This document shows positions 1-64,000 of a stretch of DNA of 64,000 bases, in pieces. The DNA comes from Escherichia coli (lineage in GTDB: Bacteria > Pseudomonadota > Gammaproteobacteria > Enterobacterales > Enterobacteriaceae). The stretch is taken from the NCBI RefSeq assembly GCF_003790525.1, contig NZ_CP033635.1; one strand, written 5' to 3'. Within the stretch, counting starts at the first letter, position 1; every line of letters begins with the position of its first letter. The position numbers and the translations under genes were made by a program. The notes below the pieces were generated by a model. That model was not told the origin of the DNA and did not search any database. It saw only the letters and a program-made list of their open reading frames with translations.

Positions 1-363
1 CTGTTTATCCTGCAACCCGCCTGGCAGCGCATTGATTCACGGTTAATTTTGATTGCGCAAACACTGGGCTGGTCGCGGTCCAAAATCTTCTTTTACGTGA
101 AATGTCCGCTTATGCTACGCCCTACGCTGATTGCCTTCGCGGTGGGATTTTCAGTCAGTATTGCGCAGTTTATGCCGACGCTGTGGCTGGGCGCGGGGCG
201 TTTTCCGACGCTCACCACTGAGGCGGTGGCATTAAGCAGCGGCGGCAGCAACGGTATTCTTGCCGCCCAGGCTTTATGGCAACTGCTATTACCGCTTATT
301 ATTTTTGCCCTGACCGCGTTAGTCGCAAAATGGGTAGGTTATGTCAGACAAGGACTCCGCTAA
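1..363 (+). CDS. ynjC: ABC transporter permease, 3' portion (gene continues upstream of window)
   Basis: Frame open from base 1 with no upstream stop; hydrophobic C-terminus; TAA stop shares a base with the ATG of the next gene (coupled ABC operon). Confidence 0.8.
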   Translation: MFILQPAWQRIDSRLILIAQTLGWSRSKIFFYVKCPLMLRPTLIAFAVGFSVSIAQFMPTLWLGAGRFPTLTTEAVALSSGGSNGILAAQALWQLLLPLIIFALTALVAKWVGYVRQGLR

Positions 364-1016
364 TGCTCTGCGTGAAAGATGTTTCGCTACGTTTACCAGA
401 AAGCCGCTTGCTGACAAACGTTAACTTTACGGTGGATAAAGGTGACATTGTCACGTTAATGGGGCCGTCTGGCTGTGGAAAATCCACTCTGTTTTCATGG
501 ATGATTGGTGCGCTGGCCGGACAGTTTTCTTGTACAGGGGAGCTATGGCTTAATGAGCAACGGATTGACATGCTACCCACCGCACAGCGTCAGATTGGCA
601 TTCTTTTCCAGGATGCACTGTTATTTGATCAGTTCAGCGTCGGGCAAAATTTACTGCTGGCGCTACCGGCGACACTTAAGGGTAATGCCCGACGTAATGC
701 CGTGAATGATGCACTTGAGCGTTCAGGCCTTGACGGAGCTTTCCATCAGGATCCTGCCACTTTGTCTGGCGGTCAGCGAGCGCGCGTTGCTCTGCTACGC
801 GCCCTTCTCGCTCAGCCAAAAGCGTTGCTACTGGATGAGCCATTCAGCCGTCTTGATGTGGCCCTGCGCGATAATTTTCGCCATTGGGTGTTCAGCGAAG
901 TTCGCGCCCAGGCGATCCCCGTCGTTCAGGTAACGCACGATCTCCAGGATGTTCCTGCTGATAGTTCTGTTCTGGATATGGCGCAGTGGTCAGAAAATTA
1001 CAACAAACTGCGATAA
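363..1016 (+). CDS. ynjD: ABC transporter ATP-binding protein
   Basis: 217 aa from ATG at 363; Walker A GPSGCGKST and ABC signature LSGGQRARVAL in translation; ORF-track N-terminal extension lies inside ynjC and is rejected. Confidence 0.88.
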   Translation: MLCVKDVSLRLPESRLLTNVNFTVDKGDIVTLMGPSGCGKSTLFSWMIGALAGQFSCTGELWLNEQRIDMLPTAQRQIGILFQDALLFDQFSVGQNLLLALPATLKGNARRNAVNDALERSGLDGAFHQDPATLSGGQRARVALLRALLAQPKALLLDEPFSRLDVALRDNFRHWVFSEVRAQAIPVVQVTHDLQDVPADSSVLDMAQWSENYNKLR

Positions 1017-1082
1017 CGCAAAGTTTTTCTCAATGCGTCAGTTCAGAATGGCGCACTCAAAACTACAATGTCGGGATTTTCG

Positions 1083-2390
1083 ATGAAACGTGTTTCTCAA
1101 ATGACCGCGCTGGCAATGGCTTTAGGGCTGGCTTGCGCTTCTTCGTGGGCCGCTGAACTGGCGAAGCCTCTTACACTTGACCAGCTTCAACAACAAAATG
1201 GCAAAGCGATAGATACTCGCCCCAGCGCGTTTTATAACGGCTGGCCACAAACCTTAAATGGCCCTTCTGGTCATGAACCTGCCGCCTTAAACCTCTCTGC
1301 CAGCTGGCTCGACAAAATGAGCACCGAACAGCTCAACGCGTGGATCAAGCAACATAACCTGAAAGCCGATGCTCCGGTGGCGCTGTACGGTAATGACAAA
1401 GATGTCGACGCCGTCAAAACGCGACTGCAAAAAGCAGGTTTTACGCATATCTCCATTCTGAGTGACGCGCTAAGCGAACCTTCCCGTCTGCAAAAACTGC
1501 CGCATTTTGAGCAGCTGGTTTATCCGCAATGGCTGCACGACCTGCAACAAGGTAAAGAGGTTACGGCGAAACCTGCCGGTGACTGGAAAGTCATTGAAGC
1601 GGCCTGGGGCGCTCCTAAGCTTTACCTTATCAGCCATATTCCCGGCGCTGACTACATCGATACCAACGAAGTGGAAAGCGAACCGCTGTGGAACAAAGTT
1701 TCTGATGAACAACTGAAAGCGATGCTGGCAAAACACGGCATTCGCCATGACACCACGGTCATTCTGTACGGGCGTGACGTATACGCTGCAGCGCGTGTGG
1801 CACAAATTATGCTCTACGCTGGCGTGAAAGATGTCCGCCTGCTGGACGGCGGCTGGCAAACCTGGTCCGACGCGGGACTGCCCGTTGAGCGCGGAACGCC
1901 ACCGAAAGTGAAAACGGAACCGGATTTCGGCGTGAAGATCCCGGCACAACCGCAACTGATGCTTGATATGGAACAGGCGCGTGGACTGCTGCATCGCCAG
2001 GACGCCTCGCTGGTGAGTATTCGTTCGTGGCCGGAGTTTATCGGTACGACCAGTGGTTACAGCTATATTAAACCAAAAGGTGAAATAGCCGGAGCACGTT
2101 GGGGACACGCTGGTAGCGACTCGACGCATATGGAAGATTTCCATAACCCGGATGGCACCATGCGCAGCGCCGATGATATTACGGCTATGTGGAAAGCATG
2201 GAATATCAGACCAGATCAGCAAGTTTCATTCTACTGCGGCACCGGCTGGCGCGCGTCCGAAACCTTTATGTACGCACGAGCAATGGGCTGGAATAACGTC
2301 TCCGTTTACGACGGCGGCTGGTACGAATGGAGCAGCGATCCAAAAAATCCGGTAGCAACCGGTGAACGCGGCCCGGACAGCAGCAAATAA
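1083..2390 (+). CDS. ynjE: periplasmic thiosulfate sulfurtransferase (tandem rhodanese domains)
   Basis: 435 aa from second in-frame ATG; signal peptide MKRVSQMTALAMALGLACASSWA; rhodanese Cys loop CGTGWRAS. Confidence 0.88.
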   Translation: MKRVSQMTALAMALGLACASSWAAELAKPLTLDQLQQQNGKAIDTRPSAFYNGWPQTLNGPSGHEPAALNLSASWLDKMSTEQLNAWIKQHNLKADAPVALYGNDKDVDAVKTRLQKAGFTHISILSDALSEPSRLQKLPHFEQLVYPQWLHDLQQGKEVTAKPAGDWKVIEAAWGAPKLYLISHIPGADYIDTNEVESEPLWNKVSDEQLKAMLAKHGIRHDTTVILYGRDVYAAARVAQIMLYAGVKDVRLLDGGWQTWSDAGLPVERGTPPKVKTEPDFGVKIPAQPQLMLDMEQARGLLHRQDASLVSIRSWPEFIGTTSGYSYIKPKGEIAGARWGHAGSDSTHMEDFHNPDGTMRSADDITAMWKAWNIRPDQQVSFYCGTGWRASETFMYARAMGWNNVSVYDGGWYEWSSDPKNPVATGERGPDSSK

Positions 2391-2398
2391 CATTGCAA

Positions 2399-3019
2399 TT
2401 ACTGACGCTGGAGCGACTTCAGCGTCAGATACCCACTCCACACCCGCGTAAAGGTCGTCATCCAGCACAACGCACCAAATACCCACGCAAACCACGGAAA
2501 ACAGGCCGGAAAGAGGCAACTCAGAACAAACAGCAAAATCGTCTCGCTGCCTTCGGTTAACCCGCCCAGATAATAAAACGATTTATGCGCATAACCAGGA
2601 TTATCAATCTGATGTTTCGCCGCCAGCGCAGCAAAAGCGAGAAAACTGCTGCCCGTGCCGATAAACGCAAACAGCAGCCAGCCGCCTGCCAGCGCATTTT
2701 GCTCCGGTGCAGCAAGAATAAAACCAAACGGCACCAGCGCGTAAAAGAGAAAATCGAGAGAAATATCGAGAAAGCCGCCCGCGTCGGTAAGCCCTCTGCG
2801 CCGCGCCAGCGCACCGTCCAGACCATCAAGCAGCCTGTTCAACAAAATGGCGACTAGCGCCGCCAGATACCAGCCCAGCGCCAGAAAAGGCAGTGCCAGC
2901 ACGCCGATGGCAAATCCCACTAATGTTAAACCATCTGGCGTAATGCCCGGTTTATCAAGAACCCGCACGCACTGATGCAACAACGGTTTAATCCGGGGAT
3001 GAAGATGGCGGTCTAGCAC
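2399..3019 (-). CDS. ynjF: CDP-alcohol phosphatidyltransferase family inner membrane protein
   Basis: Hydrophobic ORF; second in-frame GTG has AAGGAG 5 nt upstream, giving 206 aa; ORF track starts 2 codons earlier. Confidence 0.8.
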   Translation of the reverse strand: MLDRHLHPRIKPLLHQCVRVLDKPGITPDGLTLVGFAIGVLALPFLALGWYLAALVAILLNRLLDGLDGALARRRGLTDAGGFLDISLDFLFYALVPFGFILAAPEQNALAGGWLLFAFIGTGSSFLAFAALAAKHQIDNPGYAHKSFYYLGGLTEGSETILLFVLSCLFPACFPWFAWVFGALCWMTTFTRVWSGYLTLKSLQRQ

Positions 3020-3105
3020 AGGCACTCCTTAAATATAAAGCCTTTCTGATTGAGCAACAGTGCGGATATTATGGCATTTTTCGCTTATCTGCCCGTGTGT
3101 AATTT

Positions 3106-3513
3106 ATGAAAATGATTGAAGTTGTTGCCGCCATCATCGAACGTGATGGCAAAATTTTACTCGCGCAACGCCCCGCCCATAGCGATCAGGCGGGATTATG
3201 GGAGTTTGCCGGTGGTAAAGTCGAGCCGGATGAAAGCCAGCGGCAGGCGCTGGTGCGTGAGTTACGCGAAGAACTGGGCATCGAAGCAGCTGTGGGTGAA
3301 TATGTTGCCAGCCATCAGCGAGAAGTTTCGGGGCGGATTATCCATCTTCATGCCTGGCACGTACCCGACTTCCACGGGACGTTACAGGCACATGAACATC
3401 AGGCGCTGGTCTGGTGCTCACCTGAAGAGGCGCTGCAATATCCGCTGGCCCCTGCTGACATTCCACTATTAGAGGCGTTTATGGCTTTACGCGCCGCCAG
3501 ACCAGCGGATTAG
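3106..3513 (+). CDS. nudG: Nudix hydrolase (CTP/dCTP pyrophosphohydrolase)
   Basis: 135 aa; Nudix box GGKVEPDESQRQALVRELREELGIE. Confidence 0.9.
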   Translation: MKMIEVVAAIIERDGKILLAQRPAHSDQAGLWEFAGGKVEPDESQRQALVRELREELGIEAAVGEYVASHQREVSGRIIHLHAWHVPDFHGTLQAHEHQALVWCSPEEALQYPLAPADIPLLEAFMALRAARPAD

Positions 3514-3751
3514 TGCTAAGGGTTTTGTCATCACGCTGGCATTGCAGCAGTATTCCTTCGGCTTTAATTACCGCCCCTTCAGAATAATTTTGATCCTGAT
3601 AAACGCAGCACTGAGTACAGGGCTGCGCTGACTGCCCGCCTGAACTGAACACTTCTGGCGGTACGTTTACCTCCACGTCCGGATGATAATGCGGGTTAGC
3701 CAGTGCAATTAATGGAAATGCTAATACTACGGCGAACAATGCTCGACTCAC
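3479..3751 (-). CDS. ynjH: DUF1496 secreted protein
   Basis: 90 aa ORF with N-terminal signal peptide; 3' end overlaps nudG 3' end by 35 bp on the opposite strand. Confidence 0.8.
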   Translation of the reverse strand: MSRALFAVVLAFPLIALANPHYHPDVEVNVPPEVFSSGGQSAQPCTQCCVYQDQNYSEGAVIKAEGILLQCQRDDKTLSTNPLVWRRVKP

Positions 3752-3986
3752 AGGGAACTCCTTAACGTTATTGTCTCTGCTACTGATAACGGTAGCCGGG
3801 TGGCAAAACTTTAGCGTCTGAGTTATCGCATTTGGTTATGAGATTACTCTCGTTATTAATTTGCTTTCCTGGGTCATTTTTTTCTTGCTTACCGTCACAT
3901 TCTTGATGGTATAGTCGAAAACTGCAAAAGCACATGACATAAACAACATAAGCACAATCGTATTAATATATAAGGGTTTTATATCT

Positions 3987-5330
3987 ATGGATCAGACATA
4001 TTCTCTGGAGTCATTCCTCAACCATGTCCAAAAGCGCGACCCGAATCAAACCGAGTTCGCGCAAGCCGTTCGTGAAGTAATGACCACACTCTGGCCTTTT
4101 CTTGAACAAAATCCAAAATATCGCCAGATGTCATTACTGGAGCGTCTGGTTGAACCGGAGCGCGTGATCCAGTTTCGCGTGGTATGGGTTGATGATCGCA
4201 ACCAGGTACAGGTCAACCGTGCATGGCGTGTGCAGTTCAGTTCTGCCATCGGCCCGTACAAAGGCGGTATGCGCTTCCATCCGTCAGTTAACCTTTCCAT
4301 TCTCAAATTCCTCGGCTTCGAACAAACCTTCAAAAATGCCCTGACTACTCTGCCGATGGGCGGTGGTAAAGGCGGCAGCGATTTCGATCCGAAAGGAAAA
4401 AGCGAAGGTGAAGTGATGCGTTTTTGCCAGGCGCTGATGACTGAACTGTATCGCCACCTGGGCGCGGATACCGACGTTCCGGCAGGTGATATCGGGGTTG
4501 GTGGTCGTGAAGTCGGCTTTATGGCGGGGATGATGAAAAAGCTCTCCAACAATACCGCCTGCGTCTTCACCGGTAAGGGCCTTTCATTTGGCGGCAGTCT
4601 TATTCGCCCGGAAGCTACCGGATACGGTCTGGTTTATTTCACAGAAGCAATGCTAAAACGCCACGGTATGGGTTTTGAAGGAATGCGCGTTTCCGTTTCT
4701 GGCTCCGGCAACGTCGCCCAGTACGCTATCGAAAAAGCGATGGAATTTGGTGCTCGTGTGATCACTGCGTCAGACTCCAGTGGCACTGTAGTTGATGAAA
4801 GCGGATTCACGAAAGAGAAACTGGCACGTCTTATCGAAATCAAAGCCAGCCGCGATGGTCGAGTGGCAGATTACGCCAAAGAATTTGGTCTGGTCTATCT
4901 CGAAGGCCAACAACCGTGGTCTGTACCGGTTGATATCGCCCTGCCTTGCGCCACCCAGAACGAACTGGATGTTGACGCCGCGCATCAGCTTATCGCCAAT
5001 GGCGTTAAAGCCGTCGCCGAAGGGGCAAATATGCCGACCACCATCGAAGCGACTGAACTGTTCCAACAGGCAGGCGTACTGTTTGCACCGGGTAAAGCGG
5101 CTAATGCTGGCGGTGTAGCAACATCGGGCCTGGAAATGGCGCAAAACGCTGCGCGCCTGGGCTGGAAAGCCGAGAAAGTTGACGCACGTTTGCATCACAT
5201 CATGCTGGATATCCACCATGCCTGTGTTGAGCATGGTGGTGAAGGTGAGCAAACCAACTACGTGCAGGGCGCGAACATTGCCGGTTTTGTGAAGGTTGCG
5301 GATGCGATGTTAAGCCAGGGCGTGATTTAA
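3987..5330 (+). CDS. gdhA: NADP-specific glutamate dehydrogenase
   Basis: 447 aa; GGGKGGSDFDPKGKS nucleotide/active-site motif; strong codon bias. Confidence 0.95.
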   Translation: MDQTYSLESFLNHVQKRDPNQTEFAQAVREVMTTLWPFLEQNPKYRQMSLLERLVEPERVIQFRVVWVDDRNQVQVNRAWRVQFSSAIGPYKGGMRFHPSVNLSILKFLGFEQTFKNALTTLPMGGGKGGSDFDPKGKSEGEVMRFCQALMTELYRHLGADTDVPAGDIGVGGREVGFMAGMMKKLSNNTACVFTGKGLSFGGSLIRPEATGYGLVYFTEAMLKRHGMGFEGMRVSVSGSGNVAQYAIEKAMEFGARVITASDSSGTVVDESGFTKEKLARLIEIKASRDGRVADYAKEFGLVYLEGQQPWSVPVDIALPCATQNELDVDAAHQLIANGVKAVAEGANMPTTIEATELFQQAGVLFAPGKAANAGGVATSGLEMAQNAARLGWKAEKVDARLHHIMLDIHHACVEHGGEGEQTNYVQGANIAGFVKVADAMLSQGVI

Positions 5331-5338
5331 GACAATTG

Positions 5339-5372
5339 TGCCGGATACAGCGCAAACGCCTTATCCGGCCAT
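5339..5372. repeat. REP-like palindromic unit (CCGGATA...GCCTTATCCGGCC)
   Basis: Imperfect palindrome of the enterobacterial REP type located 10 bp after the gdhA stop. Confidence 0.6.
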
Positions 5373-5406
5373 AAAAATCTTCAGTATCAGATGGTTGAAA
5401 GAACCT

Positions 5407-7362
5407 TTATATTATCACTCCATTGCCCGCCTCTTCTGATGACGGGCTTTTTTTCGGCGCTCTCTTGCGTGGCGAATCCTTTTTCTTCCCTTCTCCACCG
5501 CCGGGAGCCATTATTCCCCGAAACTGCCTTACCGACGTGCGCTTTGCCTGATCAATCAACTGGTACAATGTCCCCACCAGCGGCTGCATAAAGTCCTGAT
5601 AGCGACACTGCTTTTCACTGATTTGCGTCAGCACCGATTCCCAGTGCGCGGTCATGTCCGGTCGCGTCGCCATTTCTGGCAGCGAATGGAATAGCGCTTT
5701 TCCGGCGTCGGTGGAGTGGATATAGCGCCCTTTTTTGGTCAGGAAACCACGCTTGAACAACAGTTCAATAATCCCGGCACGGGTTGCTTCTGTCCCCAGA
5801 CCATCGGTCGCACGAAGGATCTTTTTCAGATCTTTGTCCTGCACAAAGCGTGCGATCCCGGTCATCGCCGAAAGCAGTGTTGCATCGGTAAAATGGCGCG
5901 GCGGCTGGGTTTGCCGCTCTACCACTTCACCTTTTTCGCACAACAATTCATCGCCTTTCGCCACCACAGGCAGCGGCATGCCGTCGTTTTCTTCATCGCG
6001 CTCTTTGCTGCCTAACAGCGTGCGCCAGCCTGCTTCAGCAAGAAAACGGGCTTTAGCGACAAATTTGCCTTTGGCAATGTCCAGTTCGATAACACACTTG
6101 CGGAACACCGCATCCGGGCAGAACTGCATCAAGTACTGACGGGCAATCAGGTTATAGACCTTCGCTTCGTTCTCCGTCAGGTTGATCGCAGAACTCCGTG
6201 CGGTCGGAATGATGGCGTGGTGCGCATCGACCTTTTTGTCATCCCAACAGCGGTTGCGTATATCTGGATCTACCACTGGCTGCGGCAACAGATCCGGTGC
6301 ATGAACGCTGATAGCATTCATCACCGCGTGGCGTCCGGCAAAATGTTCTTCTGGCAAATAGCGGCAATCGGAACGCGGATAAGTGATTAGCTTGTGCGTT
6401 TCGTACAGCTTCTGGCAGATATCAAGCACGTTCTGCGCGCTCAGACCAAAACGTTTAGCCGCTTCAATCTGCAACGCCGAAAGCGAAAAAGGAAGCGGCG
6501 CGGATTCTGATTCCCGTTTATCGTTATAGCTGGTGACAATAGCTGGTTGACCACTAATGCGGTTAACCACATGCTCCGCCAGTGGACGATGTAACAAGCG
6601 CCCTTCTTCATCCTGGTACGGTTCACACGCTTCGCTCGGTTGCCAGATAGCGGTAAACCGCTCATCGGCAGGTGTCACGATATGTGCTTTGACTTCAAAG
6701 AAATCTTTCGCCACGAAGTTTTCAATCTCTTCGTCGCGGCGCACCACCAGTCCGAGTACGGGCGTCTGCACGCGTCCCACGGAAAGTACGCCCTGATAAC
6801 CGGCATTGCGACCGAGAATGGTGTAAGCGCGGGTCATATTGATGCCGTACAGCCAGTCAGCTCGGGCTCGCGCCAGTGCAGAAACGCACAGCGGTACAAA
6901 CTCGCTATTGGAGCGAAGACGATCGATCGCCCGCTCAACCGCCTGCGGGTTCAGGTCGTTTATCAAACAACGCTGTACCTGCTGGCGCTTTTCCGGTGCC
7001 AGTTGCAGGTAGTCCAGCACTTCATCCACCAGCAGTTGCCCTTCGCGATCCGGGTCTCCGGCGTGAACGATTTCGCTGGCTTCATGCAGGAAGCGTTTGA
7101 TGACATTAAGTTGTTTAGTCACGGAGGGTCGGGGCTGTAATTGCCACTTTTCCGGGACAATTGGCAAATCCGCAAGATTCCAGCGCGCATAGCGGCTGTC
7201 GTAGGCGTCTGGCTGCGCCTGCTCAAGCAGGTGACCGATACACCAGGTCACCACCTGACCATTACCGCACTCGATAAAGCCATCGCCTTTCCGGTGCGGT
7301 TTAGGCAGGACATCAGCAATGGCGCGCGCCAGACTCGGTTTTTCGGCAATAAACAACCGCAT
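5407..7362 (-). CDS. topB: DNA topoisomerase III
   Basis: Starts [19 protein letters not shown] (Toprim N-terminus); 651 aa from this ATG; ORF-track 19-codon extension would run into selD. Confidence 0.9.
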
Positions 7363-7366
7363 TGAA

Positions 7367-8410
7367 TTAACGGATCTCAACCATGGCACGACCGCCGCGC
7401 GCTGGCACCAGTTCGCCAATCGCCGTCAGTTCAATGCCAAACTCGGCGGCTGTAGCTTTGACCTCATTTTCTGCTTCCGGAATGACCGCCAGCAGCAAAC
7501 CGCCAGAAGTTTGCGGATCGCACAGCAGATCGCGCACTTCACGCGGCATTTCACCCATCAGATGACCGTAGCTGGCAAAGTTACGTTCGGTGCCGCCAGG
7601 CACTGCGCCCAACTTAATGTACTCTTCAACCCCAGGCAATTTCGGGATCGCGTCATAGTCGACGCGCGCCTGCACACCTGCGCCCTGACACATTTCGCTT
7701 AAATGCCCCAGCAAACCAAAACCCGTAACGTCTGTCATCGCTTTTACGCCTTCGATGTTGGCAAAGGACGCGCCTGCGATGTTCATCCGGCACATCACTT
7801 CCGTCGCCAATCCCTGATGTTCTGGTTTAAGCAGTGATTTTTTCTCAGCCGTGGTAAGAACGCCAATCCCCAGCGGTTTCGTCAGGAACAGTTTGCATCC
7901 GGCTTGTGCGGTACTGTTTTTCTTCACCCGCTCGGTCGGTACGATCCCCGTTACCGCCAGACCAAAAATCGGCTCCGGCGCATCGATGGAGTGACCGCCA
8001 GCCAGCGCAATACCCGCCTGACGGCATGCATAGCGTCCACCTTCGGTCACTTCGCGGGCAATTTCCGGGGAAAGTTTGTTAATCGGCCAGCCGAGGATCG
8101 CAATCGCCATAATCGGTTTGCCGCCCATTGCGAAGATATCGCTGATGGCGTTAGTCGCCGCAATGCGGCCAAAATCGAAAGGATTATCAACGATCGGCAT
8201 AAAGAAGTCGGTGGTACTGATAACGCTGGTGCCATTGCCCAGATCGTACACCGCCGCATCGTCGCGGGTTTCATTACCCACAAGCAAATTCGGATCAACA
8301 AACTTCGCCTGCTCACTGTGCAGGATGGTTTCCAACACTTTTGGGGAAATTTTACAGCCGCAACCAGCGCCGTGGCTGTATTGGGTCAAACGAATCGAGT
8401 TCTCGCTCAT
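7367..8410 (-). CDS. selD: selenide, water dikinase (selenophosphate synthetase)
   Basis: 347 aa starting [23 protein letters not shown]; stop lies 4 nt upstream of topB start (co-transcription likely). Confidence 0.92.
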
Positions 8411-8526
8411 GGACATCTCCTGTCAATGCAATCCGGGTATGGTAACCCTCATTCCATGAAGTGATAAGTGAGAGTGTCTGAATTCCTGCGCCTTTGCTCA
8501 CAATCCAGACAGTTTCGCGACAATTA

Positions 8527-9078
8527 TCAGAAATAAGTCACAAACGGCGTCGGGTCCGGGACGTTTATCGACGTAGATGCTTTCAACTGCGGCGTACCGA
8601 GGTAGAGAAAACCGACAATTTTATCCTGCTCACGGCAACCGAATGCTTCACGCACTACCGGACTTTCAGTTAATGCACCACTGCGCCAGATGCCGCCAAA
8701 CCCCTGGGCAACTGCTGCCATTTGCATCGCCATGACCGCGCATCCCGCAGACATTTCCTGTTCCCAGCGCGGGACTTTATGATTCTCTTCGCATTTTGCC
8801 ACCACCGTTATGATGAGCGGTGCGCGGAACGGCGCATTACGCGCTTTGTCGATGGCTTTGTTATCACTACCGGCAGCAATCGCCCCCTGCTCCAGTACGG
8901 CGCTGAAACGCTCGCGCCCTTCCCCTTCAATCACAAAGAAATGCCACGGTTGCATGGACTTATGGTCCGGCGCACGCATACCCGCACGCAGGATGTTTTG
9001 CAGTTGTTCACCCGTTGGCGCGGGTTCAGCCAGGCGGGAGGCGCTACGGCGATTGATCAATAGTTCGAGTGCATCCAT
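8527..9078 (-). CDS. ydjA: NAD(P)H nitroreductase family protein
   Basis: 183 aa from [14 protein letters not shown]; nitroreductase-like composition. Confidence 0.85.
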
Positions 9079-9238
9079 TTGATTAACTCCTGTCATGATA
9101 TTTATTCACAAAATTAACACGAGAGTGGATTTTGTTACAGCCCAGTCCGCAATTCCTGCTGACAAGTGCCGGTTGGGTCATTACGATAACCACATCTATT
9201 GCGCCTGAAAAAGGTGTGACCTTAAGTTGGGAGAATAC

Positions 9239-11095
9239 ATGCGAACCCTTTGGCGATTTATTGCCGGATTTTTTAAATGGACGTGGCGTCTGCTGAATTT
9301 CGTCCGTGAAATGGTACTTAACCTGTTCTTTATTTTTCTCGTGCTGGTTGGTGTGGGGATCTGGATGCAGGTCAGTGGTGGTGATTCGAAAGAAACGGCC
9401 AGTCGTGGCGCACTGCTGCTGGACATTTCTGGTGTGATCGTCGATAAACCCGACAGTTCTCAGCGGTTTAGTAAATTAAGCCGCCAGCTGCTTGGTGCCA
9501 GTTCCGATCGTCTGCAGGAAAACTCACTGTTTGATATCGTCAACACCATTCGCCAGGCGAAGGACGACCGCAATATCACCGGTATCGTGATGGATCTGAA
9601 AAACTTCGCAGGCGGCGACCAGCCGTCTATGCAGTACATCGGCAAAGCCCTGAAAGAGTTTCGTGACAGCGGGAAACCGGTTTATGCCGTTGGCGAGAAC
9701 TACAGCCAGGGGCAATATTATCTCGCCAGTTTCGCCAATAAAATTTGGCTGTCACCGCAAGGCGTGGTGGATCTGCACGGTTTTGCCACCAACGGTCTGT
9801 ACTACAAATCGTTACTGGATAAGCTGAAAGTTTCCACCCATGTGTTCCGCGTGGGTACGTATAAATCTGCCGTTGAACCGTTTATTCGTGATGATATGTC
9901 ACCGGCAGCCCGCGAAGCTGACAGCCGCTGGATTGGTGAGCTGTGGCAAAACTATCTGAATACTGTTGCCGCTAACCGGCAGATCCCTGCTCAGCAGGTA
10001 TTCCCTGGCGCGCAAGGGTTGCTTGAGGGTTTAACCAAAACCGGTGGCGATACCGCGAAATATGCGCTGGAAAACAAGCTGGTCGATGCACTGGCATCGA
10101 GTGCCGAAATCGAAAAAGCTCTGACCAAAGAGTTCGGCTGGAGTAAGACTGATAAAAATTATCGCGCCATCAGTTATTACGATTACGCATTGAAAACGCC
10201 GGCAGATACCGGTGACAGCATCGGAGTCGTCTTCGCTAATGGCGCAATTATGGATGGCGAGGAAACTCAGGGGAATGTTGGCGGTGATACCACTGCGGCA
10301 CAAATCCGCGACGCTCGCCTTGACCCGAAAGTGAAAGCGATTGTTCTGCGTGTTAATAGTCCCGGCGGCAGCGTTACTGCGTCTGAAGTGATTCGCGCTG
10401 AACTGGCAGCAGCCCGGGCAGCGGGTAAGCCTGTGGTTGTGTCGATGGGCGGTATGGCGGCATCTGGTGGTTACTGGATTTCCACACCAGCTAATTACAT
10501 TGTGGCTAACCCCAGCACCCTGACCGGTTCTATCGGTATCTTCGGCGTGATCACCACCGTAGAAAATAGTCTGGATTCGATTGGTGTTCATACTGATGGT
10601 GTCTCAACTTCACCGCTGGCGGATGTTTCTATCACCAGGGCACTGCCGCCGGAAGCACAGCAGATGATGCAGTTAAGCATTGAGAATGGCTATAAACGCT
10701 TTATCACGCTGGTTGCTGATGCGCGTCATTCAACGCCAGAGCAGATTGATAAAATCGCCCAGGGCCACGTCTGGACCGGCCAGGATGCAAAAGCTAACGG
10801 GCTGGTCGATAGTCTCGGGGATTTCGATGATGCGGTCGCCAAAGCAGCAGAGCTGGCAAAAGTGAAACAGTGGCATCTGGAATACTACGTTGATGAACCG
10901 ACCTTCTTCGACAAAGTGATGGACAACATGTCTGGTTCTGTCCGGGCAATGTTGCCAGATGCGTTCCAGGCCATGTTACCTGCACCGCTGGCCTCGGTAG
11001 CCTCTACCGTTAAAAGTGAAAACGACAAGCTGGCCGCGTTTAACGACCCACAAAACCGTTATGCGTTTTGCCTGACCTGCGCCAACGTGCGTTAA
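9239..11095 (+). CDS. sppA: signal peptide peptidase A (protease IV)
   Basis: 618 aa from [14 protein letters not shown]; N-terminal membrane anchor, duplicated peptidase S49 domains. Confidence 0.92.
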
Positions 11096-11107
11096 GTCAT
11101 GTACTAA

Positions 11108-11140
11108 GTGGCCGACAGATCGTCGGCCACATTACTTTTT
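11108..11140 (+). terminator. rho-independent terminator after sppA
   Basis: 9-bp stem GTGGCCGAC / GTCGGCCAC with 5-nt loop followed by a T-rich run. Confidence 0.7.
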
Positions 11141-11261
11141 ACGTCGACGAATCCTCTTCCCGCTGTCTCGCCCCATATTTCCTTATCCGCATAGTATCAG
11201 GTGCGCTCCCCCTGCCTCACGTATATACTTTTGCTCTTTCGATATCATTCATATCAATATC

Positions 11262-12278
11262 ATGCAAAAGAAATCAATTTACGTCGCCTACACGGGCGGG
11301 ACCATCGGGATGCAGCGTTCCGAGCAGGGTTATATTCCGGTGTCAGGTCATCTACAGCGCCAACTGGCGCTGATGCCGGAATTCCATCGCCCGGAGATGC
11401 CAGATTTCACCATTCATGAATATACGCCGCTGATGGACTCTTCAGATATGACGCCAGAAGACTGGCAGCATATTGCTGAAGATATTAAAGCGCATTATGA
11501 CGACTATGATGGTTTTGTCATTCTGCACGGCACCGACACGATGGCGTATACCGCCTCTGCACTGTCGTTCATGCTCGAGAATCTCGGTAAACCGGTTATT
11601 GTGACAGGGTCACAAATCCCGCTAGCTGAGTTACGCTCTGACGGACAAATTAATCTGCTGAATGCGTTGTACGTTGCGGCGAATTATCCTATCAACGAAG
11701 TAACTCTCTTTTTTAATAATCGACTTTATCGTGGCAACCGTACCACCAAAGCCCATGCCGATGGTTTTGATGCGTTTGCCTCTCCAAACCTTCCTCCGTT
11801 ACTGGAAGCAGGTATCCATATTCGTCGTTTGAATACGCCACCCGCCCCGCACGGTGAAGGGGAATTGATCGTTCATCCAATCACCCCACAACCGATTGGC
11901 GTAGTGACGATTTATCCGGGGATTTCTGCTGACGTCGTGCGCAATTTTCTGCGCCAACCGGTGAAAGCATTGATTCTGCGCTCATATGGCGTGGGTAATG
12001 CGCCACAAAACAAAGCCTTCCTGCAAGAATTACAAGAAGCCAGCGATCGCGGAATTGTGGTAGTCAACCTGACACAATGTATGTCCGGTAAAGTGAACAT
12101 GGGGGGTTATGCCACCGGTAACGCCCTCGCCCATGCCGGCGTCATTGGCGGTGCAGATATGACTGTAGAAGCCACACTAACCAAACTGCATTACCTGCTT
12201 AGCCAGGAACTGGATACTGAAACCATTCGCAAGGCCATGAGCCAAAACCTGCGTGGCGAACTGACGCCGGATGATTAA
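11262..12278 (+). CDS. ansA: cytoplasmic L-asparaginase I
   Basis: 338 aa; asparaginase N-terminal signature YTGGTIGM. Confidence 0.93.
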   Translation: MQKKSIYVAYTGGTIGMQRSEQGYIPVSGHLQRQLALMPEFHRPEMPDFTIHEYTPLMDSSDMTPEDWQHIAEDIKAHYDDYDGFVILHGTDTMAYTASALSFMLENLGKPVIVTGSQIPLAELRSDGQINLLNALYVAANYPINEVTLFFNNRLYRGNRTTKAHADGFDAFASPNLPPLLEAGIHIRRLNTPPAPHGEGELIVHPITPQPIGVVTIYPGISADVVRNFLRQPVKALILRSYGVGNAPQNKAFLQELQEASDRGIVVVNLTQCMSGKVNMGGYATGNALAHAGVIGGADMTVEATLTKLHYLLSQELDTETIRKAMSQNLRGELTPDD

Positions 12279-12288
12279 GGAGACTGCA

Positions 12289-12930
12289 ATGCCCCCTCGC
12301 GCCCTGTTACTGGTCGATTTACAAAATGATTTCTGTGCTGGTGGCGCGCTCGCCGTGCCGGAAGGTGACAGTACGGTGGATGTCGCTAACCGCCTGATTG
12401 ACTGGTGCCAGTCGCGCGGTGAAGCGGTTATCGCCAGTCAGGACTGGCATCCGGCGAATCACGGCAGTTTTGCCAGTCAGCACGGTGTAGAGCCTTATAC
12501 GCCAGGCCAACTCGACGGTTTGCCACAAACCTTCTGGCCCGATCACTGTGTGCAGAACAGTGAAGGTGCACAATTACATCCGTTACTGAAGCAAAAAGCG
12601 ATCGCAGCGGTGTTCCATAAAGGCGAAAATCCTTTAGTTGACAGTTACAGTGCCTTTTTTGATAACGGCCGTCGGCAGAAAACTGCGCTCGATGACTGGT
12701 TACGCGATCATGAAATCGATGAATTGATCATTATGGGCCTGGCTACTGACTATTGCGTGAAGTTTACCGTGCTGGACGCGTTACAGTTAGGCTATAAGGT
12801 GAACGTGATTACCGATGGTTGTCGTGGCGTAAATATCCAGCCACAGGACAGTGCGCACGCGTTTATGGAAATGTCAGCAGCTGGGGCAACGCTATATACG
12901 CTGGCAGACTGGGAAGAAACGCAGGAGTAA
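12289..12930 (+). CDS. pncA: nicotinamidase / pyrazinamidase
   Basis: 213 aa from MPPRALLLVDLQNDF; isochorismatase-fold protein; start 8 nt after ansA stop. Confidence 0.9.
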   Translation: MPPRALLLVDLQNDFCAGGALAVPEGDSTVDVANRLIDWCQSRGEAVIASQDWHPANHGSFASQHGVEPYTPGQLDGLPQTFWPDHCVQNSEGAQLHPLLKQKAIAAVFHKGENPLVDSYSAFFDNGRRQKTALDDWLRDHEIDELIIMGLATDYCVKFTVLDALQLGYKVNVITDGCRGVNIQPQDSAHAFMEMSAAGATLYTLADWEETQE

Positions 12931-12939
12931 TTTTACGCT

Positions 12940-12970
12940 GGCCTACAATTCTGTACTGGCATTGTAGGCC
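12940..12970. terminator. bidirectional hairpin between convergent pncA and ydjE
   Basis: Perfect 10-bp arms GGCCTACAAT / ATTGTAGGCC separated by 11 nt. Confidence 0.6.
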
Positions 12971-13022
12971 AGATAAAACACGTCAGTGGTACATCTGGCA
13001 ATTGATGCCATCAACGAAAGAT

Positions 13023-14381
13023 TTAATTCACCTCAGAAATCTCTTCCAGCGACACCTTCCGCGTTTCGATGCCAAAAATGGAGAGAACCAGCGCACAGAG
13101 CACTAACATGACACCAAGCACCATAAACACCGTAATCGACCCATAATGTGTTAATAATGCCGCAACGCCATAGGGCGTGAAGACTGCGACGATCCGTCCG
13201 ACGGCATTAACGAAACCCGAACCACGCAGGCGTAAATGCGTTGGCCAAAGTTCCGGGATATAAACCGCCGACGCGAAGCACACATACATGTATAAAAAGA
13301 AGATCATCACCAGGCCATAGATTAAAATCGCCCACTCTGTAGTTTGAATTGAATAGATATAGCCTAACACAGCAATAATAATAAGTAAGGCAGAGCCAAA
13401 TAATCGACGAGGAAAATGATCAATAATTAATGCCGCAATAAATATCCCTACCGGAGCGCCAATCATAATAACAGCGGTCATTAATATTGATTTATCAACA
13501 TCAATGCCGGAGTTAACAAATATGGTCGGTATCCATACGGTGATGGTATAAAGCGAAATGTTCATTGCAATTAACACAGTAATCGCGACTAATGTACGTC
13601 GTAACATTTCCCCTTTAAACAGGAGCCAGAAGGTACCCTTGATTACCTTAACCTTGCTGTTGCTCTGGTTCAAAGTAAGCGGGGGTAAACGAATACTCTT
13701 CTCTCTTTCAATTTGCTGCTCTACTTCACGAAGTTGGCTTTCTGCACCTGCGATTTGCCCTTTCCCTGCCAGCCATCGTGGCGACTCAATAAAGTATTTA
13801 CCTGAGAGAAACCAGGCTAACAGTATGCCAATACCGCCCAGCAGAAACATTATCCGCCAACTAAAAAAAGCGATAACCACCACGCCTATCGCCGCAGACA
13901 GCATGGGCGACCAGTTACCAACAAATGAGAGCCGCGCGGACCATTTTCCACGCACCGTCGCGGGGATAAACTCCGTAAATGAGGCATAGCCAACCATAAT
14001 CAGCGCCCCCATTCCTGTGCCCATCAGGAAGCGAAAGAAGATGAGCCAGTACATATCAGGGACAAAAGCGGCCCCTGTTGCCGCAATACCGACGATGAGA
14101 AGATTTATGCGAAAAGCCCTGCGCCGCCCAAAATAATCACCGATGAACCCACCGGTAAGAGAGCCGATGAAATAACCAAACATTAATGCCGAGGTAAAGG
14201 CGGCATTGAGGAAATTATTTGACCATCCATTGCTTACCAGCTTTGCTAAAACAACATTGCCTGAATAACTCAAAAAACCCGTTAATAACAGACTAAAGCT
14301 TATAATACCAAATATACGATAATGAAACCGGGCCAAAGGCAAGCGGTCCAGTCTTGCGCCAATTTGATCATATTGTTCCAT
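13023..14381 (-). CDS. ydjE: MFS transporter (sugar/metabolite porter type)
   Basis: 452 aa, multiple hydrophobic helices; ATG start verified. Confidence 0.88.
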   Translation of the reverse strand: MEQYDQIGARLDRLPLARFHYRIFGIISFSLLLTGFLSYSGNVVLAKLVSNGWSNNFLNAAFTSALMFGYFIGSLTGGFIGDYFGRRRAFRINLLIVGIAATGAAFVPDMYWLIFFRFLMGTGMGALIMVGYASFTEFIPATVRGKWSARLSFVGNWSPMLSAAIGVVVIAFFSWRIMFLLGGIGILLAWFLSGKYFIESPRWLAGKGQIAGAESQLREVEQQIEREKSIRLPPLTLNQSNSKVKVIKGTFWLLFKGEMLRRTLVAITVLIAMNISLYTITVWIPTIFVNSGIDVDKSILMTAVIMIGAPVGIFIAALIIDHFPRRLFGSALLIIIAVLGYIYSIQTTEWAILIYGLVMIFFLYMYVCFASAVYIPELWPTHLRLRGSGFVNAVGRIVAVFTPYGVAALLTHYGSITVFMVLGVMLVLCALVLSIFGIETRKVSLEEISEVN

Positions 14382-14497
14382 TAGGTGCCTCGGATTTGCT
14401 AAAAAGGTAGCAATTGCGGCAAATTCACTTGCCGCATCTTTATCATCATTTTATTTCCAGGCGCAGGAACAAATAATATTGACAACGTGTGCTAAAA

Positions 14498-15256
14498 TTA
14501 CCACACCAGCTGGATATTATTGTCTTTGCAAAATGCTATCCACTCTGCACCCGGTGATTTATCAGTTATTATGTAATTAATATGACTAAAGTCAGCTAAC
14601 TGGACAAAAGCTTTGCGATCAAACTTAGAGTGATCAACCAATAACGCAACTTCTGTCGCCTGACGGATCATTGTCTTTTTGATTTCAGCTTCCGCTTCGT
14701 TAGAGTCCAGCGCGCCGCTGTTAATATCAAGACCTTTACAACTCATTACCATGATATCGACATGGTAGCGGCTGATGATCTCTTTAGTAATTCTTCCTTG
14801 CAGGGAAAGTGTATTTTTGTTTAGTTCCCCACCCGTTGAAACGACTTTAATTTCTGACTGAGCCAGAACATGAATCGCTTCCGCCGAGTTGGTTAGCAAC
14901 GTCAGGTCACTACGGTCCTGTAACAATTTGAGCAATTCCATTACGGTACTACTGGAATCGGCTGCCATGGTGGTTTTATTGTCGACAAAGGGTAGTGCCT
15001 TGCGTGCAATAAGCTGCTTCTCTTCATAAAACGATGAAGCGCGCTTATAAAAATGGATATTCTCCGTCAACATCGCTGTATTTAAAACAGCACCACCATA
15101 GGTTCTGGTCAAAAAGCCTTCATCTTCCAGCTTCTCAAGATCGCGGCGAATGGTTTCTTCGGTTACCTGAAAAATCCCACTCAAATTTGAGACTGTCACC
15201 TTTTTATCGTTGGCAACCATTTGCTTAATTGCCTGAATCCTGTCTTTTGCCGCCAC
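14498..15256 (-). CDS. ydjF: DeoR-family transcriptional regulator
   Basis: 252 aa; N-terminal HTH and DeoR-type sugar-phosphate sensor domain; GTG start. Confidence 0.88.
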   Translation of the reverse strand: MAAKDRIQAIKQMVANDKKVTVSNLSGIFQVTEETIRRDLEKLEDEGFLTRTYGGAVLNTAMLTENIHFYKRASSFYEEKQLIARKALPFVDNKTTMAADSSSTVMELLKLLQDRSDLTLLTNSAEAIHVLAQSEIKVVSTGGELNKNTLSLQGRITKEIISRYHVDIMVMSCKGLDINSGALDSNEAEAEIKKTMIRQATEVALLVDHSKFDRKAFVQLADFSHINYIITDKSPGAEWIAFCKDNNIQLVW

Positions 15257-15392
15257 GATTACACCCCTGTATCTTTTTACATCACATTAGCGCGATTATC
15301 GCATAACCGATGTTTACTTTCAAAATAACCTGTTTGAATCACAGATTTTCATTACAGTTTTCACAGAAACAGAGGTGAATCGTGTTGAGTAT

Positions 15393-16373
15393 TTAACGCT
15401 CCAGGGCCTCTGCCATTTCCCTCATCAATGTTGCGTCTGCATCCGATAAGTTGATATTCAGTGCCGCGACATTTTCACGTACCTGTTCCGGTGCAGTAGC
15501 CCCACTAAGAATGGAGATTAAATCACTCTGTTTTAATATCCACGCCAGTGCCAGAGTGGGAATTGTGCACTGATAACGAGCACAGAGTGGCTGCCACTGT
15601 TCAAGCATATCAATCACTTTCAGCATGTTTTCACGCTGGAACCAGACTTTATTTGCCCGAGCGCCGCCCGGAACGTAATCACGCGTGATGGTACCGGTCA
15701 ACAATCCCTGCTCTAGCGGGGAATAAACCTGTACCACAATGCCATTATCACGACATAGCGGCAGCAGTTCGCTTTCCAATGCCCGGTCGAGGATACTGTA
15801 TTTCGCCTGAATAATATCCAGTTCACCATATTGCAGATACTCGCGGATATGGTCAGCATCGACGTTAGCAGCGCCTATAGCGCGAATTTTTCCTTCGGCC
15901 TTTAACTCATTGAGCACTGCGACAGTTTCAGCTATCGGCGTAAAAAATGGCGGCACCGACTGCCAGTGCGTCATGTAGATATCGATGTAATCAATATCCA
16001 GACGTTGCAAGCTGGCTTCTACCTCTTCGCGGATAGATTCCGGGGAAAGGTTTTTATACAACTGCCGATCGCCCACTTTGTTGAATAAACTCCCTTTTCG
16101 TTCCCAGACAATGCCGCATTTGGTTTCTACTACAACCTGTTCACGGGGCAGTTTTTTTAACGCCTGACCGACGATAACTTCACTATTGCCAAAGTTATAT
16201 CCTGGCGCAGTATCAATCAGATTAATGCCACAACGATGGGCTTCAAGAATCGTATCAATACATATTTGCCGATCGAGATCGCCATTCCATGCAGGACCGC
16301 CGCCAATGGCCCATGTCCCCAACCCCATTCGCGAAAGCGTAATATCCGTTGTGCCTAAAGGTATCTTTTTCAT
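15393..16373 (-). CDS. ydjG: aldo-keto reductase
   Basis: 326 aa AKR-family sequence. Confidence 0.88.
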   Translation of the reverse strand: MKKIPLGTTDITLSRMGLGTWAIGGGPAWNGDLDRQICIDTILEAHRCGINLIDTAPGYNFGNSEVIVGQALKKLPREQVVVETKCGIVWERKGSLFNKVGDRQLYKNLSPESIREEVEASLQRLDIDYIDIYMTHWQSVPPFFTPIAETVAVLNELKAEGKIRAIGAANVDADHIREYLQYGELDIIQAKYSILDRALESELLPLCRDNGIVVQVYSPLEQGLLTGTITRDYVPGGARANKVWFQRENMLKVIDMLEQWQPLCARYQCTIPTLALAWILKQSDLISILSGATAPEQVRENVAALNINLSDADATLMREMAEALER

Positions 16374-16382
16374 TTGCCTTCA

Positions 16383-17330
16383 TTATCCTTCGTATTCTTC
16401 CAGCAATTGTTCGACCAGTTTTCTGTTTTTTACACCGGTGGTGGCACCGACGCTCAAAACAGAGATAGCCGCCGTTGCATTGGCAAAGCGTGCGCATTCA
16501 CGCAGATTTTTGCCTTCTAACAGAGCCGCTATAAAGCCAGAAGCAAAGTTATCGCCTGCGCCAATAGTGTCGATGGCGGTTATTCCTGCGACCGCCGGCA
16601 CCTTCATCGTCATGTCACCACGCTTGATAAAGCAGCCGTCTTTACCCGTTTTAATCACCACCGTTTTTACGCCGCACGCAAGAAAGCAGTCAGCAATTTC
16701 ATCCAGTGTCTCTTTCCCGGTGAGTAATTTTGCCTCGGCAAAATTAGGAAACAGATAATCGACATAACTCAATGCTTCGCAAATATCATCCAGCGTTTCA
16801 TTCAACCGCGGTTTGATCATATCGGCACAGATAATCATCTGCCGGGCTTTAGCTTGCGTAAAAATTTCTGTTAGCGCTTTACCATCCAATAGAGGACTGT
16901 TGAAAATACTGGCCAGAGATAATAATTTCGCCTGAGAAAACCGCGAAAAATCAACATCGTCAATATTCAATTTCCACAGACTGCCGTTACGGTTTGTGAC
17001 AAACGTCCGCTCGCCATCCTCCGTCACCAGTCCAACGTTAATTGAGGTATCTATGCTGACGTCCTGCTTCAGGCTTTGAATATCAATATTCTCTTTGCGG
17101 CAATGGTCGAGAATAAATTGCCCGGCGGCATCTTTACCAATACGACTCATTAATGCTGTGCGATGGCCCAGACGAGAAATAATTGTTGCTTCATTTATTG
17201 CATCACCCCCGGTGGTCATTGCGATTCTTTCAAGAGGATAAGAATCCACATCAAAGATATTTTTACTGACCGGTTGCAATGGAATATCAACAATAGCGGC
17301 ACCTATACAAATAACGTCGAGATTATCCAT
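16383..17330 (-). CDS. ydjH: PfkB-family sugar (acid) kinase
   Basis: 315 aa from MDNLDVICIGAAIVD; PfkB signature DTIGAGDNFASGF; the ORF-track start would overlap ydjI. Confidence 0.85.
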   Translation of the reverse strand: MDNLDVICIGAAIVDIPLQPVSKNIFDVDSYPLERIAMTTGGDAINEATIISRLGHRTALMSRIGKDAAGQFILDHCRKENIDIQSLKQDVSIDTSINVGLVTEDGERTFVTNRNGSLWKLNIDDVDFSRFSQAKLLSLASIFNSPLLDGKALTEIFTQAKARQMIICADMIKPRLNETLDDICEALSYVDYLFPNFAEAKLLTGKETLDEIADCFLACGVKTVVIKTGKDGCFIKRGDMTMKVPAVAGITAIDTIGAGDNFASGFIAALLEGKNLRECARFANATAAISVLSVGATTGVKNRKLVEQLLEEYEG

Positions 17331-17334
17331 ATCA

Positions 17335-18171
17335 TTATTCCGCTTTGCCATCAGAACCGAACAGTTTAATTTTTTCCAATGCCCGTTCTTTTACAGCTTT
17401 ACGTACTTCACGTTCTAAATGCAGGAAAGGCTGATCCTGGTTTTCTTTCACTGCTACCATTGCGGCCTGACAGAGCTCCGTATGAATGTTGATTTTCGCA
17501 ATACCCAACGAAATTGCAGTTTTAATGTCGGCATCACTGATCCCCGATGCGCCGTGCAAAACCAGCGGAACAGAAACAGCATCGCGTACGCGTTTGACGA
17601 CCTCAAAGTTCAATTGTGGCTCTGACGTATAAACCCCATGCTGGTTGCCGATGGCGACAGCCAATGAGTCACAGCCCGTACGTTCAACAAATTCAGCCGC
17701 CTGGTCAGGATCGGTATAGTGATAGCCCGCCAGCGCTTCCTCATAAACGGTTTCATTACCGACATGCCCTAATTCCGCCTCTACCGGAATACCCAGCGGA
17801 TGGAAGAAATCAACAGCCTCTTTGGTTAAACGAATATTTTCTTCGAAATCAAATGCGGAAGCATCACGCATTAATGAATTCATACCATGAGTCCAGGCGT
17901 TATGAATAATTTCCATACTCCGACCATGATCCCAATGAGTTATTACCGGCACCGTTGCTTTTTTTGCCATTGATACCATCATGTGAGAGAAATCTTCAAA
18001 TGAGGTGTTCCCGACAAAACCTGTACCAAAAGAAATAATAACCGGTGATTTCGCTTCTTCGGCTGCGTCGATAACGCCCATCAACATTTCTGCATTCCAT
18101 ACGTTAAAATGGGCAATTGCATAATGTTTATTTGTGGCATCGTTTTCCCAATATCTGATATCTGCGAGCAT
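17335..18171 (-). CDS. ydjI: class II (metal-dependent) aldolase
   Basis: 278 aa; fructose/tagatose-bisphosphate aldolase class II-like sequence. Confidence 0.88.
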   Translation of the reverse strand: MLADIRYWENDATNKHYAIAHFNVWNAEMLMGVIDAAEEAKSPVIISFGTGFVGNTSFEDFSHMMVSMAKKATVPVITHWDHGRSMEIIHNAWTHGMNSLMRDASAFDFEENIRLTKEAVDFFHPLGIPVEAELGHVGNETVYEEALAGYHYTDPDQAAEFVERTGCDSLAVAIGNQHGVYTSEPQLNFEVVKRVRDAVSVPLVLHGASGISDADIKTAISLGIAKINIHTELCQAAMVAVKENQDQPFLHLEREVRKAVKERALEKIKLFGSDGKAE

Positions 18172-18191
18172 ATTCTGTTCTCCCGTATTAA

Positions 18192-19235
18192 TTAATCGCT
18201 AATTTTAATAACGCCTTTAATAATGTCGCGTTTGTTGTTAACTGACTCTTCAAATGCCTGTTGTACATCCCGATAATCGTAAATATGCGTCACCATCGAT
18301 TTCACATCGAATCGCCCTGAAGAAATAGCTTCAATCGTGACCGGATAACGATTGGCATAGCGGAATACCGTCTGGATAGTGACTTCGCGATTGATTTTGA
18401 GGAAATTGATTGCCGAATCGCCCGGTACAGTACCAACAATCATAATTTTACCGCCGCGCATTACCAGATAAGGTGCCTGTTTAACGGTGACCGCAGAACC
18501 TGCTGTTTCGAAAACAATATCTGCGCCCATTTCTTCGGTAAATTGCTGACAGCGTGCAATAGTGTCTTCTTTTGCGCCGTTAATAACCACTGTCGCGCCG
18601 AGCTGTTCCGCCATTGTCAGACGTTTTTCCAGCACATCAACGACGGCAATATCCGTAGCTCCCAGGCATTTGCACGCTTGCAACGTCATCAAACCAATAC
18701 AACCTGCTCCCAGAATAATTATCTTCTTACCCGGTTTAACATCTGCCAGCATCGCGGCATGCATCCCGACTGCGGCAGGCTCCACCAGCGCCCCTTCCAT
18801 CGTGTCCATATTGTCTGGCAGTTTGTAAGTAAAGCTCTCCGGATGACACAGATAGTGCGTTAATGCGCCGCGGTAGTTGGGTTGTGTCGCCATAAAATCA
18901 ACGTCCGGGCAAATGTTATATTTGCCTTCCAGACAGTAACGACAGTGACCGCAAGGAACGCCAGGTTCGATATTTACCCGATCCCCCGGTTTAAATTTGC
19001 GCACGCGGCTTCCCACAGCCACAACCGTCCCGGCGCATTCATGACCCAGGCCAATTTCTTGATTTGGGTCTTTAGGCGGAATAAACGGGCCTGATTCAAA
19101 ACCATGTACATCTGAACCACAAATACCGACATATTCTACTTTAATCAAAACTTCATCTTCTTTAGGCACAGGCATTTCTGCTGAAATAATTTTCATTGTG
19201 CCCGGCACCTGCAATATTGCTTTTGAATTTTTCAT
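18192..19235 (-). CDS. ydjJ: Zn-dependent polyol/alcohol dehydrogenase
   Basis: 347 aa; Zn-ADH motif GHECAG and Cys-rich structural zinc site. Confidence 0.88.
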   Translation of the reverse strand: MKNSKAILQVPGTMKIISAEMPVPKEDEVLIKVEYVGICGSDVHGFESGPFIPPKDPNQEIGLGHECAGTVVAVGSRVRKFKPGDRVNIEPGVPCGHCRYCLEGKYNICPDVDFMATQPNYRGALTHYLCHPESFTYKLPDNMDTMEGALVEPAAVGMHAAMLADVKPGKKIIILGAGCIGLMTLQACKCLGATDIAVVDVLEKRLTMAEQLGATVVINGAKEDTIARCQQFTEEMGADIVFETAGSAVTVKQAPYLVMRGGKIMIVGTVPGDSAINFLKINREVTIQTVFRYANRYPVTIEAISSGRFDVKSMVTHIYDYRDVQQAFEESVNNKRDIIKGVIKISD

Positions 19236-19251
19236 TTTGAATCCACCAGTA

Positions 19252-20631
19252 TTATTTATTGACTACTGCATCAATACTTAAACTTTCAACGGAGACACCT
19301 TTGGTTTCAATTCCAATGGTGGCGATAGCAATTGCGACAATAATTGAAACCGCCCCCAGAAGAATAAAGACTCCCGTTACGCCATAACTACTGAGCAGCA
19401 CTGCAACGGCATAAGGTGCGGCAATACCACTGATTCGCCCTACTGCATTCGCCAGACCGGAGCCACGTAATTTTGCCTCTGTCGGCCAGATCTCAGGGAC
19501 ATACACTGCCGAGGCATAGCAAACGTACATATAGACGAAAGTAATCAGGAAGAAACCAATCAGCGTTATGAGCAACATACTGGTTTGCAGTGAATAGATA
19601 TATCCGAGCACCGCAATCAGGATTAATAGCCCCACACCCATTGTTTTACGCGGAATTTTATCCATCACCAGCATGGCAATAAATATACCAAATGGCGCAC
19701 CAAACATACTCATGGTATTTAAAACAATCGAGTCTTTTAAATTAATCCCCTGGGTCATGAATATTGTTGGCAACCAGTTAATTAGTGTGTACTGCACAAC
19801 GTTCATGGCAATCAGCACACAAGAACCTAATATCACGCGTTTCAGTAATACTCCTGTCAGTAAGGCTGAATACGGCACCGCTTGTGGCGCTTTACCGTCA
19901 TCAGCAATAACCACGGGCGGCAAAGGTTTTCCCGTCTGGCGTATGACGCCTTCTTCTATACTCCGCATGACTTTCTCGGCTTCCTGATACCGTCCGCGCG
20001 ATTCCAGCCAGCGCGGGGATTCAGGAAAGTAGCGCCAGGCCAGCGCCGTAGCGATAAGCGACAATATTGCAGGGATAAGCAGTTGTACTCGCCAGTTCCA
20101 CTCTGCACTAATCAGCGGCGTGAGTCCCATCGCAATCAATGAACAGAGCGGATATGACCAGTTGCCAATAAAAGAAACCCGACTGGACCACGTTCCGCGA
20201 TTTCTACCGGGCATATATTCGGTGAAACCAGCAAACAGCGTCACCAGTAAAGCTCCCAGCCCAACGCCCATCACAAAACGGCAGGCAATAAGGAAATCCA
20301 TATTCGGTGAAAAAGCACCGACCACCATCGAGGCAATATGAATGGCCTCATAGAGGATGAACGCATTTCTGCGACCGGTTTTGTCACCGATGATGCCGCC
20401 AACCAGCGCACCGAGAAACATTCCGGCGGTCGTGATTGCTGAGAATGTGGCAGTGGTGGAATTATCTGTCCAGCCCAACGCTTTCAGCTGCGCGAGGATC
20501 AAGCCACCAACGGCATTACTCCAGCAGACAAGCAAGCCAAACGCGACGATAGCAAACATTGACGAATGCCAGCGGCAATCCGGTAAGCGATCCAGCCGAG
20601 CACCACAATGCGGTTTTGTTATCTGTTCCAT
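19252..20631 (-). CDS. ydjK: MFS transporter
   Basis: 459 aa polytopic membrane protein, paralogous to ydjE. Confidence 0.88.
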   Translation of the reverse strand: MEQITKPHCGARLDRLPDCRWHSSMFAIVAFGLLVCWSNAVGGLILAQLKALGWTDNSTTATFSAITTAGMFLGALVGGIIGDKTGRRNAFILYEAIHIASMVVGAFSPNMDFLIACRFVMGVGLGALLVTLFAGFTEYMPGRNRGTWSSRVSFIGNWSYPLCSLIAMGLTPLISAEWNWRVQLLIPAILSLIATALAWRYFPESPRWLESRGRYQEAEKVMRSIEEGVIRQTGKPLPPVVIADDGKAPQAVPYSALLTGVLLKRVILGSCVLIAMNVVQYTLINWLPTIFMTQGINLKDSIVLNTMSMFGAPFGIFIAMLVMDKIPRKTMGVGLLILIAVLGYIYSLQTSMLLITLIGFFLITFVYMYVCYASAVYVPEIWPTEAKLRGSGLANAVGRISGIAAPYAVAVLLSSYGVTGVFILLGAVSIIVAIAIATIGIETKGVSVESLSIDAVVNK

Positions 20632-20657
20632 GCGATAACGCTCCTTCAGGAGAGTAG

Positions 20658-21734
20658 TTATTCATCAAAGTCGTAAGTCATGATCACTTTGATTGCGGTT
20701 TTATCGACCATCGCATCAAACCCTTCGCGCCATTGCGACAGGCCGATACGATGCGTGATCATCGGTTTGACTTTGATAGCGCCGCTGGCTAATAGCCTGA
20801 TAGCGTTACGCCATGAGGTGGAGTCATAGGCCATATGCCCAATGATGCTTTTGTTCCAGGCGGTAATGTCATTAATCGAGAAATCAAGAGGTTTGAAGCC
20901 CATTCCAACGCGTACCACTTCCCCATTCGGGCGGAGCATTTCGATGGCTTGTTTCAATGCGATATTGGCACCGGAGCATTCAATCACCAGCCCCAGATTG
21001 TCTTTGCCACAAATTTGCTGGCAGCGTGCCACCACATCTTCGGTAGAACCATTTACTACTGCCGTCGCACCCAGTTCTTTTGCAACCGGGAAGCGGACCG
21101 CCACATCTTCTTGTAGACCAACGACGACGATATTTACCGCCCCCATAATCCGCGCCATTTGTACGGAGAACAGTCCGAGTGGGCCAGTGCCGATGACGAC
21201 TACATCCTGACCAGGGAGGAATTTCGATTGCTGCGCGATGGATTTGTAGGCATTGCAGATAGGGTCAAGTACGGCTGCGTCCTCATAATCAACACCATCA
21301 GGGATTTCCCACAACGCATGACGATGAATTTTGAGAATTTCACCAGGAACCAGACAATATTTGGAAAAACCACCGCCCCAGGTATTGTTATCCAGACCAA
21401 GGTTTACTTTTTCTGTACAACACAGAAAATCACCTTGTTCACAGGCCGGACAAACGCCGCAGACGTGACCGCTGTTATCTGACACGACGCGTTGCCCCAC
21501 TTTCCAGTCTTTGACTTTTTCACCAACCTGCGCAATACAACCTGCGAACTCATGGCCGCGGATAGAGTTAAACTCATCAGAACCGCTATCGACATTGTAG
21601 TGCTTCATGTCTGCGCCGCAGATTGCCGCGGCTTTAATTTCAATCACGACATCTTCCGGGCCACAAATGGGTTGTGGCACATCGATCATCTTGTAGCCGC
21701 CAAAGGCTTTGCCAAACCGAGCCAGTGCTTTCAT
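20658..21734 (-). CDS. ydjL: Zn-dependent dehydrogenase
   Basis: 358 aa; GHEFAG catalytic zinc motif and CxxCxxC structural zinc motif. Confidence 0.88.
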   Translation of the reverse strand: MKALARFGKAFGGYKMIDVPQPICGPEDVVIEIKAAAICGADMKHYNVDSGSDEFNSIRGHEFAGCIAQVGEKVKDWKVGQRVVSDNSGHVCGVCPACEQGDFLCCTEKVNLGLDNNTWGGGFSKYCLVPGEILKIHRHALWEIPDGVDYEDAAVLDPICNAYKSIAQQSKFLPGQDVVVIGTGPLGLFSVQMARIMGAVNIVVVGLQEDVAVRFPVAKELGATAVVNGSTEDVVARCQQICGKDNLGLVIECSGANIALKQAIEMLRPNGEVVRVGMGFKPLDFSINDITAWNKSIIGHMAYDSTSWRNAIRLLASGAIKVKPMITHRIGLSQWREGFDAMVDKTAIKVIMTYDFDE

Positions 21735-21805
21735 TGCGTCATCCTCTGTGTTTTGTTTTGCTTAGATGGTCATCATACTTACCCACATGATTTTTGAGGT
21801 CAACA

Positions 21806-21856
21806 TTAAATCTGTAAAACACAGATAATGATCTGCGTTTTACAACTCAGATCACA
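21806..21856 (-). promoter_or_regulatory. candidate operator cluster upstream of ydjL (repeated CAGAT/ATCTG inverted repeats)
   Basis: ATCTG at 21810 and 21831, CAGAT at 21822 and 21848, forming overlapping inverted repeats 70-120 bp upstream of the ydjL start. Confidence 0.35.
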
Positions 21857-22103
21857 ATTACGCAGAAAATGGCTGGAGCTGTTACAGGTTGATGGAAGGC
21901 GGAACGCAAAATGAGCAAATTTGAGAGGGATTACCGGCCAAATAGGTCTGAGACTTAAGTTCAGGAGAAGTCATTCAGGCGTGAACGCGACTGCAAGAGA
22001 CCGGACTGGGGCTTTGCCTGGTCGTGACGAGATAATTGAGATGAGTCGTGGGGTTATTGTTGGCTATCCCCTTTATAACCGCGGCAAAAAGGGGACAAAC
22101 CAC

Positions 22104-22376
22104 TTACTTAAACATGGCAATTGGCTTTGCTGAGATACCAAAATCTTCTTTTAACTGTTGTTTGCTCTTCATGACCATCTGACCATTTGTGTCAATTGTC
22201 ATATGCTGTGCTTCGGTATTATGGCGGGCTTGCCACAGCATCACCAGTTGCAGGCAGTTCTCTTTTTGTTCCTCGGTCAACGCAACGCCATCAGGCCATT
22301 TCCCCAATTCAACGGCGGTCGACAAACGCTGGTATACCTCAGGCGTCATGCTGTTGATAATGTCATCAAGATTCAT
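22104..22376 (-). CDS. yeaC: DUF1315 family protein
   Basis: 90 aa from MNLDDIINSMTPEVYQ; the ORF-track 15-codon extension would overlap msrB. Confidence 0.8.
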   Translation of the reverse strand: MNLDDIINSMTPEVYQRLSTAVELGKWPDGVALTEEQKENCLQLVMLWQARHNTEAQHMTIDTNGQMVMKSKQQLKEDFGISAKPIAMFK

Positions 22377-22417
22377 AATTTTTCCGCTCCTGTGGAATAA
22401 GTTGCTGAATCGTTTTT

Positions 22418-22831
22418 TCAACCGTTGATTTCTTCGCCGTTTTCGCCATCGGTAAAGCGTAAAGAGGCAGAGTTAACACAATAACGTTCGCCCGTTGGCT
22501 GCGGCCCGTCGGGGAAGACATGCCCCAGATGGGCATCACAGTTACCGCAACGAATTTCTATGCGCTGCATTCCATGTGACAAGTCTTTGATATAACGAAT
22601 GGATTCTTCACTCACCGGTTCGTAGAAACTGGGCCAGCCACAGCCGGAATCATACTTGGTTTGGGAATGAAACAGCGGGGCATCGCAGATCAAACAGTGA
22701 TATACGCCGTCACGCTTGTTATGCAGTAAACGACCCGTAAATGGCGGCTCTGTCCCATGATTCTGCGTCACGTAGAACTGCATCTCGGACAAATTTTTTT
22801 TCAGTTCTTCTGCCGAAGGTTTATTAGCCAT
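22418..22831 (-). CDS. msrB: peptide methionine-R-sulfoxide reductase
   Basis: 137 aa; two CxxC zinc pairs and catalytic region CGWPSF. Confidence 0.9.
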
Positions 22832-24168
<1,337 letters not shown>

Positions 24169-24190
24169 GTTGAGATGACACTGTGATCTA

Positions 24191-24220
24191 AAAAGAGCGA
24201 CTTCGGTCGCTCTTTTTTTT
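24191..24220 (+). terminator. rho-independent terminator after gapA
   Basis: Stem AAAAGAGCGAC / GTCGCTCTTTT with TTCG tetraloop followed by a T run. Confidence 0.85.
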
Positions 24221-24251
24221 ACCTGATAAAATGAAGTTAAAGGACTGCGTC

Positions 24252-25136
24252 ATGATTAAGAAAATTTTTGCCCTTCCGGTCATCGAACAAATCTCCCCTG
24301 TCCTCTCCCGTCGTAAACTGGATGAACTGGACCTCATTGTGGTCGATCATCCCCAGGTAAAAGCCTCTTTTGCATTACAGGGCGCACACCTTCTCTCATG
24401 GAAACCTGCGGGTGAAGAAGAAGTTCTGTGGTTGAGCAATAACACACCGTTCAAAAATGGCGTCGCTATTCGCGGTGGCGTACCGGTTTGCTGGCCGTGG
24501 TTTGGTCCGGCTGCACAACAAGGTCTGCCTGCGCACGGTTTTGCCCGCAACCTGCCGTGGACGCTGAAATCACATCGTGAAGATGCTGATGGCGTAGCGC
24601 TGACTTTTGAATTGACACAAAGCGAAGAGACGAAAAAATTCTGGCTACACGACTTTACGCTATTAGCGCATTTCCGCGTGGGTAAAGCCTGTGAAATCGA
24701 TCTTGAAGCACACGGCGAATTTGAAACCACCTCTGCCCTGCATACCTACTTTAACGTGGGTGATATCACTAAGGTAAGCGTCAGTGGACTGGGCGATCGC
24801 TTCATTGATAAAGTGAATGACGCGAAAGAAGATGTACTGACCGACGGTATTCAGACCTTCCCTGACCGTACCGATCGCGTGTATCTGAATCCGCAAGATT
24901 GCAGCGTAATTAATGACGAAGCGCTGAATCGTATTATCGCCGTAGGCCACCAGCATCATCTGAACGTTGTAGGCTGGAACCCAGGACCGGCGCTTTCAGT
25001 TAGCATGGGCGATATGCCGGATGATGGCTACAAGACCTTTGTTTGTGTAGAAACAGCTTACGCCTCAGAAACGCAAAAAGTCACCAAAGAGAAACCTGCA
25101 CATCTGGCGCAATCCATTCGCGTTGCGAAACGTTAA
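24252..25136 (+). CDS. yeaD: glucose-6-phosphate 1-epimerase (aldose 1-epimerase family)
   Basis: 294 aa from MIKKIFALPVIEQ. Confidence 0.88.
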   Translation: MIKKIFALPVIEQISPVLSRRKLDELDLIVVDHPQVKASFALQGAHLLSWKPAGEEEVLWLSNNTPFKNGVAIRGGVPVCWPWFGPAAQQGLPAHGFARNLPWTLKSHREDADGVALTFELTQSEETKKFWLHDFTLLAHFRVGKACEIDLEAHGEFETTSALHTYFNVGDITKVSVSGLGDRFIDKVNDAKEDVLTDGIQTFPDRTDRVYLNPQDCSVINDEALNRIIAVGHQHHLNVVGWNPGPALSVSMGDMPDDGYKTFVCVETAYASETQKVTKEKPAHLAQSIRVAKR

Positions 25137-25186
25137 TTTGCGTTAATGTTGTGTGCCGGGTGCGATGCATCCGGCACGTATCAACA

Positions 25187-26041
25187 TCACACCATATCCA
25201 GCGCAGTTTTTCCTTTTGGTGCCGGATATGCCTTATCCAGCATAGCTAATTCCGCTGATGAAAGTTCGACCTCAAGCACAGCCGCATTTTGTTGGACATG
25301 GGCAATCGTGGCCGCTTTTGGAATCGCCATCACACCCTGATGACTGATCACCCACGCCAACAATACTTGTGCCGCGCTGATATTGTGAGCATGTGCAATT
25401 TCGTTGACTACCGCGTTTTTTAACAGCCCATTGCGCAACCGCCCGGCCTGGGCTAACGGACTGTAAGCCATCACCGGCATCTGCTGTTGCTGGCACCAGG
25501 GAAGTAGATCGTACTCAATCCCTCGTGAACCGAGATGGTAAAGCACCTGATTAGTGGCACACTGATTCCCCCCCGGCAGCTGCCAGAGTTCCTGCATATC
25601 GGCATAATCAAGGTTAGAAACGCCCCAGCGGCGGATTTTTCCCTGGGCGATCAATTTTTCCATCGCTGCGACAGTCTCTTCAAAAGCGAAACTGCCAGAC
25701 CAGTGTAATAAGTAGAGATCGAGATAATCAGTATTGAGACGGCGTAAACTGGCTTCGCATGCATTTATCGCTTTTTGCCCGCCAGCATTCCACGGATAGA
25801 CTTTAGAGACGAGAAAGACGTTCTCACGCAGGCCGGTTAATGCTTCCCCAACCACCATTTCGGCACCGCCATCGGCATACATTTCGGCGGTATCAATGAG
25901 GGTTAAACCGAGTTCAATGCCCGCGCGTAGTGCAGCAACTTCTGTTTTACGCTGACTGGCATCTTCGCCCATATACCATGTTCCCTGCCCTATGGCTGGC
26001 AGTGAGACATCGCCACTAAATTGAATCATTTTTTGTTGCAT
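25187..26041 (-). CDS. yeaE: aldo-keto reductase (methylglyoxal reductase type)
   Basis: 284 aa from MQQKMIQF with GGGAGGAAG Shine-Dalgarno upstream; ORF-track extension rejected. Confidence 0.88.
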   Translation of the reverse strand: MQQKMIQFSGDVSLPAIGQGTWYMGEDASQRKTEVAALRAGIELGLTLIDTAEMYADGGAEMVVGEALTGLRENVFLVSKVYPWNAGGQKAINACEASLRRLNTDYLDLYLLHWSGSFAFEETVAAMEKLIAQGKIRRWGVSNLDYADMQELWQLPGGNQCATNQVLYHLGSRGIEYDLLPWCQQQQMPVMAYSPLAQAGRLRNGLLKNAVVNEIAHAHNISAAQVLLAWVISHQGVMAIPKAATIAHVQQNAAVLEVELSSAELAMLDKAYPAPKGKTALDMV

Positions 26042-26074
26042 TGCTTCCTCCCAGGTATTGCACCACCGTAATGC

Positions 26075-26099
26075 AAAACAGGGCATGACGCCCTGTTTT
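26075..26099 (-). terminator. hairpin terminator downstream of mipA
   Basis: Stem ACAGGGC / GCCCTGT flanked by A and T runs, between the mipA stop and the yeaE start region. Confidence 0.6.
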
Positions 26100-26130
26100 T
26101 ATGCACAAAATGCCCTGGAAAGATGCATTA

Positions 26131-26877
26131 TCAGAATTTGTAGGTGATCCCGGTAGAAATCAGGCCAGTCCAGGATTTATCCACCATTGGGCTGTCAGTA
26201 ACTTCATCAGACAGACGGGTGTAGCGCGCGGTACCGTAAACACTCCAGTCGCCGAGGAAGTTGTAGCTGGCGCTCAGCTCCAGGTAAGGGCTCCAGCTGT
26301 CGTTCGGGTTATAGCCACGCAGACCGCTGCGAGCGGACTCTTTGCGCGATACGCCATAATAGTATTCGTTCTGGTTTTCGCTGTTCCACTGCACACCAAT
26401 ACCCGGAGTCACGGTCAGGCCGCCGTTGGTGTAACGATACAACCAGGCCATATCCCAGACAATGCCGTTGCTGTTATCCAGGGTATCGCCAGCCAGGGTG
26501 GTACGCAGGTAACCGTACTGGGTAAAGTGAGCATAAGACAGACCAGCCATCATGGTGCTCTTACGGTCATCCAGGTGACGCATTTGGTGATCGCCACTGT
26601 CTTTAGCTTTGAAGTAAAGCGGCGACCAGTAAGCGGTAATTGAAAGTTTGTCCGTTGCGTCATTCCACAGGTAGTAACCACCACCTAAGCCACGGAACCA
26701 GAAGTTATCGCCTTCATAGTTGATTACCGGTACTGGGTAAACATCGGTATCGTAATCTTTATATGGGTGTTCAACGACACCTACGCCTGCGCCCAGGGAA
26801 AATTTACCTTCAGCGTGCGCTACGCCTGCAGACGTTGCGATAAGCACTCCAAGTGCCAGAAGTTTGAGTTTGGTCAC
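26131..26877 (-). CDS. mipA: MltA-interacting outer membrane protein (OmpV/MipA family)
   Basis: 248 aa; signal peptide ending AHA; beta-barrel-like composition with C-terminal aromatic residue; GTG start. Confidence 0.9.
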   Translation of the reverse strand: MTKLKLLALGVLIATSAGVAHAEGKFSLGAGVGVVEHPYKDYDTDVYPVPVINYEGDNFWFRGLGGGYYLWNDATDKLSITAYWSPLYFKAKDSGDHQMRHLDDRKSTMMAGLSYAHFTQYGYLRTTLAGDTLDNSNGIVWDMAWLYRYTNGGLTVTPGIGVQWNSENQNEYYYGVSRKESARSGLRGYNPNDSWSPYLELSASYNFLGDWSVYGTARYTRLSDEVTDSPMVDKSWTGLISTGITYKF

Positions 26878-27192
26878 AATTAATCATTCCTTAAACAAAT
26901 GTTTAGCGGGCGACAAAGTTTACCCGTCAATACATCGAAACCCAACCTTTTTACGTTTTCATTTTTTAAAGTAACTGTTTAATTTTCCTGACGCAGATGA
27001 CACCACGCTTACAGCCAAATGAATTTAGCGTTACCGGCAAGCCTGGTCTTTACATTAATTATGCAAAATTTATGGATGAGTTGTTGATATGCCATTGAAA
27101 TTAAGAAAGCCGTGCAGGCAAGTTTTCCATTTGCCATCTACGCTTAATTTTGAAGGTGTATCACCGGGCACGTTGTTCTCATCGTCGATAAA

Positions 27193-27209
27193 ATGGCATG
27201 AGAGTTGCT
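27193..27209 (+). promoter_or_regulatory. sigma-54 (-24/-12) promoter element for yeaG
   Basis: TGGCAT-N5-TTGCT with GG at 27195-27196 and GC at 27207-27208 (correct -24/-12 spacing), about 105 bp upstream of the yeaG ATG. Confidence 0.6.
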
Positions 27210-27312
27210 GTGTTTTAGCAAGAGACGTCGTTCAGTTTACCTCTTCCGGGAGCCTCTACTATTCATATGAACGGCTCTTAACCTGTGCTAAAAAACGAAA
27301 GGACGGCATACC

Positions 27313-29247
27313 ATGAATATATTCGATCACTATCGCCAGCGATATGAAGCTGCCAAGGACGAAGAGTTCACACTGCAGGAGTTTCTTACCACTTGTCGGC
27401 AAGATCGCAGTGCTTATGCCAACGCGGCTGAGCGGCTATTGATGGCTATTGGTGAGCCTGTCATGGTCGATACAGCCCAGGAACCCAGACTTTCTCGACT
27501 CTTTTCTAACCGGGTCATTGCACGTTATCCGGCGTTTGAAGAGTTTTACGGCATGGAAGACGCGATTGAACAGATTGTCTCTTATCTGAAACACGCGGCT
27601 CAGGGGCTGGAAGAGAAGAAACAAATCCTGTATCTGCTGGGGCCTGTGGGTGGGGGTAAATCATCGCTTGCTGAGCGACTGAAATCATTAATGCAGCTCG
27701 TGCCGATCTATGTATTAAGCGCTAACGGTGAGCGGAGCCCGGTCAACGATCATCCGTTCTGTCTTTTCAATCCGCAGGAAGATGCGCAGATTCTGGAAAA
27801 AGAGTATGGCATTCCTCGCCGTTATCTCGGCACCATCATGTCGCCGTGGGCGGCAAAACGCCTGCATGAATTTGGTGGCGATATCACTAAGTTCCGGGTA
27901 GTGAAGGTCTGGCCGTCAATTCTGCAACAAATTGCTATCGCCAAAACGGAACCCGGTGATGAGAACAACCAGGACATCTCCGCCCTGGTAGGGAAAGTCG
28001 ATATTCGTAAACTCGAACACTACGCGCAGAATGACCCGGACGCCTACGGCTATTCCGGTGCGCTGTGCCGCGCCAATCAGGGGATCATGGAATTTGTCGA
28101 GATGTTTAAAGCACCGATAAAAGTGCTGCATCCCTTGTTAACCGCCACCCAGGAAGGTAACTACAACGGGACGGAAGGTATCTCCGCCCTGCCGTTCAAC
28201 GGGATTATTCTCGCGCACTCGAACGAATCCGAATGGGTCACTTTCCGTAATAACAAAAACAACGAAGCCTTCCTCGACCGTGTTTACATCGTGAAGGTGC
28301 CGTATTGCTTGCGCATTTCCGAAGAGATCAAAATCTACGAGAAATTGCTTAATCACAGTGAATTGACTCACGCCCCCTGCGCCCCTGGCACGCTGGAAAC
28401 GCTGTCACGTTTTTCTATTCTTTCGCGTCTGAAAGAGCCAGAAAACTCCAGCATTTATTCAAAGATGCGGGTTTATGATGGTGAAAGTTTGAAAGACACT
28501 GATCCCAAAGCCAAGTCGTATCAGGAATATCGTGACTACGCCGGTGTCGATGAAGGGATGAACGGTCTGTCGACGCGTTTTGCGTTTAAGATCCTCTCCC
28601 GCGTGTTCAACTTCGATCATGTAGAAGTGGCGGCAAACCCGGTCCATCTGTTCTACGTCCTGGAACAGCAGATCGAGCGCGAGCAGTTCCCACAAGAGCA
28701 GGCAGAACGCTATCTGGAGTTCCTGAAAGGTTATCTGATCCCGAAATATGCCGAGTTTATCGGCAAAGAGATCCAGACGGCCTACCTTGAATCCTATTCC
28801 GAATATGGGCAAAACATTTTCGACCGTTATGTTACCTACGCGGATTTCTGGATTCAGGATCAGGAGTATCGCGATCCGGATACCGGGCAGTTGTTTGACC
28901 GCGAGTCTCTTAACGCCGAGCTGGAGAAAATCGAGAAACCGGCGGGGATCAGTAATCCAAAAGATTTCCGCAACGAGATTGTTAACTTCGTACTGCGCGC
29001 CAGAGCGAATAACAGCGGACGCAATCCGAACTGGACCAGCTATGAAAAACTGCGCACGGTTATTGAGAAGAAAATGTTCTCCAATACCGAGGAGCTGTTG
29101 CCGGTTATTTCGTTTAACGCCAAAACGTCAACCGACGAGCAGAAGAAACATGACGACTTTGTCGACCGTATGATGGAAAAAGGCTACACCCGTAAACAGG
29201 TGCGTTTACTGTGCGAATGGTATTTGCGCGTACGTAAATCGTCTTAA
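27313..29247 (+). CDS. yeaG: PrkA-family serine protein kinase
   Basis: 644 aa; Walker A GPVGGGKSS; PrkA-like domain organisation. Confidence 0.92.
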   Translation: MNIFDHYRQRYEAAKDEEFTLQEFLTTCRQDRSAYANAAERLLMAIGEPVMVDTAQEPRLSRLFSNRVIARYPAFEEFYGMEDAIEQIVSYLKHAAQGLEEKKQILYLLGPVGGGKSSLAERLKSLMQLVPIYVLSANGERSPVNDHPFCLFNPQEDAQILEKEYGIPRRYLGTIMSPWAAKRLHEFGGDITKFRVVKVWPSILQQIAIAKTEPGDENNQDISALVGKVDIRKLEHYAQNDPDAYGYSGALCRANQGIMEFVEMFKAPIKVLHPLLTATQEGNYNGTEGISALPFNGIILAHSNESEWVTFRNNKNNEAFLDRVYIVKVPYCLRISEEIKIYEKLLNHSELTHAPCAPGTLETLSRFSILSRLKEPENSSIYSKMRVYDGESLKDTDPKAKSYQEYRDYAGVDEGMNGLSTRFAFKILSRVFNFDHVEVAANPVHLFYVLEQQIEREQFPQEQAERYLEFLKGYLIPKYAEFIGKEIQTAYLESYSEYGQNIFDRYVTYADFWIQDQEYRDPDTGQLFDRESLNAELEKIEKPAGISNPKDFRNEIVNFVLRARANNSGRNPNWTSYEKLRTVIEKKMFSNTEELLPVISFNAKTSTDEQKKHDDFVDRMMEKGYTRKQVRLLCEWYLRVRKSS

Positions 29248-29254
29248 CAACCCT

Positions 29255-29279
29255 GGCCCGGTACACATGCTACCGGGCC
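29255..29279 (+). other. stable hairpin in the yeaG-yeaH spacer
   Basis: 9-bp stem GGCCCGGTA / TACCGGGCC with 7-nt loop, no trailing U run. Confidence 0.5.
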
Positions 29280-29347
29280 TACAACGACAGCGAACCGTGG
29301 GCCAGAGAAGCGGCAACACAGGCGTAGCATACCGTTGGCAAATGTAG

Positions 29348-30643
<1,296 letters not shown>

Positions 30644-30789
30644 AACTGTCAGCCGGGTCATTATCGCCTGGCTGATTTTTAGCTCACTGTAAATTATCTC
30701 ATTTATTACATACATTAGCTTACAATCGCTTTAAATATGACAGCATAACCTTTACACAATTTAGTTCCAGAAAACAATCATTCGGAAAA

Positions 30790-32265
30790 ATGATTCGGTC
30801 AACACGTATTTCCCTGGGGTTATTCTTTAATTATTTTTTATCGTCAACGAAAATTGATCCTGGTCAAAACTATATATCTCTGCCATCAATAAAATCCAGC
30901 ACTCACATTGCTCTCCTTTTTATGGCTTCTATGGGTACACAAAAATTAAAAGCTCAAGGCTTTTTTGTTTTCAGCTTATTGCTGACGTTAATTTTATTTT
31001 GCATTACTACTTTATATAACGAAAACACGAATGTAAAACTCATCCCACAGATGAATTACCTGATGGTTGTTGTGGCTTTGTTTTTCCTTAACGCCGTCAT
31101 TTTTCTTTTCATGTTAATGAAGTATTTCACTAACAAACAAATTTTACCAACACTCATTTTAAGCCTTGCATTTTTAAGTGGCCTTATCTATTTAGTTGAA
31201 ACCATTGTAATTATCCATAAACCAATCAACGGCAGTACACTGATCCAGACAAAGTCGAATGATGTTTCTATTTTCTATATTTTCCGCCAACTCAGTTTCA
31301 TTTGTTTAACCTCGCTGGCGCTCTTTTGTTATGGGAAAGACAACATCCTTGACAACAATAAGAAAAAAACTGGCATTCTGTTGCTGGCGCTGATTCCTTT
31401 TTTAGTTTTTCCCCTTCTGGCACACAATCTGAGTAGTTATAACGCTGACTATTCTTTGTATGTCGTCGATTACTGTCCGGACAACCATACTGCGACCTGG
31501 GGAATCAACTATACAAAAATATTGGTTTGTTTGTGGGCATTTTTACTGTTCTTTATTATCATGCGTACACGATTAGCCAGCGAACTATGGCCGTTAATAG
31601 CATTATTATGTCTGGCATCGCTATGCTGCAACTTACTTCTACTGACTCTGGATGAGTATAATTACACCATCTGGTATATCAGTCGCGGGATTGAAGTTTC
31701 CAGTAAACTGTTTGTTGTGTCTTTTCTGATTTATAACATTTTTCAGGAACTGCAACTCTCCAGCAAACTGGCAGTTCATGATGTGCTGACCAATATTTAT
31801 AATCGGCGCTACTTTTTCAACAGCGTAGAGTCATTATTGTCGCGACCTGTTGTTAAGGACTTTTGTGTCATGCTGGTTGATATTAATCAGTTCAAACGCA
31901 TCAATGCCCAATGGGGACATCGTGTGGGTGATAAAGTGCTGGTATCAATTGTCGATATTATCCAGCAAAGCATCCGCCCCGATGATATTTTAGCGCGACT
32001 GGAGGGTGAGGTGTTTGGCTTGCTATTTACCGAACTCAATAGTGCCCAGGCAAAAATCATTGCGGAACGTATGCGTAAAAATGTCGAACTCCTGACCGGC
32101 TTTAGTAACAGATATGATGTTCCTGAACAAATGACCATCAGTATTGGCACGGTTTTTTCAACGGGTGACACGCATAATATCTCGCTTGTCATGACGGAAG
32201 CAGATAAAGCCTTACGCGAAGCGAAAAGCGAGGGGGGCAACAAAGTGATTATTCATCATATTTAA
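30790..32265 (+). CDS. cdgI: membrane protein with degenerate GGDEF domain (c-di-GMP binding, probably non-catalytic)
   Basis: 491 aa; multi-helix N-terminal membrane domain; GGDEF position reads EGEVF (K-12 yeaI). Confidence 0.85.
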   Translation: MIRSTRISLGLFFNYFLSSTKIDPGQNYISLPSIKSSTHIALLFMASMGTQKLKAQGFFVFSLLLTLILFCITTLYNENTNVKLIPQMNYLMVVVALFFLNAVIFLFMLMKYFTNKQILPTLILSLAFLSGLIYLVETIVIIHKPINGSTLIQTKSNDVSIFYIFRQLSFICLTSLALFCYGKDNILDNNKKKTGILLLALIPFLVFPLLAHNLSSYNADYSLYVVDYCPDNHTATWGINYTKILVCLWAFLLFFIIMRTRLASELWPLIALLCLASLCCNLLLLTLDEYNYTIWYISRGIEVSSKLFVVSFLIYNIFQELQLSSKLAVHDVLTNIYNRRYFFNSVESLLSRPVVKDFCVMLVDINQFKRINAQWGHRVGDKVLVSIVDIIQQSIRPDDILARLEGEVFGLLFTELNSAQAKIIAERMRKNVELLTGFSNRYDVPEQMTISIGTVFSTGDTHNISLVMTEADKALREAKSEGGNKVIIHHI

Positions 32266-32445
32266 GTGCAAAAATATTCAGAGCCATGCTTTTTGCGTGG
32301 CTTTTGCATACAATTTATTACTATTACCCCTAAATTTCCCCTCCCCAGCGGCGCAGAGATGAGTATAATTAGCGCCCCTGTGCCAGGCCGCAATCGAACT
32401 TTATCTGGTTTTCTCGTTTCACTAACCGAAGGAGTGCCATTTATC

Positions 32446-33936
32446 ATGAAATTGCACCATAGAATGCTCCGGCATTTTATCGCCGCAAGTGTCATTGTGC
32501 TGACATCTTCCTTCCTTATTTTTGAACTTGTCGCCAGTGACAGAGCAATGAGTGCCTATCTGCGCTATATCGTGCAGAGAGCAGACTCCTCCTTTCTTTA
32601 TGATAAGTATCAGAATCAGAGTATTGCCGCGCATGTGATGCGCGCTCTCGCTGCTGAGCAGTCGGAAGTGTCGCCAGAACAGCGGCGAGCCATCTGCGAG
32701 GCTTTTGAGTCTGCCAATAATACCCATGGCTTAAACCTGACTGCCCATAAATACCCTGGCTTACGCGGCACACTACAAACCGCATCCACTGACTGCGACA
32801 CAATTGTGGAAGCTGCTGCACTATTACCCGCTTTTGATCAGGCAGTGGAAGGCAACCGCCACCAGGATGATTACGGTTCAGGTCTTGGGATGGCCGAAGA
32901 GAAATTTCACTATTATCTCGATCTCAATGACCGCTATGTCTATTTTTATGAGCCGGTTAATGTTGAGTACTTTGCGATGAATAACTGGTCCTTCCTGCAG
33001 TCAGGAAGTATTGGCATCGATCGCAAAGATATTGAAAAGGTATTTACCGGGCGTACCGTATTATCGAGCATTTACCAGGATCAGCGTACTAAACAGAACG
33101 TGATGAGTTTGCTGACGCCGGTATATGTCGCAGGGCAGCTAAAAGGGATTGTGCTGCTGGATATTAACAAAAACAATCTGCGGAATATCTTTTACACTCA
33201 TGACCGCCCTCTCCTCTGGCGTTTTCTCAATGTCACGCTAACTGATACCGATTCGGGGCGCGACATTATCATCAACCAGAGCGAAGATAATCTGTTCCAG
33301 TATGTCAGTTACGTCCATGACTTACCGGGCGGCATTCGTGTCTCGTTATCCATTGATATTCTTTACTTTATCACGTCTTCGTGGAAAAGCGTTCTGTTCT
33401 GGATTTTGACGGCGTTAATTTTGCTGAATATGGTGCGGATGCACTTCCGTTTATACCAAAATGTGTCGCGAGAAAATATTAGTGATGCGATGACTGGACT
33501 CTATAATCGCAAAATTTTAACCCCTGAACTGGAGCAGCGGTTGCAGAAACTGGTGCAATCCGGTTCTTCGGTGATGTTTATTGCAATTGACATGGACAAG
33601 TTAAAGCAAATAAATGACACCCTTGGTCATCAGGAGGGGGATTTAGCGATTACGTTATTAGCTCAGGCGATTAAACAATCGATTCGTAAAAGTGATTATG
33701 CCATCCGACTCGGTGGCGATGAATTCTGCATCATTCTTGTCGATTCGACACCGCAAATTGCAGCACAACTGCCTGAACGTATCGAAAAACGTCTGCAACA
33801 TATCGCGCCGCAGAAAGAGATCGGCTTCTCTTCCGGTATTTACGCGATGAAAGAAAACGATACGTTACATGATGCGTATAAAGCTTCCGATGAGCGTTTA
33901 TATGTCAATAAGCAGAACAAAAACAGCCGTTCATGA
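32446..33936 (+). CDS. dgcJ: diguanylate cyclase with periplasmic sensor domain
   Basis: 496 aa from MKLHHRMLRHF with GGAG Shine-Dalgarno; canonical RLGGDEF (K-12 yeaJ); ORF-track 60-codon extension rejected. Confidence 0.88.
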   Translation: MKLHHRMLRHFIAASVIVLTSSFLIFELVASDRAMSAYLRYIVQRADSSFLYDKYQNQSIAAHVMRALAAEQSEVSPEQRRAICEAFESANNTHGLNLTAHKYPGLRGTLQTASTDCDTIVEAAALLPAFDQAVEGNRHQDDYGSGLGMAEEKFHYYLDLNDRYVYFYEPVNVEYFAMNNWSFLQSGSIGIDRKDIEKVFTGRTVLSSIYQDQRTKQNVMSLLTPVYVAGQLKGIVLLDINKNNLRNIFYTHDRPLLWRFLNVTLTDTDSGRDIIINQSEDNLFQYVSYVHDLPGGIRVSLSIDILYFITSSWKSVLFWILTALILLNMVRMHFRLYQNVSRENISDAMTGLYNRKILTPELEQRLQKLVQSGSSVMFIAIDMDKLKQINDTLGHQEGDLAITLLAQAIKQSIRKSDYAIRLGGDEFCIILVDSTPQIAAQLPERIEKRLQHIAPQKEIGFSSGIYAMKENDTLHDAYKASDERLYVNKQNKNSRS

Positions 33937-33978
33937 TAACCTTCTGTAGTTGTTTGCTTGTAATCTCAGGAGCATGAA

Positions 33979-34482
33979 ATGACTGAAATGGCTAAAGGAA
34001 GCGTGACGCATCAGCGGTTAATCGCTTTATTATCGCAAGAAGGTGCTAACTTCCGCGTCGTTACCCATGAAGCGGTAGGTAAATGTGAAGCGGTGTCAGA
34101 AATTCGTGGCACCGCTTTAGGCCAGGGGGCTAAGGCACTGGTATGTAAAGTCAAAGGCAATGGCGTAAATCAACATGTTCTGGCGATCCTCGCTGCCGAT
34201 CAACAGGCCGATCTGAGCCAACTCGCCAGCCATATAGGCGGATTACGCGCTTCGTTGGCCAGCCCAGCGGAAGTCGATGAACTCACAGGCTGTGTCTTCG
34301 GCGCGATCCCCCCTTTCAGCTTCCATCCAAAACTCAAACTGGTTGCCGACCCCCTACTCTTCGAACGATTTGATGAAATCGCCTTCAATGCAGGCATGCT
34401 GGATAAATCCGTTATTTTGAAAACCGCGGATTATTTGCGTATTGCGCAACCAGAACTGGTCAATTTCCGCCGCACTGCGTAA
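33979..34482 (+). CDS. yeaK: YbaK/ProX-type aminoacyl-tRNA deacylase
   Basis: 167 aa. Confidence 0.85.
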   Translation: MTEMAKGSVTHQRLIALLSQEGANFRVVTHEAVGKCEAVSEIRGTALGQGAKALVCKVKGNGVNQHVLAILAADQQADLSQLASHIGGLRASLASPAEVDELTGCVFGAIPPFSFHPKLKLVADPLLFERFDEIAFNAGMLDKSVILKTADYLRIAQPELVNFRRTA

Positions 34483-34587
34483 CTAGCCTGTCCGTTCAAT
34501 AAGCAGAACGGACAAAACCAGCACAGCAGCAATGGCAAAAAACGATGACGTGATAATCAGTGTCTCGACGAACATTTGATCGTTCAT
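34483..34587 (-). CDS. yoaI: small membrane protein (34 aa)
   Basis: Read by hand on the minus strand: [34 protein letters not shown]; below the ORF-track size cutoff; stop abuts the yeaK stop. Confidence 0.6.
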
Positions 34588-34756
34588 AGTATGCCCCCGG
34601 GAGATAGCTGTTTTCACGTTATTGTTAACGTACACAAATGGCAGTTTGATGACAGTTCGTCTGATTTTTTATGCAAAAAACGTAAAGATTTTCTACTTCC
34701 TGCCTGCAGCAAGCGTAAAGTAAGCAGGCTTATTATTTTTTGGCAAGGAAACCACG

Positions 34757-35203
34757 ATGTTTGATGTCACTTTGCTGATCCTGCTCGGGTTAGCTGCGCT
34801 GGGCTTTATCAGTCATAACACCACTGTCGCCGTTTCAATTCTGGTGTTGATCATTGTCCGCGTCACACCGTTAAGCACCTTTTTCCCGTGGATTGAAAAA
34901 CAGGGGCTAAGTATCGGGATAATCATTCTGACGATTGGCGTTATGGCTCCCATCGCCAGCGGGACGCTACCGCCCTCAACCCTGATTCACTCATTTCTGA
35001 ACTGGAAATCGCTGGTGGCAATTGCAGTCGGCGTTATTGTCTCCTGGCTGGGGGGGCGCGGCGTGACGTTAATGGGCAGCCAGCCGCAACTGGTCGCCGG
35101 GCTGCTGGTGGGCACTGTTTTAGGCGTGGCGCTGTTTCGCGGCGTACCGGTTGGCCCGCTTATTGCCGCGGGTCTGGTTTCGCTGATTGTGGGGAAACAG
35201 TAG
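34757..35203 (+). CDS. yeaL: UPF0756 inner membrane protein
   Basis: 148 aa, four predicted helices. Confidence 0.85.
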
Positions 35204-35981
35204 TTAATCCCGCAATATATCGGCCTGGCGTTTGCCCCAGGCCTTTCTTAAACATAGTAATAAAGGCCGTTGTTGAATCATACCCCAGCGTATGAGCAAC
35301 TTTCTGTACAGTATCGCCTTTCACTAATCCCTGAAGCGCCATAATCAGCTGTAACTGCTGACGCCACTGGCGAAAACTCAACCCCGTCTCTTTCACTATC
35401 AGCCGGGCAAGATTGCGTTCACTCATCGCAAAAAAGCCAGCCCATTGCCCCAATGAGCCCCACTCGACGGGCTCTTTCGCCATCATCTCCACCATCGTGC
35501 GGATTTTAGGATGAGAAGAAACGGGCAGGTGCAGCTGTTGTTGTGGCTGCTGAGGGAGTTCATCAAACAGGACCTGAATTAATCTGCGGGTCATCGGCTC
35601 AGCACGCTGAGTCGTCGTCCTGTTTGCCAGGGTTAAAATTAATTCCCGGCATAAGGGCGATATTTTCAATGTGCAACATGTTGTCGGCATTGTCACTGCG
35701 CTGGGCTCGATAAACAGAAAACAGAGTTCAGCGTTAGCTGTCACTTGATTGCTATGTTTCACCCCGCCCGGTATCCAAACCGCATATTGTGGCGGCACCA
35801 TCCACAAAGCATTTTCCACCGTACAGGTAATTGCACCATGTAGCGCCAGTATCAACTGCCCTTTGCGGTGCTGATGTACAGGACTGGTTAACTCATCCGT
35901 TCCGGCGTGAATACAAAATGCGACCGCGGCCTCATGGTGTCGGTCGGGTTCATAGCCATTGAGATTCAACCTGTGCATCAT
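35160..35981 (-). CDS. yeaM: AraC-family transcriptional regulator
   Basis: 273 aa; cupin-like N-terminus and C-terminal AraC HTH; 3' end overlaps yeaL by 44 bp. Confidence 0.85.
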
Positions 35982-36077
35982 TTTGTCCGAATTTAGCGAT
36001 AATTTGTCATTTTAGCTTGATTCAACATAACAATAAAAACGGTAAGGTACAGCCTCGTTTGTAACAATGAGAAGCAT

Positions 36078-37259
36078 ATGACCTGTTCAACTTCATTAAG
36101 CGGCAAAAACAGGATTGTCCTTATCGCTGGTATTCTGATGATTGCCACAACATTACGCGTCACCTTTACCGGCGCAGCACCGTTACTGGATACGATTCGT
36201 TCCGCTTACTCGCTGACGACAGCGCAAACCGGCTTATTGACCACCCTGCCATTATTGGCCTTTGCGCTAATCTCACCTTTGGCCGCCCCGGTGGCGCGAC
36301 GTTTTGGTATGGAACGTAGCCTGTTTGCCGCGTTACTTTTGATCTGTGCAGGTATCGCAATTCGCTCTCTCCCTTCGCCTTACTTATTATTTGGCGGTAC
36401 AGCGGTCATTGGCGGTGGGATTGCATTAGGTAATGTCTTACTGCCAGGATTAATTAAACGCGATTTCCCTCATTCCGTCGCCAGACTTACCGGCGCATAT
36501 TCCCTGACAATGGGAGCTGCGGCGGCACTGGGATCGGCTATGGTAGTGCCGCTGGCTTTGAACGGTTTTGGCTGGCGAGGCGCGTTGCTCATGCTGATGT
36601 GTTTTCCTCTGCTGGCTCTTTTTTTATGGCTGCCACAGTGGCGAAGTCAACAACATGCAAATTTGAGTACCTCACGCGCCTTACATACTCGGGGTATCTG
36701 GCGTTCGCCGCTTGCCTGGCAGGTAACATTGTTTCTTGGGATCAACTCACTCGTCTATTACGTGATTATTGGCTGGCTTCCGGCGATCCTCATCAGTCAC
36801 GGCTATAGCGAAGCACAGGCGGGTTCACTGCATGGTTTGCTGCAACTAGCCACAGCAGCTCCCGGTTTGCTGATCCCACTTTTCTTACATCATGTGAAAG
36901 ATCAGCGTGGTATTGCAGCGTTCGTTGCCTTGATGTGCGCAGTGGGCGCGGTTGGGCTCTGCTTTATGCCAGCACACGCGATCACCTGGACTCTGCTTTT
37001 CGGTTTTGGTTCCGGCGCAACAATGATACTGGGGTTGACGTTCATTGGTCTGCGGGCAAGTTCTGCGCATCAGGCGGCGGCACTCTCGGGGATGGCACAA
37101 TCCGTCGGGTATTTGCTGGCAGCCTGTGGGCCGCCGCTGATGGGTAAAATACACGATGCTAACGGTGACTGGTCCGTACCACTGATGGGTGTTGCAATAC
37201 TTTCACTACTGATGGCGATTTTCGGACTTTGCGCCGGGAGAGACAAAGAAATTCGCTAA
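36078..37259 (+). CDS. yeaN: MFS transporter (cyanate-permease-like efflux protein)
   Basis: 393 aa, 12 predicted helices. Confidence 0.85.
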   Translation: MTCSTSLSGKNRIVLIAGILMIATTLRVTFTGAAPLLDTIRSAYSLTTAQTGLLTTLPLLAFALISPLAAPVARRFGMERSLFAALLLICAGIAIRSLPSPYLLFGGTAVIGGGIALGNVLLPGLIKRDFPHSVARLTGAYSLTMGAAAALGSAMVVPLALNGFGWRGALLMLMCFPLLALFLWLPQWRSQQHANLSTSRALHTRGIWRSPLAWQVTLFLGINSLVYYVIIGWLPAILISHGYSEAQAGSLHGLLQLATAAPGLLIPLFLHHVKDQRGIAAFVALMCAVGAVGLCFMPAHAITWTLLFGFGSGATMILGLTFIGLRASSAHQAAALSGMAQSVGYLLAACGPPLMGKIHDANGDWSVPLMGVAILSLLMAIFGLCAGRDKEIR

Positions 37260-37313
37260 TATCCGGTGCTATAGTGACGTGACAAATCATGCGTGAAAGG
37301 GAGAACAAACACG

Positions 37314-37661
37314 ATGAATATTCAGTGCAAACGCGTTTATGATCCGGCTGAACAGAGCGATGGTTATCGCGTACTGGTCGACCGCCTCTGGCCGCGCGGT
37401 ATCAAAAAAACCGATTTAGCCCTTGATGAGTGGGATAAAGAAATCACGCCGTCAACGGAACTGCGCAAAGCCTTTCACGGCGAAGTCGTCGATTTTGCAA
37501 CCTTTCGCGAGCAATATCTTGCAGAACTGGCGCAACACGAGCAAGAAGGAAAGCGGCTGGCAAACATCGCCAAAAAACAGCCGCTGACCCTGCTCTACTC
37601 AGCAAAAAACACCACGCAGAACCATGCGCTGGTGCTGGCCGACTGGCTACGTAGCTTATGA
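37314..37661 (+). CDS. yeaO: DUF488 family protein
   Basis: 115 aa from MNIQCKRVYDP. Confidence 0.82.
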   Translation: MNIQCKRVYDPAEQSDGYRVLVDRLWPRGIKKTDLALDEWDKEITPSTELRKAFHGEVVDFATFREQYLAELAQHEQEGKRLANIAKKQPLTLLYSAKNTTQNHALVLADWLRSL

Positions 37662-37682
37662 TTTTAGTACAGCATCCGGCGG

Positions 37683-37937
37683 TTATTTTTCACCAGCCGG
37701 ATGATCCCGTCGCCACAATGCCCATTCATCAATCGTTTCACCGCCCGGTAATTTGCAATTGTTGCTGACCCCTTGCGCTGTCTGCACTGGAATGAGCGTC
37801 CCGCCCTTCTGCTGGCAATAGACCGACGCCGGATTTGCCATACCAATCTGCGGCGGTTTAGGTGCTTCTGGCTGAGAAGAGGTTGAACAACCAGCCAGAA
37901 CCAGCAAGCAAGGCAGAACAAAACTGATAATTTTCAT
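37683..37937 (-). CDS. yoaF: DUF333 lipoprotein
   Basis: 84 aa; lipobox LAGC at the signal peptide end. Confidence 0.82.
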   Translation of the reverse strand: MKIISFVLPCLLVLAGCSTSSQPEAPKPPQIGMANPASVYCQQKGGTLIPVQTAQGVSNNCKLPGGETIDEWALWRRDHPAGEK

Positions 37938-38119
37938 TTATTGATCTCACATATTTATCCAGGCTTAGAGTATCGCGGTATCGTTTTGTTTTGCAGCACT
38001 ATTTTTATTACATTCACTCAAATCATATTACGCCTTGTTTCATCTTTGTTGATGATGTTTTATCATGCCTGCAAAGATTAAATAATCAGCATTTACCCGC
38101 CGTATCCTGGAGTTGTTTC

Positions 38120-39145
38120 GTGTCAGATCAGATTATCGCCCGCGTCTCGCAATCCCTTGCCAAAGAACAGTCACTGGAAAGCCTGGTCCGACAGCTTCTG
38201 GAGATGCTGGAAATGGTCACTGATATGGAATCAACCTACCTGACCAAAGTGGATGTCGAAGCGCGCCTGCAGCATATAATGTTTGCCCGTAACAGCCAGA
38301 AAATGCACATCCCGGAGAATTTTACCGTCTCGTGGGATTATTCGTTATGCAAACGCGCCATTGATGAAAACTGCTTTTTCAGCGATGAAGTCCCCGACCG
38401 TTGGGGCGACTGTATTGCGGCACGCAATCTTGGCATCACCACATTTCTGAGCACGCCAATTCACTTACCGGATGGATCATTCTATGGCACGCTTTGCGCC
38501 GCCAGCAGTGAGAAGCGCCAGTGGAGTGAACGCGCGGAACAGGTTTTGCAGTTATTCGCCGGACTGATTGCACAATATATTCAAAAAGAGGCGCTGGTAG
38601 AACAGCTGCGCGAAGCCAATGCCGCACTGATAGCGCAATCGTATACCGACTCGTTAACCGGGCTACCGAATCGGCGGGCGATTTTTGAAAATCTGACGAC
38701 GCTGTTTTCTCTCGCCCGGCATCTTAACCATAAGATAATGATCGCGTTTATCGACCTGGATAACTTCAAATTAATCAACGATCGTTTTGGTCATAATAGT
38801 GGCGATCTGTTTCTCATTCAGGTTGGCGAGCGCCTTAATACGCTCCAGCAAAATGGCGAAGTTATTGGTCGTCTCGGCGGTGATGAGTTTTTGGTTGTTT
38901 CACTGAACAACGAGAATACGGATATTTCGTCGCTGCGAGAACGTATTCAACAGCAAATACGTGGAGAATATCACTTAGGTGATGTTGATTTGTATTATCC
39001 CGGTGCCAGTCTTGGCATAGTAGAAGTCGATCCTGAAACGACCGATGCAGACAGTGCCCTGCATGCTGCCGATATCGCGATGTATCAGGAGAAAAAACAC
39101 AAACAGAAAACACCTTTTGTCGCGCATCCAGCGCTACATTCCTGA
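38120..39145 (+). CDS. dgcP: GAF-domain diguanylate cyclase
   Basis: 341 aa from GTG (VSDQIIARV) with GGAG 7 nt upstream; canonical RLGGDEF (K-12 yeaP); the ORF-track extension has no support. Confidence 0.85.
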   Translation: MSDQIIARVSQSLAKEQSLESLVRQLLEMLEMVTDMESTYLTKVDVEARLQHIMFARNSQKMHIPENFTVSWDYSLCKRAIDENCFFSDEVPDRWGDCIAARNLGITTFLSTPIHLPDGSFYGTLCAASSEKRQWSERAEQVLQLFAGLIAQYIQKEALVEQLREANAALIAQSYTDSLTGLPNRRAIFENLTTLFSLARHLNHKIMIAFIDLDNFKLINDRFGHNSGDLFLIQVGERLNTLQQNGEVIGRLGGDEFLVVSLNNENTDISSLRERIQQQIRGEYHLGDVDLYYPGASLGIVEVDPETTDADSALHAADIAMYQEKKHKQKTPFVAHPALHS

Positions 39146-39177
39146 GGCGTATTCACATCCTTTTGATTGGTGATAAC

Positions 39178-39276
39178 ATGCGAATCGGTATTATTTTTCC
39201 GGTTGTAATCTTTATTACAGCGGTCGTATTTTTAGCATGGTTTTTTATTGGCGGCTATGCTGCCCCGGGAGCATAA
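39178..39276 (+). CDS. yoaK: small membrane protein (32 aa)
   Basis: Hand translation MRIGIIFPVVIFITAVVFLAWFFIGGYAAPGA; below ORF-track cutoff. Confidence 0.6.
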   Translation: MRIGIIFPVVIFITAVVFLAWFFIGGYAAPGA

Positions 39277-39278
39277 AG

Positions 39279-39353
39279 ATGAAAAAAACAACGATTATTA
39301 TGATGGGTGTGGCGATTATTGTCGTACTCGGCACTGAGCTGGGATGGTGGTAA
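39279..39353 (+). CDS. yoaJ: small membrane protein (24 aa)
   Basis: Hand translation MKKTTIIMMGVAIIVVLGTELGWW, starting 2 nt after the yoaK stop. Confidence 0.55.
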   Translation: MKKTTIIMMGVAIIVVLGTELGWW

Positions 39354-39411
39354 CGTCACATCTAGAAAATAGCAAAGGCTGCCTGTGTGCAGCCTTTGTG
39401 CAATTTACGCG

Positions 39412-39660
39412 TTAACTTTTAATCTTTCTGTAGATAAACAGCACGACAATCGCGCCAATAACGGCAACCACGAAGCTGCCAAAATTGAAGCCATCGACTT
39501 TACCAAAGCCAAACAGCGTGCTGATCCATCCGCCGACTACGGCACCGACTATCCCCAGCAGGATAGTCATAAAGAATCCACCACCATCTTTACCTGGCAT
39601 GATCCACTTCGCCAGAATACCGGCAATAAGCCCAAAAATAATCCATGACAGAATGCCCAT
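39412..39660 (-). CDS. yeaQ: GlsB/YeaQ/YmgE family stress-response membrane protein
   Basis: 82 aa, Gly-rich transmembrane helices. Confidence 0.85.
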   Translation of the reverse strand: MGILSWIIFGLIAGILAKWIMPGKDGGGFFMTILLGIVGAVVGGWISTLFGFGKVDGFNFGSFVVAVIGAIVVLFIYRKIKS

Positions 39661-39807
39661 TGTTTCCTCACTTATCTGTTTTGCATTAGCGGGTTAGTCG
39701 CTGATAAAAAGCATAGCACAACATCGGGAGGGCAAGATTTGTGACGAGCATCACGGAGGATTTTTTTGCGATGGCGCAGAAATTGCGCCATCAACGATCA
39801 GTGATAA

Positions 39808-39990
39808 TTACCAACCACAAACATCATGTTCGTTTTCCGTGTCATAAGAACGCACGGTATTCACCAGATCTTTTATCACTTCAGCCGCCACTTCTGGCAC
39901 CAGCAAAGTCATCGGCGTCTCTGTTTCATAATCGACAGAAACGCCATTGCTGTTATTGGTGACGGTCACGGTATACGTTGCTTTGCCCAT
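39808..39990 (-). CDS. yoaG: DUF1869 family protein
   Basis: 60 aa; directly downstream of yeaR (4-bp gap), same strand. Confidence 0.8.
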   Translation of the reverse strand: MGKATYTVTVTNNSNGVSVDYETETPMTLLVPEVAAEVIKDLVNTVRSYDTENEHDVCGW

Positions 39991-39993
39991 GAT

Positions 39994-40353
39994 TCATTTC
40001 CCGTTATGAATGACTTTCCGTTGTTGCGCACCTTCCATCAGGACTTCAGGGGCAACGAAGAAGTCAATGTTGAAATAAGTATCGTCAGTCATGGCTTCAA
40101 TGTTGTGCCACTTTTCTGGAGGGAACACCGCAAACTGCCCCGCTTCGATAAGGATCACTTGATCAGGCTCTGTACTGTGTTCATCAGCGTAGCCGAGATA
40201 TTTGACCGCCCCATGCATAACGGAAAGGCGTGGGTAAACCCCCGGGCGCGTTCCTTTATCAAGATGACGTTCGAATATTCCGGCAGGCGCAGTTTGTTTA
40301 TTCCAGAAAGGCGTTGAGCGCGTATGAATATAATTCTGTGGGATTTGCAGCAT
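39994..40353 (-). CDS. yeaR: DUF1971 family protein
   Basis: 119 aa. Confidence 0.85.
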   Translation of the reverse strand: MLQIPQNYIHTRSTPFWNKQTAPAGIFERHLDKGTRPGVYPRLSVMHGAVKYLGYADEHSTEPDQVILIEAGQFAVFPPEKWHNIEAMTDDTYFNIDFFVAPEVLMEGAQQRKVIHNGK

Positions 40354-40419
40354 CCTTTTCCCTCCTTCGGTGAATGCGCTGAAAACGGTTTATTTCAGCC
40401 GTTTCAGGGTACGCCTGAT

Positions 40420-40442
40420 AATTTGCATTTTAAATACCATTT
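40420..40442. promoter_or_regulatory. NsrR-like 11-1-11 inverted repeat upstream of yeaR
   Basis: AATTTGCATTT-T-AAATACCATTT resembles the NsrR consensus AAGATGCATTT-N-AAATGCATCTT (9 of 11 and 7 of 11 matches); 67-89 bp upstream of the yeaR start. Confidence 0.35.
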
Positions 40443-40525
40443 ATTGGTTACTATTTAGCACCGTATCAGAGAAAAATCAGGGAGGATTACAGATGGGAAG
40501 CCCGCGACAACGCGGGCTGAAAGCA

Positions 40526-41233
<708 letters not shown>

Positions 41234-41290
41234 TTAGAAAGGAGAAAATCAGGTTTTAACCCGATATCAACGCGATAATTGAATCATTAA

Positions 41291-42214
41291 TCAGGCATGC
41301 TCCAGTGAAAAATTCGGGTAGTGCTCGGCAAAATACTGGCGTAAAAATTCTACCGTTATCCGCACTTTCGCTGACGTCGCCAGCCTTGAAACATAAACGG
41401 CCCAGACGTTCGCTGGCTGGTAATATTCCGGTAGCACTTGCACTAAATGACCACTGGCAATGTTTTCGCTAACATCCCACCAGGAGCGCAGAGCAATCCC
41501 CTGCCCATCGAGACACCACTGATGGACAATTTCTCCATGATTAGACGACAGTGGGCCGGTAACTTTAATCGCATGGTGGCCTTCTTTATTGCGTAATTGC
41601 CAGACACCAAAAGGATGATCGCGCTCTTTAATGACCAGGCACGGCAATGCAGAAAGATCGGTTAAATGTTTCGGCGCGCCATGTTGCGCAATAAATTCCG
41701 GTGACGCGCAGAGAATGCGATAATTGGTCGCCAGTTTGCGGGCGATTAAATTAGGGGCGATATCATCGCCAATGCGAATATCGAGATCGACACCTTCATT
41801 GACCAAATCGACCAACCGGTCTTCCACATCAAAACGTAATTCCAGTTGCGGATACGCCTTCGCCAGCGCTGATAACGCCGGAGCCACCACCTGTCGTCCA
41901 AAACCAAAGCTGCTGATAATACGCAGCATCCCCTGTGGCACCTGACGCACGTCAGAAAGTTCGTCCATCATCTGACCGACATCCTGCAAAATCCGCTGCG
42001 CCCATTCATAAATCCGCTCTCCTTCTTCGGTAATGGTGACGCGGCGGGTGGTGCGGTGTAACAACACCACGTTTAGCGTTTGCTCCAGCAAGGCGATGCG
42101 CTTGCTGACGAACGCCGGAGAAACGCCCAATTCTTCTGCCACGGCGGCAAAACCAGCCCGGCGAGCCACCAGCATAAAGACGCGCAAATCGTTCAGCAGC
42201 GGTAAATTATTCAT
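41291..42214 (-). CDS. dmlR: LysR-family transcriptional regulator
   Basis: 307 aa from MNNLPLLNDLRVF; N-terminal HTH; divergent from dmlA. Confidence 0.88.
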   Translation of the reverse strand: MNNLPLLNDLRVFMLVARRAGFAAVAEELGVSPAFVSKRIALLEQTLNVVLLHRTTRRVTITEEGERIYEWAQRILQDVGQMMDELSDVRQVPQGMLRIISSFGFGRQVVAPALSALAKAYPQLELRFDVEDRLVDLVNEGVDLDIRIGDDIAPNLIARKLATNYRILCASPEFIAQHGAPKHLTDLSALPCLVIKERDHPFGVWQLRNKEGHHAIKVTGPLSSNHGEIVHQWCLDGQGIALRSWWDVSENIASGHLVQVLPEYYQPANVWAVYVSRLATSAKVRITVEFLRQYFAEHYPNFSLEHA

Positions 42215-42316
42215 GATTCGTGTTTTATGTTTCACCAGTTACAGGGATTAATTCCTTTTCAGTCAATTATAGGATGGTGATGTTGTCAATTTTGATGGTC
42301 AGGAAGTGAGAACCCA

Positions 42317-43402
42317 ATGATGAAAACGATCCGTATTGCTGCGATCCCGGGAGACGGGATTGGCAAAGAAGTCCTTCCTGAAGGGATTCGCGTGTTAAAG
42401 GCTGCCGCTGAGCGCTGGGGCTTCGCCTTGAGTTTTGAGCAAATGGAGTGGGCGAGCTGCGAGTATTACAGCCATCACGGTAAAATGATGCCGGACGACT
42501 GGCATGAGCAACTTAGCCGTTTCGACGCCATCTATTTTGGTGCCGTCGGCTGGCCGGATACCGTTCCGGACCATATTTCGTTGTGGGGTTCGCTGCTGAA
42601 ATTTCGTCGTGAGTTCGACCAGTACGTCAACCTGCGCCCGGTTCGTCTCTTTCCTGGCGTTCCCTGCCCGCTGGCGGGAAAACAGCCTGGCGACATCGAT
42701 TTTTACGTGGTCAGGGAAAACACCGAAGGAGAATATTCCTCGCTCGGCGGTAGAGTGAATGAAGGTACAGAGCATGAAGTCGTCATTCAGGAATCGGTAT
42801 TTACGCGTCGTGGTGTCGATCGCATTTTGCGTTATGCCTTTGAACTTGCACAAAGCCGCCCACGTAAGACGCTAACTTCTGCAACTAAATCGAACGGTTT
42901 AGCCATCAGCATGCCGTACTGGGATGAGCGAGTGGAAGCAATGGCCGAGAATTACCCGGAGATCTGCTGGGACAAGCAGCATATTGATATTCTCTGCGCG
43001 CGTTTTGTGATGCAGCCGGAACGCTTCGATGTGGTGGTGGCGTCCAATTTGTTTGGCGATATCCTTTCCGATCTTGGCCCGGCCTGCACCGGCACCATTG
43101 GCATTGCCCCATCCGCCAACCTGAATCCGGAACGCACTTTCCCGTCGCTCTTCGAGCCAGTCCACGGTTCCGCGCCGGATATCTACGGGAAAAACATTGC
43201 TAACCCTATCGCCACAATTTGGGCCGGTGCAATGATGCTCGATTTTCTCGGCAATGGCGATGAGCGTTTCCAGCAAGCGCATAACGGTATTCTGGCCGCG
43301 ATTGAAGAAGTGATTGCTCACGGGCCGAAAACACCTGATATGAAAGGCAATGCCACCACGCCACAGGTTGCCGACGCGATTTGCAAAATTATTTTGCGTT
43401 AA
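42317..43402 (+). CDS. dmlA: D-malate / tartrate dehydrogenase (decarboxylating), isocitrate-isopropylmalate dehydrogenase family
   Basis: 361 aa. Confidence 0.9.
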   Translation: MMKTIRIAAIPGDGIGKEVLPEGIRVLKAAAERWGFALSFEQMEWASCEYYSHHGKMMPDDWHEQLSRFDAIYFGAVGWPDTVPDHISLWGSLLKFRREFDQYVNLRPVRLFPGVPCPLAGKQPGDIDFYVVRENTEGEYSSLGGRVNEGTEHEVVIQESVFTRRGVDRILRYAFELAQSRPRKTLTSATKSNGLAISMPYWDERVEAMAENYPEICWDKQHIDILCARFVMQPERFDVVVASNLFGDILSDLGPACTGTIGIAPSANLNPERTFPSLFEPVHGSAPDIYGKNIANPIATIWAGAMMLDFLGNGDERFQQAHNGILAAIEEVIAHGPKTPDMKGNATTPQVADAICKIILR

Positions 43403-43421
43403 GGTCAAACCAGTTTATTTG

Positions 43422-43448
43422 AACCGCGTCACTGACGCGGTTTTTTTA
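43422..43448 (+). terminator. rho-independent terminator after dmlA
   Basis: Stem CCGCGT / ACGCGG followed by TTTTTTT. Confidence 0.7.
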
Positions 43449-43652
43449 TTCGTTCTTTGCAGTAAATAACCTGCGTCATTTCACCTTTTATTGTTTCCGT
43501 TTCGTGTTTTATGGCTTTCCGTATTCTTAATTGTTTAATTTATGTAACATGCAAATAATCAATTTGTTAATCACGACATACAACTCATTACCCTGCAAAT
43601 AATTACAACTGGCAAAAGCCAGAGACGGGCTTTTATGCCCAGGAGATGACTC

Positions 43653-45263
43653 ATGATGAGCAATGTTAAGAAAAAAGATGTGCCGCTGATAAGCATCAGT
43701 CTGGTGGCCATTCTTTTCATCGCAGCTGCATTAAGCCTTTTCCCACAACAATCGGCCGACGCGGCCAACGCTATATACACTTTTGTTACGCGTACGTTAG
43801 GTTCCGCCGTACAGGTATTGGTTTTGCTGGCAATGGGACTGGTGATTTATTTAGCCACCAGTAAATACGGCAATATTCGTCTTGGCGAAGGAAAACCGGA
43901 ATACAGCACGCTCTCCTGGCTGTTTATGTTTATTTGTGCCGGTTTAGGTTCTTCTACGCTTTATTGGGGGGTTGCTGAATGGGCCTATTATTATCAAACA
44001 CCTGGATTAAATATCGCACCGCGTTCACAACAGGCACTCGAATTTAGCGTCCCTTACTCCTTCTTCCACTGGGGCATCAGCGCCTGGGCAACTTATACGC
44101 TGGCCTCATTAATCATGGCTTATCACTTTCATGTGCGGAAAAACAAAGGTCTGAGTCTTTCCGGCATTATTGCCGCGATTACCGGCGTTCGCCCGCAAGG
44201 CCCGTGGGGAAAACTGGTCGATTTGATGTTCCTGATCGCCACTGTCGGCGCACTGACCATTTCCCTTGTTGTCACCGCAGCAACCTTTACCCGTGGGCTT
44301 TCCGCGCTGACCGGTTTACCCGATAATTTCACCGTGCAGGCATTTGTGATCCTGCTTTCCGGCGGCATTTTTTGCCTAAGCTCATGGATTGGTATCAACA
44401 ACGGTTTGCAACGTCTGAGCAAAATGGTTGGCTGGGGCGCGTTCCTGCTGCCATTACTGGTGCTCATTGTCGGCCCAACCGAATTTATTACCAACAGCAT
44501 CATCAATGCCATCGGCCTGACCACGCAAAACTTCCTGCAAATGAGCTTATTCACCGATCCGCTTGGCGATGGTTCATTTACCCGCAACTGGACCGTTTTC
44601 TACTGGCTGTGGTGGATCTCATACACCCCTGGCGTAGCAATGTTTGTCACCCGCGTTTCCCGCGGTCGTAAGATTAAAGAAGTTATCTGGGGACTGATCC
44701 TCGGCAGCACCGTCGGTTGCTGGTTCTTCTTCGGCGTAATGGAAAGCTATGCCATTCACCAGTTTATCAATGGCGTAATCAACGTCCCACAGGTGCTGGA
44801 AACACTGGGCGGCGAGACAGCTGTGCAGCAAGTTCTGATGTCGTTGCCAGCCGGTAAATTGTTCCTCGCCGCATACCTGGGCGTGATGATTATTTTCCTT
44901 GCCTCGCATATGGATGCAGTGGCCTACACCATGGCGGCGACCAGTACGCGTAATCTCCAGGAAGGTGACGATCCTGACCGTGGGCTGCGTCTTTTCTGGT
45001 GCGTGGTAATTACCCTGATCCCGCTTTCAATTCTTTTCACTGGCGCGTCGCTGGAAACGATGAAAACCACCGTCGTACTCACAGCCCTTCCGTTCCTCGT
45101 CATTTTACTGGTGAAAGTCGGCGGATTTATTCGCTGGCTGAAACAGGATTACGCCGACATTCCGGCTCATCAAGTTGAATATTATCTCCCGCAGACACCG
45201 GTTGAAGCCCTGGAAAAAACACCAGTGCTCCCTGCGGGAACCGTATTCAAAGGCGACAACTGA
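43653..45263 (+). CDS. yeaV: BCCT-family transporter (betaine/carnitine/choline type)
   Basis: ATG at 43653 preceded by AGGAG at 7-nt spacing; polytopic membrane protein; I recall the reference protein as shorter, so the start is uncertain. Confidence 0.8.
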
Positions 45264-45294
45264 GCGCCATCATCCTAACGATAAAGGTATCCCT

Positions 45295-46419
45295 ATGAGC
45301 AATCTGAGCCCTGACTTTGTACTACCCGAAAATTTTTGCGCTAACCCGCAAGAGGCGTGGACCATTCCTGCCCGTTTTTATACCGATCAGAACGCCTTTG
45401 AACACGAAAAAGAGAGCGTCTTCGCCAAAAGCTGGATTTGCGTCGCTCACAGCAGCGAACTGGCGAATGCCAATGATTATGTGACGCGTGAGATCATTGG
45501 CGAAAGCATTGTGCTGGTACGCGGTCGTGATAAGGTTTTGCGCGCGTTCTATAACGTGTGTCCGCACCGTGGTCATCAGTTGTTGAGCGGTGAAGGAAAA
45601 GCGAAAAATGTGATTACCTGCCCATATCACGCATGGGCATTCAAACTCGATGGCAACCTGGCCCATGCACGTAACTGCGAAAACGTCGCCAATTTCGATA
45701 GCGACAAAGCGCAACTGGTTCCGGTGCGTCTGGAAGAATATGCCGGATTCGTCTTCATCAACATGGACCCTAACGCCACCAGCGTAGAAGATCAGTTACC
45801 CGGTCTGGGGGCGAAAGTGCTGGAAGCCTGCCCGGAAGTCCACGACCTGAAACTGGCGGCCCGCTTTACCACCCGCACGCCTGCCAACTGGAAGAACATT
45901 GTCGATAACTATCTCGAGTGCTATCACTGTGGTCCGGCGCATCCAGGTTTCTCCGACTCCGTACAGGTTGATCGTTACTGGCACACCATGCACGGTAACT
46001 GGACGCTGCAATACGGTTTCGCCAAACCGTCCGAACAGTCTTTCAAATTCGAAGAGGGCACGGATGCGGCATTCCACGGTTTCTGGCTGTGGCCGTGCAC
46101 GATGCTGAACGTCACCCCAATCAAAGGGATGATGACGGCCATTTATGAATTCCCAGTGGATTCTGAAACTACCCTGCAAAACTACGATATTTACTTCACC
46201 AATGAAGAGTTAACCGACGAGCAAAAATCGCTGATTGAGTGGTATCGCGATGTGTTCCGTCCGGAAGATTTACGTCTGGTTGAAAGCGTACAGAAAGGGC
46301 TGAAATCGCGTGGCTATCGTGGTCAGGGGCGCATCATGGCCGACAGTAGCGGTAGCGGAATTTCCGAACATGGTATCGCCCATTTCCATAATCTGCTGGC
46401 GCAGGTGTTTAAGGACTAA
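45295..46419 (+). CDS. yeaW: Rieske-type [2Fe-2S] oxygenase subunit (carnitine monooxygenase type)
   Basis: 374 aa from MSNLSPDFVLPENF; Rieske motif CPHRGH...CPYHAW. Confidence 0.9.
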   Translation: MSNLSPDFVLPENFCANPQEAWTIPARFYTDQNAFEHEKESVFAKSWICVAHSSELANANDYVTREIIGESIVLVRGRDKVLRAFYNVCPHRGHQLLSGEGKAKNVITCPYHAWAFKLDGNLAHARNCENVANFDSDKAQLVPVRLEEYAGFVFINMDPNATSVEDQLPGLGAKVLEACPEVHDLKLAARFTTRTPANWKNIVDNYLECYHCGPAHPGFSDSVQVDRYWHTMHGNWTLQYGFAKPSEQSFKFEEGTDAAFHGFWLWPCTMLNVTPIKGMMTAIYEFPVDSETTLQNYDIYFTNEELTDEQKSLIEWYRDVFRPEDLRLVESVQKGLKSRGYRGQGRIMADSSGSGISEHGIAHFHNLLAQVFKD

Positions 46420-46474
46420 TGACATCAGCGGCGGTATTTTCCGCCGCTGGGCTGATTTTTGATGGAGTACAGCA

Positions 46475-47440
46475 ATGTCAGACTATCAAATGTTTGAAGT
46501 ACAGGTGAACCAAATTGAACCGCTTACCGAACAGGTGAAACGCTTCACGCTGGTGGCAACCGATGGCAAACCATTACCTGCGTTTACCGGAGGAAGTCAC
46601 GTCATTGTGCAGATGAGCGATGGTGATAACGAGTACAGCAATGCGTATTCACTACTGAGTTCGCCGCATGACACCTCTTGTTATCAGATTGCCGTTCGGC
46701 TGGAGGAAAACTCGCGCGGCGGTTCCCGCTTTTTGCATCAGCAGGTAAAAGTGGGCGATCGGTTAACGATTTCAACGCCTAATAACCTGTTTGCGCTAAT
46801 TCCCTCGGCCAGAAAGCATCTGTTTATCGCGGGAGGCATTGGTATCACCCCTTTCCTGTCGCACCTGGCAGAGATGCAATACAGCGACGTCGACTGGCAG
46901 TTACATTACTGCTCACGAAATCCAGAAAGTTGCGCATTTCGTGATGAGCTAGTCCAGCATCCGCAGGCTGAGAAAGTTCATTTTCATCACTCATCAACCG
47001 GAACACGACTGGAATTAGCGCGATTATTGACGGATATCGAACCTGGCACACATGTTTATACCTGTGGCCCCGAGGCGCTAAATGAGGCGGTAAGAAGTGA
47101 AGCTGCGCGTCTGGACATCGCCGTCGATACGATGCACTTTGAACAATTTGCGATTGAAGACAAAACCGGCGATGCATTTACCCTGGTGCTTGCCCGTTCC
47201 GGTAAAGAGTTTGTGGTGCCGGAAGAGATGACTATTTTGCAGGTTATTGAAAATAATAAAGCAGCGAAAGTGGAATGTTTATGTCGTGAAGGGGTATGCG
47301 GAACCTGCGAAACGGCAATACTGGAAGGTGAAGCTGACCATCGGGATCAGTATTTTAGCGATGAAGAGCGTGCCAGCCAGCAAAGTATGTTGATCTGTTG
47401 TTCGCGCGCGAAGGGTAAACGCCTGGTGTTGGATTTGTAG
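46475..47440 (+). CDS. yeaX: oxygenase reductase subunit (flavin/NAD-binding domain plus plant-type 2Fe-2S ferredoxin)
   Basis: 321 aa; C-terminal CREGVCGTCE ferredoxin motif. Confidence 0.9.
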   Translation: MSDYQMFEVQVNQIEPLTEQVKRFTLVATDGKPLPAFTGGSHVIVQMSDGDNEYSNAYSLLSSPHDTSCYQIAVRLEENSRGGSRFLHQQVKVGDRLTISTPNNLFALIPSARKHLFIAGGIGITPFLSHLAEMQYSDVDWQLHYCSRNPESCAFRDELVQHPQAEKVHFHHSSTGTRLELARLLTDIEPGTHVYTCGPEALNEAVRSEAARLDIAVDTMHFEQFAIEDKTGDAFTLVLARSGKEFVVPEEMTILQVIENNKAAKVECLCREGVCGTCETAILEGEADHRDQYFSDEERASQQSMLICCSRAKGKRLVLDL

Positions 47441-47444
47441 TTTG

Positions 47445-47480
47445 CCGAAGCCGGACTGAGCGCGCTCAGTCCGGCTTCGG
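47445..47480. terminator. perfect 16-bp-stem hairpin between convergent yeaX and rnd
   Basis: CCGAAGCCGGACTGAG-CGCG-CTCAGTCCGGCTTCGG, perfectly complementary arms. Confidence 0.65.
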
Positions 47481-47486
47481 AAGATT

Positions 47487-48614
47487 TTACTGCGGATATT
47501 CCTGCAATAAATTGTGTAATGCTTCCGCCATCAGCTCACCACGCCAGCCGGAAATCAGCTCCGGCAAATTGTTCTGCGGTTTCAGTTTCCAGTGCCAGTT
47601 CAGCAGTTGGTTGATTTGCCGACGCGATGCCAGCAATTCGGCGCTGATCTTGTGCGTTTCGCTCACGTCAGTAATCAGCGACTTAATCGCTTTAAACGCT
47701 TTACGATAACCCGGCATGTCCATCAGGTTAAGCATCGGCTGCGGTAAGGCCTCTTCCGGCAATGTCTGCGCTTTTTCCACCAGCGCCAGCAGCGTTTTAC
47801 CGTGAAAGCGGATTTCGCTACCGGATAAACCCAGGCTGTCCAGTTCGCCTAAACTTCCCGGCATATAACGCGCTACAGACCACAAATGCTCTTCACGCAC
47901 GACAAAGTTCACTGCCAGATCGCGCTCCCGCGCCTTGCGCAGTCGCCAATCGGCTAACAGTTGCAGACAGGCCAGTTGGCGTGTGCGTAACTGCCAGGCA
48001 TTGGTGATATCACGCCAGGCATCTTCCGGCGCAACGACTTCCTGACGACGCATTTGCATCAGGCGGCATTCATCCAGCGCCGCAGGTAGCCAGCCGGAGG
48101 CCTCCGTTTCTACCATAAGCTTGGCGGTGATCGGTAACAAATACCAGACATCCGCCGCTGCGTATTCACACTGACGTTCGGTCAGCGGTCTGGCCAGCCA
48201 GTCGGTGCGCGATTCACTCTTGTCCAGCGTAACGCCGGAATACTCTTCCACCATGGAAGCAAAACCCCATGACATCGGGCGTCCGCAGAAGGCAGCAAGG
48301 ATTTGCGTGTCAATCAGGGGTTGTGGTAATTCGCCAAAGACATTGAGGAACACTTCCAGATCTTCACTGCCCGCATGGAGAAATTTTGTGATGGACGGAT
48401 CGCGCAGGATCGCTTTCAGTGGTGACCAGTCGGAGATCCCGAGAGGATCAATTAGCGCCAGATGCTCACCATCAAAAAGTTGAATTAGACCTAGCTGCGG
48501 GTAATAGGTGCGCGTACGAACAAATTCAGTATCCAGGGCTATCGCCGGAAAGGCACGGACGGCTTCACACAAAGAAGCCAGCGCATCGTCCGTGGTAATC
48601 ATTTGGTAATTCAA
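47487..48614 (-). CDS. rnd: ribonuclease D
   Basis: 375 aa; DEDD exonuclease motif ALDTEF; initiates at UUG (CAA on plus strand at 48612-48614). Confidence 0.9.
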   Translation of the reverse strand: MNYQMITTDDALASLCEAVRAFPAIALDTEFVRTRTYYPQLGLIQLFDGEHLALIDPLGISDWSPLKAILRDPSITKFLHAGSEDLEVFLNVFGELPQPLIDTQILAAFCGRPMSWGFASMVEEYSGVTLDKSESRTDWLARPLTERQCEYAAADVWYLLPITAKLMVETEASGWLPAALDECRLMQMRRQEVVAPEDAWRDITNAWQLRTRQLACLQLLADWRLRKARERDLAVNFVVREEHLWSVARYMPGSLGELDSLGLSGSEIRFHGKTLLALVEKAQTLPEEALPQPMLNLMDMPGYRKAFKAIKSLITDVSETHKISAELLASRRQINQLLNWHWKLKPQNNLPELISGWRGELMAEALHNLLQEYPQ

Positions 48615-48638
48615 ATTGTATTCTCTTTAGTGGGCGTC

Positions 48639-48664
48639 AAAAAAAACGCCGGATTAACCGGCGT
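48639..48664 (-). terminator. fadD terminator hairpin plus U8, also the element upstream of the rnd UUG start
   Basis: Stem ACGCCGG / CCGGCGT with 5-nt loop followed on the minus strand by eight U, 24 nt before the rnd UUG. Confidence 0.8.
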
Positions 48665-48683
48665 CTGACGACTGACTTAACGC

Positions 48684-50369
48684 TCAGGCTTTATTGTCCA
48701 CTTTGCCGCGCGCTTCGTCACGTAATTCTCGTCGCAAAATTTTTCCGACGTTAGATTTCGGTAACTCATCACGAAACTCCACCAGCTTCGGTACTTTGTA
48801 GCCCGTGAGCTGACGGCGGCAAAAAGTCACCAGTGACTCTTCGGTAAGCGATGGATCTTTTTTCACAACGAAGATTTTCACCGCTTCACCACTAGAGCCG
48901 GAAGGTACGCCAACAGCCGCGACTTCCTGTACGCCAGGATGCTGCATGACGACATCTTCAATCTCGTTGGGATAGACGTTAAAACCGGAAACCAGAATCA
49001 TGTCTTTTTTACGATCGACAATGCGCAGGAATCCTTCTTCATCCATCACCGCGATGTCGCCGGTGTGTAACCAGCCATTTTTGATGATTTCATCGGTAGC
49101 ATCCGGACGCTGCCAGTAACCCAGCATCACCTGCGGTCCTTTGACACAAAGCTCACCTGGTTGACCAGGTGGTACTTCATTATCATCATCATCCACCAGT
49201 TTGGCTTCCGTCGACGGCACCGGCAAACCGATGCTACCACTATGATAATCAATATCATACGGGTTAACGCTCACCAGCGGCGCACACTCGGTCAGGCCAT
49301 AACCTTCCAGCAGATACTGTCCAGTCAGTTTCACCCAACGTTCTGCCACCACTTGCTGAACAGGCATCCCTCCGCCTGCGGAAAGATGCAGACTGGAGAA
49401 ATCCAGCTGCTGGAACTCTTTATTGTTCAGCAACGCATTGAACAAGGTGTTAACGCCAGTGATAGCGGTAAACGGATATTTCGCTAACTCTTTTACCAAC
49501 CCTGGAATATCGCGCGGGTTAGTGATAAGCAGGTTCTGCCCCCCCAGTTCGATAAACAGCAGGCAGTTAATGGTCAGTGCAAAAATGTGATACAGCGGCA
49601 GCGCCGTCACCACCAGCTCTTTGCCCGGATGCAACAGCGGACCATAGGTCGCGTTAACCTGTTCCAGGTTCGCCAGCATATTGCGGTGAGTCAGCATCGC
49701 GCCTTTCGCCACACCAGTGGTACCGCCGGTGTATTGCAGGAAAGCTAAATCTTCCGGCACCAGTTCGGGTTTGACGTACTGCATCCGGTAGCCGTTGTGC
49801 AGGGCGCTACGAAATGAAATGGCATCTGGCAGATGGTATTTCGGCACCAGACGCTTGATGTATTTAACAACGAAATTGACTACCGTGCCTTTTGCCGTAG
49901 ATAGCTGATCGCCCATACGGGTCAGAATTACGTGCTGAACGGCGGTTTTATCAACCACTTTTTCCAGAGTGTGGGCAAAGTTAGACACGATAACAATCGC
50001 CGATGCGCCGCTATCGTTAAGCTGATGCTCAAGTTCACGCGGGGTATACAACGGGTTAACGTTTACGACAATCATCCCGGCACGCAAAATGCCAAACAGC
50101 GCCACCGGATATTGCAATAAATTAGGCATCATCAACGCAACGCGATCGCCTTTCTTCAGTCCCAACCCTTGTTGCAAATAAGCGGCAAACGCGCGACTGC
50201 GTTCTTCCAGTTTGCGGAAGGTCATCACCTCCCCCATATTCACAAACGCGGGTTGATCGGCGTAGCGCGCGACCGACTGCTCAAACATATCTACCAGAGA
50301 TTGATAACGGTCAGGGTTGATCTCCGTCGGAACGTCCGCGGGATAACGGTTAAGCCAAACCTTCTTCAA
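48684..50369 (-). CDS. fadD: long-chain-fatty-acid--CoA ligase
   Basis: 561 aa from TTG ([10 protein letters not shown] read as MKKVW) with GAGGTG Shine-Dalgarno; AMP-binding signature [18 protein letters not shown]. Confidence 0.9.
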
Positions 50370-50441
50370 TTCTTCACCTCTAAAATGCGTGTTCGTCGTC
50401 ATCGCAACCCCAAATGATATACATGCCGTTAACATAATATT

Positions 50442-50458
50442 AACTCATCATACCAGCT
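50442..50458 (-). promoter_or_regulatory. FadR-type operator 1 of fadD
   Basis: Minus-strand AGCTGGTATGATGAGTT versus consensus AACTGGTCNGACCTGTT; 73-89 nt upstream of the fadD start. Confidence 0.55.
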
Positions 50459-50527
50459 TGATAATTACCCAACGAAAAGGTTGCGAAGCGCGTCACTATT
50501 TATTTTTATCTTTACCGTAAGAATGCA

Positions 50528-50544
50528 GAAACAGCGGACCAGCC
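50528..50544 (-). promoter_or_regulatory. FadR-type operator 2 of fadD
   Basis: Minus-strand GGCTGGTCCGCTGTTTC, 86 bp upstream of operator 1. Confidence 0.5.
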
Positions 50545-50573
50545 GCTGTTTCTTTTTCTTTAAAAACAAGCAA

Positions 50574-51155
50574 TTATTCAGTTACAACAGTTTGTACTCT
50601 CGCGGGGCCGGGATTATACCAGCCCCATCCACCGTAGCCATAGGGCCAGCCACGACCGCCATAAAACCATGGATCAATCGGCTGAGGCGGCATAATCACC
50701 TGCTGGGTTAAATGCCAACGTTTGTAACCTGTTGCCTGCATCACCATAAATTTATAGGGCGTGTTGCCGATTTTTCCGTCAACCGTACCGGTGATTGGCC
50801 CGACAACTGTCACCAGCTGCCCACGGAAATCGACCGGATCAAGAAAACCATTCACATCGGCATAAATGCGACCGCGAGAAGGTTCTCCCAGCGTCGGTCT
50901 GGCTCCGCTGTCCAGTGGTACGGTGGCAATTTCCAGGCGGGTTTTCCCTTGCTGGTTTTGTACCGCAACCACTTTGCCACCAAAGCGTGCCTCCTGACCA
51001 ACGTACAGCTGCGGCGCACTCATCACCCGAACTAAATCTTGTTGCGGCGTGGGACTGCTGCCTTTAATGGCGTCCGGCACAGTAACACAACCGCTGAGCA
51101 TTAGCGCAAACGTACCTGCCAGTATGCCTTTGATAACTTTCTTTTGAACCGCCAT
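50574..51155 (-). CDS. yeaY: Slp-family outer membrane lipoprotein
   Basis: 193 aa; lipobox LSGC. Confidence 0.85.
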
Positions 51156-51193
51156 GATGCGACTCCTTTTTTCTCAGGGCATACTCTTAAGAT

Positions 51194-51889
51194 TCATTCT
51201 TTGCCCGGAAGTTTCTTCCATGCGACGTTGTTACGTAAATAAACCGGTTCGGCATGTTCCACCGCCACCGTTTTACCCTCGGCAAACATCTGACACGCAA
51301 TCGGCAGCATATCTTCGGCGGCAGGCAGTAACACATCGCCATCGCGCAGGGCCAACCCGCTCTCTTTACCGAGATCCGGCCAGGCTTGCCAGCCCGTACC
51401 CACGGTTACCCATTCGCCGGAAAGCTGTTGCAACCGTTCATGAACGAGTCCTGGTTTCAGTACGGCTTCTGTTTCTTCGCCGTGCCAGACGCCGTTTTCA
51501 TCGCGCTGATATTCGGCCCAGTAAACTTCCCCCATTCGCGCGTCAATGGCTGCCAGCACGCGGGTTGCGCCGTTTTTGCGCCACGCCCCTTGCGCCATGG
51601 TCATGAGCGTGGAAACGCCAATCATGGGCAGATCCGCGCCAAGCGCCAGCCCCTGCGCAATACCAATACCAATGCGCACGCCGGTAAAGCTACCGGGGCC
51701 GCGCCCGTATGCCAGAGCATTTATGTCAGTCAGGGAAGTTCCGCTGGTGGTCAGGATATCCTGCACCATCGGTAAAATTCGTTGAGTATGTTCACGAGGG
51801 CAAAGCTCAAAATGAGCGTTGACAGTACCGTCGTTCCACAGGGCGACAGAGCAGGCCTCTGTCGCGGTATCGATAGCCAGAATTCGCAT
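51194..51889 (-). CDS. tsaB: tRNA threonylcarbamoyladenosine biosynthesis protein TsaB
   Basis: 231 aa starting [17 protein letters not shown]. Confidence 0.9.
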
Positions 51890-51946
51890 GGGTCTTCGTG
51901 CTTAGATCAATAAAAAGGCGCGCATCATACCATACTCCGTAACAAA

Positions 51947-53857
51947 TTACCTGGAGGATGGTATCGCAAGGAAGCGAACCGCACGGGCAATGTCACGGGT
52001 GCGCGGCGCGGGCGGCAGACTGGCGAGAAACGTCGCGCCGTAAGGGCGCATCACCAGCCGATTGTCACAAATCACCAAAACCCCGCGATCGTCGGCGTCG
52101 CGAATCAGTCGCCCTACTCCCTGCTTGAGAGTAATCACCGCATCCGGTAGTTGTACTTCATCGAACGGGTCACCACCACGCAAACGGCAATCTTCCATGC
52201 GCGCTTTTAATAGTGGATCATCCGGTGAGGTAAACGGCAACTTGTCGATAATCACCAATGACAATGTATCGCCACGCACATCCACCCCTTCCCAGAAGCT
52301 GCTGGTTGCCACAAGAAGCGCGTTACCGGCGCTGACAAATTGCTGCAACAGTTGCCCTTTGCTGGTTTCCCCCTGCAACAAAACGGGAAGCGTCATGGTA
52401 GCGCGGAACTGCTCAGCCAGATCGCGCATCATGGCGTGCGAGGTACAAAGCATAAAACAACGACCGTTGTTAGCTTCGATGATCGGTCGCAACATTGCCG
52501 CCAGTTGCCGTGCGGAGCCCGGTTGATTGGTTTGCGGCAGGTTGCGCGGCACACAGAGTAACGCCTGGCGGCTGTAATCAAACGGGCTGGGTAACAGCAA
52601 CGACTCCGCCTGTTCGATGCCAAGCCGCGAGGTGAAATGATGCAGATCGTCGTTCACCGACAGCGTTGCTGAGGTAAAGATCCAGCTACCGGGTTTTTGC
52701 GCCATTAACTCTTTGAATTTATCCGCCACGCTGAGCGGCGTGAGTGCCAGAGTAAAATGGCGCGAAGTGCATTCGTACCAGTAGCTGTAGCCCGGCTGAT
52801 TGATCTCTTTTAGCCGTTTCAGCCGCGTGCGATACAACGTGGCGCGCTCAAATGCCGCATCCAGCAAAGCGGAACGCCCCAGCGACAGTTTCGCCACGTC
52901 ATAACAAAGTTCCAGGGTGTCATCGAGCAGTAAAAACGCCCGTTGAATTTGCGGATTAGCTAACAGTTCGCGCAGGTTGCCACGATAACCAGGCTCACCG
53001 AGTTGCAGACGAAAATCCTGCGCGCTCTGGGCAAGGCGGTCGGCGCACTTTTGTAACTGCTGGGTGTCTTTTAATTCGGTGCGGTAGGCGATGGTGATGT
53101 CTTTTGCCAGGTCGAGCAGTTGTCGACTGGAGAGTGACTGACCAAAATACTGGCTGGCAATGTCGGGCAGTTGGTGGGCTTCGTCGAAGATCATGACGTC
53201 AGCTTCCGGGATCAGTTCGCCAAATCCACTCTCTTTCACCACCATATCCGCCAGAAAGAGATGATGGTTTACCACCACCACATCGGCGTCCATCGCTTTT
53301 TTGCGTGCTTTGACCACAAAGCAATCTTTATACATCGGGCAGTCGCTGCCAAGGCAGTTATCGTTGGTGCTGGTGACCAGCGGCCACGCCTGTGAATCTT
53401 CCGCCACGCTGACGCAGGTGCTGATATCACCATCGACTGTTTGATTAGACCAGGAGCGCAGCAGGATCACATCGCTTAAGATTTGTACCGGCAGATCGCC
53501 CCCCGCCAGCGCCTGCTGTTCGAGACGTTCGAGGCAGAGGTAGTTTGAGCGCCCTTTCAGCAACGCCAGGTTGCCCGTGTATTTCAATGCCTTTGAGACC
53601 GTTGGCAAATCGCGGCTGTAGAGCTGATCCTGCAACGCTTTTGAACCGGTCGAGATAATGACTTTCTTTTTCGCCCGCAGCGCAGGGGCCAGGTAAGCGT
53701 AGGTTTTGCCCGTACCGGTTCCGGCTTCCACCACCAGCGGCTGGCCTTTTTCTATCGCCTGGGTGACGGCTACCGCCATCTGTCGCTGTGGTTCTCGCGG
53801 CTTAAAGCCTGGTATCGCTTTCGCCAGCTGACCGTCTGGTGCAAAATCGTCCGTCAC
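51947..53857 (-). CDS. yoaA: DinG-family ATP-dependent DNA helicase
   Basis: 636 aa; Walker A AGTGTGKT and DEAH box (FDEAHQL); GTG start with G-rich Shine-Dalgarno. Confidence 0.9.
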   Translation of the reverse strand: MTDDFAPDGQLAKAIPGFKPREPQRQMAVAVTQAIEKGQPLVVEAGTGTGKTYAYLAPALRAKKKVIISTGSKALQDQLYSRDLPTVSKALKYTGNLALLKGRSNYLCLERLEQQALAGGDLPVQILSDVILLRSWSNQTVDGDISTCVSVAEDSQAWPLVTSTNDNCLGSDCPMYKDCFVVKARKKAMDADVVVVNHHLFLADMVVKESGFGELIPEADVMIFDEAHQLPDIASQYFGQSLSSRQLLDLAKDITIAYRTELKDTQQLQKCADRLAQSAQDFRLQLGEPGYRGNLRELLANPQIQRAFLLLDDTLELCYDVAKLSLGRSALLDAAFERATLYRTRLKRLKEINQPGYSYWYECTSRHFTLALTPLSVADKFKELMAQKPGSWIFTSATLSVNDDLHHFTSRLGIEQAESLLLPSPFDYSRQALLCVPRNLPQTNQPGSARQLAAMLRPIIEANNGRCFMLCTSHAMMRDLAEQFRATMTLPVLLQGETSKGQLLQQFVSAGNALLVATSSFWEGVDVRGDTLSLVIIDKLPFTSPDDPLLKARMEDCRLRGGDPFDEVQLPDAVITLKQGVGRLIRDADDRGVLVICDNRLVMRPYGATFLASLPPAPRTRDIARAVRFLAIPSSR

Positions 53858-53988
53858 ACTACCCCCTGTTGATTTGAACAGGGATTATGTCAGGATGAGG
53901 GCGCTTTCGCCAGTTGAAGTGGTGACGGCGACCTCACATTGTGGCAGTCTTTGCAGCACGAAAATGGAAGGATAATGAGGACAAAATG

Positions 53989-54333
53989 ATGACTATCGTT
54001 CGTATCGATGCTGAAGCCCGCTGGTCTGATGTGGTGATCCACAACAACACGCTATACTACACTGGTGTACCGGAAAACCTCGACGCCGATGCTTTTGAGC
54101 AAACCGCCAACACGCTGGCGCAGATTGACGCCGTGCTGGAAAAACAGGGCAGCAATAAATCGAGCATTCTGGATGCCACCATTTTCCTGGCTGATAAAAA
54201 CGACTTCGCGGCGATGAATAAAGCGTGGGATGCCTGGGTTGTCGCTGGTCATGCGCCGGTGCGCTGCACGGTACAAGCGGGTTTGATGAACCCGAAGTAT
54301 AAAGTTGAAATTAAGATTGTGGCTGCAGTGTAA
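53989..54333 (+). CDS. yoaB: RidA/YjgF-family protein
   Basis: 114 aa from MTIVRIDAEARW. Confidence 0.82.
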   Translation: MTIVRIDAEARWSDVVIHNNTLYYTGVPENLDADAFEQTANTLAQIDAVLEKQGSNKSSILDATIFLADKNDFAAMNKAWDAWVVAGHAPVRCTVQAGLMNPKYKVEIKIVAAV

Positions 54334-54754
54334 GCTTTATCGAAGCATAATAAGTCAGACGATAATTTATCGATAATACTGGTCGGTTTTGCATAAATCG
54401 ACCAGAGATTAAGTTATTACTGTTGATGCTCCTGCTAATTCATTATTTATTTTTATAATTTCAATTTCATCTATAAAACTGGCTATATAAATAAACATAA
54501 CCATGCCGTTGTGTTCGCCCTCTGATTAGCAACTCTGGTTTTCTTTCTTAGCTGAACAATCTGGTTATAGCGTGAGAACTGACCGTTAATTTTCTCCCTC
54601 TTACTGGATAACACACCATGAGCTGCTACCTTTAAAACACCTGAATGTCAACAGGTTAACTCGTGCCATATCGTTATAATCCCTTTGATATTAGATGCAA
54701 ATTAAGGTCATATATAGCCTTATCGATAACATGGTTAATTTTAAGGATAAGAAT

Positions 54755-55054
54755 ATGCCTGCTGTAATAGATAAAGCCCTGGATTTCATTGGTGCCATGG
54801 ATGTATCAGCACCAACACCAAGTTCGATGAATGAAAGCACGGCGAAGGGAATCTTTAAATATTTGAAAGAACTGGGAGTACCCGCGAGTGCCGCTGATAT
54901 TACGGCGCGAGCTGACCAGGAAGGCTGGAACCCGGGGTTCACGGAAAAAATGGTTGGATGGGCAAAAAAAATGGAGTCTGGTGAACGCATTGTGATTAAA
55001 AATCCTGAATACTTTTCAACATATATGCAGGAAGAACTAAAAGCACTGGTCTAA
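54755..55054 (+). CDS. yoaC: DUF1889 family protein
   Basis: 99 aa from MPAVIDKALDFIG. Confidence 0.8.
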   Translation: MPAVIDKALDFIGAMDVSAPTPSSMNESTAKGIFKYLKELGVPASAADITARADQEGWNPGFTEKMVGWAKKMESGERIVIKNPEYFSTYMQEELKALV

Positions 55055-55083
55055 GTTAAATTTACATCAGCATAAATGGGTCA

Positions 55084-55119
55084 GGACGCTTTTAATCACA
55101 TATGAAAAGCGTCCTTTTT
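55084..55119. terminator. bidirectional terminator between convergent yoaC and yoaH
   Basis: 10-bp stem AGGACGCTTT / AAAGCGTCCT with 12-nt loop, followed by a T run. Confidence 0.7.
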
Positions 55120-55173
55120 CTCACAATCAAATAATCATCGGCTTCTATAACGAAAGCGATACGGGTTAGTGTG

Positions 55174-55353
55174 TTACTCGTCTTCATCCTCAAAACGCGC
55201 CACGATTCGCTCGCCGGAATGGTTGGCACGCAGCTCTTCTGCCATCAACGCGATTGCCTGGCCGCTGCTCATCCCTTGAGCCATCAGTTCCTGGATCCGC
55301 TCGACAGCTTTTTGCTGCTGTTCATGGGTGAGTGAAGGTAAACCTGCAAACAT
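55174..55353 (-). CDS. yoaH: UPF0181 small protein (59 aa)
   Basis: Hand translation [59 protein letters not shown]; below ORF-track cutoff. Confidence 0.7.
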
Positions 55354-55426
55354 TGTTAACTCCTGCTAAATTGTTGGCGCTAATTATTTCATGCTACCCG
55401 GCACATAGCCAGTAGAGTCAGGACTG

Positions 55427-56788
55427 ATGAAGACGTTATCTCCCGCTGTGATTACTTTACCCTGGCGTCAGGACGCCGCTGAATTTTATTTCTCACGCTT
55501 AAGCCACCTGCCGTGGGCGATGCTTTTACACTCCGGCTATGCCGATCATCCGTATAGCCGCTTTGATATTGTGGTCGCCGAGCCAATTTGCACTTTAACT
55601 ACTTTCGGTAAAGAAACCGTTATTAGTGAAAGCGATAAACGTACAACGACCACTGATGACCCGCTACAGGTGCTCCAGCAGGTGCTGGATCGCGCAGACA
55701 TTCACCCAACGCATAACGAAGATTTGCCATTTCAGGGCGGCGCGCTGGGGTTGTTTGGCTACGATCTGGGCCGCCGTTTTGAGTCACTGCCAGAAATTGC
55801 GCAGCAAGATATCGTTCTGCCGGATATGGCAGTGGGTATCTACGACTGGGCGCTGGTTGTTGACCACCAGCGTCAAACAGTTTCTTTGCTGAGTCATAAT
55901 GATGTCAATGCTCGTCGGGCCTGGCTGGAAAGCCAGCAATTCTCGCCGCAGGAAGATTTCACGCTCACTTCCGACTGGCAATCCAATATGACCCGCGAAC
56001 TGTACGGCGAAAAATTTCGCCAGGTACAGGAATATCTGCACAGCGGTGATTGCTATCAGGTGAATCTCGCCCAGCGTTTTCATGCGACCTATTCTGGCGA
56101 TGAATGGCAGGCATTCCTTCAGCTTAATCAGGCCAACCGCGCGCCGTTTAGCGCTTTTTTACGCCTTGAACAAGGCACGATTTTAAGCCTTTCGCCAGAG
56201 CGGTTTATCCTTTGTGATAACAGTGAAATCCAGACCCGCCCGATTAAAGGCACGCTACCACGCCTGCCCGATCCTCAGGAAGATAGCAAACAAGCAGAGA
56301 AACTGGCGAACTCAGCGAAAGATCGTGCCGAAAATCTGATGATTGTCGATTTAATGCGTAATGATATCGGTCGTGTTGCCGTAGCAGGTTCGGTAAAAGT
56401 ACCAGAGCTGTTCGTGGTGGAACCCTTCCCTGCCGTGCATCATCTGGTCAGCACCATAACGGCGCAACTACCAGAACAGTTACACGCCAGCGATCTGCTG
56501 CGCGCGGCTTTTCCTGGTGGCTCAATAACTGGGGCTCCGAAAGTACGGGCTATGGAAATTATCGACGAACTGGAACCGCAGCGACGCAATGCCTGGTGCG
56601 GCAGCATTGGCTATTTGAGCTTTTGCGGCAACATGGACACCAGCATTACTATCCGCACGCTGACTGCCATTAACGGACAAATTTACTGCTCTGCGGGGGG
56701 TGGAATTGTCGCCGATAGCCAGGAAGAAGCGGAATATCAGGAAACTTTTGATAAAGTTAATAAGATATTACGCCAACTGGAGAAGTAA
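55427..56788 (+). CDS. pabB: aminodeoxychorismate synthase component I
   Basis: 453 aa; chorismate-binding enzyme family. Confidence 0.92.
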   Translation: MKTLSPAVITLPWRQDAAEFYFSRLSHLPWAMLLHSGYADHPYSRFDIVVAEPICTLTTFGKETVISESDKRTTTTDDPLQVLQQVLDRADIHPTHNEDLPFQGGALGLFGYDLGRRFESLPEIAQQDIVLPDMAVGIYDWALVVDHQRQTVSLLSHNDVNARRAWLESQQFSPQEDFTLTSDWQSNMTRELYGEKFRQVQEYLHSGDCYQVNLAQRFHATYSGDEWQAFLQLNQANRAPFSAFLRLEQGTILSLSPERFILCDNSEIQTRPIKGTLPRLPDPQEDSKQAEKLANSAKDRAENLMIVDLMRNDIGRVAVAGSVKVPELFVVEPFPAVHHLVSTITAQLPEQLHASDLLRAAFPGGSITGAPKVRAMEIIDELEPQRRNAWCGSIGYLSFCGNMDTSITIRTLTAINGQIYCSAGGGIVADSQEEAEYQETFDKVNKILRQLEK

Positions 56789-56791
56789 GAC

Positions 56792-57370
56792 GTGGAATAC
56801 CGTAGCCTGACGCTTGATGATTTTTTATCGCGCTTTCAACTTTTGCGCCCGCAAATTAACCGGGAAACCCTAAATCATCGTCAGGCTGCCGTGTTAATCC
56901 CCATCGTCCGTCGACCGCAACCGGGGTTGTTGCTGACTCAGCGTTCGATTCATCTGCGCAAACACGCTGGACAAGTGGCATTCCCTGGAGGCGCAGTCGA
57001 TGACACGGACGCATCCGTTATCGCCGCTGCGCTGCGCGAAGCTGAAGAAGAGGTCGCTATACCGCCTTCCACCGTTGAAGTTATCGGCGTGCTGCCGCCC
57101 GTCGATAGCGTCACTGGCTACCAGGTAACCCCAGTGGTCGGCATTATCCCGCCCGATCTGCCGTATCGCGCCAGTGAAGATGAAGTCTCGGCGGTGTTTG
57201 AAATGCCGCTCGCCCAGGCATTACATCTGGGTCGTTATCATCCTTTAGATATCTACCGCCGTGGCGATTCACATCGGGTATGGCTGTCCTGGTACGAACA
57301 GTATTTTGTATGGGGAATGACCGCAGGCATAATTCGTGAACTGGCGCTGCAAATTGGTGTGAAACCCTGA
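56792..57370 (+). CDS. nudL: Nudix CoA pyrophosphatase
   Basis: 192 aa; Nudix box [25 protein letters not shown]; start 4 nt after pabB stop. Confidence 0.88.
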
Positions 57371-57553
57371 CTATACTTATCTTTACATCTACAAAACACT
57401 ACTTGAGACAATCATCGCAATATTAGTTAAATCGCGGTTTTTGATTAGTTTAATTCATGTGAATAGTTAAGCCAGTCGCCGCGTTCCCTCTTACACTATG
57501 CGCTGTTATTAGTTCGTTACTGGAAGTCCAGTCACCTTGTCAGGAGTATTATC

Positions 57554-58918
57554 GTGATTAGTCTATTCGACATGTTTAAGGTGGGGATTGGTCCCTCATC
57601 TTCCCATACCGTAGGGCCTATGAAGGCGGGTAAACAGTTCGTCGATGACCTGGTCGAAAAAGGCTTACTGGATAGCGTTACTCGCGTTGCCGTGGACGTT
57701 TATGGTTCACTGTCGCTGACGGGTAAAGGCCACCACACCGATATCGCCATTATTATGGGTCTTGCAGGTAACGAACCTGCCACCGTGGATATCGACAGTA
57801 TTCCCGGTTTTATTCGCGACGTAGAAGAGCGCGAACGTCTGCTGCTGGCACAGGGACGGCATGAAGTGGATTTCCCGCGCGACAACGGGATGCGTTTTCA
57901 TAACGGTAACCTGCCGCTGCATGAAAACGGTATGCAAATCCACGCCTATAACGGCGATGAAGTCGTCTACAGCAAAACTTATTATTCCATCGGCGGCGGT
58001 TTTATCGTCGATGAAGAACACTTTGGTCAGGATGCCGCCAACGAAGTGAGCGTGCCGTATCCGTTCAAATCTGCCACCGAACTGCTCGCGTACTGCAATG
58101 AAACCGGCTATTCGCTGTCTGGTCTCGCTATGCAGAATGAACTGGCGCTGCACAGCAAGAAAGAGATCGACGAGTATTTCGCGCATGTCTGGCAAACCAT
58201 GCAGGCATGTATCGATCGCGGGATGAACACCGAAGGCGTACTGCCAGGCCCGCTGCGCGTGCCGCGTCGTGCGTCTGCCCTGCGCCGGATGCTGGTTTCC
58301 AGCGATAAACTGTCTAACGATCCGATGAATGTCATTGACTGGGTAAACATGTTTGCGCTGGCAGTTAACGAAGAGAACGCCGCCGGTGGTCGCGTGGTAA
58401 CTGCGCCAACCAACGGTGCTTGTGGCATTGTTCCGGCAGTGCTGGCTTACTATGACCACTTTATTGAGTCCGTCAGCCCGGACATCTATACCCGCTACTT
58501 TATGGCAGCGGGTGCGATTGGTGCACTGTATAAAATGAACGCCTCTATTTCCGGTGCGGAAGTCGGTTGCCAGGGCGAAGTGGGTGTTGCCTGTTCAATG
58601 GCTGCTGCGGGCCTTGCCGAGCTGTTGGGCGGTAGCCCGGAACAGGTTTGTGTGGCGGCGGAAATTGGCATGGAGCACAACCTCGGTCTGACCTGCGACC
58701 CGGTTGCAGGGCAGGTTCAGGTGCCGTGCATTGAGCGTAATGCTATTGCCTCTGTGAAGGCGATTAACGCCGCACGGATGGCTCTGCGCCGCACCAGCGC
58801 ACCGCGCGTCTCGCTGGATAAGGTCATCGAAACGATGTACGAAACCGGTAAGGACATGAACGCCAAATACCGCGAAACCTCACGCGGTGGTCTGGCAATC
58901 AAAGTCCAGTGTGACTAA
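57554..58918 (+). CDS. sdaA: L-serine dehydratase 1 (Fe-S dependent)
   Basis: 454 aa starting [23 protein letters not shown]. Confidence 0.93.
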
Positions 58919-58929
58919 TACTTCTTACT

Positions 58930-58952
58930 CGCCCATCTGCAACGGATGGGCG
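58930..58952 (+). terminator. hairpin downstream of sdaA (weak terminator candidate)
   Basis: 8-bp stem CGCCCATC / GATGGGCG with 7-nt loop; no clear U run. Confidence 0.4.
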
Positions 58953-59048
58953 AATTTATCCCCGCTTTCTCGTCTGCTGTAATATTCCCCACTACACTTC
59001 CACTGTTGCGTCAGGCGTTTGTCGCCATACGCTTACAGGGTGGCCCGC

Positions 59049-60647
59049 ATGCAAAAAGCACAACGGATCATTAAAACCTATCGCCGTAATCGAATGATTG
59101 TTTGTACGATTTGCGCCCTCGTTACGCTCGCTTCGACCCTGAGCGTGCGATTTATTTCACAGCGTAACTTAAATCAACAACGGGTAGTACAATTCGCCAA
59201 TCACGCTGTAGAGGAATTAGATAAAGTACTGCTTCCCCTACAGGCAGGTAGCGAAGTCTTGCTTCCGCTGATTGGTCTGCCCTGCTCTGTCGCCCATTTG
59301 CCATTACGTAAACAGGCGGCAAAACTCCAAACTGTGCGATCCATTGGCCTGGTGCAAGACGGCACACTTTATTGCTCCAGCATTTTTGGTTATCGCAATG
59401 TGCCCGTCGTGGACATTCTGGCTGAACTTCCTGCACCGCAACCACTTTTACGCCTGACGATCGACCGTGCCCTGATTAAAGGCAGTCCGGTTTTGATTCA
59501 GTGGACGCCAGCAGCGGGCAGTAGCAAAGCTGGGGTCATGGAGATGATTAACATCGACTTACTGGCGGCAATGCTGCTTGAGCCACAACTGCCGCAAATC
59601 AGTAGCGCCAGCCTGACGGTGGACGATCGGCATTTGCTCTATGGTAATGGGCTGGTAGATTCCCTTCCGCAACCTGAAAACAATGAAAACTACCAGGTTT
59701 CTTCGCAACGCTTTCCTTTTACCATTAACGTTAATGGTCCGGGGGCTACGGCGCTGGCATGGCACTATCTTCCAACACAATTACCGCTGGCGGTGCTGCT
59801 AAGTTTACTGGTGGGCTACATCGCCTGGCTGGCGACCGCTTACCGGATGAGCTTTTCCCGCGAAATCAATCTGGGCCTGGCGCAACATGAGTTCGAATTG
59901 TTCTGTCAGCCTTTGCTTAATGCGCGCAGCCAGCAATGTATTGGTGTAGAGATTTTGCTTCGCTGGAACAATCCGCGTCAGGGCTGGATTTCACCGGATG
60001 TGTTTATTCCTATCGCGGAAGAACATCATTTAATTGTGCCACTGACCCGCTATGTGATGGCAGAAACCATTCGTCAGCGCCATGTTTTCCCGATGAGTAG
60101 TCAGTTTCATGTTGGCATTAACGTCGCACCCAGCCATTTTCGCCGTGGTGTGCTGATAAAAGATCTCAATCAGTACTGGTTTAGCGCTCACCCGATTCAG
60201 CAACTGATCCTCGAAATCACCGAACGCGATGCCTTACTGGATGTTGATTATCGGATTGCCCGCGAGCTACATCGTAAAAACGTCAAACTGGCGATTGATG
60301 ACTTCGGCACCGGCAACAGTTCATTTTCCTGGCTTGAAACATTACGTCCTGACGTGCTGAAAATTGATAAGTCATTTACCGCAGCTATAGGTTCTGACGC
60401 GGTTAACTCGACGGTGACCGATATCATCATCGCTCTGGGGCAAAGACTGAATATTGAACTGGTGGCGGAGGGTGTGGAAACACAAGAACAGGCGAAGTAT
60501 TTGCGCCGTCATGGGGTGCATATTTTGCAAGGGTATTTGTACGCACAGCCGATGCCGCTACGTGATTTTCCCAAATGGCTGGCGGGCAGCCAACCGCCGC
60601 CCGCCCGGCATAATGGACATATCACGCCCGTTATGCCGTTACGTTAA
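59049..60647 (+). CDS. pdeD: c-di-GMP phosphodiesterase (membrane sensor domain plus EAL domain)
   Basis: 532 aa from MQKAQRIIKTYRRN; EAL-domain motifs (EIL variant, DDFGTG) (K-12 yoaD). Confidence 0.88.
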   Translation: MQKAQRIIKTYRRNRMIVCTICALVTLASTLSVRFISQRNLNQQRVVQFANHAVEELDKVLLPLQAGSEVLLPLIGLPCSVAHLPLRKQAAKLQTVRSIGLVQDGTLYCSSIFGYRNVPVVDILAELPAPQPLLRLTIDRALIKGSPVLIQWTPAAGSSKAGVMEMINIDLLAAMLLEPQLPQISSASLTVDDRHLLYGNGLVDSLPQPENNENYQVSSQRFPFTINVNGPGATALAWHYLPTQLPLAVLLSLLVGYIAWLATAYRMSFSREINLGLAQHEFELFCQPLLNARSQQCIGVEILLRWNNPRQGWISPDVFIPIAEEHHLIVPLTRYVMAETIRQRHVFPMSSQFHVGINVAPSHFRRGVLIKDLNQYWFSAHPIQQLILEITERDALLDVDYRIARELHRKNVKLAIDDFGTGNSSFSWLETLRPDVLKIDKSFTAAIGSDAVNSTVTDIIIALGQRLNIELVAEGVETQEQAKYLRRHGVHILQGYLYAQPMPLRDFPKWLAGSQPPPARHNGHITPVMPLR

Positions 60648-60650
60648 CAC

Positions 60651-62207
60651 TTACTCATCTTCATCGTGCGCCGGTTGCTCTTTAACAATGCGAACCAGAT
60701 CAACACGATAATCATTGGCTTCAATGATGGTGATATGCAGTGGCCCTACATCAATCACATCGCCCACACGGGGAATGTGACCATTTGCCGAGATCACGAG
60801 GCCCGCGACCGTCGCGATATCATCGTCATCGGCAAGGTGCTCAACATCAAGCGCCTGCTGCAAGGCATGCAAATCTGTACCGCCTTTTACCAGCCAGCCG
60901 TCACCGTCGGTAATGATTTCCGGCGTTTCGTCAGCGTCCGGGAATTCACCCGCAATGGCTTCCAGCACATCCAGCGGCGTGACCAGACCTTGTACCACAC
61001 CAAACTCGTTGGTCACGATAACAAAGCTCCCGCGAGCACGACGCAGTACGCCCAGCAGGTTGATCGGATCGAGGGTTTCCGGGACGATAATCGCCGGAGA
61101 CGCCGAAGCAATCGCCGCCACATCAACGCCCTCTTCCAGCGCCACCAGCAGTTCTTTAGCACGTACGATACCGATGATTTCATCCAGTTCACCGCGACAT
61201 ACCGGGAACAGACTGTGCGGTGAAGAGAGCAGTTGCTCGCGGATTTCATCGACCCCGAGATTAGCGTCAACCCAGCTTATTTCACCGCGCGGCGTCATGA
61301 TCCCGCGCAGAGAACGCGACGCCAGCGTCAGTACGCCGTTAATCATGTAACGTTCTTCTTCGGCAAATGCACCTTCCGGGATCGGCATCGGCATCGGGTT
61401 ATCGGCATCGTGCTGGACATTGGCCTGACGTTTCCCGCCCATCAAACGCAGGATGGCATCGGCAGTACGCGCTCGCAGCGGCAAAGTCGACTGGTGACGA
61501 ATAAAGTTGCGACGCGCAATTTGGTTAAACACTTCGATGATGATCGAGAAGCCAATCGCGGCATACAGGTAACCTTTCGGAATGTGGAAACCGAAACCTT
61601 CTGCCACCAGACTCAGACCTATCATTAACAGGAAGCTCAGACAGAGCACCACCACCGTTGGATGCTGGTTAACAAATCGCGTCAGCGGTTTCGATGCCAG
61701 CAGCATAACCGCCATCGCAATCACTACCGCCGCCATCATCACTGGCAGATGGTTAACCATCCCTACTGCCGTAATTACCGCATCCAACGAGAAGACGGCG
61801 TCAAGGATGACGATCTGTGTGACGACCACCCAGAAACTGGCGTAGCCTTTACCGTGGCCGGAATCATGATCGCGGTTTTCCAGCCGTTCATGCAGTTCGG
61901 TTGTTGCTTTGAACAGCAAGAATATCCCCCCGAACAACATAATCAGGTCGCGTCCGGAGAAGGAGAAATCCATGACGGTAAATAGCGGTTTGGTCAGCGT
62001 GACCATCCATGAAATCAGCGACAGCAGCCCCAGACGCATAATCAGCGCCAGTGATAATCCCAGCAAACGCGCTTTATCGCGTTGTTTTGGCGGCAGTTTG
62101 TCAGCAAGAATGGCGATGAAGACCAGGTTATCGATACCCAGCACAATTTCGAGAACAACAAGCGTGAGTAGCCCCGCCCAAATCGAGGGGTCCATTAAGA
62201 ATTCCAT
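60651..62207 (-). CDS. yoaE: TerC-family membrane protein with CBS pair and CorC domains
   Basis: 518 aa; N-terminal TerC helices, C-terminal CBS/CorC region. Confidence 0.9.
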
Positions 62208-62399
62208 GACAAGCTCCTGCTTAAGGAATAGCTATTCGACGCCAGAAATAATGCAGGCGTAACGACAAAATGCAAACGAAAGGTGCGGCATAAAGTGCCA
62301 GAAAGGCAGGCGTTAAAAGGCCTGATGCTGAAATGACGTCGGTGACGATCCATACTGCGGGCTACTGCCCTATACTCCATGGTTGTTAAACAGGAGTTA

Positions 62400-62669
62400 A
62401 ACATATCAGAGACACATCTGATTTGGCAAAGATTTACCTTCCTTTGCAAACGAATGTGACAAGGATATTTTACCTTTCGAAATTTCTGCTAATCGAAAGT
62501 TAAATTACGGATCTTCATCACATAAAATAATTTTTTCGATATCTAAAATAAATCGCGAAACGCAGGGGTTTTTGGTTGTAGCCCTTATCTGAATCGATTC
62601 GATTGTGGACGACGATTCAAAAATACATCTGGCACGTTGAGGTGTTAACGATAATAAAGGAGGTAGCAA
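62400..62669 (+). promoter_or_regulatory. manXYZ promoter/operator region (candidate CRP and Mlc-type sites)
   Basis: TGTGA half-site at 62455; inverted repeats ATCAGA-N6-TCTGAT (62405-62422) and CTTTCGA-N12-TCGAAAG (62474-62499); AAGGAGG Shine-Dalgarno before the GTG start. Confidence 0.5.
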
Positions 62670-63641
62670 GTGACCATTGCTATTGTTATAGGCACACATG
62701 GTTGGGCTGCAGAGCAGTTGCTTAAAACCGCAGAAATGCTGTTAGGCGAGCAGGAAAACGTCGGCTGGATCGATTTCGTTCCAGGTGAAAATGCCGAAAC
62801 GCTGATTGAAAAGTACAACGCTCAGTTGGCAAAACTCGACACCACTAAAGGCGTGCTGTTTCTCGTTGATACATGGGGAGGCAGCCCATTCAATGCTGCC
62901 AGCCGCATTGTCGTCGACAAAGAGCATTATGAAGTCATTGCAGGCGTTAACATTCCAATGCTCGTGGAAACGTTAATGGCCCGTGATGATGACCCAAGCT
63001 TTGATGAACTGGTTGCGCTGGCAGTAGAAACAGGCCGTGAAGGCGTGAAAGCTCTGAAAGCCAAACCGGTTGAAAAAGCCGCGCCAGCACCCGCTGCCGC
63101 AGCACCAAAAGCGGCTCCAACTCCGGCAAAACCAATGGGACCAAACGACTACATGGTTATTGGCCTTGCGCGTATCGACGACCGTCTGATTCACGGTCAG
63201 GTCGCCACCCGCTGGACCAAAGAAACCAATGTCTCCCGTATTATTGTTGTTAGTGATGAAGTGGCTGCGGATACCGTTCGTAAGACACTGCTCACCCAGG
63301 TTGCACCTCCGGGCGTAACAGCACACGTAGTTGATGTTGCCAAAATGATTCGCGTCTACAACAACCCGAAATATGCTGGCGAACGCGTAATGCTGTTATT
63401 TACCAACCCAACAGATGTAGAGCGTCTCGTTGAAGGCGGCGTGAAAATCACCTCTGTTAACGTCGGTGGTATGGCATTCCGTCAGGGTAAAACCCAGGTG
63501 AATAACGCGGTTTCGGTTGATGAAAAAGATATCGAGGCGTTCAAGAAACTGAATGCGCGCGGTATTGAGCTGGAAGTCCGTAAGGTTTCCACCGATCCGA
63601 AACTGAAAATGATGGATCTGATCAGCAAAATCGATAAGTAA
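62670..63641 (+). CDS. manX: PTS mannose-specific EIIAB component
   Basis: 323 aa; GTG start; Ala/Pro-rich interdomain linker. Confidence 0.93.
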   Translation: MTIAIVIGTHGWAAEQLLKTAEMLLGEQENVGWIDFVPGENAETLIEKYNAQLAKLDTTKGVLFLVDTWGGSPFNAASRIVVDKEHYEVIAGVNIPMLVETLMARDDDPSFDELVALAVETGREGVKALKAKPVEKAAPAPAAAAPKAAPTPAKPMGPNDYMVIGLARIDDRLIHGQVATRWTKETNVSRIIVVSDEVAADTVRKTLLTQVAPPGVTAHVVDVAKMIRVYNNPKYAGERVMLLFTNPTDVERLVEGGVKITSVNVGGMAFRQGKTQVNNAVSVDEKDIEAFKKLNARGIELEVRKVSTDPKLKMMDLISKIDK

Positions 63642-63703
63642 CGTATTGTGTTGATTATCACTCAGTTTTCACACTTAAGTCTTACGTAAACAGGAGAAGT
63701 ACA

Positions 63704-64000
63704 ATGGAGATTACCACTCTTCAAATTGTGCTGGTATTTATCGTAGCCTGTATCGCAGGTATGGGATCAATCCTCGATGAATTTCAGTTTCACCGTCCGC
63801 TAATCGCGTGTACCCTGGTGGGTATCGTTCTTGGGGATATGAAAACCGGTATTATTATCGGTGGTACGCTGGAAATGATCGCGCTGGGCTGGATGAACAT
63901 CGGTGCTGCAGTTGCGCCTGACGCCGCTCTGGCTTCCATCATTTCTACTATTCTGGTTATCGCAGGTCATCAGAGCATTGGTGCAGGTATCGCACTGGCA
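63704..64000 (+). CDS. manY: PTS mannose-specific EIIC component, 5' portion (continues past window end)
   Basis: ATG at 63704 with GGAG upstream; hydrophobic MEITTLQIVLVFIVACIAG. Confidence 0.88.
   Translation, partial: MEITTLQIVLVFIVACIAGMGSILDEFQFHRPLIACTLVGIVLGDMKTGIIIGGTLEMIALGWMNIGAAVAPDAALASIISTILVIAGHQSIGAGIALA

Follow-up and report, generated by a model that had tools for sequence, protein, structure and literature searches.

The four cyclic-di-GMP genes identified in the window, the whole 64,000-nucleotide stretch of Escherichia coli DNA that was analysed, are very probably best explained as a whole as four named core-genome E. coli genes, cdgI, dgcJ, dgcP and pdeD, which have been characterised to differing degrees. 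Across positions 10,500–64,000, the part covered by the comparison, the window is identical base for base (100%) to E. coli SMS-3-5, and the coordinates of all four genes agree with the RefSeq annotation of that strain, which places them as follows:

30,790–32,265, plus strand: cdgI (yeaI, b1785; RefSeq), with MASE4 at residues 88–319 and a degenerate GGDEF domain at residues 328–485
32,446–33,936, plus strand: dgcJ (yeaJ, b1786; RefSeq), with a transmembrane helix, GAPES1 (31–304), a second transmembrane helix and a canonical GGDEF domain (346–494)
38,120–39,145, plus strand: dgcP (yeaP, b1794; RefSeq), with a GTG start and encoding a soluble GAF-GGDEF protein
59,049–60,647, plus strand: pdeD (yoaD, b1815; RefSeq), with a transmembrane helix, CSS (43–240), a second transmembrane helix and EAL (273–501)

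Compared with K-12, the four genes lie in the same order, share 98–99% nucleotide identity, contain no frameshifts and carry 1–8 amino-acid changes per protein, so that orthology, taken as K-12 gene order together with at least 98% nucleotide identity, holds for cdgI, dgcJ, dgcP and pdeD alike. K-12 DgcJ (496 residues) differs by a single substitution (K45R), with an identical GAPES1-GGDEF architecture and an identical 180-nt upstream intergenic region, while DgcP and PdeD show two and five amino-acid differences, respectively, none of them in catalytic motifs. K-12 CdgI is likewise encoded between yeaH and dgcJ, has the same 491-codon annotated ORF and carries the same EGEVF, INA and RPDD motifs; the window holds the SMS-3-5 allele, in which 8 of 491 residues differ (seven of the eight within the first 60), a difference that is allelic only. 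The region was found in 5424 of 5426 complete E. coli genomes, and 5410 of these 5424 have the cdgI locus at full length. The RefSeq annotation and the K-12 layout thus bear out the gene coordinates of the original prediction and its statement that all four genes are known in K-12. The genes are already known and ordinary, and they had been described correctly; since they are named, annotated and partly characterised, the discovery value is small.

The domain search proposed as a check on the original prediction was run with Pfam, and it found the expected folds and confirmed the motif positions, with GGDEF in three proteins and EAL in the fourth. Against a PF00990 cut-off of 23.8 bits, CdgI scored 152.8 bits (profile positions 1–161), DgcJ 137.9 and DgcP 140.6, with E-values of 9e-45, 3e-40 and 5e-41 for the three proteins; CdgI moreover matched 52 solved GGDEF structures. 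The architectures were MASE4+GGDEF for CdgI, GAPES1+GGDEF for DgcJ, GAF+GGDEF for DgcP and CSS+EAL for PdeD. With about 7–8 hydrophobic helices and its MASE4 domain, CdgI is a polytopic inner-membrane protein. In DgcJ, GAPES1 (E 7e-151) is placed in the periplasm because it is flanked by two hydrophobic helices (at about residues 11–29 and 316–334), in keeping with the periplasmic sensor that had been proposed for this protein along with a canonical RLGGDEF. The latter was located at residues 421–427 (GGDEF at 33,712–33,726) together with an RKSD I-site and INDTLGH, so that DgcJ has both the GG(D/E)EF motif and the metal-binding Asp expected of a cyclase. DgcP likewise carries both cyclase motifs (RLGGDEF and INDRFGH); on motif inspection its RxxD I-site is absent, with QQNG at its place. 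The EAL domain of PdeD reached 197.6 bits (cut-off 31.3; E 3e-58). Its EAL motif reads EIL, and both EILLR and DDFGTG were located; the full catalytic signature of yoaD, EILR/QRDD/TE/ENEEDKEQ, is tabulated in PMC3484386. Domain match and catalytic residues place it with the active-type EAL phosphodiesterases, an activity predicted from motifs. A PF12792 match (146.3 bits, residues 43–240) with CSS at 109–111 lies between hydrophobic helices at about 17–35 and 245–263, and this periplasmic CSS domain between transmembrane helices, upstream of EAL, is the arrangement of the CSS-domain phosphodiesterases (PdeB/C/D/G/N). The nearby genes had been read as a GAF-GGDEF cyclase and an EAL phosphodiesterase, as Pfam also found. 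DgcP would accordingly be a soluble GAF-regulated cyclase and PdeD a membrane-bound CSS-domain phosphodiesterase, each an independent member of the same c-di-GMP network.

The function of DgcJ is known in part. Infection by phage N4 requires DgcJ and its GGDEF motif, and DgcJ co-purifies with NfrB and activates it locally, NfrB making the N4 receptor (PMC8669469). DgcJ, its activity presumably set by the periplasmic GAPES1 domain, gives the glycosyltransferase NfrB local c-di-GMP for the surface glycan that N4 uses as receptor, and it also contributes to the motility-inhibiting c-di-GMP pool.

The degenerate character of the upstream gene is seen at three sites in CdgI:

31,900–31,911, plus strand: INAQ (residues 371–374), with Ala373 in place of the metal-binding Asp of xNDxxGH
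31,975–31,986, plus strand: RPDD I-site (RxxD; residues 396–399), intact and five residues upstream of the active-site motif
32,002–32,016, plus strand: EGEVF (residues 405–409) replacing GG(D/E)EF; phmmer aligns it to GGEEF in 3ign, a cyclase of known structure, and it also aligns to GGEEF in DgcT and in the Citrobacter orthologues

CdgI thus has neither of the two cyclase motifs, reading EGEVF rather than GG(D/E)EF and INAQWGH without the metal-binding Asp. The EGEVF noticed in the original prediction was therefore confirmed, with INA for IND and an intact RxxD as additions to it. R396 and D399 were invariant in 20 homologues, and R427, which lies about 22 residues after the motif start and which we take to be the equivalent of PleD R390, was kept in at least 90% of them; CdgI thereby has both parts of an I-site, an RxxD five residues before the motif and a downstream Arg. 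Caulobacter PopA and Pseudomonas PelD are proteins with a dead GGDEF active site that have retained RxxD and bind c-di-GMP via the I-site. CdgI resembles them in its inactivated GGDEF and its kept RxxD, whereas the N-terminal domains and the outputs differ. With the first Gly and the fourth motif residue changed and the metal-binding Asp replaced by Ala, the CdgI GGDEF domain would no longer make c-di-GMP; since the RxxD inhibitory site is kept, the protein would bind c-di-GMP instead, serving either to sense c-di-GMP or to heterodimerise with other GGDEF domains. Purified CdgI does bind c-di-GMP (Sarenko 2017, PMC5635695), which agrees with the receptor role that had been suggested for it, and the binding assay proposed for this protein has thus already been done. 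The same study found strong two-hybrid contacts of the CdgI GGDEF domain with several other GGDEF domains, toxicity upon over-expression, repression by CsrA and laboratory expression below detection (PMC5635695). Binding of SrsR and RstA upstream of cdgI has also been reported.

It is very unlikely that CdgI retains diguanylate cyclase activity in spite of EGEVF, which would make the pair two cyclases in a row, though part of the literature treats YeaI in this manner (Sanchez-Torres 2011, as cited in PMC3484386 and PMC6824119). It is listed among proteins with 'verified diguanylate cyclase activity' in PMC3484386, whose table gives its signature as KNAHDREGEVF, and is cited in PMC6824119 as raising c-di-GMP in BW25113; a direct assay of its enzyme activity is not cited in any of the literature found. 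E407, the third motif residue, is indeed kept, as are many residues of the GTP site (K, N, H, D, R), but three catalytic or metal positions have been lost (G405E, E408V, D373A). Complementation points both ways, since WspR, a cyclase, complemented some ΔyeaI phenotypes in CFT073, the biofilm defects seen in no-salt LB, but failed to complement ΔyeaI in glycerol medium (PMC3484386). The Hengge laboratory classes CdgI as degenerate and has renamed it accordingly (PMC5635695). The motif also drifts freely in close CdgI orthologues, while the canonical relatives all retain GGEEF.

The two neighbouring genes had been called tandem, which holds in that they are adjacent and on the same strand, but they are not duplicates. 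CdgI and DgcT are full-length paralogues (37% identity over 449 residues, E 1e-99), whereas the match between CdgI and DgcJ is confined to 130 residues of GGDEF (29% identity). An origin by tandem duplication was rejected, as the CdgI and DgcJ GGDEF domains are 24–29% identical and no closer to each other than either is to DgcP. DgcT (YcdT), an active MASE4-GGDEF cyclase encoded next to the pga operon, shares the MASE4+GGDEF architecture and the RPDD I-site of CdgI; it differs in genomic location and in retaining GGEEF and IND where CdgI has EGEVF and INA. Syntenic cdgI orthologues between yeaH and yeaK, beside a GAPES1-GGDEF gene, were found in E. albertii, at two Citrobacter loci and in one further enterobacterium. 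The Escherichia-side orthologues read EGEVF, EGDVF, EGEEF, DGEVF, EGNVF or EGKRF at the motif. Inactivation is placed on the Escherichia side, because the syntenic Citrobacter orthologues have kept GGEEF as well as IND. CdgI descends from an active DgcT-like cyclase, with catalysis lost on the Escherichia side and purifying selection thereafter.

Such selection was assessed from dN/dS between E. coli and E. albertii, which was 0.069 for the CdgI GGDEF domain and about 0.07 over both CdgI domains (dS about 1), compared with 0.018 for the DgcJ GGDEF domain and 0.012 for yeaH. Judged by these ratios, the dead CdgI domain is under purifying selection. This bears on whether cdgI could be a decaying pseudogene without function, its position beside dgcJ being a leftover. 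A truncated 345-residue allele exists (639 member sequences, against 10,877 in the full-length cluster), as does an IS3-disrupted allele, so cdgI can be lost, and none of the five GGDEF-only proteins of Salmonella Typhimurium resembles CdgI. Single isolates additionally encode MASE4-GAPES1-GGDEF proteins of 532 and 560 residues, which were rejected as read-through products and are in-frame deletions. Together with the drifting active-site motif and the undetected laboratory expression, these alleles would fit decay. Besides the low dN/dS, however, K-12 and SMS-3-5 both have an unbroken ORF, nearly all genomes carry the locus at full length, and the I-site residues do not vary; c-di-GMP binding and toxicity on over-expression have been shown for the protein (PMC5635695), and regulators bind upstream. 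Decay is highly improbable, and a retained, catalytically inactive c-di-GMP-binding protein is the preferred reading. Translation of cdgI probably begins 47 codons downstream of the annotated start, at the conserved ATG at 30,931, a correction that is relevant to the design of fusion or expression constructs.

Two features lie in the cdgI–dgcJ junction:

32,281–32,304, plus strand: hairpin directly after the cdgI stop (−19.1 kcal/mol, z −3.75), which a short U-tract overlaps and follows
32,363–32,369, plus strand: GTATAAT, a candidate −10 box for dgcJ, 77 nt upstream of its ATG

The hairpin stem survives the sequence changes seen in E. albertii and at the two Citrobacter loci, and the hairpin resembles a terminator or a 3′-end stabiliser. 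In a simple scan for promoters and terminators, hits were no more numerous than in shuffled sequence, and this hairpin escaped it, probably since the scan extends the stem into the T-tract; an Rfam scan of the whole window returned only sroD and nothing at the cdgI–dgcJ locus. GTATAAT, a motif that is by itself not rare within the window, is invariant across five species in an otherwise variable intergenic region, as is the AAGGAG (SD) before dgcJ, while no good −35 hexamer for it was seen in the intergenic region. As far as sequence conservation goes, this suggests that dgcJ has its own promoter. DgcJ protein is detectable whereas CdgI is not (PMC5635695). Because of the conserved hairpin, the conserved −10 box and this differing expression, the two genes are most likely transcribed separately and not as an operon. 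dgcJ shares the frame of the cdgI stop (TAA), and no stop codon interrupts the 180-nt spacer. Read-through or an ancestral fusion was rejected and the shared frame put down to chance, the spacer being 179 nt in E. albertii, 185 nt at one Citrobacter locus and 166 nt in a further relative, so that the frame differs.

The four c-di-GMP genes span 29,858 bp, in line with the predicted four in 30 kb. In a simulation that scattered 29 genes randomly over 4.64 Mb, at least four fell in some 30-kb stretch in about 2% of trials (P about 0.02), and two genes started within 2 kb of each other in about 30%. The four-gene density is mildly unusual, although this is a post hoc observation, and the adjacency of cdgI and dgcJ alone is not unusual. 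The original prediction had spoken of notable density rather than novelty, a judgement we consider correct, all four genes being K-12 residents in the same layout. A further possibility is that cdgI and dgcJ form one co-transcribed unit, in which CdgI feeds back on DgcJ via GGDEF–GGDEF contact, and that the four-gene cluster is a module. The density, the adjacency kept from Citrobacter to Escherichia, the lack of a strong intrinsic terminator between the genes in the simple scan and the strong two-hybrid contacts of the CdgI GGDEF domain (PMC5635695) are in its favour. It is nevertheless unlikely in view of the conserved hairpin and the invariant TATAAT and SD, and of the presence of DgcJ protein when CdgI is absent (PMC5635695). 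Moreover, the published DgcJ-NfrB module works without CdgI (PMC8669469), Salmonella has kept DgcJ (STM1283) while CdgI is absent, and the genes between the four are functionally unrelated. Nor is DgcJ named as a CdgI partner in the literature text found.

The preferred reading therefore remains that of separately transcribed, known genes. To this the analysis makes modest additions: within a conserved gene pair, it assigns the loss of CdgI catalysis to the Escherichia side and shows purifying selection to be still acting on the dead domain, and it adds the candidate dgcJ promoter and the probable later start of cdgI. A more specific and quite improbable idea is that CdgI, inactivated only on the Escherichia side, is a membrane c-di-GMP sensor which, under particular conditions, through I-site binding and pairing with the DgcJ GGDEF domain, tunes DgcJ-NfrB and thereby N4 susceptibility; if this were true, the conserved position of cdgI beside dgcJ would reflect a working partnership.

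Direct comparison of the window with NC_010498.1 (SMS-3-5) gave 0 mismatches over 10500-54200 and 53715-64000, and by megablast the segment 30500-34200 was matched in 5,424 of 5,426 complete E. coli genomes, with SMS-3-5 among those matching at 100%. The RefSeq annotation of SMS-3-5, together with Pfam domains (residue numbers in brackets), gives the following c-di-GMP genes:

30790-32265, cdgI (yeaI): MASE4 (88-319) and GGDEF (328-485)
32446-33936, dgcJ (yeaJ): GAPES1 (31-304, E 7e-151) and GGDEF (346-494)
38120-39145, GTG start, dgcP (yeaP): GAF and GGDEF
59049-60647, pdeD (yoaD): CSS motif (43-240) and EAL (273-501)

In the ORF list of the window, cdgI is a 491-codon ORF (30790-32265), the mechanical ORF ending at 33936 is longer and encloses the 496-codon gene starting at 32446, and further ORFs end at 39145 and 60647. 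K-12 MG1655 carries all four genes (b1785, b1786, b1794 and b1815), as originally predicted, in identical order and with identical lengths; nucleotide divergence is 1.0-2.1% without frameshifts, and the amino-acid differences number 8 in CdgI, 1 in DgcJ, 2 in DgcP and 5 in PdeD. The Pfam search found GGDEF in three proteins and EAL in the fourth, and together with RefSeq it bore out the predicted GAF-GGDEF cyclase and EAL phosphodiesterase as DgcP and PdeD. A hydropathy scan placed two transmembrane helices around the GAPES1 domain of DgcJ, in agreement with the predicted periplasmic sensor, and likewise around the CSS domain of PdeD, with approximately 7-8 helices in CdgI and 0 in DgcP. DgcJ carries RKSD and the canonical RLGGDEF; DgcP has RLGGDEF and lacks RxxD; PdeD contains EILLR, DDFGTG and the CSS tripeptide, and its full catalytic signature has been listed as intact (PMC3484386).

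The predicted degeneracy of CdgI held up on alignment, with EGEVF (residues 405-409) at the position of GGEEF in the solved cyclase 3ign and in DgcT. Moreover, the canonical xNDxxGH is replaced by INAQWGH, so a metal-binding Asp is lost too, while RPDD, five residues upstream of EGEVF, occupies the RxxD inhibitory-site position. CdgI is already known in the literature as a GGDEF protein that is degenerate yet has kept its I-site (Sarenko et al. 2017, PMC5635695), although YeaI is still termed an active cyclase in some papers (PMC3484386, PMC6824119). The suggestion that it might be a c-di-GMP receptor is backed by published binding to the purified protein; the GGDEF domain of CdgI also makes contact with a number of other GGDEF domains, CdgI cannot be detected in standard conditions and is repressed by CsrA, and its over-expression is toxic (PMC5635695).

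The tandem arrangement could reflect duplication of the neighbouring dgcJ. CdgI and DgcJ align over just 130 residues, within the GGDEF domain, at 29% identity, compared to 37% over 449 residues for CdgI and DgcT (E 1e-99), and this closer, longer match rules duplication out. A protein search recovered CdgI orthologues down to 57% identity, and the order yeaH, MASE4-GGDEF gene, GAPES1-GGDEF gene, yeaK recurs in orthologue contigs of E. albertii, two Citrobacter loci and one other enterobacterium. The cdgI-dgcJ type gene pair predates the inactivation of CdgI, since the Citrobacter orthologues retain both GGEEF and IND, while the first Gly is gone in all closer relatives (EGEVF, EGDVF, EGEEF, DGEVF, EGNVF, EGKRF). 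R396 and D399 are unchanged throughout the aligned homologues; the catalytic positions thus drifted after inactivation and the I-site did not.

Comparing E. coli with E. albertii by the Nei-Gojobori method gave a dN/dS of 0.074 for whole CdgI and 0.069 for its GGDEF domain, 0.031 and 0.018 for DgcJ, and 0.012 for yeaH. The dead GGDEF domain of CdgI is more relaxed than the live one of DgcJ, yet clearly maintained. Natural alleles include a truncated 345-residue form (639 member sequences) and one disrupted by an IS3 insertion. None of the five GGDEF-only proteins of Salmonella Typhimurium is CdgI-like; STM1283 is its DgcJ orthologue, an equivalence that the shared D425 numbering supports. In two E. 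coli isolate proteins (P0026 and P0035), rare natural in-frame deletions join a 5' portion of cdgI with dgcJ, yielding MASE4-GAPES1-GGDEF chimeras of 532 and 560 residues. Also on record are a cdgI-dgcJ' deletion of laboratory origin and, for some MG1655 stocks, a dgcJ that carries an IS1 insertion (PMC8117528).

The cdgI start codon is probably placed too far 5' in the annotation, by the first 47 codons (30790-30930). The DgcT alignment starts at M48, the orthologues of E. albertii, Citrobacter and one other relative are 445-448 residues long, and upstream of the conserved ATG (30931) their frame is broken by stop codons and by indels of lengths not divisible by three. Codons 1-47 hold 5 of the 8 K-12 vs SMS-3-5 substitutions. 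Two DNA blocks in this supposed extension are conserved across genera, and may be cdgI operator and promoter elements:

~30853-30866, palindrome-like TTGATCCTGGTCAA (TTGATCCTAATCAA at one Citrobacter locus, less symmetric at the other)
~30885-30898, CATCAATA(A/G)AATCC

The RstA box is TACATNTNGTTACA, and TACATTAGCTTACA at 30707-30720, upstream of cdgI, resembles it. This likeness fits the RstA binding to the yeaI promoter reported in the literature, where SrsR is likewise reported to bind upstream of cdgI.

Alignment of the cdgI-dgcJ spacer from five species revealed three conserved features:

32281-32304, hairpin directly 3' of the cdgI stop codon
32363-32369, GTATAAT, invariant
before the dgcJ ATG, AAGGAG, invariant

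Across four species the hairpin is predicted at -13 to -23 kcal/mol (z -2.7 to -4.5), its pairing is kept through base changes, and in E. coli it overlaps a short U-tract. Taken with the published difference in CdgI and DgcJ protein levels (PMC5635695), these sequence features make a promoter of its own probable for dgcJ. In the cdgI frame no stop codon interrupts the spacer, at first sight an oddity; read-through into dgcJ is ruled out, since the frame relationship varies among relatives. SMS-3-5 and K-12 share the spacer (32266-32445) at 100% identity while their flanking genes differ by 1-1.8%, though with approximately 2.5 differences expected this identity alone is not significant.

The predicted clustering was also recovered, with the four genes spanning 29.9 kb. 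When 29 genes were placed randomly on 4.64 Mb, at least four fell within 30 kb in approximately 2% of trials, making the density nominally unusual, though it was spotted after the fact. The intervening genes are functionally unrelated, and the four differ in regulation (PMC5635695). Across the whole window, the sole Rfam match is the small RNA sroD (48640-48725, minus strand; RF00370, 115 bits). The convergent yeaL (34757-35203, plus) and nimR (35160-35981, minus) overlap by 44 nt at their 3' ends, as annotated in K-12, and yeaV (~43653-45263) is 1611 nt in SMS-3-5 vs 1446 nt in K-12, a difference in start-codon annotation.

For DgcJ, phage N4 infection specifically needs this one of 12 cyclases, in a role that depends on its GGDEF motif; the c-di-GMP-activated glycosyltransferase NfrB and DgcJ co-purify (Junkermeier and Hengge 2021, PMC8669469). 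Taken together, the original observation is confirmed and its interpretation supported, and everything central on these four genes is already known. Among the additions of the analysis to the published picture are the origin of CdgI and the selection acting on it.

Follow-up and report, generated by a model that had tools for sequence, protein, structure and literature searches.

The small membrane protein gene yoaI between yeaK and yeaL in a 64,000-nucleotide stretch of Escherichia coli DNA

We identify positions 34483-34587 on the minus strand of the Escherichia coli DNA analyzed here as yoaI, a real small-protein gene whose characterisation has already been published. The whole account given below, including control of the gene by PhoB and action of its product on the sensor kinase EnvZ, has in our estimate a probability of about 95%. 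The gene is already known and routinely annotated, and it is not a new discovery. The DNA in question is a single stretch of 64,000 nucleotides, called the window throughout, and all coordinates refer to it. Gene identity, selection on the reading frame, a single helix, and an intact Pho box and key residues are shown here. What is said on regulation by PhoB, on translation, on location in the membrane, and on activation of EnvZ would carry over to the window from published experiments in E. coli K-12.

Identity and genomic setting

Read on the minus strand, 34483-34587 gives 34 codons followed by a TAG stop (ATG AAC GAT ... GGC TAG), a coding sequence backed by its translation, NCBIfam model NF041475, the RefSeq annotation, conservation of the frame, and the pN/pS ratio. 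A first-pass annotation made from the letters of the window had proposed a 34-aa peptide at this place, and its peptide is an exact match to the minus-strand translation, after which TAG follows. It had also described the stop as directly abutting that of yeaK. This is the case, as the yeaK TAA occupies 34480-34482 and the yoaI TAG 34483-34485, with zero bases between them. The convergent neighbour yeaK (33979-34482, plus strand) encodes a 167-aa aminoacyl-tRNA editing-domain deacylase (Pfam PF04073, 3.3e-27; RefSeq). On the other side, the DUF441 membrane protein gene yeaL (34757-35203, plus strand; Pfam PF04284, 2.7e-44; RefSeq) is the divergent neighbour and served as the synteny anchor. 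The start of yeaL at 34757 is 169 nt from that of yoaI. This setting, convergent with yeaK and divergent from yeaL, is the position of the YoaI family.

The mechanical six-frame open reading frame (ORF) that contains the yoaI frame begins at a GTG at 34635 and is 50 aa long, the longest such ORF over the gene. Because it reaches only 50 aa, yoaI is hidden by any 60-aa filter, just as the first-pass annotation had pointed out for the cutoff of its ORF list. That 60-aa cutoffs miss real genes is true and long established. Mechanical calls and annotation also differ elsewhere in the window. At dgcJ (32266-33936), the mechanical ORF runs for 556 aa from a GTG, compared to a RefSeq coding sequence of 1,491 nt (496 aa), and the extra 60 N-terminal codons are probably not translated.

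The name YoaI had been offered in the first-pass annotation and is borne out here. The window peptide scores 79.8 bits against NF041475 (small membrane protein YoaI, an equivalog model) at a cutoff of 45, with E = 1.1e-22, and the match is full length, spanning residues 1-34 of the peptide and all 34 positions of the profile. In RefSeq, the same place between yeaK and yeaL carries a yoaI annotation. A Pfam search returned no model for the peptide. There was also a weak, sub-threshold match to the 29-aa small membrane protein YldA (NCBIfam NF041476; 20.3 bits, E = 4e-4), which extends across the hydrophobic helix. Membership in that family was rejected with a score so far under its cutoff of 45, and the similarity probably reflects transmembrane composition rather than homology.

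The locus is nearly universal among complete E. coli genomes. Queried with 501 nt around the site, 5,411 of the 5,426 genomes give a match, and yeaK, yoaI, and yeaL features from RefSeq are present on every match among the matches listed. The 105-nt coding sequence itself occurs as one copy per genome in 5,410 of the 5,426 at ≥90% identity. The window protein is identical to the product of the yoaI coding sequence in strain SK1144, annotated as WP_000999628.1. It differs by V21A alone from WP_000999630.1, found in a strain (4.63-Mb) that we take to be a K-12 derivative.

Compared to YoaI of E. coli K-12 (b1788; NF041475; WP_000999630.1), the window gene is alike in its place between yeaK and yeaL, in its length, and in its Pho box, and 33 of the 34 residues are identical. 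The sole amino-acid difference lies in the transmembrane helix at codon 21 (34525-34527, minus strand), which is GCT (Ala) in the window and encodes Val in the K-12-type allele. Position 21 varies freely among orthologs, where Ala, Val, Ile, Phe, Met, Leu, Ser, and Thr all occur in a 29-sequence alignment. A further four differences from K-12 within the first 32 codons are synonymous. The Pho box, Shine-Dalgarno motif, start codon, and helix are all retained in the window allele, as are residues Ser26, Val27, and Glu31, and this allele most likely behaves as that of K-12 does.

The PhoB promoter and the junction with yeaK

Upstream of yoaI, the Pho box TGTCATCAAACTGCCATT at 34637-34654 (minus strand) is identical to the PhoB binding site located by ChIP-seq between yoaI and yeaL in K-12 (Fitzgerald et al., PMC10294691). 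In that study, yoaI RNA stood at 12,266 in the wild type vs. 28 in a phoB deletion, a difference of ~400-fold, and occupancy of the gene by RNA polymerase and sigma-70 was PhoB-dependent by ChIP (PMC10294691). The activity of a K-12 yoaI promoter reporter (YFP) likewise depends on PhoB (10.1101/2024.09.13.612970), and the yoaI ortholog of O157:H7 is induced in phosphate starvation (PMC3978041).

The box is the best-conserved element upstream of the gene. Among the 34 orthologous copies described in the last section, 32 carry a match (TGTCA-N6-TGTCA type with at most two mismatches) located 61-78 nt before the start codon, and a conserved tA..aataa block comes after it. Pho promoters usually have their -10 element ~10 nt downstream of the box. 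The window follows this Pho-regulon pattern, with two TGTCA-type direct repeats 11 bp apart and a -10 element 10 nt downstream. We placed the promoter from the Pho box together with the conserved -10-like block, and on position and conservation, the putative -10 hexamer is AACAAT at 34621-34626 (minus strand). Transcription would then start near 34613-34615 and leave a leader of ~27 nt. A generic sigma-70 promoter scan of 33900-34900 found no promoter-like site on the yoaI strand, a result that is uninformative because a PhoB-dependent promoter has no -35 element. In the mechanism that we propose, phosphate limitation would lead PhoB to activate yoaI transcription, with the Pho box at 34637-34654 taking the place of the -35 element.

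The tight junction with yeaK raises the question of whether the locus acts mainly or additionally as RNA, with PhoB-driven antisense transcription into the yeaK 3′ end lowering yeaK in the manner of an excludon. The stops of the two genes abut in the window and lie between -4 and +21 nt apart in every species having both, and the scan of 33900-34900 found no intrinsic terminator-like site downstream of yoaI on the yoaI strand. We also sought a terminator by folding 141 nt around and downstream of the yoaI stop, and none was found (z = -0.47). Moreover, yeaK-yoaI appears in an MG1655 list of convergent excludons derived from RNA-seq (PMC12288877), and yoaI RNA changes ~400-fold with PhoB (PMC10294691). 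However, selection on the amino acids and the phenotypes of Glu31 point mutants, both presented below, indicate that the peptide itself is functional, which speaks against antisense as the main role. An Rfam scan of 34300-34800 with E up to 1 gave no matches, and neither the 3′ region nor the leader showed unusual structure, so a primarily non-coding role is unsupported. We regard the antisense proposal as unlikely, though still the strongest of the alternatives, and antisense activity is at most an added role and not a replacement for the function of the peptide. If it were true, phosphate starvation would be coupled to lower levels of YeaK, a deacylase that clears mischarged tRNA.

Another overlap of this kind lies close by. 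The 3′ ends of yeaL (plus strand) and nimR (minus strand) overlap by 44 nt at 35160-35203, identically in RefSeq, and this pair is also on the published MG1655 excludon list (PMC12288877).

The peptide and its reported action on EnvZ

We favor the reading in which yoaI acts through its protein, and the predicted structure of this protein is simple. Kyte-Doolittle windows of 19 residues peak at 2.59 over residues 10-30, with a GRAVY of 1.31, and AlphaFold2 run on a 29-sequence alignment returned one continuous helix over residues 2-33 at a mean pLDDT of 93.9. Both agree with the description of a hydrophobic single-helix membrane peptide in the first-pass annotation. The predicted transmembrane core comprises codons 9-30 (34498-34563, minus strand), on the evidence of hydropathy, AlphaFold2, and published fractionation of the K-12 protein. 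In published work, predictions together with a C-terminal GFP fusion put the N-terminus outside the cell and the ERTG tail in the cytoplasm, and YoaI of the window presumably has the same topology. Codon 31, GAA (34495-34497, minus strand), encodes Glu31, which is reported to be essential for binding and activation of EnvZ. In the 29-sequence alignment, M1, F16, and V27 are invariant, and I12, V24, S26, L28, and E31 are conserved at ≥90%, with Asp replacing Glu31 in two distant orthologs. Ser26, Val27, and Glu31, all present in the window peptide, were invariant in a published alignment of 57 species (10.1101/2024.09.13.612970).

What is known of YoaI function in K-12 comes from Vellappan et al. 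(10.1101/2024.09.13.612970; also cited as Sci Signal 2025). In low Mg2+, the Ribo-RET initiation signal at yoaI rose ~12-fold, and chromosomally encoded YoaI-SPA was found in the membrane fraction, where it was most abundant at the lowest Mg2+ (10.1101/2024.09.13.612970). Initiation profiling and a tagged fusion, which the first-pass annotation had suggested as checks, are thus already published for K-12 (10.1101/2024.09.13.612970). Transcription of yoaI was unchanged in low Mg2+, and YoaI abundance was independent of PhoQ. In two-hybrid assays, the signal between YoaI and EnvZ was strong, and there was none with PhoQ or PhoR. Deletion of yoaI lowered omrB promoter activity only 1.4-2 fold, and overexpression of YoaI raised it >7-fold in an envZ-dependent manner, with reciprocal changes in ompC and ompF. 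The E31A and E31Q substitutions abolished both the EnvZ interaction and omrB activation, and the protein was retained in the membrane (all 10.1101/2024.09.13.612970). The interaction is known from two-hybrid and reporter assays of one laboratory (10.1101/2024.09.13.612970), and both a subsequent review and a paper from 2026 take the role of YoaI as an EnvZ modulator to be established. In addition, a published CRISPRi screen found that knock-down of yoaI sensitises cells to CCCP, an effect in which polar effects on the neighbouring genes may have had a part.

Together with the promoter described above, these reports suggest a course of events. The 34-residue YoaI would insert in the inner membrane with one transmembrane helix and its ERTG tail in the cytoplasm, and its level would rise further at low Mg2+ by a step after transcription. 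It would then bind the sensor kinase EnvZ in a manner that needs cytoplasmic Glu31, and the output of EnvZ-OmpR would be stimulated, with omrB and ompC going up and ompF going down.

In this role, YoaI resembles other small modulators of sensor kinases, such as MgrB and SafA. These are single-pass inner-membrane proteins that are induced by one two-component system and that, bound to a histidine kinase, serve as connectors or feedback elements. The particulars differ. MgrB is PhoP-induced and inhibits PhoQ in negative feedback, whereas YoaI is PhoB-induced and activates EnvZ. SafA is EvgA-induced and activates PhoQ, and YoaI, by contrast, gave no two-hybrid signal to PhoQ or PhoR. A further functional likeness is to MzrA, a 127-aa inner-membrane activator of EnvZ. 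For each of the two proteins, binding to EnvZ and an increase in EnvZ-OmpR output have been reported, and each ties another signalling system to EnvZ. For MzrA, this other system is CpxAR. MzrA, at four times the length, has a periplasmic domain, whereas YoaI is almost without extramembrane sequence. MzrA acts through the periplasmic domain of EnvZ, whereas the action of YoaI is proposed to go via its cytoplasmic Glu31.

One reported effect of YoaI lies outside this scheme. The overexpressed protein prolongs lag, and the delay is abolished by deletion of phoQ and not by deletion of envZ or by the E31 mutations (10.1101/2024.09.13.612970). Because this growth lag depends on PhoQ and not on EnvZ, a second YoaI target that is PhoQ-dependent and EnvZ-independent is likely to lie behind it. 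A small hydrophobic single-helix peptide whose overexpression slows growth independently of EnvZ (10.1101/2024.09.13.612970) could also be taken for a type I toxin of the Ibs, Ldr, or Hok kind, acting mainly by membrane damage. However, loss of the lag in a phoQ deletion argues for a specific pathway over general membrane damage, and yoaI, which is single-copy and not in repeated loci, is driven by a PhoB promoter of its own. The peptide hits the YoaI equivalog without hitting any toxin family, and no antisense or antitoxin RNA family was matched by Rfam in 34300-34800. A toxin-like role is therefore very improbable.

Start codon, coding evidence and distribution

Returning to yoaI as a gene for an EnvZ modulator, its start codon is the ATG at 34585-34587. 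This follows from the promoter geometry, the stops found upstream, the spacing of the Shine-Dalgarno-like motif, and the HMM match, which starts at this Met. The motif, GGGGG, lies 6 nt upstream of the ATG (34594-34598, minus strand), and most orthologs have a purine-rich GGGG, GAGG, or GGAG at the same place. The mechanical ORF reaches the GTG at 34635 without an in-frame stop, and the real product might on this ground be a longer 50-aa protein begun there, or one begun at a GTG ten codons before the ATG. Several findings are against this. The GTG (34633-34635) sits between the Pho box and the putative -10 element, upstream of the likely transcription start. Of the 34 orthologous copies, 24 have an in-frame stop 5-28 codons before the ATG, and ortholog leaders vary by indels that are not multiples of three. 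The GGGGG is spaced for the ATG, the HMM match covers 1-34 of 34 from this Met onward, and the Ribo-RET peak reported for K-12 falls on the annotated start (10.1101/2024.09.13.612970). With the promoter placed as it is and the extension not conserved, we excluded a GTG-initiated product, which in our view has only the slightest chance of being real.

We also folded the leader and early coding region (34540-34616, minus strand) in search of a hairpin that covers the Shine-Dalgarno site and might account for the reported post-transcriptional induction in low Mg2+. At -10.7 kcal/mol (z = +1.2), this region folds no better than shuffled sequences, and there was no sign of structure hiding the Shine-Dalgarno site. 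In some Citrobacter leaders, a possible CUCUG/CGGGG pairing across a 6-nt insert was seen by eye, and it was dropped from consideration since E. coli is without the insert.

An open frame of this size carries little information by itself. When the 274-nt gap between yeaK and yeaL was shuffled 5,000 times, 39% of the shuffles held a complete ORF that begins with ATG and reaches 34 aa or more. The ORF alone is thus within chance, and therefore the case for yoaI rests on conservation and family membership. To assemble orthologous regions, we anchored 80 loci from different species on YeaL, used no small-ORF calls, and ran tblastn on what lies upstream of yeaL, both in these loci and in two E. coli records with annotation (L001 and L002). 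Apart from the window, 34 sequences have a YoaI-like frame at this position, L001 and L002 among them. They come from Escherichia, Salmonella, the Citrobacter koseri and amalonaticus groups, Trabulsiella, Enterobacter, Kosakonia, Yokenella, Pluralibacter, Cedecea, and others. All 34 copies are intact, at 29-36 aa, with ATG as the start in 32 and GTG in 2. The first-pass annotation had named conservation of the frame in related species as a check and frame-disrupting changes as grounds for abandoning the claim, and the claim stands, as no such changes were found.

Selection was assessed in a subset of 29 sequences (the window and 28 orthologs) that align gap-free over 32 codons. Mean column entropy was 0.77, 0.35, and 1.28 bits at codon positions 1, 2, and 3. 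Pooled, uncorrected pN/pS was 0.34 in the yoaI frame, compared to 1.07 and 1.83 in the two remaining frames of the sense strand and 0.50-2.12 across the antisense ones. The yoaI frame is the sole one of six that is open in all 29 sequences, and each of the other five has stops in 20-29 of them. Entropy, pN/pS, and the pattern of open frames are those of a protein-coding gene under purifying selection. That yoaI might be a chance open frame in an intergenic spacer with no protein produced is next to incredible: the 39% of shuffles with an ATG ORF of at least 34 aa and an earlier study, quoted in 10.1101/2024.09.13.612970, whose quoted result left YoaI-SPA undetected in rich medium, are outweighed by a Ribo-RET peak and membrane-fraction western blot in K-12 (10.1101/2024.09.13.612970) and by an equivalog HMM score above cutoff, and we excluded this reading on the frame being intact in all 34 orthologous copies across many genera and on the substitution pattern, with its three-base periodicity, its low pN/pS, and no other frame always open.

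The gene is not retained everywhere. Adjacent yeaK and yeaL were found in 57 sequences (including the window, L001, and L002), of which 32 have yoaI and 25 do not. The gap between the two neighbours measures 249-326 nt with yoaI and mostly 115-147 nt without it. Gaps that lack the gene include those of the Citrobacter freundii group, Klebsiella, Raoultella, and Kluyvera, and in many (L009-L018, L026, L033, L053, L055, L062, L063, L066, L071, and L073), yoaI and its promoter are cleanly absent together. Five long gaps without a tblastn match, in Kluyvera species and at locus L047, contained no hydrophobic small ORF or YoaI-like ORF. No yoaI-like match occurred at a non-syntenic place in the fetched loci, which cover ~2.5 kb on each side. 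Because it is missing from the gap in 25 of 57 sequences, yoaI is conserved but dispensable in many enterobacteria, with absence judged within the yeaK-yeaL gap.

Two observations on these gaps deserve mention in their own right. Four Kluyvera gaps without yoaI (L064, L068, L074, and L082; 246-324 nt) have a different conserved stretch in common, which is not hydrophobic and which on the yoaI strand is read as ...QVFFNF(C/Y/W)(R/S)GFQAFA in TTG-initiated frames of differing length. The second concerns E. coli strain A30 (NZ_CP092500.1, L083:1915-3085), in which an IS5-family transposase gene lies between yeaK and yoaI. The insertion, which corresponds to window positions 34483-34503, cuts yoaI after codon 28 and leaves a 31-aa product, MNDQ...LSVLRLC. 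LIERTG is lost, including Glu31, and RefSeq still annotates the product as YoaI. From its sequence, the A30 gene looks like a natural loss-of-function allele.

As a discovery, this finding has little weight, given that virtually all complete E. coli genomes already have yoaI in their annotation and that its regulation and target were established by a 2025 study. It is useful as a control, showing that reading of raw sequence can recover a true 34-codon gene hidden by a 60-aa ORF filter. What tells the real gene from the many chance ORFs of its size is conservation of the frame at synteny-anchored loci, periodicity by codon position, and conservation of a regulator site. The sole biological addition of the window is a common natural allele, V21A, that keeps all known functional determinants of YoaI.

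Follow-up and report, generated by a model that had tools for sequence, protein, structure and literature searches.

Stop-codon drift as the probable origin of the 44-bp convergent overlap between yeaL and nimR in Escherichia coli

The convergent Escherichia coli genes yeaL and nimR share their last 44 bp of coding sequence. The account that we consider likely as a whole is that neutral drift of a stop codon produced this overlap, that yeaL has a terminator embedded within nimR, that nimR transcription is ended by Rho and that cross-talk between the two genes is weak. Because overlap length varies between genera and the extra NimR residues are unconstrained, we regard the 44 bp as a by-product and not as a designed coupling element. 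The overlap is ordinary, long annotated and already known, and with the pair already catalogued as an excludon it has little significance for biology at large. The additions made here are small: a named toggle nucleotide that sets overlap length, the neutral character of the NimR extension and the conservation of synonymous sites in the embedded hairpin.

The yeaL/nimR junction among convergent overlaps

We analysed a window of 64,000 nucleotides of E. coli DNA. The yeaL coding sequence occupies 34757-35203 on the plus strand, encodes 148 aa and ends with a TAG codon at 35201-35203, and nimR (formerly yeaM) occupies 35160-35981 on the minus strand, encodes 273 aa and ends with a TAA codon at 35160-35162 (reverse complement); the open reading frame list and RefSeq both give these genes. 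Their tail-to-tail overlap on the two strands, 35160-35203, had been proposed in a sequence-only reading, and open reading frames, raw sequence and RefSeq annotation agree that it measures 44 bp. It takes in the final 14 sense codons of yeaL plus its stop, and each stop codon lies inside the reading frame of the opposite-strand partner. The frames are phased so that yeaL codon position 3 faces nimR position 2, 2 faces 3 and 1 faces 1. The K-12 annotation carries the overlap as b1789/b1790.

Pfam and RefSeq also bear out the identities that the same reading gave to the two genes, a membrane protein and an AraC-type regulator. YeaL is an inner-membrane protein of the DUF441/UPF0756 family; the Pfam DUF441 match covers residues 7-145 of 148 (E=2.7e-44), placing the C-terminus inside the conserved domain, and orthologues at 60 loci are 84-98% identical. 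NimR matched HTH_18 at residues 180-255 (67 bits, cut-off 33.6) as well as HTH_AraC, and AraC_binding at residues 22-147 (23.2 bits, cut-off 21.1). It has the architecture of the AraC/XylS family, with an N-terminal cupin-type ligand domain and a C-terminal double helix-turn-helix (HTH), the latter stopping near residue 255. Both partners are genuine protein-coding genes.

The junction is nearly uniform within E. coli. RefSeq annotates the identical pair of coding sequences with the same overlap in strain SMS-3-5 (NC_010498.1), which matches the window at 100%, and in K-12 MG1655, where yeaL lies at 1874352-1874798 and nimR at 1874755-1875576. The 44-bp overlap was confirmed in all three E. 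coli checked (SMS-3-5, K-12 and STEC17-183); the one difference between K-12 and the window near the junction, at 35155, falls outside it. Of 5426 complete E. coli genomes, 5407 contain a junction 60-mer at >=95% identity, and in a strain with two mismatches at the junction the 44-bp overlap is still annotated. One E. coli strain carries an IS1 insertion in the yeaL/nimR junction.

Overlaps of this kind form a well-described class (Palleja et al. 2008, PMC2478687; Huvet & Stumpf 2014, PMC4161906). A survey of E. coli found 663 adjacent pairs with an overlap, of which 75 are convergent (PMC4161906), and yeaL/nimR resembles these roughly 75 pairs in consisting of real opposite-strand genes with shared 3' ends. 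Convergent orientation alone often gives real long overlaps, with 60 bp as the usual warning threshold (PMC2478687). Of the window's 12 convergent junctions, ten have gaps (0, 3, 8, 21, 46, 50, 58, 76, 92 and 119 bp), and the other two are overlaps, of 44 bp for yeaL/nimR and 35 bp for ynjH/nudG. Read antisense in the nimR frame, yeaL presents stops at 9 of its 148 codons, and the chance that such a run-on reaches 44 bp (14 codons) is ~0.94^14 = 0.4. The length of the overlap is about what chance gives.

Overlap length, the toggle nucleotide and the NimR tail

From a one-genome-per-species scan we obtained 80 enterobacterial loci with NimR orthologues, located nimR, yeaL and nimT in each, and measured the overlap by extending both frames to their stops. 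Tail-to-tail geometry was kept among the 80 loci, with the two genes separated by 3-8 bp in some and overlapping by 44, 29, 21, 20, 17, 6, 4 or 0 bp in others. Measured from the nimR start, the yeaL end lies at a constant distance in most genera, Escherichia, Klebsiella, Enterobacter and Lelliottia included. An overlap of 44 bp with a NimR of 273 aa was found in 12 Citrobacter-type loci besides the E. coli window, and one of 17 bp, with a NimR of 264 aa in most cases, in 31 loci from Klebsiella, Raoultella, Enterobacter, Lelliottia, Leclercia, Pluralibacter, one Escherichia locus (L002) and C. youngae ATCC 29220. A few loci overlap by 20, 21 or 29 bp; in Buttiauxella, Atlantibacter, Franconibacter, Salmonella arizonae and C. 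werkmanii the genes overlap by 4-6 bp or 0 bp, or are 3-8 bp apart. The nimR of Kosakonia, Phytobacter, Cedecea and Edwardsiella has no adjoining yeaL, and where the two genes are not neighbours NimR orthologues range from 261 to 272 aa, most of them having 262-266.

A simple rule describes where nimR stops: positions 2-3 of a yeaL codon and position 1 of the next spell T(T/C)A. The decisive site is 35187-35189 (minus strand), nimR codon 265, which reads CAA (Gln) in the window and is a stop in the 264-aa orthologues; on the yeaL strand it comprises positions 2-3 of Ile144 and position 1 of Val145. A G at 35189 gives Val145 in YeaL and read-through in NimR, and an A gives Ile145 and a nimR stop. 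All 31 of the 17-bp loci have TTA or TCA at yeaL codons 144/145 (Phe, Ile or Leu followed by Ile), and the window and all 12 fetched 44-bp loci have TTG or TCG (Ile followed by Val), a perfect association of T(T/C)A versus T(T/C)G with the 17- versus the 44-bp overlap (31 versus 13 loci, window included). The NimR tail of locus L002 accordingly reads TTVSR*. The stop used in the window is spelled by yeaL Leu135 positions 2-3 (tt) and Ile136 position 1 (a), in the context ctt att; in 13 of 13 44-bp loci codon 135 is CTT or CTC and is followed by ATx, giving nimR a TAA or TGA.

Read together, these patterns suggest how the overlap would have arisen. Across most Enterobacteriaceae nimR has abutted yeaL, its frame running onto the antisense of the codons for the last transmembrane helix and ending wherever adjacent yeaL codons happen to spell T(T/C)A, in most genera codons 144/145, to give the 17-bp overlap and the 264-aa protein. 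With G at 35189, as in E. coli and most Citrobacter, codon 265 is Gln in place of a stop, and NimR runs on for nine residues, up to the next stop site at yeaL Leu135/Ile136; these drift freely while YeaL stays constrained. The 17-bp form is more widespread, and because of this wider distribution, taken in place of a rooted tree, we infer that it is the older state and that the change at 35189 was from A to G.

The extension itself, codons 266-273 at 35163-35186 (minus strand), is antisense to the last transmembrane helix of YeaL and together with codon 265 reads QSAKPDPRQ. Across the 13 44-bp loci, mean pairwise identity is 0.64 for NimR residues 265-273, compared with 0.90 over residues 1-258 and 0.925 over the HTH, and the final 14 residues of YeaL are identical (1.00). 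In the tail the residues P, Q, S, T, R, K and D interchange freely among loci. Diversity at yeaL second positions within the overlap is 0, and at third positions it is 0.296 inside the overlap versus 0.358 outside, so that the depressed synonymous variation that would mark a constrained NimR tail was not seen in this 44-bp group. These alignments show an extension that behaves as an unconstrained, neutral 3' passenger, opposite a YeaL under strict purifying selection. Of the two genes, yeaL is the constrained partner and its synonymous changes become amino-acid changes in the NimR tail.

Convergent overlaps have been attributed to the loss or movement of stop codons (Rogozin et al. 2002, as cited in PMC2478687). 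The yeaL/nimR pair resembles that class in that a stop was lost, the frame reads on until the neighbour supplies another, and one partner's segment evolves freely opposite a constrained one. Nothing essential sets it apart, 44 bp being fairly long yet short of the 60-bp artefact threshold; what distinguishes it is that the exact toggle nucleotide (35189) and an apparently older 17-bp state can be named. The junction may serve as a worked example in which one nucleotide sets a conservative Ile/Val choice in one protein and stop or read-through in the other, after which the tail drifts.

A hairpin downstream of yeaL and the 3' end of nimR

A consensus terminator scan identified a candidate yeaL terminator stem-loop, GGCCTGG-N8-CCAGGCC, at 35222-35243 on the plus strand (fold -12.7 kcal/mol). 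The 7-bp stem has 6 GC pairs and encloses an 8-nt loop, and it is followed at 35244-35252 (plus strand) by the T-tract TTTCTTAAA (5 T in 8), which is templated by nimR codons K246, K245 and F244; the scan gave TTTCTTAAAC as the sequence after the hairpin on the yeaL strand. The stem starts 19 nt past the yeaL stop and the T-tract 41 nt past it (40 intervening bases). The hairpin lies within nimR codons 247-254 (G247 L248 G249 Q250 T251 P252 G253 and the first base of R254), and hairpin and T-tract together span codons 244-254.

Comparative data point to selection on this element. Hairpin and T-tract follow the yeaL stop by 40 nt in 19 of 20 Escherichia, Citrobacter and Salmonella loci, and within that clade the position of the hairpin is independent of the overlap between the coding sequences, be it -4, 0, 17, 20, 21 or 44 bp. 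Four synonymous stem sites (GGC, CTG, CCA, GGC) are frozen in the 20 loci, with diversities of 0-0.1, while at the three loop codons in the same loci every synonymous variant is present (diversity 0.53-0.77). Only 5 of the 67 conserved four-fold-degenerate codons of nimR show so little diversity (<=0.1) in the clade, and 4 of the 5 are the stem codons G247, L248, P252 and G253. Fifteen of the 20 loci from which stem conservation was judged are Citrobacter, and the stem is invariant throughout, so that the evidence consists of conservation and not of compensatory covariation. The synonymous positions at the hairpin site vary freely in other genera and where nimR does not lie beside yeaL, and many Klebsiella and Enterobacter loci in which yeaL still adjoins nimR have a weak hairpin or none. 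Within E. coli, the hairpin-bearing 60-mer is exact in 5232 genomes.

We conclude that the hairpin and T-tract are probably the intrinsic terminator of yeaL, held in place by nimR codon choice. Transcription of yeaL would end at 35222-35243 and the T-tract to 35252, and this signal would be kept through synonymous sites of nimR. The T-tract is TTTTTTGAA or TTTTTTAAA in most Citrobacter; given that the E. coli tract, TTTCTTAAA, is interrupted, the candidate terminator may be weak or leaky there. Its GC-rich 7-bp stem, 8-nt loop and U-rich tract liken it to other intrinsic terminators embedded in convergent coding sequences. It differs from them in lying wholly in the HTH-coding part of nimR, where it would be kept by the codon choice GGC CTG ... 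CCA GGC, with AAR AAR TTY for the U-tract, and also in its interrupted E. coli U-tract and in not being bidirectional. It would then exemplify a terminator held by codon choice inside the DNA-binding domain of a neighbour. A bidirectional terminator was considered and rejected: the sequence after the hairpin on the nimR strand is GATATATTGCGGG, which is no U-tract, and transcription of nimR passes the hairpin before it reaches the nimR stop. Against Rfam, the interval 34000-36500 gave only a sub-threshold JUMPstart match (E=0.13, 21.5 bits, gathering 35), which we took as chance.

For nimR, a consensus scan downstream of its stop found no intrinsic terminator, the fold of 35020-35175 (minus strand) was unremarkable (z = -0.2), and a scan of 60 loci for a nimR terminator within yeaL gave nothing consistent. 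The untranslated run-on of nimR antisense to yeaL, 35000-35159 on the minus strand, is C-rich, G-poor and rut-like: over its first ~160 nt the C/G ratio is 1.35-2.0, which ranks at roughly the 90th-97th percentile within the window. C-rich, G-poor untranslated antisense RNA of this kind fits Rho-dependent termination. We presume this to be the termination zone, and the nimR transcript probably ends there, by Rho action in the run-on within yeaL. In some Enterobacter, Citrobacter and Leclercia a hairpin followed by CTGTTTTT lies ~283 nt downstream of the nimR stop; it is weak in E. coli.

Since their coding sequences overlap, the yeaL and nimR mRNAs are necessarily complementary, and with the candidate terminator in place we infer that complementarity extends over at least ~93 nt (35160-35252). 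The extent of transcript overlap would be set by the terminator of yeaL embedded in nimR and by nimR having none of its own, and not by the overlap of the coding sequences. No entry for a mapped 3' end of yeaL or nimR was found in the supplements of Adams 2021 and TERMITe.

Antisense transcription and regulatory coupling

The yeaL-nimR pair is one of 165 convergent excludons catalogued for MG1655, a call made from RNA-seq coverage where the transcripts overlap in 50% or more of 58 transcriptomes (PMC12288877). It resembles other convergent excludons of that study in having overlapping transcripts, with one terminator inside the transcription unit of the other. Because the coding sequences overlap, such a call is automatic and silent on regulation, and a general caution follows: an excludon label on overlapping coding sequences says nothing alone about regulation. 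NimR is an AraC-family repressor of nimT and of itself. The divergent nimR-nimT intergenic region, 35982-36077, is its sole known binding target by annotation and SELEX, making it a single-target factor that acts there and not at yeaL (PMC5934670).

Published strand-specific counts give a limited view of the transcripts (Huang et al. 2020, Table S1). Sense/antisense RPM for yeaL were 4.5/2.9 in wild type, 4.6/1.6 in rnc-14 and 3.5/1.7 in rnc-38, and for yeaM (nimR) 17.6/0.84, 11.4/0.82 and 6.9/0.37, respectively; antisense reads in yeaL thus amount to 34-65% of sense. Converted at the sense density of yeaL, the antisense signal in nimR corresponds to 48-83 nt, compared with 93 nt predicted for a yeaL end at the hairpin, and at the sense density of nimR the antisense signal in yeaL corresponds to 112-206 nt, well past the 44 coding bases; this arithmetic uses 3-34 reads per cell and serves as a consistency check, not a measurement. 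On these tiny read numbers, neither yeaL nor nimR RNA rose in the rnc-14 or rnc-38 mutants, and p19-captured dsRNA was low, at 1.7-14 RPM for yeaL and 5.9-33 RPM for nimR. Reciprocal expression with RNase III-dependent processing is what defines excludons functionally, and of such processing the rnc-mutant counts for this pair give no sign. In the excludon study itself, p19 dsRNA could not validate convergent excludons (PMC12288877). As a separate point about the method, p19 captures few 3' duplexes in general.

The sequence-only reading had predicted antisense coupling between the regulator and its neighbour. Complementarity of the mRNAs is certain and the pair is excludon-listed; the coupling is unsupported by the few data available, namely the single NimR target, the steady RNA levels in rnc mutants and the low p19 dsRNA, and in the literature searched we found no data on whether yeaL and nimR are expressed reciprocally or to each other's exclusion. 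Regulatory coupling between the two genes is unproven. Cross-talk, if any, would probably come from the transcript overlap and not from the 44 coding bases, and would be weak at the low expression of both.

Several other readings of the locus were weighed against neutral drift. A functional convergent excludon, in which collision of RNA polymerases and/or cleavage by RNase III would make expression mutually exclusive and couple a nitroimidazole regulator to YeaL, is in our view rather unlikely. Its membership of the MG1655 excludome speaks for it, as does a yeaL terminator inside nimR, which PMC12288877 ranks as a stronger class of evidence, together with an adjacency kept across many genera and antisense levels in yeaL of up to about two-thirds of sense. 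Yet transcript overlap is inevitable for overlapping coding sequences, so that the listing is uninformative on regulation, and neither rnc allele stabilised the RNAs; low p19 signal, the failure of the convergent class in p19 validation, a lone NimR target unrelated to yeaL and the existence of nimR without a yeaL neighbour in four genera, Kosakonia to Edwardsiella, all weigh on the other side. The more specific idea that selection froze the hairpin to set the extent of yeaL mRNA within nimR, making the pair a true excludon, we consider distinctly unlikely. Were it true, inducing either gene would silence its partner in cis and link YeaL to the NimR/NimT nitroimidazole response. We think it very unlikely, too, that the palindrome is kept for some role other than yeaL termination, such as a structure for nimR mRNA stability or translation, or a protein site on the DNA. 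Being symmetric, it could form a hairpin in both RNAs, it is conserved whatever the overlap length (-4 to 44 bp), and no 3' end is documented there in the supplements of Adams 2021 and TERMITe. However, a T-rich tract follows it in the yeaL direction only, its placement 19 nt past the yeaL stop is classical terminator geometry, ribosomes would unwind it within the translated region of nimR mRNA, and the antisense counts in nimR fit a nearby yeaL end.

That the nine-residue NimR tail is adaptive, gained in E. coli and Citrobacter with the overlap kept for its sake, seems highly improbable. In its favour, E. coli is fixed for the 273-aa form, which is also common in Citrobacter, and the CTT or CTC at yeaL codon 135 preserves the terminal stop in all 13 loci; against this, the extension is the least conserved part of NimR (0.64 identity), the yeaL synonymous sites of the overlap are nearly as variable as those elsewhere, the HTH is over by about residue 255, and 257-, 264- and 265-aa forms occur in C. 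werkmanii, C. youngae ATCC 29220, C. amalonaticus and Escherichia L002. We give almost no credence to an annotation or sequencing artefact in which one C-terminus is wrong and no true overlap exists. Many long 3' overlaps in databases are indeed caused by frameshifts or lost stops (PMC2478687), but SMS-3-5 and K-12 agree in sequence and annotation, the sequence recurs in >5400 complete genomes, the YeaL C-terminus falls within a conserved domain, the stop codons are unambiguous and 44 bp is under the 60-bp flag of PMC2478687. The earlier suggestion that re-annotation with a shorter C-terminus for either protein could refute the overlap describes something that cannot occur, because stop codons fix the 3' ends.

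Other pairs in the window are also listed as excludons, namely nudG-ynjH, yeaK-yoaI, yeaO-yoaF, ynjE-ynjF and pdeD-yoaE (PMC12288877). The first of these resembles yeaL/nimR in form, being an excludon-listed convergent overlap of similar size (35 bp, 3479-3513), although its genes are unrelated to yeaL and nimR.

Convergent junctions in the window and excludon calls

By annotation, the whole window contains 12 convergent junctions, of which two overlap, by 44 and 35 bp, while the rest are gaps of 0, 3, 8, 21, 46, 50, 58, 76, 92 and 119 bp. The comparison of yeaL/nimR with nudG/ynjH drawn in the sequence-only reading was borne out, as RefSeq annotation places nudG at 3106-3513 (+) and ynjH at 3479-3751 (-), giving a shared stretch of 35 bp (3479-3513). 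Every one of the tightest six of the 12 junctions is called as an excludon in the 2025 map of MG1655 (PMC12288877), which suggests that the excludon call mostly follows intergenic distance. yeaK (33979-34482, +) and yoaI (34483-34587, -), a small membrane protein gene, lie tail-to-tail with a gap of 0 bp (33979-34587), and this pair is included in the excludon list of PMC12288877.

The yeaL/nimR junction and nimR-nimT in other genomes

In locus L002, whose record CP089930.1 carries the label E. coli strain E69, YeaL is 98% identical to that of the window and NimR only 89% identical; this NimR ends at residue 264 and its gene overlaps yeaL by 17 bp. L002 probably represents a divergent lineage of Escherichia in which the shorter 17-bp state has been retained. 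In E. coli 23CRST051 (locus L086, NZ_AP045826.1 2520360-2525396), an IS1 element sits in the yeaL/nimR junction (positions 1313-3313), a natural disruption of the overlap; YeaL and NimR are annotated there as 166 and 279 aa.

The nimR-nimT pair is also present, at 72-75% identity to the E. coli pair, in Edwardsiella piscicida (L016) and E. ictaluri (L018), with no yeaL near it in either locus. Edwardsiella belongs to a different family, Hafniaceae, and the presence of the pair there without a nearby yeaL suggests that the nimR-nimT module is able to move independently.

Structures antisense to yeaL

Within yeaL codons ~45-60, several Enterobacter, Citrobacter and Leclercia loci (L008, L011, L028, L039, L048, L050, L062 and L063) carry a hairpin on the nimR strand (-7 to -17 kcal/mol) followed by CTGTTTTT; in L050 the tract is TTGCTTTT. 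Counted from the nimR stop, the hairpin lies about 256-283 nt further downstream; with the tract that follows it, it could be the site at which nimR read-through ends in these loci. The E. coli counterpart (window ~34890-34940, -) is weak.

Also antisense within yeaL, a weak match to Rfam JUMPstart at 34963-34992 (-) scores 21.5 bits (E=0.13), below the gathering score of 35, and is most likely due to chance.

Follow-up and report, generated by a model that had tools for sequence, protein, structure and literature searches.

The two short tandem open reading frames (ORFs) between dgcP and yeaQ in the 64,000-nt stretch of Escherichia coli DNA analyzed here (the window) are very probably the known genes yoaK and yoaJ, the tail of a dgcP-yoaK-yoaJ operon that encodes two separately translated, single-helix peptides of the inner membrane. 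The yoaK coding sequence (39178–39276, plus strand) consists of 32 codons and a TAA stop, with the translation MRIGIIFPVVIFITAVVFLAWFFIGGYAAPGA. The yoaJ coding sequence (39279–39353, plus strand) consists of 24 codons and a TAA stop, with the translation MKKTTIIMMGVAIIVVLGTELGWW. Both products are predicted single-helix small membrane proteins, and the genes are separated by the dinucleotide AG (39277–39278). A sequence-only reading of this DNA had described tandem ORFs of 32 and 24 aa lying 2 nt apart, placed them between a GAF-GGDEF gene and yeaQ, and proposed that they encode YoaK and YoaJ. Translation of the plus strand reproduced both peptides exactly, each ending at TAA, and RefSeq annotation places dgcP upstream and a convergent yeaQ downstream. 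The proposed identities agree with the RefSeq/PGAP annotation of E. coli genomes, in which the same coordinates carry the names ‘YoaK family small membrane protein’ (WP_001219350.1) and ‘protein YoaJ’ (WP_001386836.1), and with the curated NCBIfam equivalog models, whose cut-offs both peptides exceed over their full length: YoaK scores 69.1 bits against NF033821 (cut-off 32, residues 1–32 of 32) and YoaJ scores 60.4 bits against NF011343 (cut-off 54, residues 1–24 of 24). The local copy of Pfam contains no YoaK or YoaJ model; precomputed labels on YoaK homologues carry a newer Pfam entry, PF28021:YoaK. Rfam gave no match for the region (37500–40500, E up to 1). Both genes are already known and annotated, and nothing is added here to the gene catalogue.

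Of 5426 complete E. coli genomes, 5418 contain a match to the 801-base segment surrounding the site, and 5402 carry at least 80% of it. At the DNA level, the window is approximately 98.3% identical to a laboratory strain, and it matches strain RS571 at 100% except for an IS1 in the RS571 dgcP gene.

The unit is headed by dgcP (yeaP), a GAF-GGDEF diguanylate cyclase gene located at 38120–39145 on the plus strand according to RefSeq annotation mapped from loci L001 and L002. The end of dgcP is 32 nt from yoaK, and the K-12 operon is given as yeaP-yoaK-yoaJ in an RNA-seq-based resource (PMC4620388). A G+C-rich hairpin with a 10 bp stem and a 6 nt loop (39373–39398) is situated between the convergent yoaJ and yeaQ genes, where it coincides with a terminator-like scan match on the minus strand. 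Its folded stem has an energy of −21.1 kcal/mol (z = −2.9), and a similar hairpin follows yoaJ in most of the related loci inspected by eye. Judging from its fold and position, the hairpin is a probable two-way terminator for yoaJ and yeaQ. The two small genes would accordingly be read as the last two cistrons of a dgcP-yoaK-yoaJ transcript that ends at a hairpin common to both directions. The yeaQ gene (39412–39660, minus strand) encodes an 82-aa membrane protein of the GlsB/YeaQ/YmgE family and is part of the context rather than of the unit; beyond it, RefSeq annotates yoaG, yeaR, leuE, and dmlR. DgcP is described as subject to vegetative control and, in every growth phase, as one of the more strongly expressed diguanylate cyclases, with higher levels at 37 °C in a uropathogenic strain. 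A sigma-S dependence of dgcP, which was first expected, was abandoned in favor of the vegetative control given in the literature. Two promoter-like sites were found near the locus, against 3.9 expected in shuffled sequence. One promoter-like site on the plus strand (39152–39179) runs into the yoaK start codon and cannot drive that gene.

Each gene is preceded by a candidate ribosome-binding site. A weak Shine-Dalgarno-like GGTGA (39169–39173, plus strand) lies 4 nt before the yoaK ATG and may serve in ribosome binding; (A)GGTGA occurs at the matching place in the Escherichia, Enterobacter, and Citrobacter amalonaticus loci. The yoaJ Shine-Dalgarno, GGGAG (39267–39271, plus strand), is contained within the last yoaK codons (P-G-A), 7 nt before the yoaJ ATG, and the sequence CCGGGRGC is conserved at this position in at least 40 loci. 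Counted from stop codon to start codon, the gap between yoaK and yoaJ varies between −4 and +3 nt among 43 loci, in which the two genes are always adjacent. The spacing is +2 nt in Escherichia, Salmonella, and the C. freundii group, 0 nt in Enterobacter, Lelliottia, Silvania, and Huaxiibacter (junction TAAATG), +3 nt in C. amalonaticus, −1 nt in Yokenella and one Citrobacter (junctions TAATG and TGATG), and −4 nt in Kluyvera (junction ATGA). The yoaJ start codon is GTG in six loci, and in a Klebsiella-like locus YoaJ overlaps yoaK with a GTG start (VKKSTILMIIIAVIALAGVQFGWW). Given that the relative frame varies while adjacency holds, yoaK and yoaJ encode two separately translated peptides. Two longer in-frame ORFs were considered and rejected: a 37-aa ORF starting at a TTG at 39163 and a 38-aa ORF starting at an ATG at 39237. 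Neither the upstream sequence nor the frame relation is conserved, and in Enterobacter the yoaK stop directly abuts the yoaJ start. With GGGAG inside yoaK and the yoaJ ATG 2 nt past the yoaK stop, re-initiation by the ribosomes that terminate on yoaK is the natural reading. Such translational coupling would probably result in both peptides being made together.

Short length alone does not make these ORFs significant, since an ORF scan gives 91 reading frames of 20 aa or longer that overlap the 4.5 kb around them. What raises yoaK and yoaJ above chance, besides their scores above the family cut-offs, is their conservation, which had been proposed as a check when the ORFs were first noticed and which yielded intact frames for both genes in 43 of 46 related loci together with frame-specific purifying selection across genera. 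The 46 loci were recovered with a concatenated YoaK+YoaJ query from collections containing one genome per species, and they represent about nine genera (Escherichia, Citrobacter, Enterobacter, Lelliottia, Salmonella, Kluyvera, Yokenella, Silvania, and Huaxiibacter), with Salmonella represented by Salmonella enterica subsp. arizonae and diarizonae. One of the three exceptions is a contig end (L048). The other two are a draft C. sedlakii assembly that has lost one base in an A-run at the start of yoaJ (L027) and a single-contig C. amalonaticus assembly that has gained one base in a G-run at the end of yoaK (L031); because both frameshifts fall in homopolymers, they are possibly sequencing errors. 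Among the loci, whose selection by exact 8-residue peptide matches gives a slight upward bias in amino-acid conservation, dN/dS is 0.039 for yoaK (pS 0.69, pN 0.07) and 0.143 for yoaJ (pS 0.62, pN 0.17), versus 1.2 to 4.9 in shifted frames of the same DNA (above 2 for yoaK and above 1 for yoaJ). Third codon positions hold 27 of the 48 variable sites in yoaK and 21 of 45 in yoaJ. Synonymous divergence is near saturation (pS 0.62–0.69) across the nine or so genera, with the frames intact, and the YoaK amino acids of Salmonella arizonae and diarizonae are identical although the DNA differs. Selection acts on both peptides, not on an RNA or a fused product, and they are kept as a coupled pair.

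The pair is also maintained in the absence of its neighbors. In most genera dgcP is found directly upstream. It is absent in Salmonella arizonae, Salmonella diarizonae, C. amalonaticus, and C. sedlakii, where a remnant of its 3′ end stays in place; in C. amalonaticus this remnant is AAAACCCCTTTTGTCACCCATTAA, encoding K-T-P-F-V-T-H-stop. The leftover last codons indicate that dgcP was deleted and yoaK-yoaJ retained, and the pair is intact in all but two of the dgcP-less loci. On the other side, yeaQ is not beside the pair in E. albertii, one other Escherichia sp., Kluyvera sichuanensis, and Yokenella. Because yoaK-yoaJ persists without dgcP or yeaQ, the conserved unit is the pair and not its neighbors. 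DgcP is likewise not required, since the pair outlives the deletion of dgcP, and this independence weakens the obvious guilt-by-association guess.

The first description of the small proteins YoaK and YoaJ came from the Storz and Rudd laboratories (Hemm et al. 2008, as cited in PMC4597795). According to later publications, chromosomally tagged YoaK was seen by immunoblot at a low level, among the less well expressed members of the first small-protein set, and for YoaJ experiments confirmed the topology of a type II (N-in/C-out) small membrane protein (2011 work cited in PMC4597795). A later RseP screen likewise takes YoaK to be a type II small membrane protein. The YoaJ N-terminus, MKKTT, fits the positive-inside rule. 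An AlphaFold2 model of linker-joined YoaK-YoaJ, of low confidence (mean pLDDT 60, pTM 0.32), contains helices at residues 3–26 and 57–77. The single transmembrane helix that the sequence-only reading assigned to each peptide is thus consistent with the sequences, with the model (one helix per peptide), and with the published YoaJ topology and tagged YoaK, and its remark that the function is essentially unknown is echoed in the literature. Each peptide would comprise one hydrophobic helix spanning the inner membrane, a short positive cytoplasmic N-terminus, and few periplasmic residues.

A phmmer search of 1.84 billion representative proteins with YoaK returned 25 matches. Several of these are frameshifted read-through gene calls, and one joins YoaK and YoaJ in frame, which the absence of one G from the E. 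coli junction explains. The genuine distant members score 43.8–70.5 bits on NF033821, all past the cut-off. The family, as represented by 59 distinct members, is defined by a length of about 32 aa, one hydrophobic helix, and the elements M-[RK]-x-G, F-P, A15, W-F, and G-G-Y-A-x-P, and E. coli YoaK fits this pattern. Residues F7, P8, W21, F22, G26, Y27, and A28, which are partly preset by the search pattern in the viral set, are conserved also in nearly all of the independent phmmer matches. Distant YoaK members occur in two classes of context, chromosomal after a GGDEF gene versus prophage after a repressor. The chromosomal relatives follow DgcP-like GAF-GGDEF genes; in L051 a YoaK-like ORF follows a MASE5-GGDEF gene, with 11 nt between the stop of that gene and an internal ATG of the ORF, and in L153 a relative follows another GGDEF gene. 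There is no room for a YoaJ-like ORF downstream of the L051 copy. A tblastn search found no YoaJ in the phage collection, and none follows the prophage YoaK copies that were read; in the plasmid set, the same search returned only chromosomal-type copies, most of the ‘plasmid’ records being chromosomes or chromosome-sized. In the sequences read, only yoaK of the chromosomal dgcP-locus type has YoaJ beside it. Since the YoaK homologues read outside the dgcP locus lack YoaJ, YoaK does not need YoaJ in general, and YoaK appears to be the older, portable component because members of its family are also found on their own downstream of other GGDEF genes and of prophage repressors.

For the function of the chromosomal pair, our own analysis leads us to a tentative proposal, namely that YoaK and YoaJ may assemble into a small hetero-oligomer that binds a larger protein of the inner membrane and modulates it, in the manner of characterized proteins of this size class, and whose turnover depends on RseP. 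The YoaJ-less homologues outside the dgcP locus count against this partner model, as does the published finding that a deletion spanning these genes causes no fitness change during exponential growth in M9 glucose, and the low-confidence AlphaFold2 model lends no support to a specific heterodimer.

Prophage YoaK copies are found after Peptidase_S24 CI-like repressors with divergent Cro/CII and, in Rac-like prophages, after HTH_3 repressors, with YdaS/YdaT divergent. The copies read have no GGDEF neighbor, and BstA_C and Imm_superinfect genes are found near some of them. In six E. coli genomes, RefSeq gives such copies the name ‘YoaK family small membrane protein’. In the lambdoid phages HK106, mEp234, and mEp506, a 32-aa ORF, MRIGIVFPILVFIVAMGFMAWFIIDGYATPSG, is located between cI and hicA-hicB, within the annotated pRM-to-Timm immunity operon, and it carries no annotation in the GenBank records of these three phages. 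The equivalent ORF in Klebsiella phage ST974-OXA48phi18.2 is mislabelled ‘CI transcriptional regulator’. A search of IMG/VR with a degenerate DNA pattern for the YoaK family motif matched 91 contigs, every one of which (91/91) has an intact ORF of 31–34 aa with a start codon at the expected place. The dgcP-type host flank at the edge of a predicted prophage accounts for 34 of these contigs, which leaves 57 of non-dgcP type. In 43 of the 57, a repressor ORF on the same strand terminates 12–172 nt upstream. These repressors contain HTH_3 only (20) or HTH_3 and Peptidase_S24 (23) and form five sequence clusters overall, of which the four clusters with both domains are less than 40% identical to each other. 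The cargo that follows the phage copies varies, including HigB, HicA, HipA_2, IrrE-like Peptidase_M78, NYN, DUF6414, DUF7946/7947, a ParA-like ATPase, and an SDH-type protease. The phage copies have a dN/dS of 0.11, versus more than 1 in shifted frames. The yoaK gene of the window is not in a repressor operon; it is chromosomal, follows dgcP, and has no prophage genes nearby. Our literature search found no paper discussing a prophage association of YoaK.

YoaK could be at root a phage-type lysogeny gene, co-made with the repressor and protecting or conditioning the lysogen, of which the chromosomal yoaK-yoaJ would be a domesticated copy. We regard this as rather doubtful for the family and as more doubtful still for the chromosomal copy. 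It could work, for example, by superinfection exclusion at the inner membrane or by aiding the adjacent toxin or defence cargo. The intact ORFs, the recurrence of a repressor upstream in five clusters, and the low dN/dS of phage copies that pass the NCBIfam YoaK cut-off all fit such a role, as do the variable toxin- or defence-like genes downstream, the nearby BstA_C and Imm_superinfect genes, and the position of the HK106/mEp234 ORF between cI and hicAB, a slot that is held by rexAB in lambda. Adjacency to a repressor, however, shows co-expression in lysogens and not function, and the chromosomal copy is found in a stable, non-prophage locus across many genera. Taken further, the same genomic contexts might indicate that the YoaK family is a mobile, lysogeny-expressed membrane protein, encoded in many temperate enterobacterial phages as the first cistron after the repressor, ahead of a variable toxin or defence cassette, and either excluding superinfecting phage or gating cargo at the inner membrane, and that the enterobacterial chromosome captured one copy onto a diguanylate cyclase operon and added YoaJ as a partner. 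This extension is unlikely; if true, E. coli yoaK would be a gene domesticated from a phage, serving in membrane defence or envelope sensing. The prophage association of YoaK and the confinement of YoaJ to the dgcP-type locus are modest new leads.

A role for YoaK and YoaJ in c-di-GMP signalling, in which they would localize or modulate the upstream-encoded diguanylate cyclase at the membrane, is similarly improbable. The position of yoaK directly after dgcP in most genera invites this interpretation, and the distant homologues after other GGDEF genes (L051 and L153) are consistent with it. However, DgcP has no hydrophobic segment on reading its sequence, the approximately three cytoplasmic residues of YoaK offer little contact surface, the pair is kept after dgcP deletion in several lineages, and the prophage copies lack a GGDEF neighbor.

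YoaK and YoaJ could also be mainly RseP substrates or modulators, acting as decoys or competitors that tune RseP. In PMC4597795, HA-MBP-YoaJ is integral to the membrane and co-immunoprecipitates with RseP in a manner dependent on the MRE beta-loop, remaining uncleaved in that form. The later screen reports that purified RseP cleaves YoaK and YoaJ in vitro, both being classed as ‘class II’ substrates, and that accumulation of 3xFLAG-YoaJ drops in an RseP-dependent way. Published work also states that chromosomal RseP produces no detectable cleavage of HA-MBP-YoaK or HA-MBP-YoaJ and that overexpressed HA-MBP-YoaJ barely affects RseA cleavage, and both results weigh against a tuning function. Because RseP cleaves many small membrane proteins, cleavage of YoaK and YoaJ looks like general turnover, the place that RseP has in the partner model, and we consider a primary role in tuning RseP very unlikely.

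It is harder still to credit that YoaK and YoaJ are type I toxin-like peptides, comparable to Hok, Ldr, Ibs, and TisB and held in check by an antisense RNA. The size and hydrophobicity of the peptides are similar to those of such toxins, and a promoter-like site with 9/12 matches lies on the minus strand inside yoaJ (39325–39297). This site does not exceed what shuffled sequence would give, Rfam returned nothing for the region, and the genes form the tail of an mRNA for a diguanylate cyclase expressed in all growth phases. Moreover, tagged YoaK accumulates from the chromosomal locus, and the RseP screens report no toxicity for YoaK or YoaJ, unlike for Hok proteins. Finally, although ORFs of 20–40 aa are abundant by chance, the notion that yoaK and yoaJ are chance ORFs or mis-annotations without a protein product is refuted by dN/dS values well below 1 only in the annotated frames, by frames that stay intact across about nine genera despite near-saturated synonymous sites, by the curated HMM matches, and by protein detection and topology in published work.

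The closest known counterparts are YoaK and YoaJ of E. coli K-12, which have identical amino acids, the same dgcP-yoaK-yoaJ/yeaQ locus, and an equal 2-nt spacer. There is no difference at the protein level; the window, which is from a non-K-12 strain, differs in DNA alone. The prophage YoaK of HK106, mEp234, mEp506, and Rac-like prophages belongs to the same family as E. coli YoaK, with approximately 61% identity, the same length, and a shared MRxG..FP..A..WF..GGYAxP pattern. In contrast to E. coli YoaK, it follows a repressor rather than a diguanylate cyclase, has no YoaJ, and precedes variable toxin–antitoxin or defence-like cargo. Lambda RexA/RexB have only their position in common with prophage YoaK, with no similarity between them. 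The type I toxins Hok, Ldr, Ibs, and TisB are, like YoaK and YoaJ, small hydrophobic peptides of the inner membrane, and HokB-E are RseP substrates in the same screen; YoaK and YoaJ differ from these toxins in that no antisense RNA was found in Rfam, no toxicity is reported, and expression is as the tail of a housekeeping-type mRNA.

With respect to architecture, YoaK and YoaJ resemble AcrZ, MgrB, and CydX, which are also shorter than 50 aa, have one transmembrane helix in the inner membrane, are strongly conserved, and are encoded beside or within larger operons. The partners of these proteins are AcrB for AcrZ, PhoQ for MgrB, and cytochrome bd for CydX. In the literature, AcrZ is described as an efflux pump regulator, and MgrB and CydX are listed as small membrane proteins. 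YoaK and YoaJ differ from all three in being a coupled pair of two different helices, an arrangement that is unusual in that group.

The yoaK-yoaJ pair is kept despite the loss of dgcP, the diguanylate cyclase gene that otherwise precedes it, in Salmonella arizonae and diarizonae (loci L035 and L037) and in C. amalonaticus and C. sedlakii (L018, L023 and L027). In these five loci yoaF lies directly 5′, and dgcP is reduced to its last few codons (K-T-P-F-V...), a deletion scar approximately 60-40 nt 5′ of yoaK. A disruption is found in E. coli RS571 (L158, NZ_CP034389.1), whose DNA here is 100% identical to the window apart from an IS1A insertion (L158 340-1110; near window position 38940). The insertion breaks dgcP into two pseudogene fragments, and the 3′ yoaK and yoaJ genes are intact.

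Distant YoaK homologues are also found 3′ of GGDEF genes unlike the dgcP type, in L051 (1383-2635) and L153 (1740-2525). In both loci a second GGDEF gene on the opposite strand converges on the homologue. The preceding gene in L051 is a MASE5-GGDEF gene, and no YoaJ-like ORF was found in that locus. In L056, a Klebsiella-like locus, a YoaJ-like ORF and a DUF2534 gene flank a small uncalled ORF, MKKPIVLSLMLALCTLLSGCIVDDGYHHRHHHHHYDGRGW (2847-2969, + strand); it has a run of histidines and a signal of the lipoprotein type.

The public protein collection includes an in-frame YoaK-YoaJ fusion of 57 aa (P0002), consistent with the loss of one G from the CCGGGAGC run, as well as frameshifted read-through versions (P0001, P0004, P0005, P0008, P0016 and P0024). 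Sequencing errors or faulty gene calls at homopolymers probably account for both the fusion and the read-throughs. Within yoaJ itself, a promoter-like site (ACGACA - 17 nt - CATAAT, 9/12 matches; window 39325-39297, - strand) is directed antisense toward yoaK. Because it is no better than the shuffled-sequence expectation and overlaps the conserved Ile-Ile-Met codons of yoaJ, this site probably arose by chance.

In viral genomes the neighborhood is of another kind. Of the 57 IMG/VR contigs (from L062-L152) with a YoaK copy other than the dgcP type, 43 have the order repressor, YoaK-like ORF, and variable toxin/defence-like cargo. The upstream repressors fall into five sequence clusters, and the downstream cargo includes HigB, HicA, HipA_2, IrrE-like, NYN, DUF6414 and DUF7946/7947. 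In Klebsiella phage ST974-OXA48phi18.2 (L060, MK448237.1), a 39-aa CDS (2480-2599) carries the label "CI transcriptional regulator" but in fact encodes a small membrane protein of the YoaK family; directly 5′ of it, a 131-aa HTH gene labelled "putative repressor Cro" is the actual repressor-like gene. The immunity region of phage HK106 (L061, EF120461.1) harbors an unannotated 32-aa YoaK-family ORF (1562-1657, + strand; NC_019768.1 30464-30559, - strand), its ATG preceded at 8 nt by an AGGGA motif. This ORF, also carried by mEp234 and mEp506, is placed in HK106 between cI and hicA, within the annotated pRM-to-Timm immunity operon.

Follow-up and report, generated by a model that had tools for sequence, protein, structure and literature searches.

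In this study, we asked what role an imperfect palindrome upstream of yeaR plays in the control of the yeaR-yoaG pair of Escherichia coli, and whether the repressor NsrR by itself would account for that control. The window, by which we mean the whole 64-kb stretch of DNA that was analysed, had been described in a first-pass annotation as carrying an 11-1-11 palindrome that approximates the NsrR consensus 67-89 bp upstream of the yeaR start, and from this it had been proposed that a two-gene unit of DUF proteins is under nitrosative-stress control. We conclude here that the 23-bp palindrome is very probably the NsrR operator of the yeaR-yoaG promoter, at which NsrR most likely blocks both RNA polymerase and the activator NarL and from which it would be released by nitric oxide (NO). 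The site is already known as a published NsrR operator of yeaR-yoaG and is not new; what the analysis adds concerns its statistics, its conservation and its overlap with the NarL site.

The palindrome and its published record

The 901-bp stretch around the palindrome is 100% identical to E. coli SMS-3-5 in a genome comparison and is matched in 5419 of 5426 complete E. coli genomes. In the SMS-3-5 RefSeq record the local gene order is dgcP, yoaK, yoaJ, yeaQ, yoaG, yeaR, leuE, dmlR and dmlA, and the palindrome lies in a 172-bp intergenic region, with the end of leuE at 40526 in window coordinates. The features of the control region are collected in Table 1. The description of yeaR-yoaG as a two-gene unit of DUF proteins is borne out by the Pfam assignments given there, and the solved structures of YeaR (PDB 3BB6) and YoaG (PDB 1NEI) were deposited as 'Uncharacterized protein yeaR' and 'hypothetical protein yoaG', respectively. 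The 60-bp core promoter is found at an identity of at least 95% in 5416 of the 5426 complete E. coli genomes and is missing from 10, and in the same genome collection the yeaR region occurs in two to three copies on records classed as plasmids. The promoter in the window has the K-12 MG1655 sequence from about -52 to +4, and the few differences between the strains, at about -54 and further upstream and at +5, fall outside the NarL and NsrR sites; because of this promoter identity, the data obtained with K-12 apply to the window.

Table 1. Features of the yeaR-yoaG control region in window coordinates; promoter positions are relative to the predicted transcription start.
Feature	Position	Strand	Description	Basis
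NsrR operator (very probable)	40420..40442	minus	11-1-11 inverted repeat, -43 to -21, centre 40431 (-32)	Published-site identity, matrix score, conservation
NarL 7-2-7 activator site	40435..40450	minus	TAACCAATAAATGGTA	Exact match to the site in PMC10853779; conserved in most orthologues
Predicted weak -35 hexamer	40429..40434	minus	TTTAAA, 4/6 to TTGACA; wholly within the NsrR operator	Placed from the -43.5 anchor
Predicted -10 hexamer	40406..40411	minus	TACCCT, 17-bp spacer from the -35 hexamer	Placed from the -43.5 anchor
Predicted transcription start (+1)	40399	minus	G; 45-nt 5' UTR	Arithmetic from the NarL centre at -43.5; about 1 nt uncertainty
Hairpin at the predicted 5' end of the yeaR transcript	40378-40399	minus	+1 to +22, 7-bp stem	
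yeaR CDS	39994..40353	minus	119 aa, DUF1971 (Pfam); ATG at 40353; first operon gene	Annotated in SMS-3-5 RefSeq
yoaG CDS	39808..39990	minus	60 aa, DUF1869 (Pfam); second operon gene	Annotated in SMS-3-5 RefSeq
Hairpin next to leuE	40499-40518	minus	8 nt past the leuE stop codon	

On the plus strand the palindrome reads AATTTGCATTTTAAATACCATTT, which in the orientation of yeaR corresponds to AAATGGTATTT-A-AAATGCAAATT. The palindrome agrees with 16 of the 22 positions that the NsrR consensus AAGATGCATTT-N-AAATGCATCTT specifies and departs from it at the other 6, and its arms are symmetrical at 8 of 11 positions; elsewhere in the 64-kb window there is no position within 7 mismatches of this consensus. 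With the yeaR ATG at 40353 on the minus strand, the palindrome lies 67-89 bp upstream, exactly as had been described, and the observation is confirmed.

The match, the position and the conservation of the site were all computed in this study. The score is based on a symmetrised weight matrix for which 25 distinct NsrR sites of strain CFT073 (Table 4 in PMC5320621) were used and the yeaR entry was left out. The palindrome scores 22.3-22.5 bits with this matrix of 25 other published sites, inside the range of 12-31 bits covered by the training sites themselves (n=25), and ranks first among the approximately 64,000 positions of the window; in 200 first-order Markov simulations of the window, this score was never attained. 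Exact enumeration gives a per-position P of 1.0e-8 for this score, which corresponds to 7e-4 expected sites per 64 kb and about 0.05 per 5 Mb. For the 172-bp intergenic region the expectation is 2e-6, and it rises to 1.4e-5 when the background is set to 60% A+T. The runner-up in the window, at 18240-18262 (AACTGACTCTTCAAATGCCTGTT, 16.5 bits), lies in the 3' end of a minus-strand open reading frame (18192..19235); being inside coding sequence, it was set aside as a second NsrR operator and is probably a chance match.

The reverse complement of the palindrome, AAATGGTATTTAAAATGCAAATT, is identical at every position to the NsrR site that Mehta et al. (2015) give for yeaR in their Table 4 (PMC5320621), where its PatSer ln P is -17.05, and this paper was the sole match in a literature search with the letter string of the site. 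A site with this score is not exceedingly rare on the scale of a genome, where the published value implies, by our own arithmetic, a few tenths of an expected site, and this speaks in favour of a chance match within an intergenic region rich in A+T. The likelihood of such a chance origin is nevertheless negligible, since only 2e-6 to 1.4e-5 sites of this score are expected in the intergenic region, the palindrome ranks first in the window and the gene downstream of it is NO-induced according to the literature; the 26 orthologous loci described below all carry it at the equivalent position, which effectively refutes this explanation.

In the same paper yeaR is introduced as 'known to be regulated by NsrR', for which Lin et al. 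(2007) and Filenko et al. (2007) are credited, and the two genes are among the most induced in nitrate-grown CFT073, yeaR by 160-fold and yoaG by 168-fold; in the CFT073 ChIP-seq data for NsrR no peak falls at yeaR, a result that the authors take for a probable false negative (PMC5320621). It has also been published that yoaG is NO-responsive in Salmonella, later papers place yeaR-yoaG in both the NsrR and the NarL regulons, and the yeaR promoter is widely used as a nitrate and NO biosensor part. As a discovery, the palindrome therefore carries little weight, as the site, its regulator and the response to NO and nitrate have been in the literature since 2007, the year in which Lin and colleagues reportedly analysed the NarL and NsrR contributions at yeaR by mutation. 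Both the earlier publication of the site and the lack of a yeaR peak in the CFT073 ChIP-seq data go beyond the first-pass annotation, whose interpretation of the palindrome as an NsrR operator, and of yeaR-yoaG as being under nitrosative-stress control, is supported by the sequence statistics, by conservation across genera and by the literature.

Promoter anatomy and overlap with the NarL site

The position of the palindrome within the promoter can be read against a published structure. In cryo-EM work on the activation complex that NarL forms at the yeaR promoter (Kompaniiets et al., 2024; PMC10853779), the NarL 7-2-7 site TAACCAATAAATGGTA is centred at -43.5, and the authors put it 'just upstream' of a -35 element that they call 'intrinsically weak'. 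The copy in the window consists of the two inverted heptamers separated by a 2-bp gap, the evidence for binding of a dimer coming from the same work. We derived the hexamers and the start site given in Table 1 from the published -43.5 anchor, and an offset of about 1 nt is possible because elsewhere the NarL site is given loosely as -38 to -47 (PMC4549865). The predicted +1 is consistent with the GAA transcript on the cryo-EM scaffold (PMC10853779), and the -10 hexamer is conserved in the alignment of orthologues, where it reads TACCCT, TAACCT or TACTCT. A consensus scan for sigma-70 promoters and terminators between 40300 and 40560 found nothing, and the lack of a consensus sigma-70 promoter is as expected, because the promoter is activator-dependent.

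On this anchor the palindrome covers the predicted -35 hexamer and so overlaps the core promoter, as far as the predicted start site places it. The palindrome and the NarL site overlap by 8 bp (40435-40442), and the promoter-proximal NarL heptamer lies inside the operator. Since the operator thus has 8 bp in common with the NarL site and takes in the -35 hexamer as well, yeaR-yoaG is under the combined control of nitrate through NarL and of NO through NsrR, and not of NsrR alone, a point that the first-pass annotation had missed. The overlap also has a practical consequence: engineering of the yeaR promoter for a response to nitrate only, or to NO only, must split the two sites by way of the right arm of the operator (-31 to -21).

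How the two regulators might work together on so short a stretch can be pictured from what is known of each. NsrR is an iron-sulfur repressor of the Rrf2 family, which loses its DNA binding upon nitrosylation of the cluster (PMC4601167), and NarL recruits polymerase at the yeaR promoter via the alpha C-terminal domain (PMC10853779). In the absence of NO, dimeric NsrR with its iron-sulfur cluster would sit on the 11-1-11 repeat from -43 to -21 and would cover the weak -35 hexamer together with the promoter-proximal NarL heptamer. Covering both elements, it would exclude the contact of sigma-70 region 4 with the promoter as well as phospho-NarL, and the promoter would be off; while the regulation by NsrR and NO and the activation by NarL at -43.5 are taken from the literature, this steric competition is what we infer from the overlap. 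NO generated by nitrite or nitrate respiration, or derived from the host, would then nitrosylate the cluster and take NsrR off the DNA, and in the presence of nitrate or nitrite phospho-NarL could bind at -43.5 and recruit polymerase through the alpha C-terminal domain.

Conservation across genera and hairpins near the promoter

A scan with the YeaR protein, restricted to one genome per species, gave 26 usable loci from Escherichia (whittamii, albertii and others), many Citrobacter, Salmonella enterica subsp. arizonae and diarizonae, and Silvania, and the 220 nt upstream of each yeaR ATG were aligned. In all 26 upstream regions the best match to the NsrR matrix falls at the aligned position, with 10.9-23.6 bits and with its centre 73-84 nt from the ATG, so that an NsrR-like site is present in every one of these orthologous promoters. 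Over the 21 non-Escherichia orthologues, the NsrR site has a mean identity to the window of 0.82 and the NarL site one of 0.89, as against values of 0.31 in the 50 bp upstream and of 0.40 in the 5' UTR. Part of this conservation has other causes, as 14 of the 23 positions of the palindrome also belong to the NarL heptamer or the -35 hexamer. The right arm (AAATGC..TT) is kept across genera, and it lies in the spacer between the -35 and -10 hexamers, where the promoter alone imposes little constraint on sequence; in Salmonella subsp. arizonae (15.0 bits) and diarizonae (10.9 bits) this arm has decayed. In Citrobacter sedlakii, two C. amalonaticus-like genomes and Silvania, unrelated sequence stands in place of the distal NarL heptamer, and the NsrR-like site is retained with a score of 20.5 bits or more. 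The left arm in Silvania is shifted towards the NsrR consensus (AAGTCGCATTT-T-AAATGCATTTT, 23.6 bits), and in C. sedlakii and the C. amalonaticus-like genomes (L007, L015 and L024) the sequence that replaces the distal heptamer is TGCCCCTTTTGGTGTA.

Three side observations came out of the same set of sequences. In L007, L015 and L024, the region upstream of the yeaR promoter (about 1290-1440) cannot be aligned with leuE, so the neighbouring gene differs there. The yeaR promoter and 5' UTR of a metagenome-assembled genome labelled 'uncultured Raoultella sp.' (L017) are nearly identical to those of Citrobacter braakii, which suggests that this contig is mis-binned or mislabelled. The scan also returned, from Alkalicoccobacillus porphyridii of the Bacillales (L028), a 234-bp contig with a coverage of 0.8 carrying a fragment 93% identical to E. 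coli YeaR, and this is most likely an enterobacterial contamination of the assembly.

These comparisons bear on the question of whether the palindrome could be a mere by-product of the NarL heptamer, the -35 hexamer and an A+T-rich spacer, with an indirect effect of NsrR on yeaR, for example through NO-dependent changes in other regulators. Such an origin would be in line with the 8 bp of the site that fall in the NarL 7-2-7 site and the 6 bp that fall in the predicted -35 hexamer, with the 6 mismatches to the 22 consensus positions and with the missing yeaR peak in the CFT073 NsrR ChIP-seq data (PMC5320621). We nevertheless regard it as improbable, because the right arm is conserved across genera although it lies in a spacer that is normally unconstrained, because at least 20.5 bits are retained where the distal NarL heptamer is gone and the left arm in Silvania has moved towards the NsrR consensus, and because a P of about 1e-8 was obtained with a matrix that did not contain this site; in addition, the literature has NsrR regulating yeaR (PMC5320621).

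It could also be argued that the conserved block is mainly the site of another competitor of NarL, such as the nucleoid protein Fis, and that the likeness to an NsrR operator is incidental. The A+T-rich sequence would suit Fis, and Squire and colleagues are said to have described, in 2009, a Fis site that overlaps the NarL site at -43.5. On the other hand, Fis sites are degenerate and would not give a 22-bit NsrR match or an 11-1-11 symmetry across genera, and binding of Fis and of NsrR is not mutually exclusive, so that we consider it very improbable that Fis accounts for the block in place of NsrR.

The transcribed side of the promoter shows a further feature. A 7-bp hairpin, GCUGAAA-loop-UUUCAGC, begins exactly at the predicted yeaR +1, and the whole yeaR 5' UTR folds with -12.5 kcal/mol, a modest z of -2.1. 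Folding of the Citrobacter and Salmonella orthologues one by one gave hairpins at the same place built from other sequences, for example CAGCGA/UCGCUG and GCAGCG/CGCUGC, which is suggestive. With RNAalifold, no consensus structure emerged for the 5' UTRs, as these lineage-specific hairpins come to lie out of register in the sequence alignment. Together, this hints at a conserved 5'-terminal stem-loop on the yeaR transcript, which, if true, would be a sign of a post-transcriptional element not described so far, such as one stabilizing the 5' end.

At the other end of the intergenic region, next to leuE, there is a G+C-rich hairpin, AGCCCGCG-TTGT-CGCGGGCT, and compensating changes preserve it in both Citrobacter and Salmonella (GGCCCGC...GCGGGCC). 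The hairpin was not called by the terminator scan because it is without a T-run; it is probably the leuE terminator and would as such shield the yeaR promoter from read-through.

Taking the comparison of the orthologues one step further, we put forward, tentatively and as a possibility that we ourselves hold to be rather doubtful, that the NsrR operator is the universally retained core of the yeaR promoter and that the NarL layer is lineage-specific; in the species without the distal NarL heptamer, yeaR would then respond to NO alone. Separately, and with the same reserve, the 5' hairpin may be a post-transcriptional element of its own.

Comparison with known systems

The yeaR-yoaG control region of K-12 (Lin, Bledsoe & Stewart, 2007; Squire et al., 2009; Kompaniiets et al., 2024, PMC10853779) is the same locus as the one in the window, with an exact NarL 16-mer, and there is no difference of substance between the two. 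Another promoter that is activated by NarL independently of FNR is that of ogt, where, as at yeaR, a NarL 7-2-7 site abuts the -35 hexamer. The two differ in that two tandem NarL sites are needed at ogt, and in that an overlapping NsrR operator is not described for ogt in the literature covered.

On the NsrR side, the closest relatives are the E. coli operators of ytfE, hmp, hcp and ygbA, which follow the 11-1-11 repeat AAGATGCATTT-N-AAATGCATCTT (Bodenmiller & Spiro, 2006; Partridge et al., 2009; Mehta et al., 2015). The yeaR site is weaker than the ytfE operator, with its 6 mismatches in 22 positions, and in contrast to the four operators it is embedded in a NarL activator site and was missed by ChIP-seq in CFT073. 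It nevertheless has the same 23-bp architecture, the ATTT-N-AAAT core and GC/GY at the centres of the arms, and like these operators it is located in the promoter, where binding of NsrR would repress.
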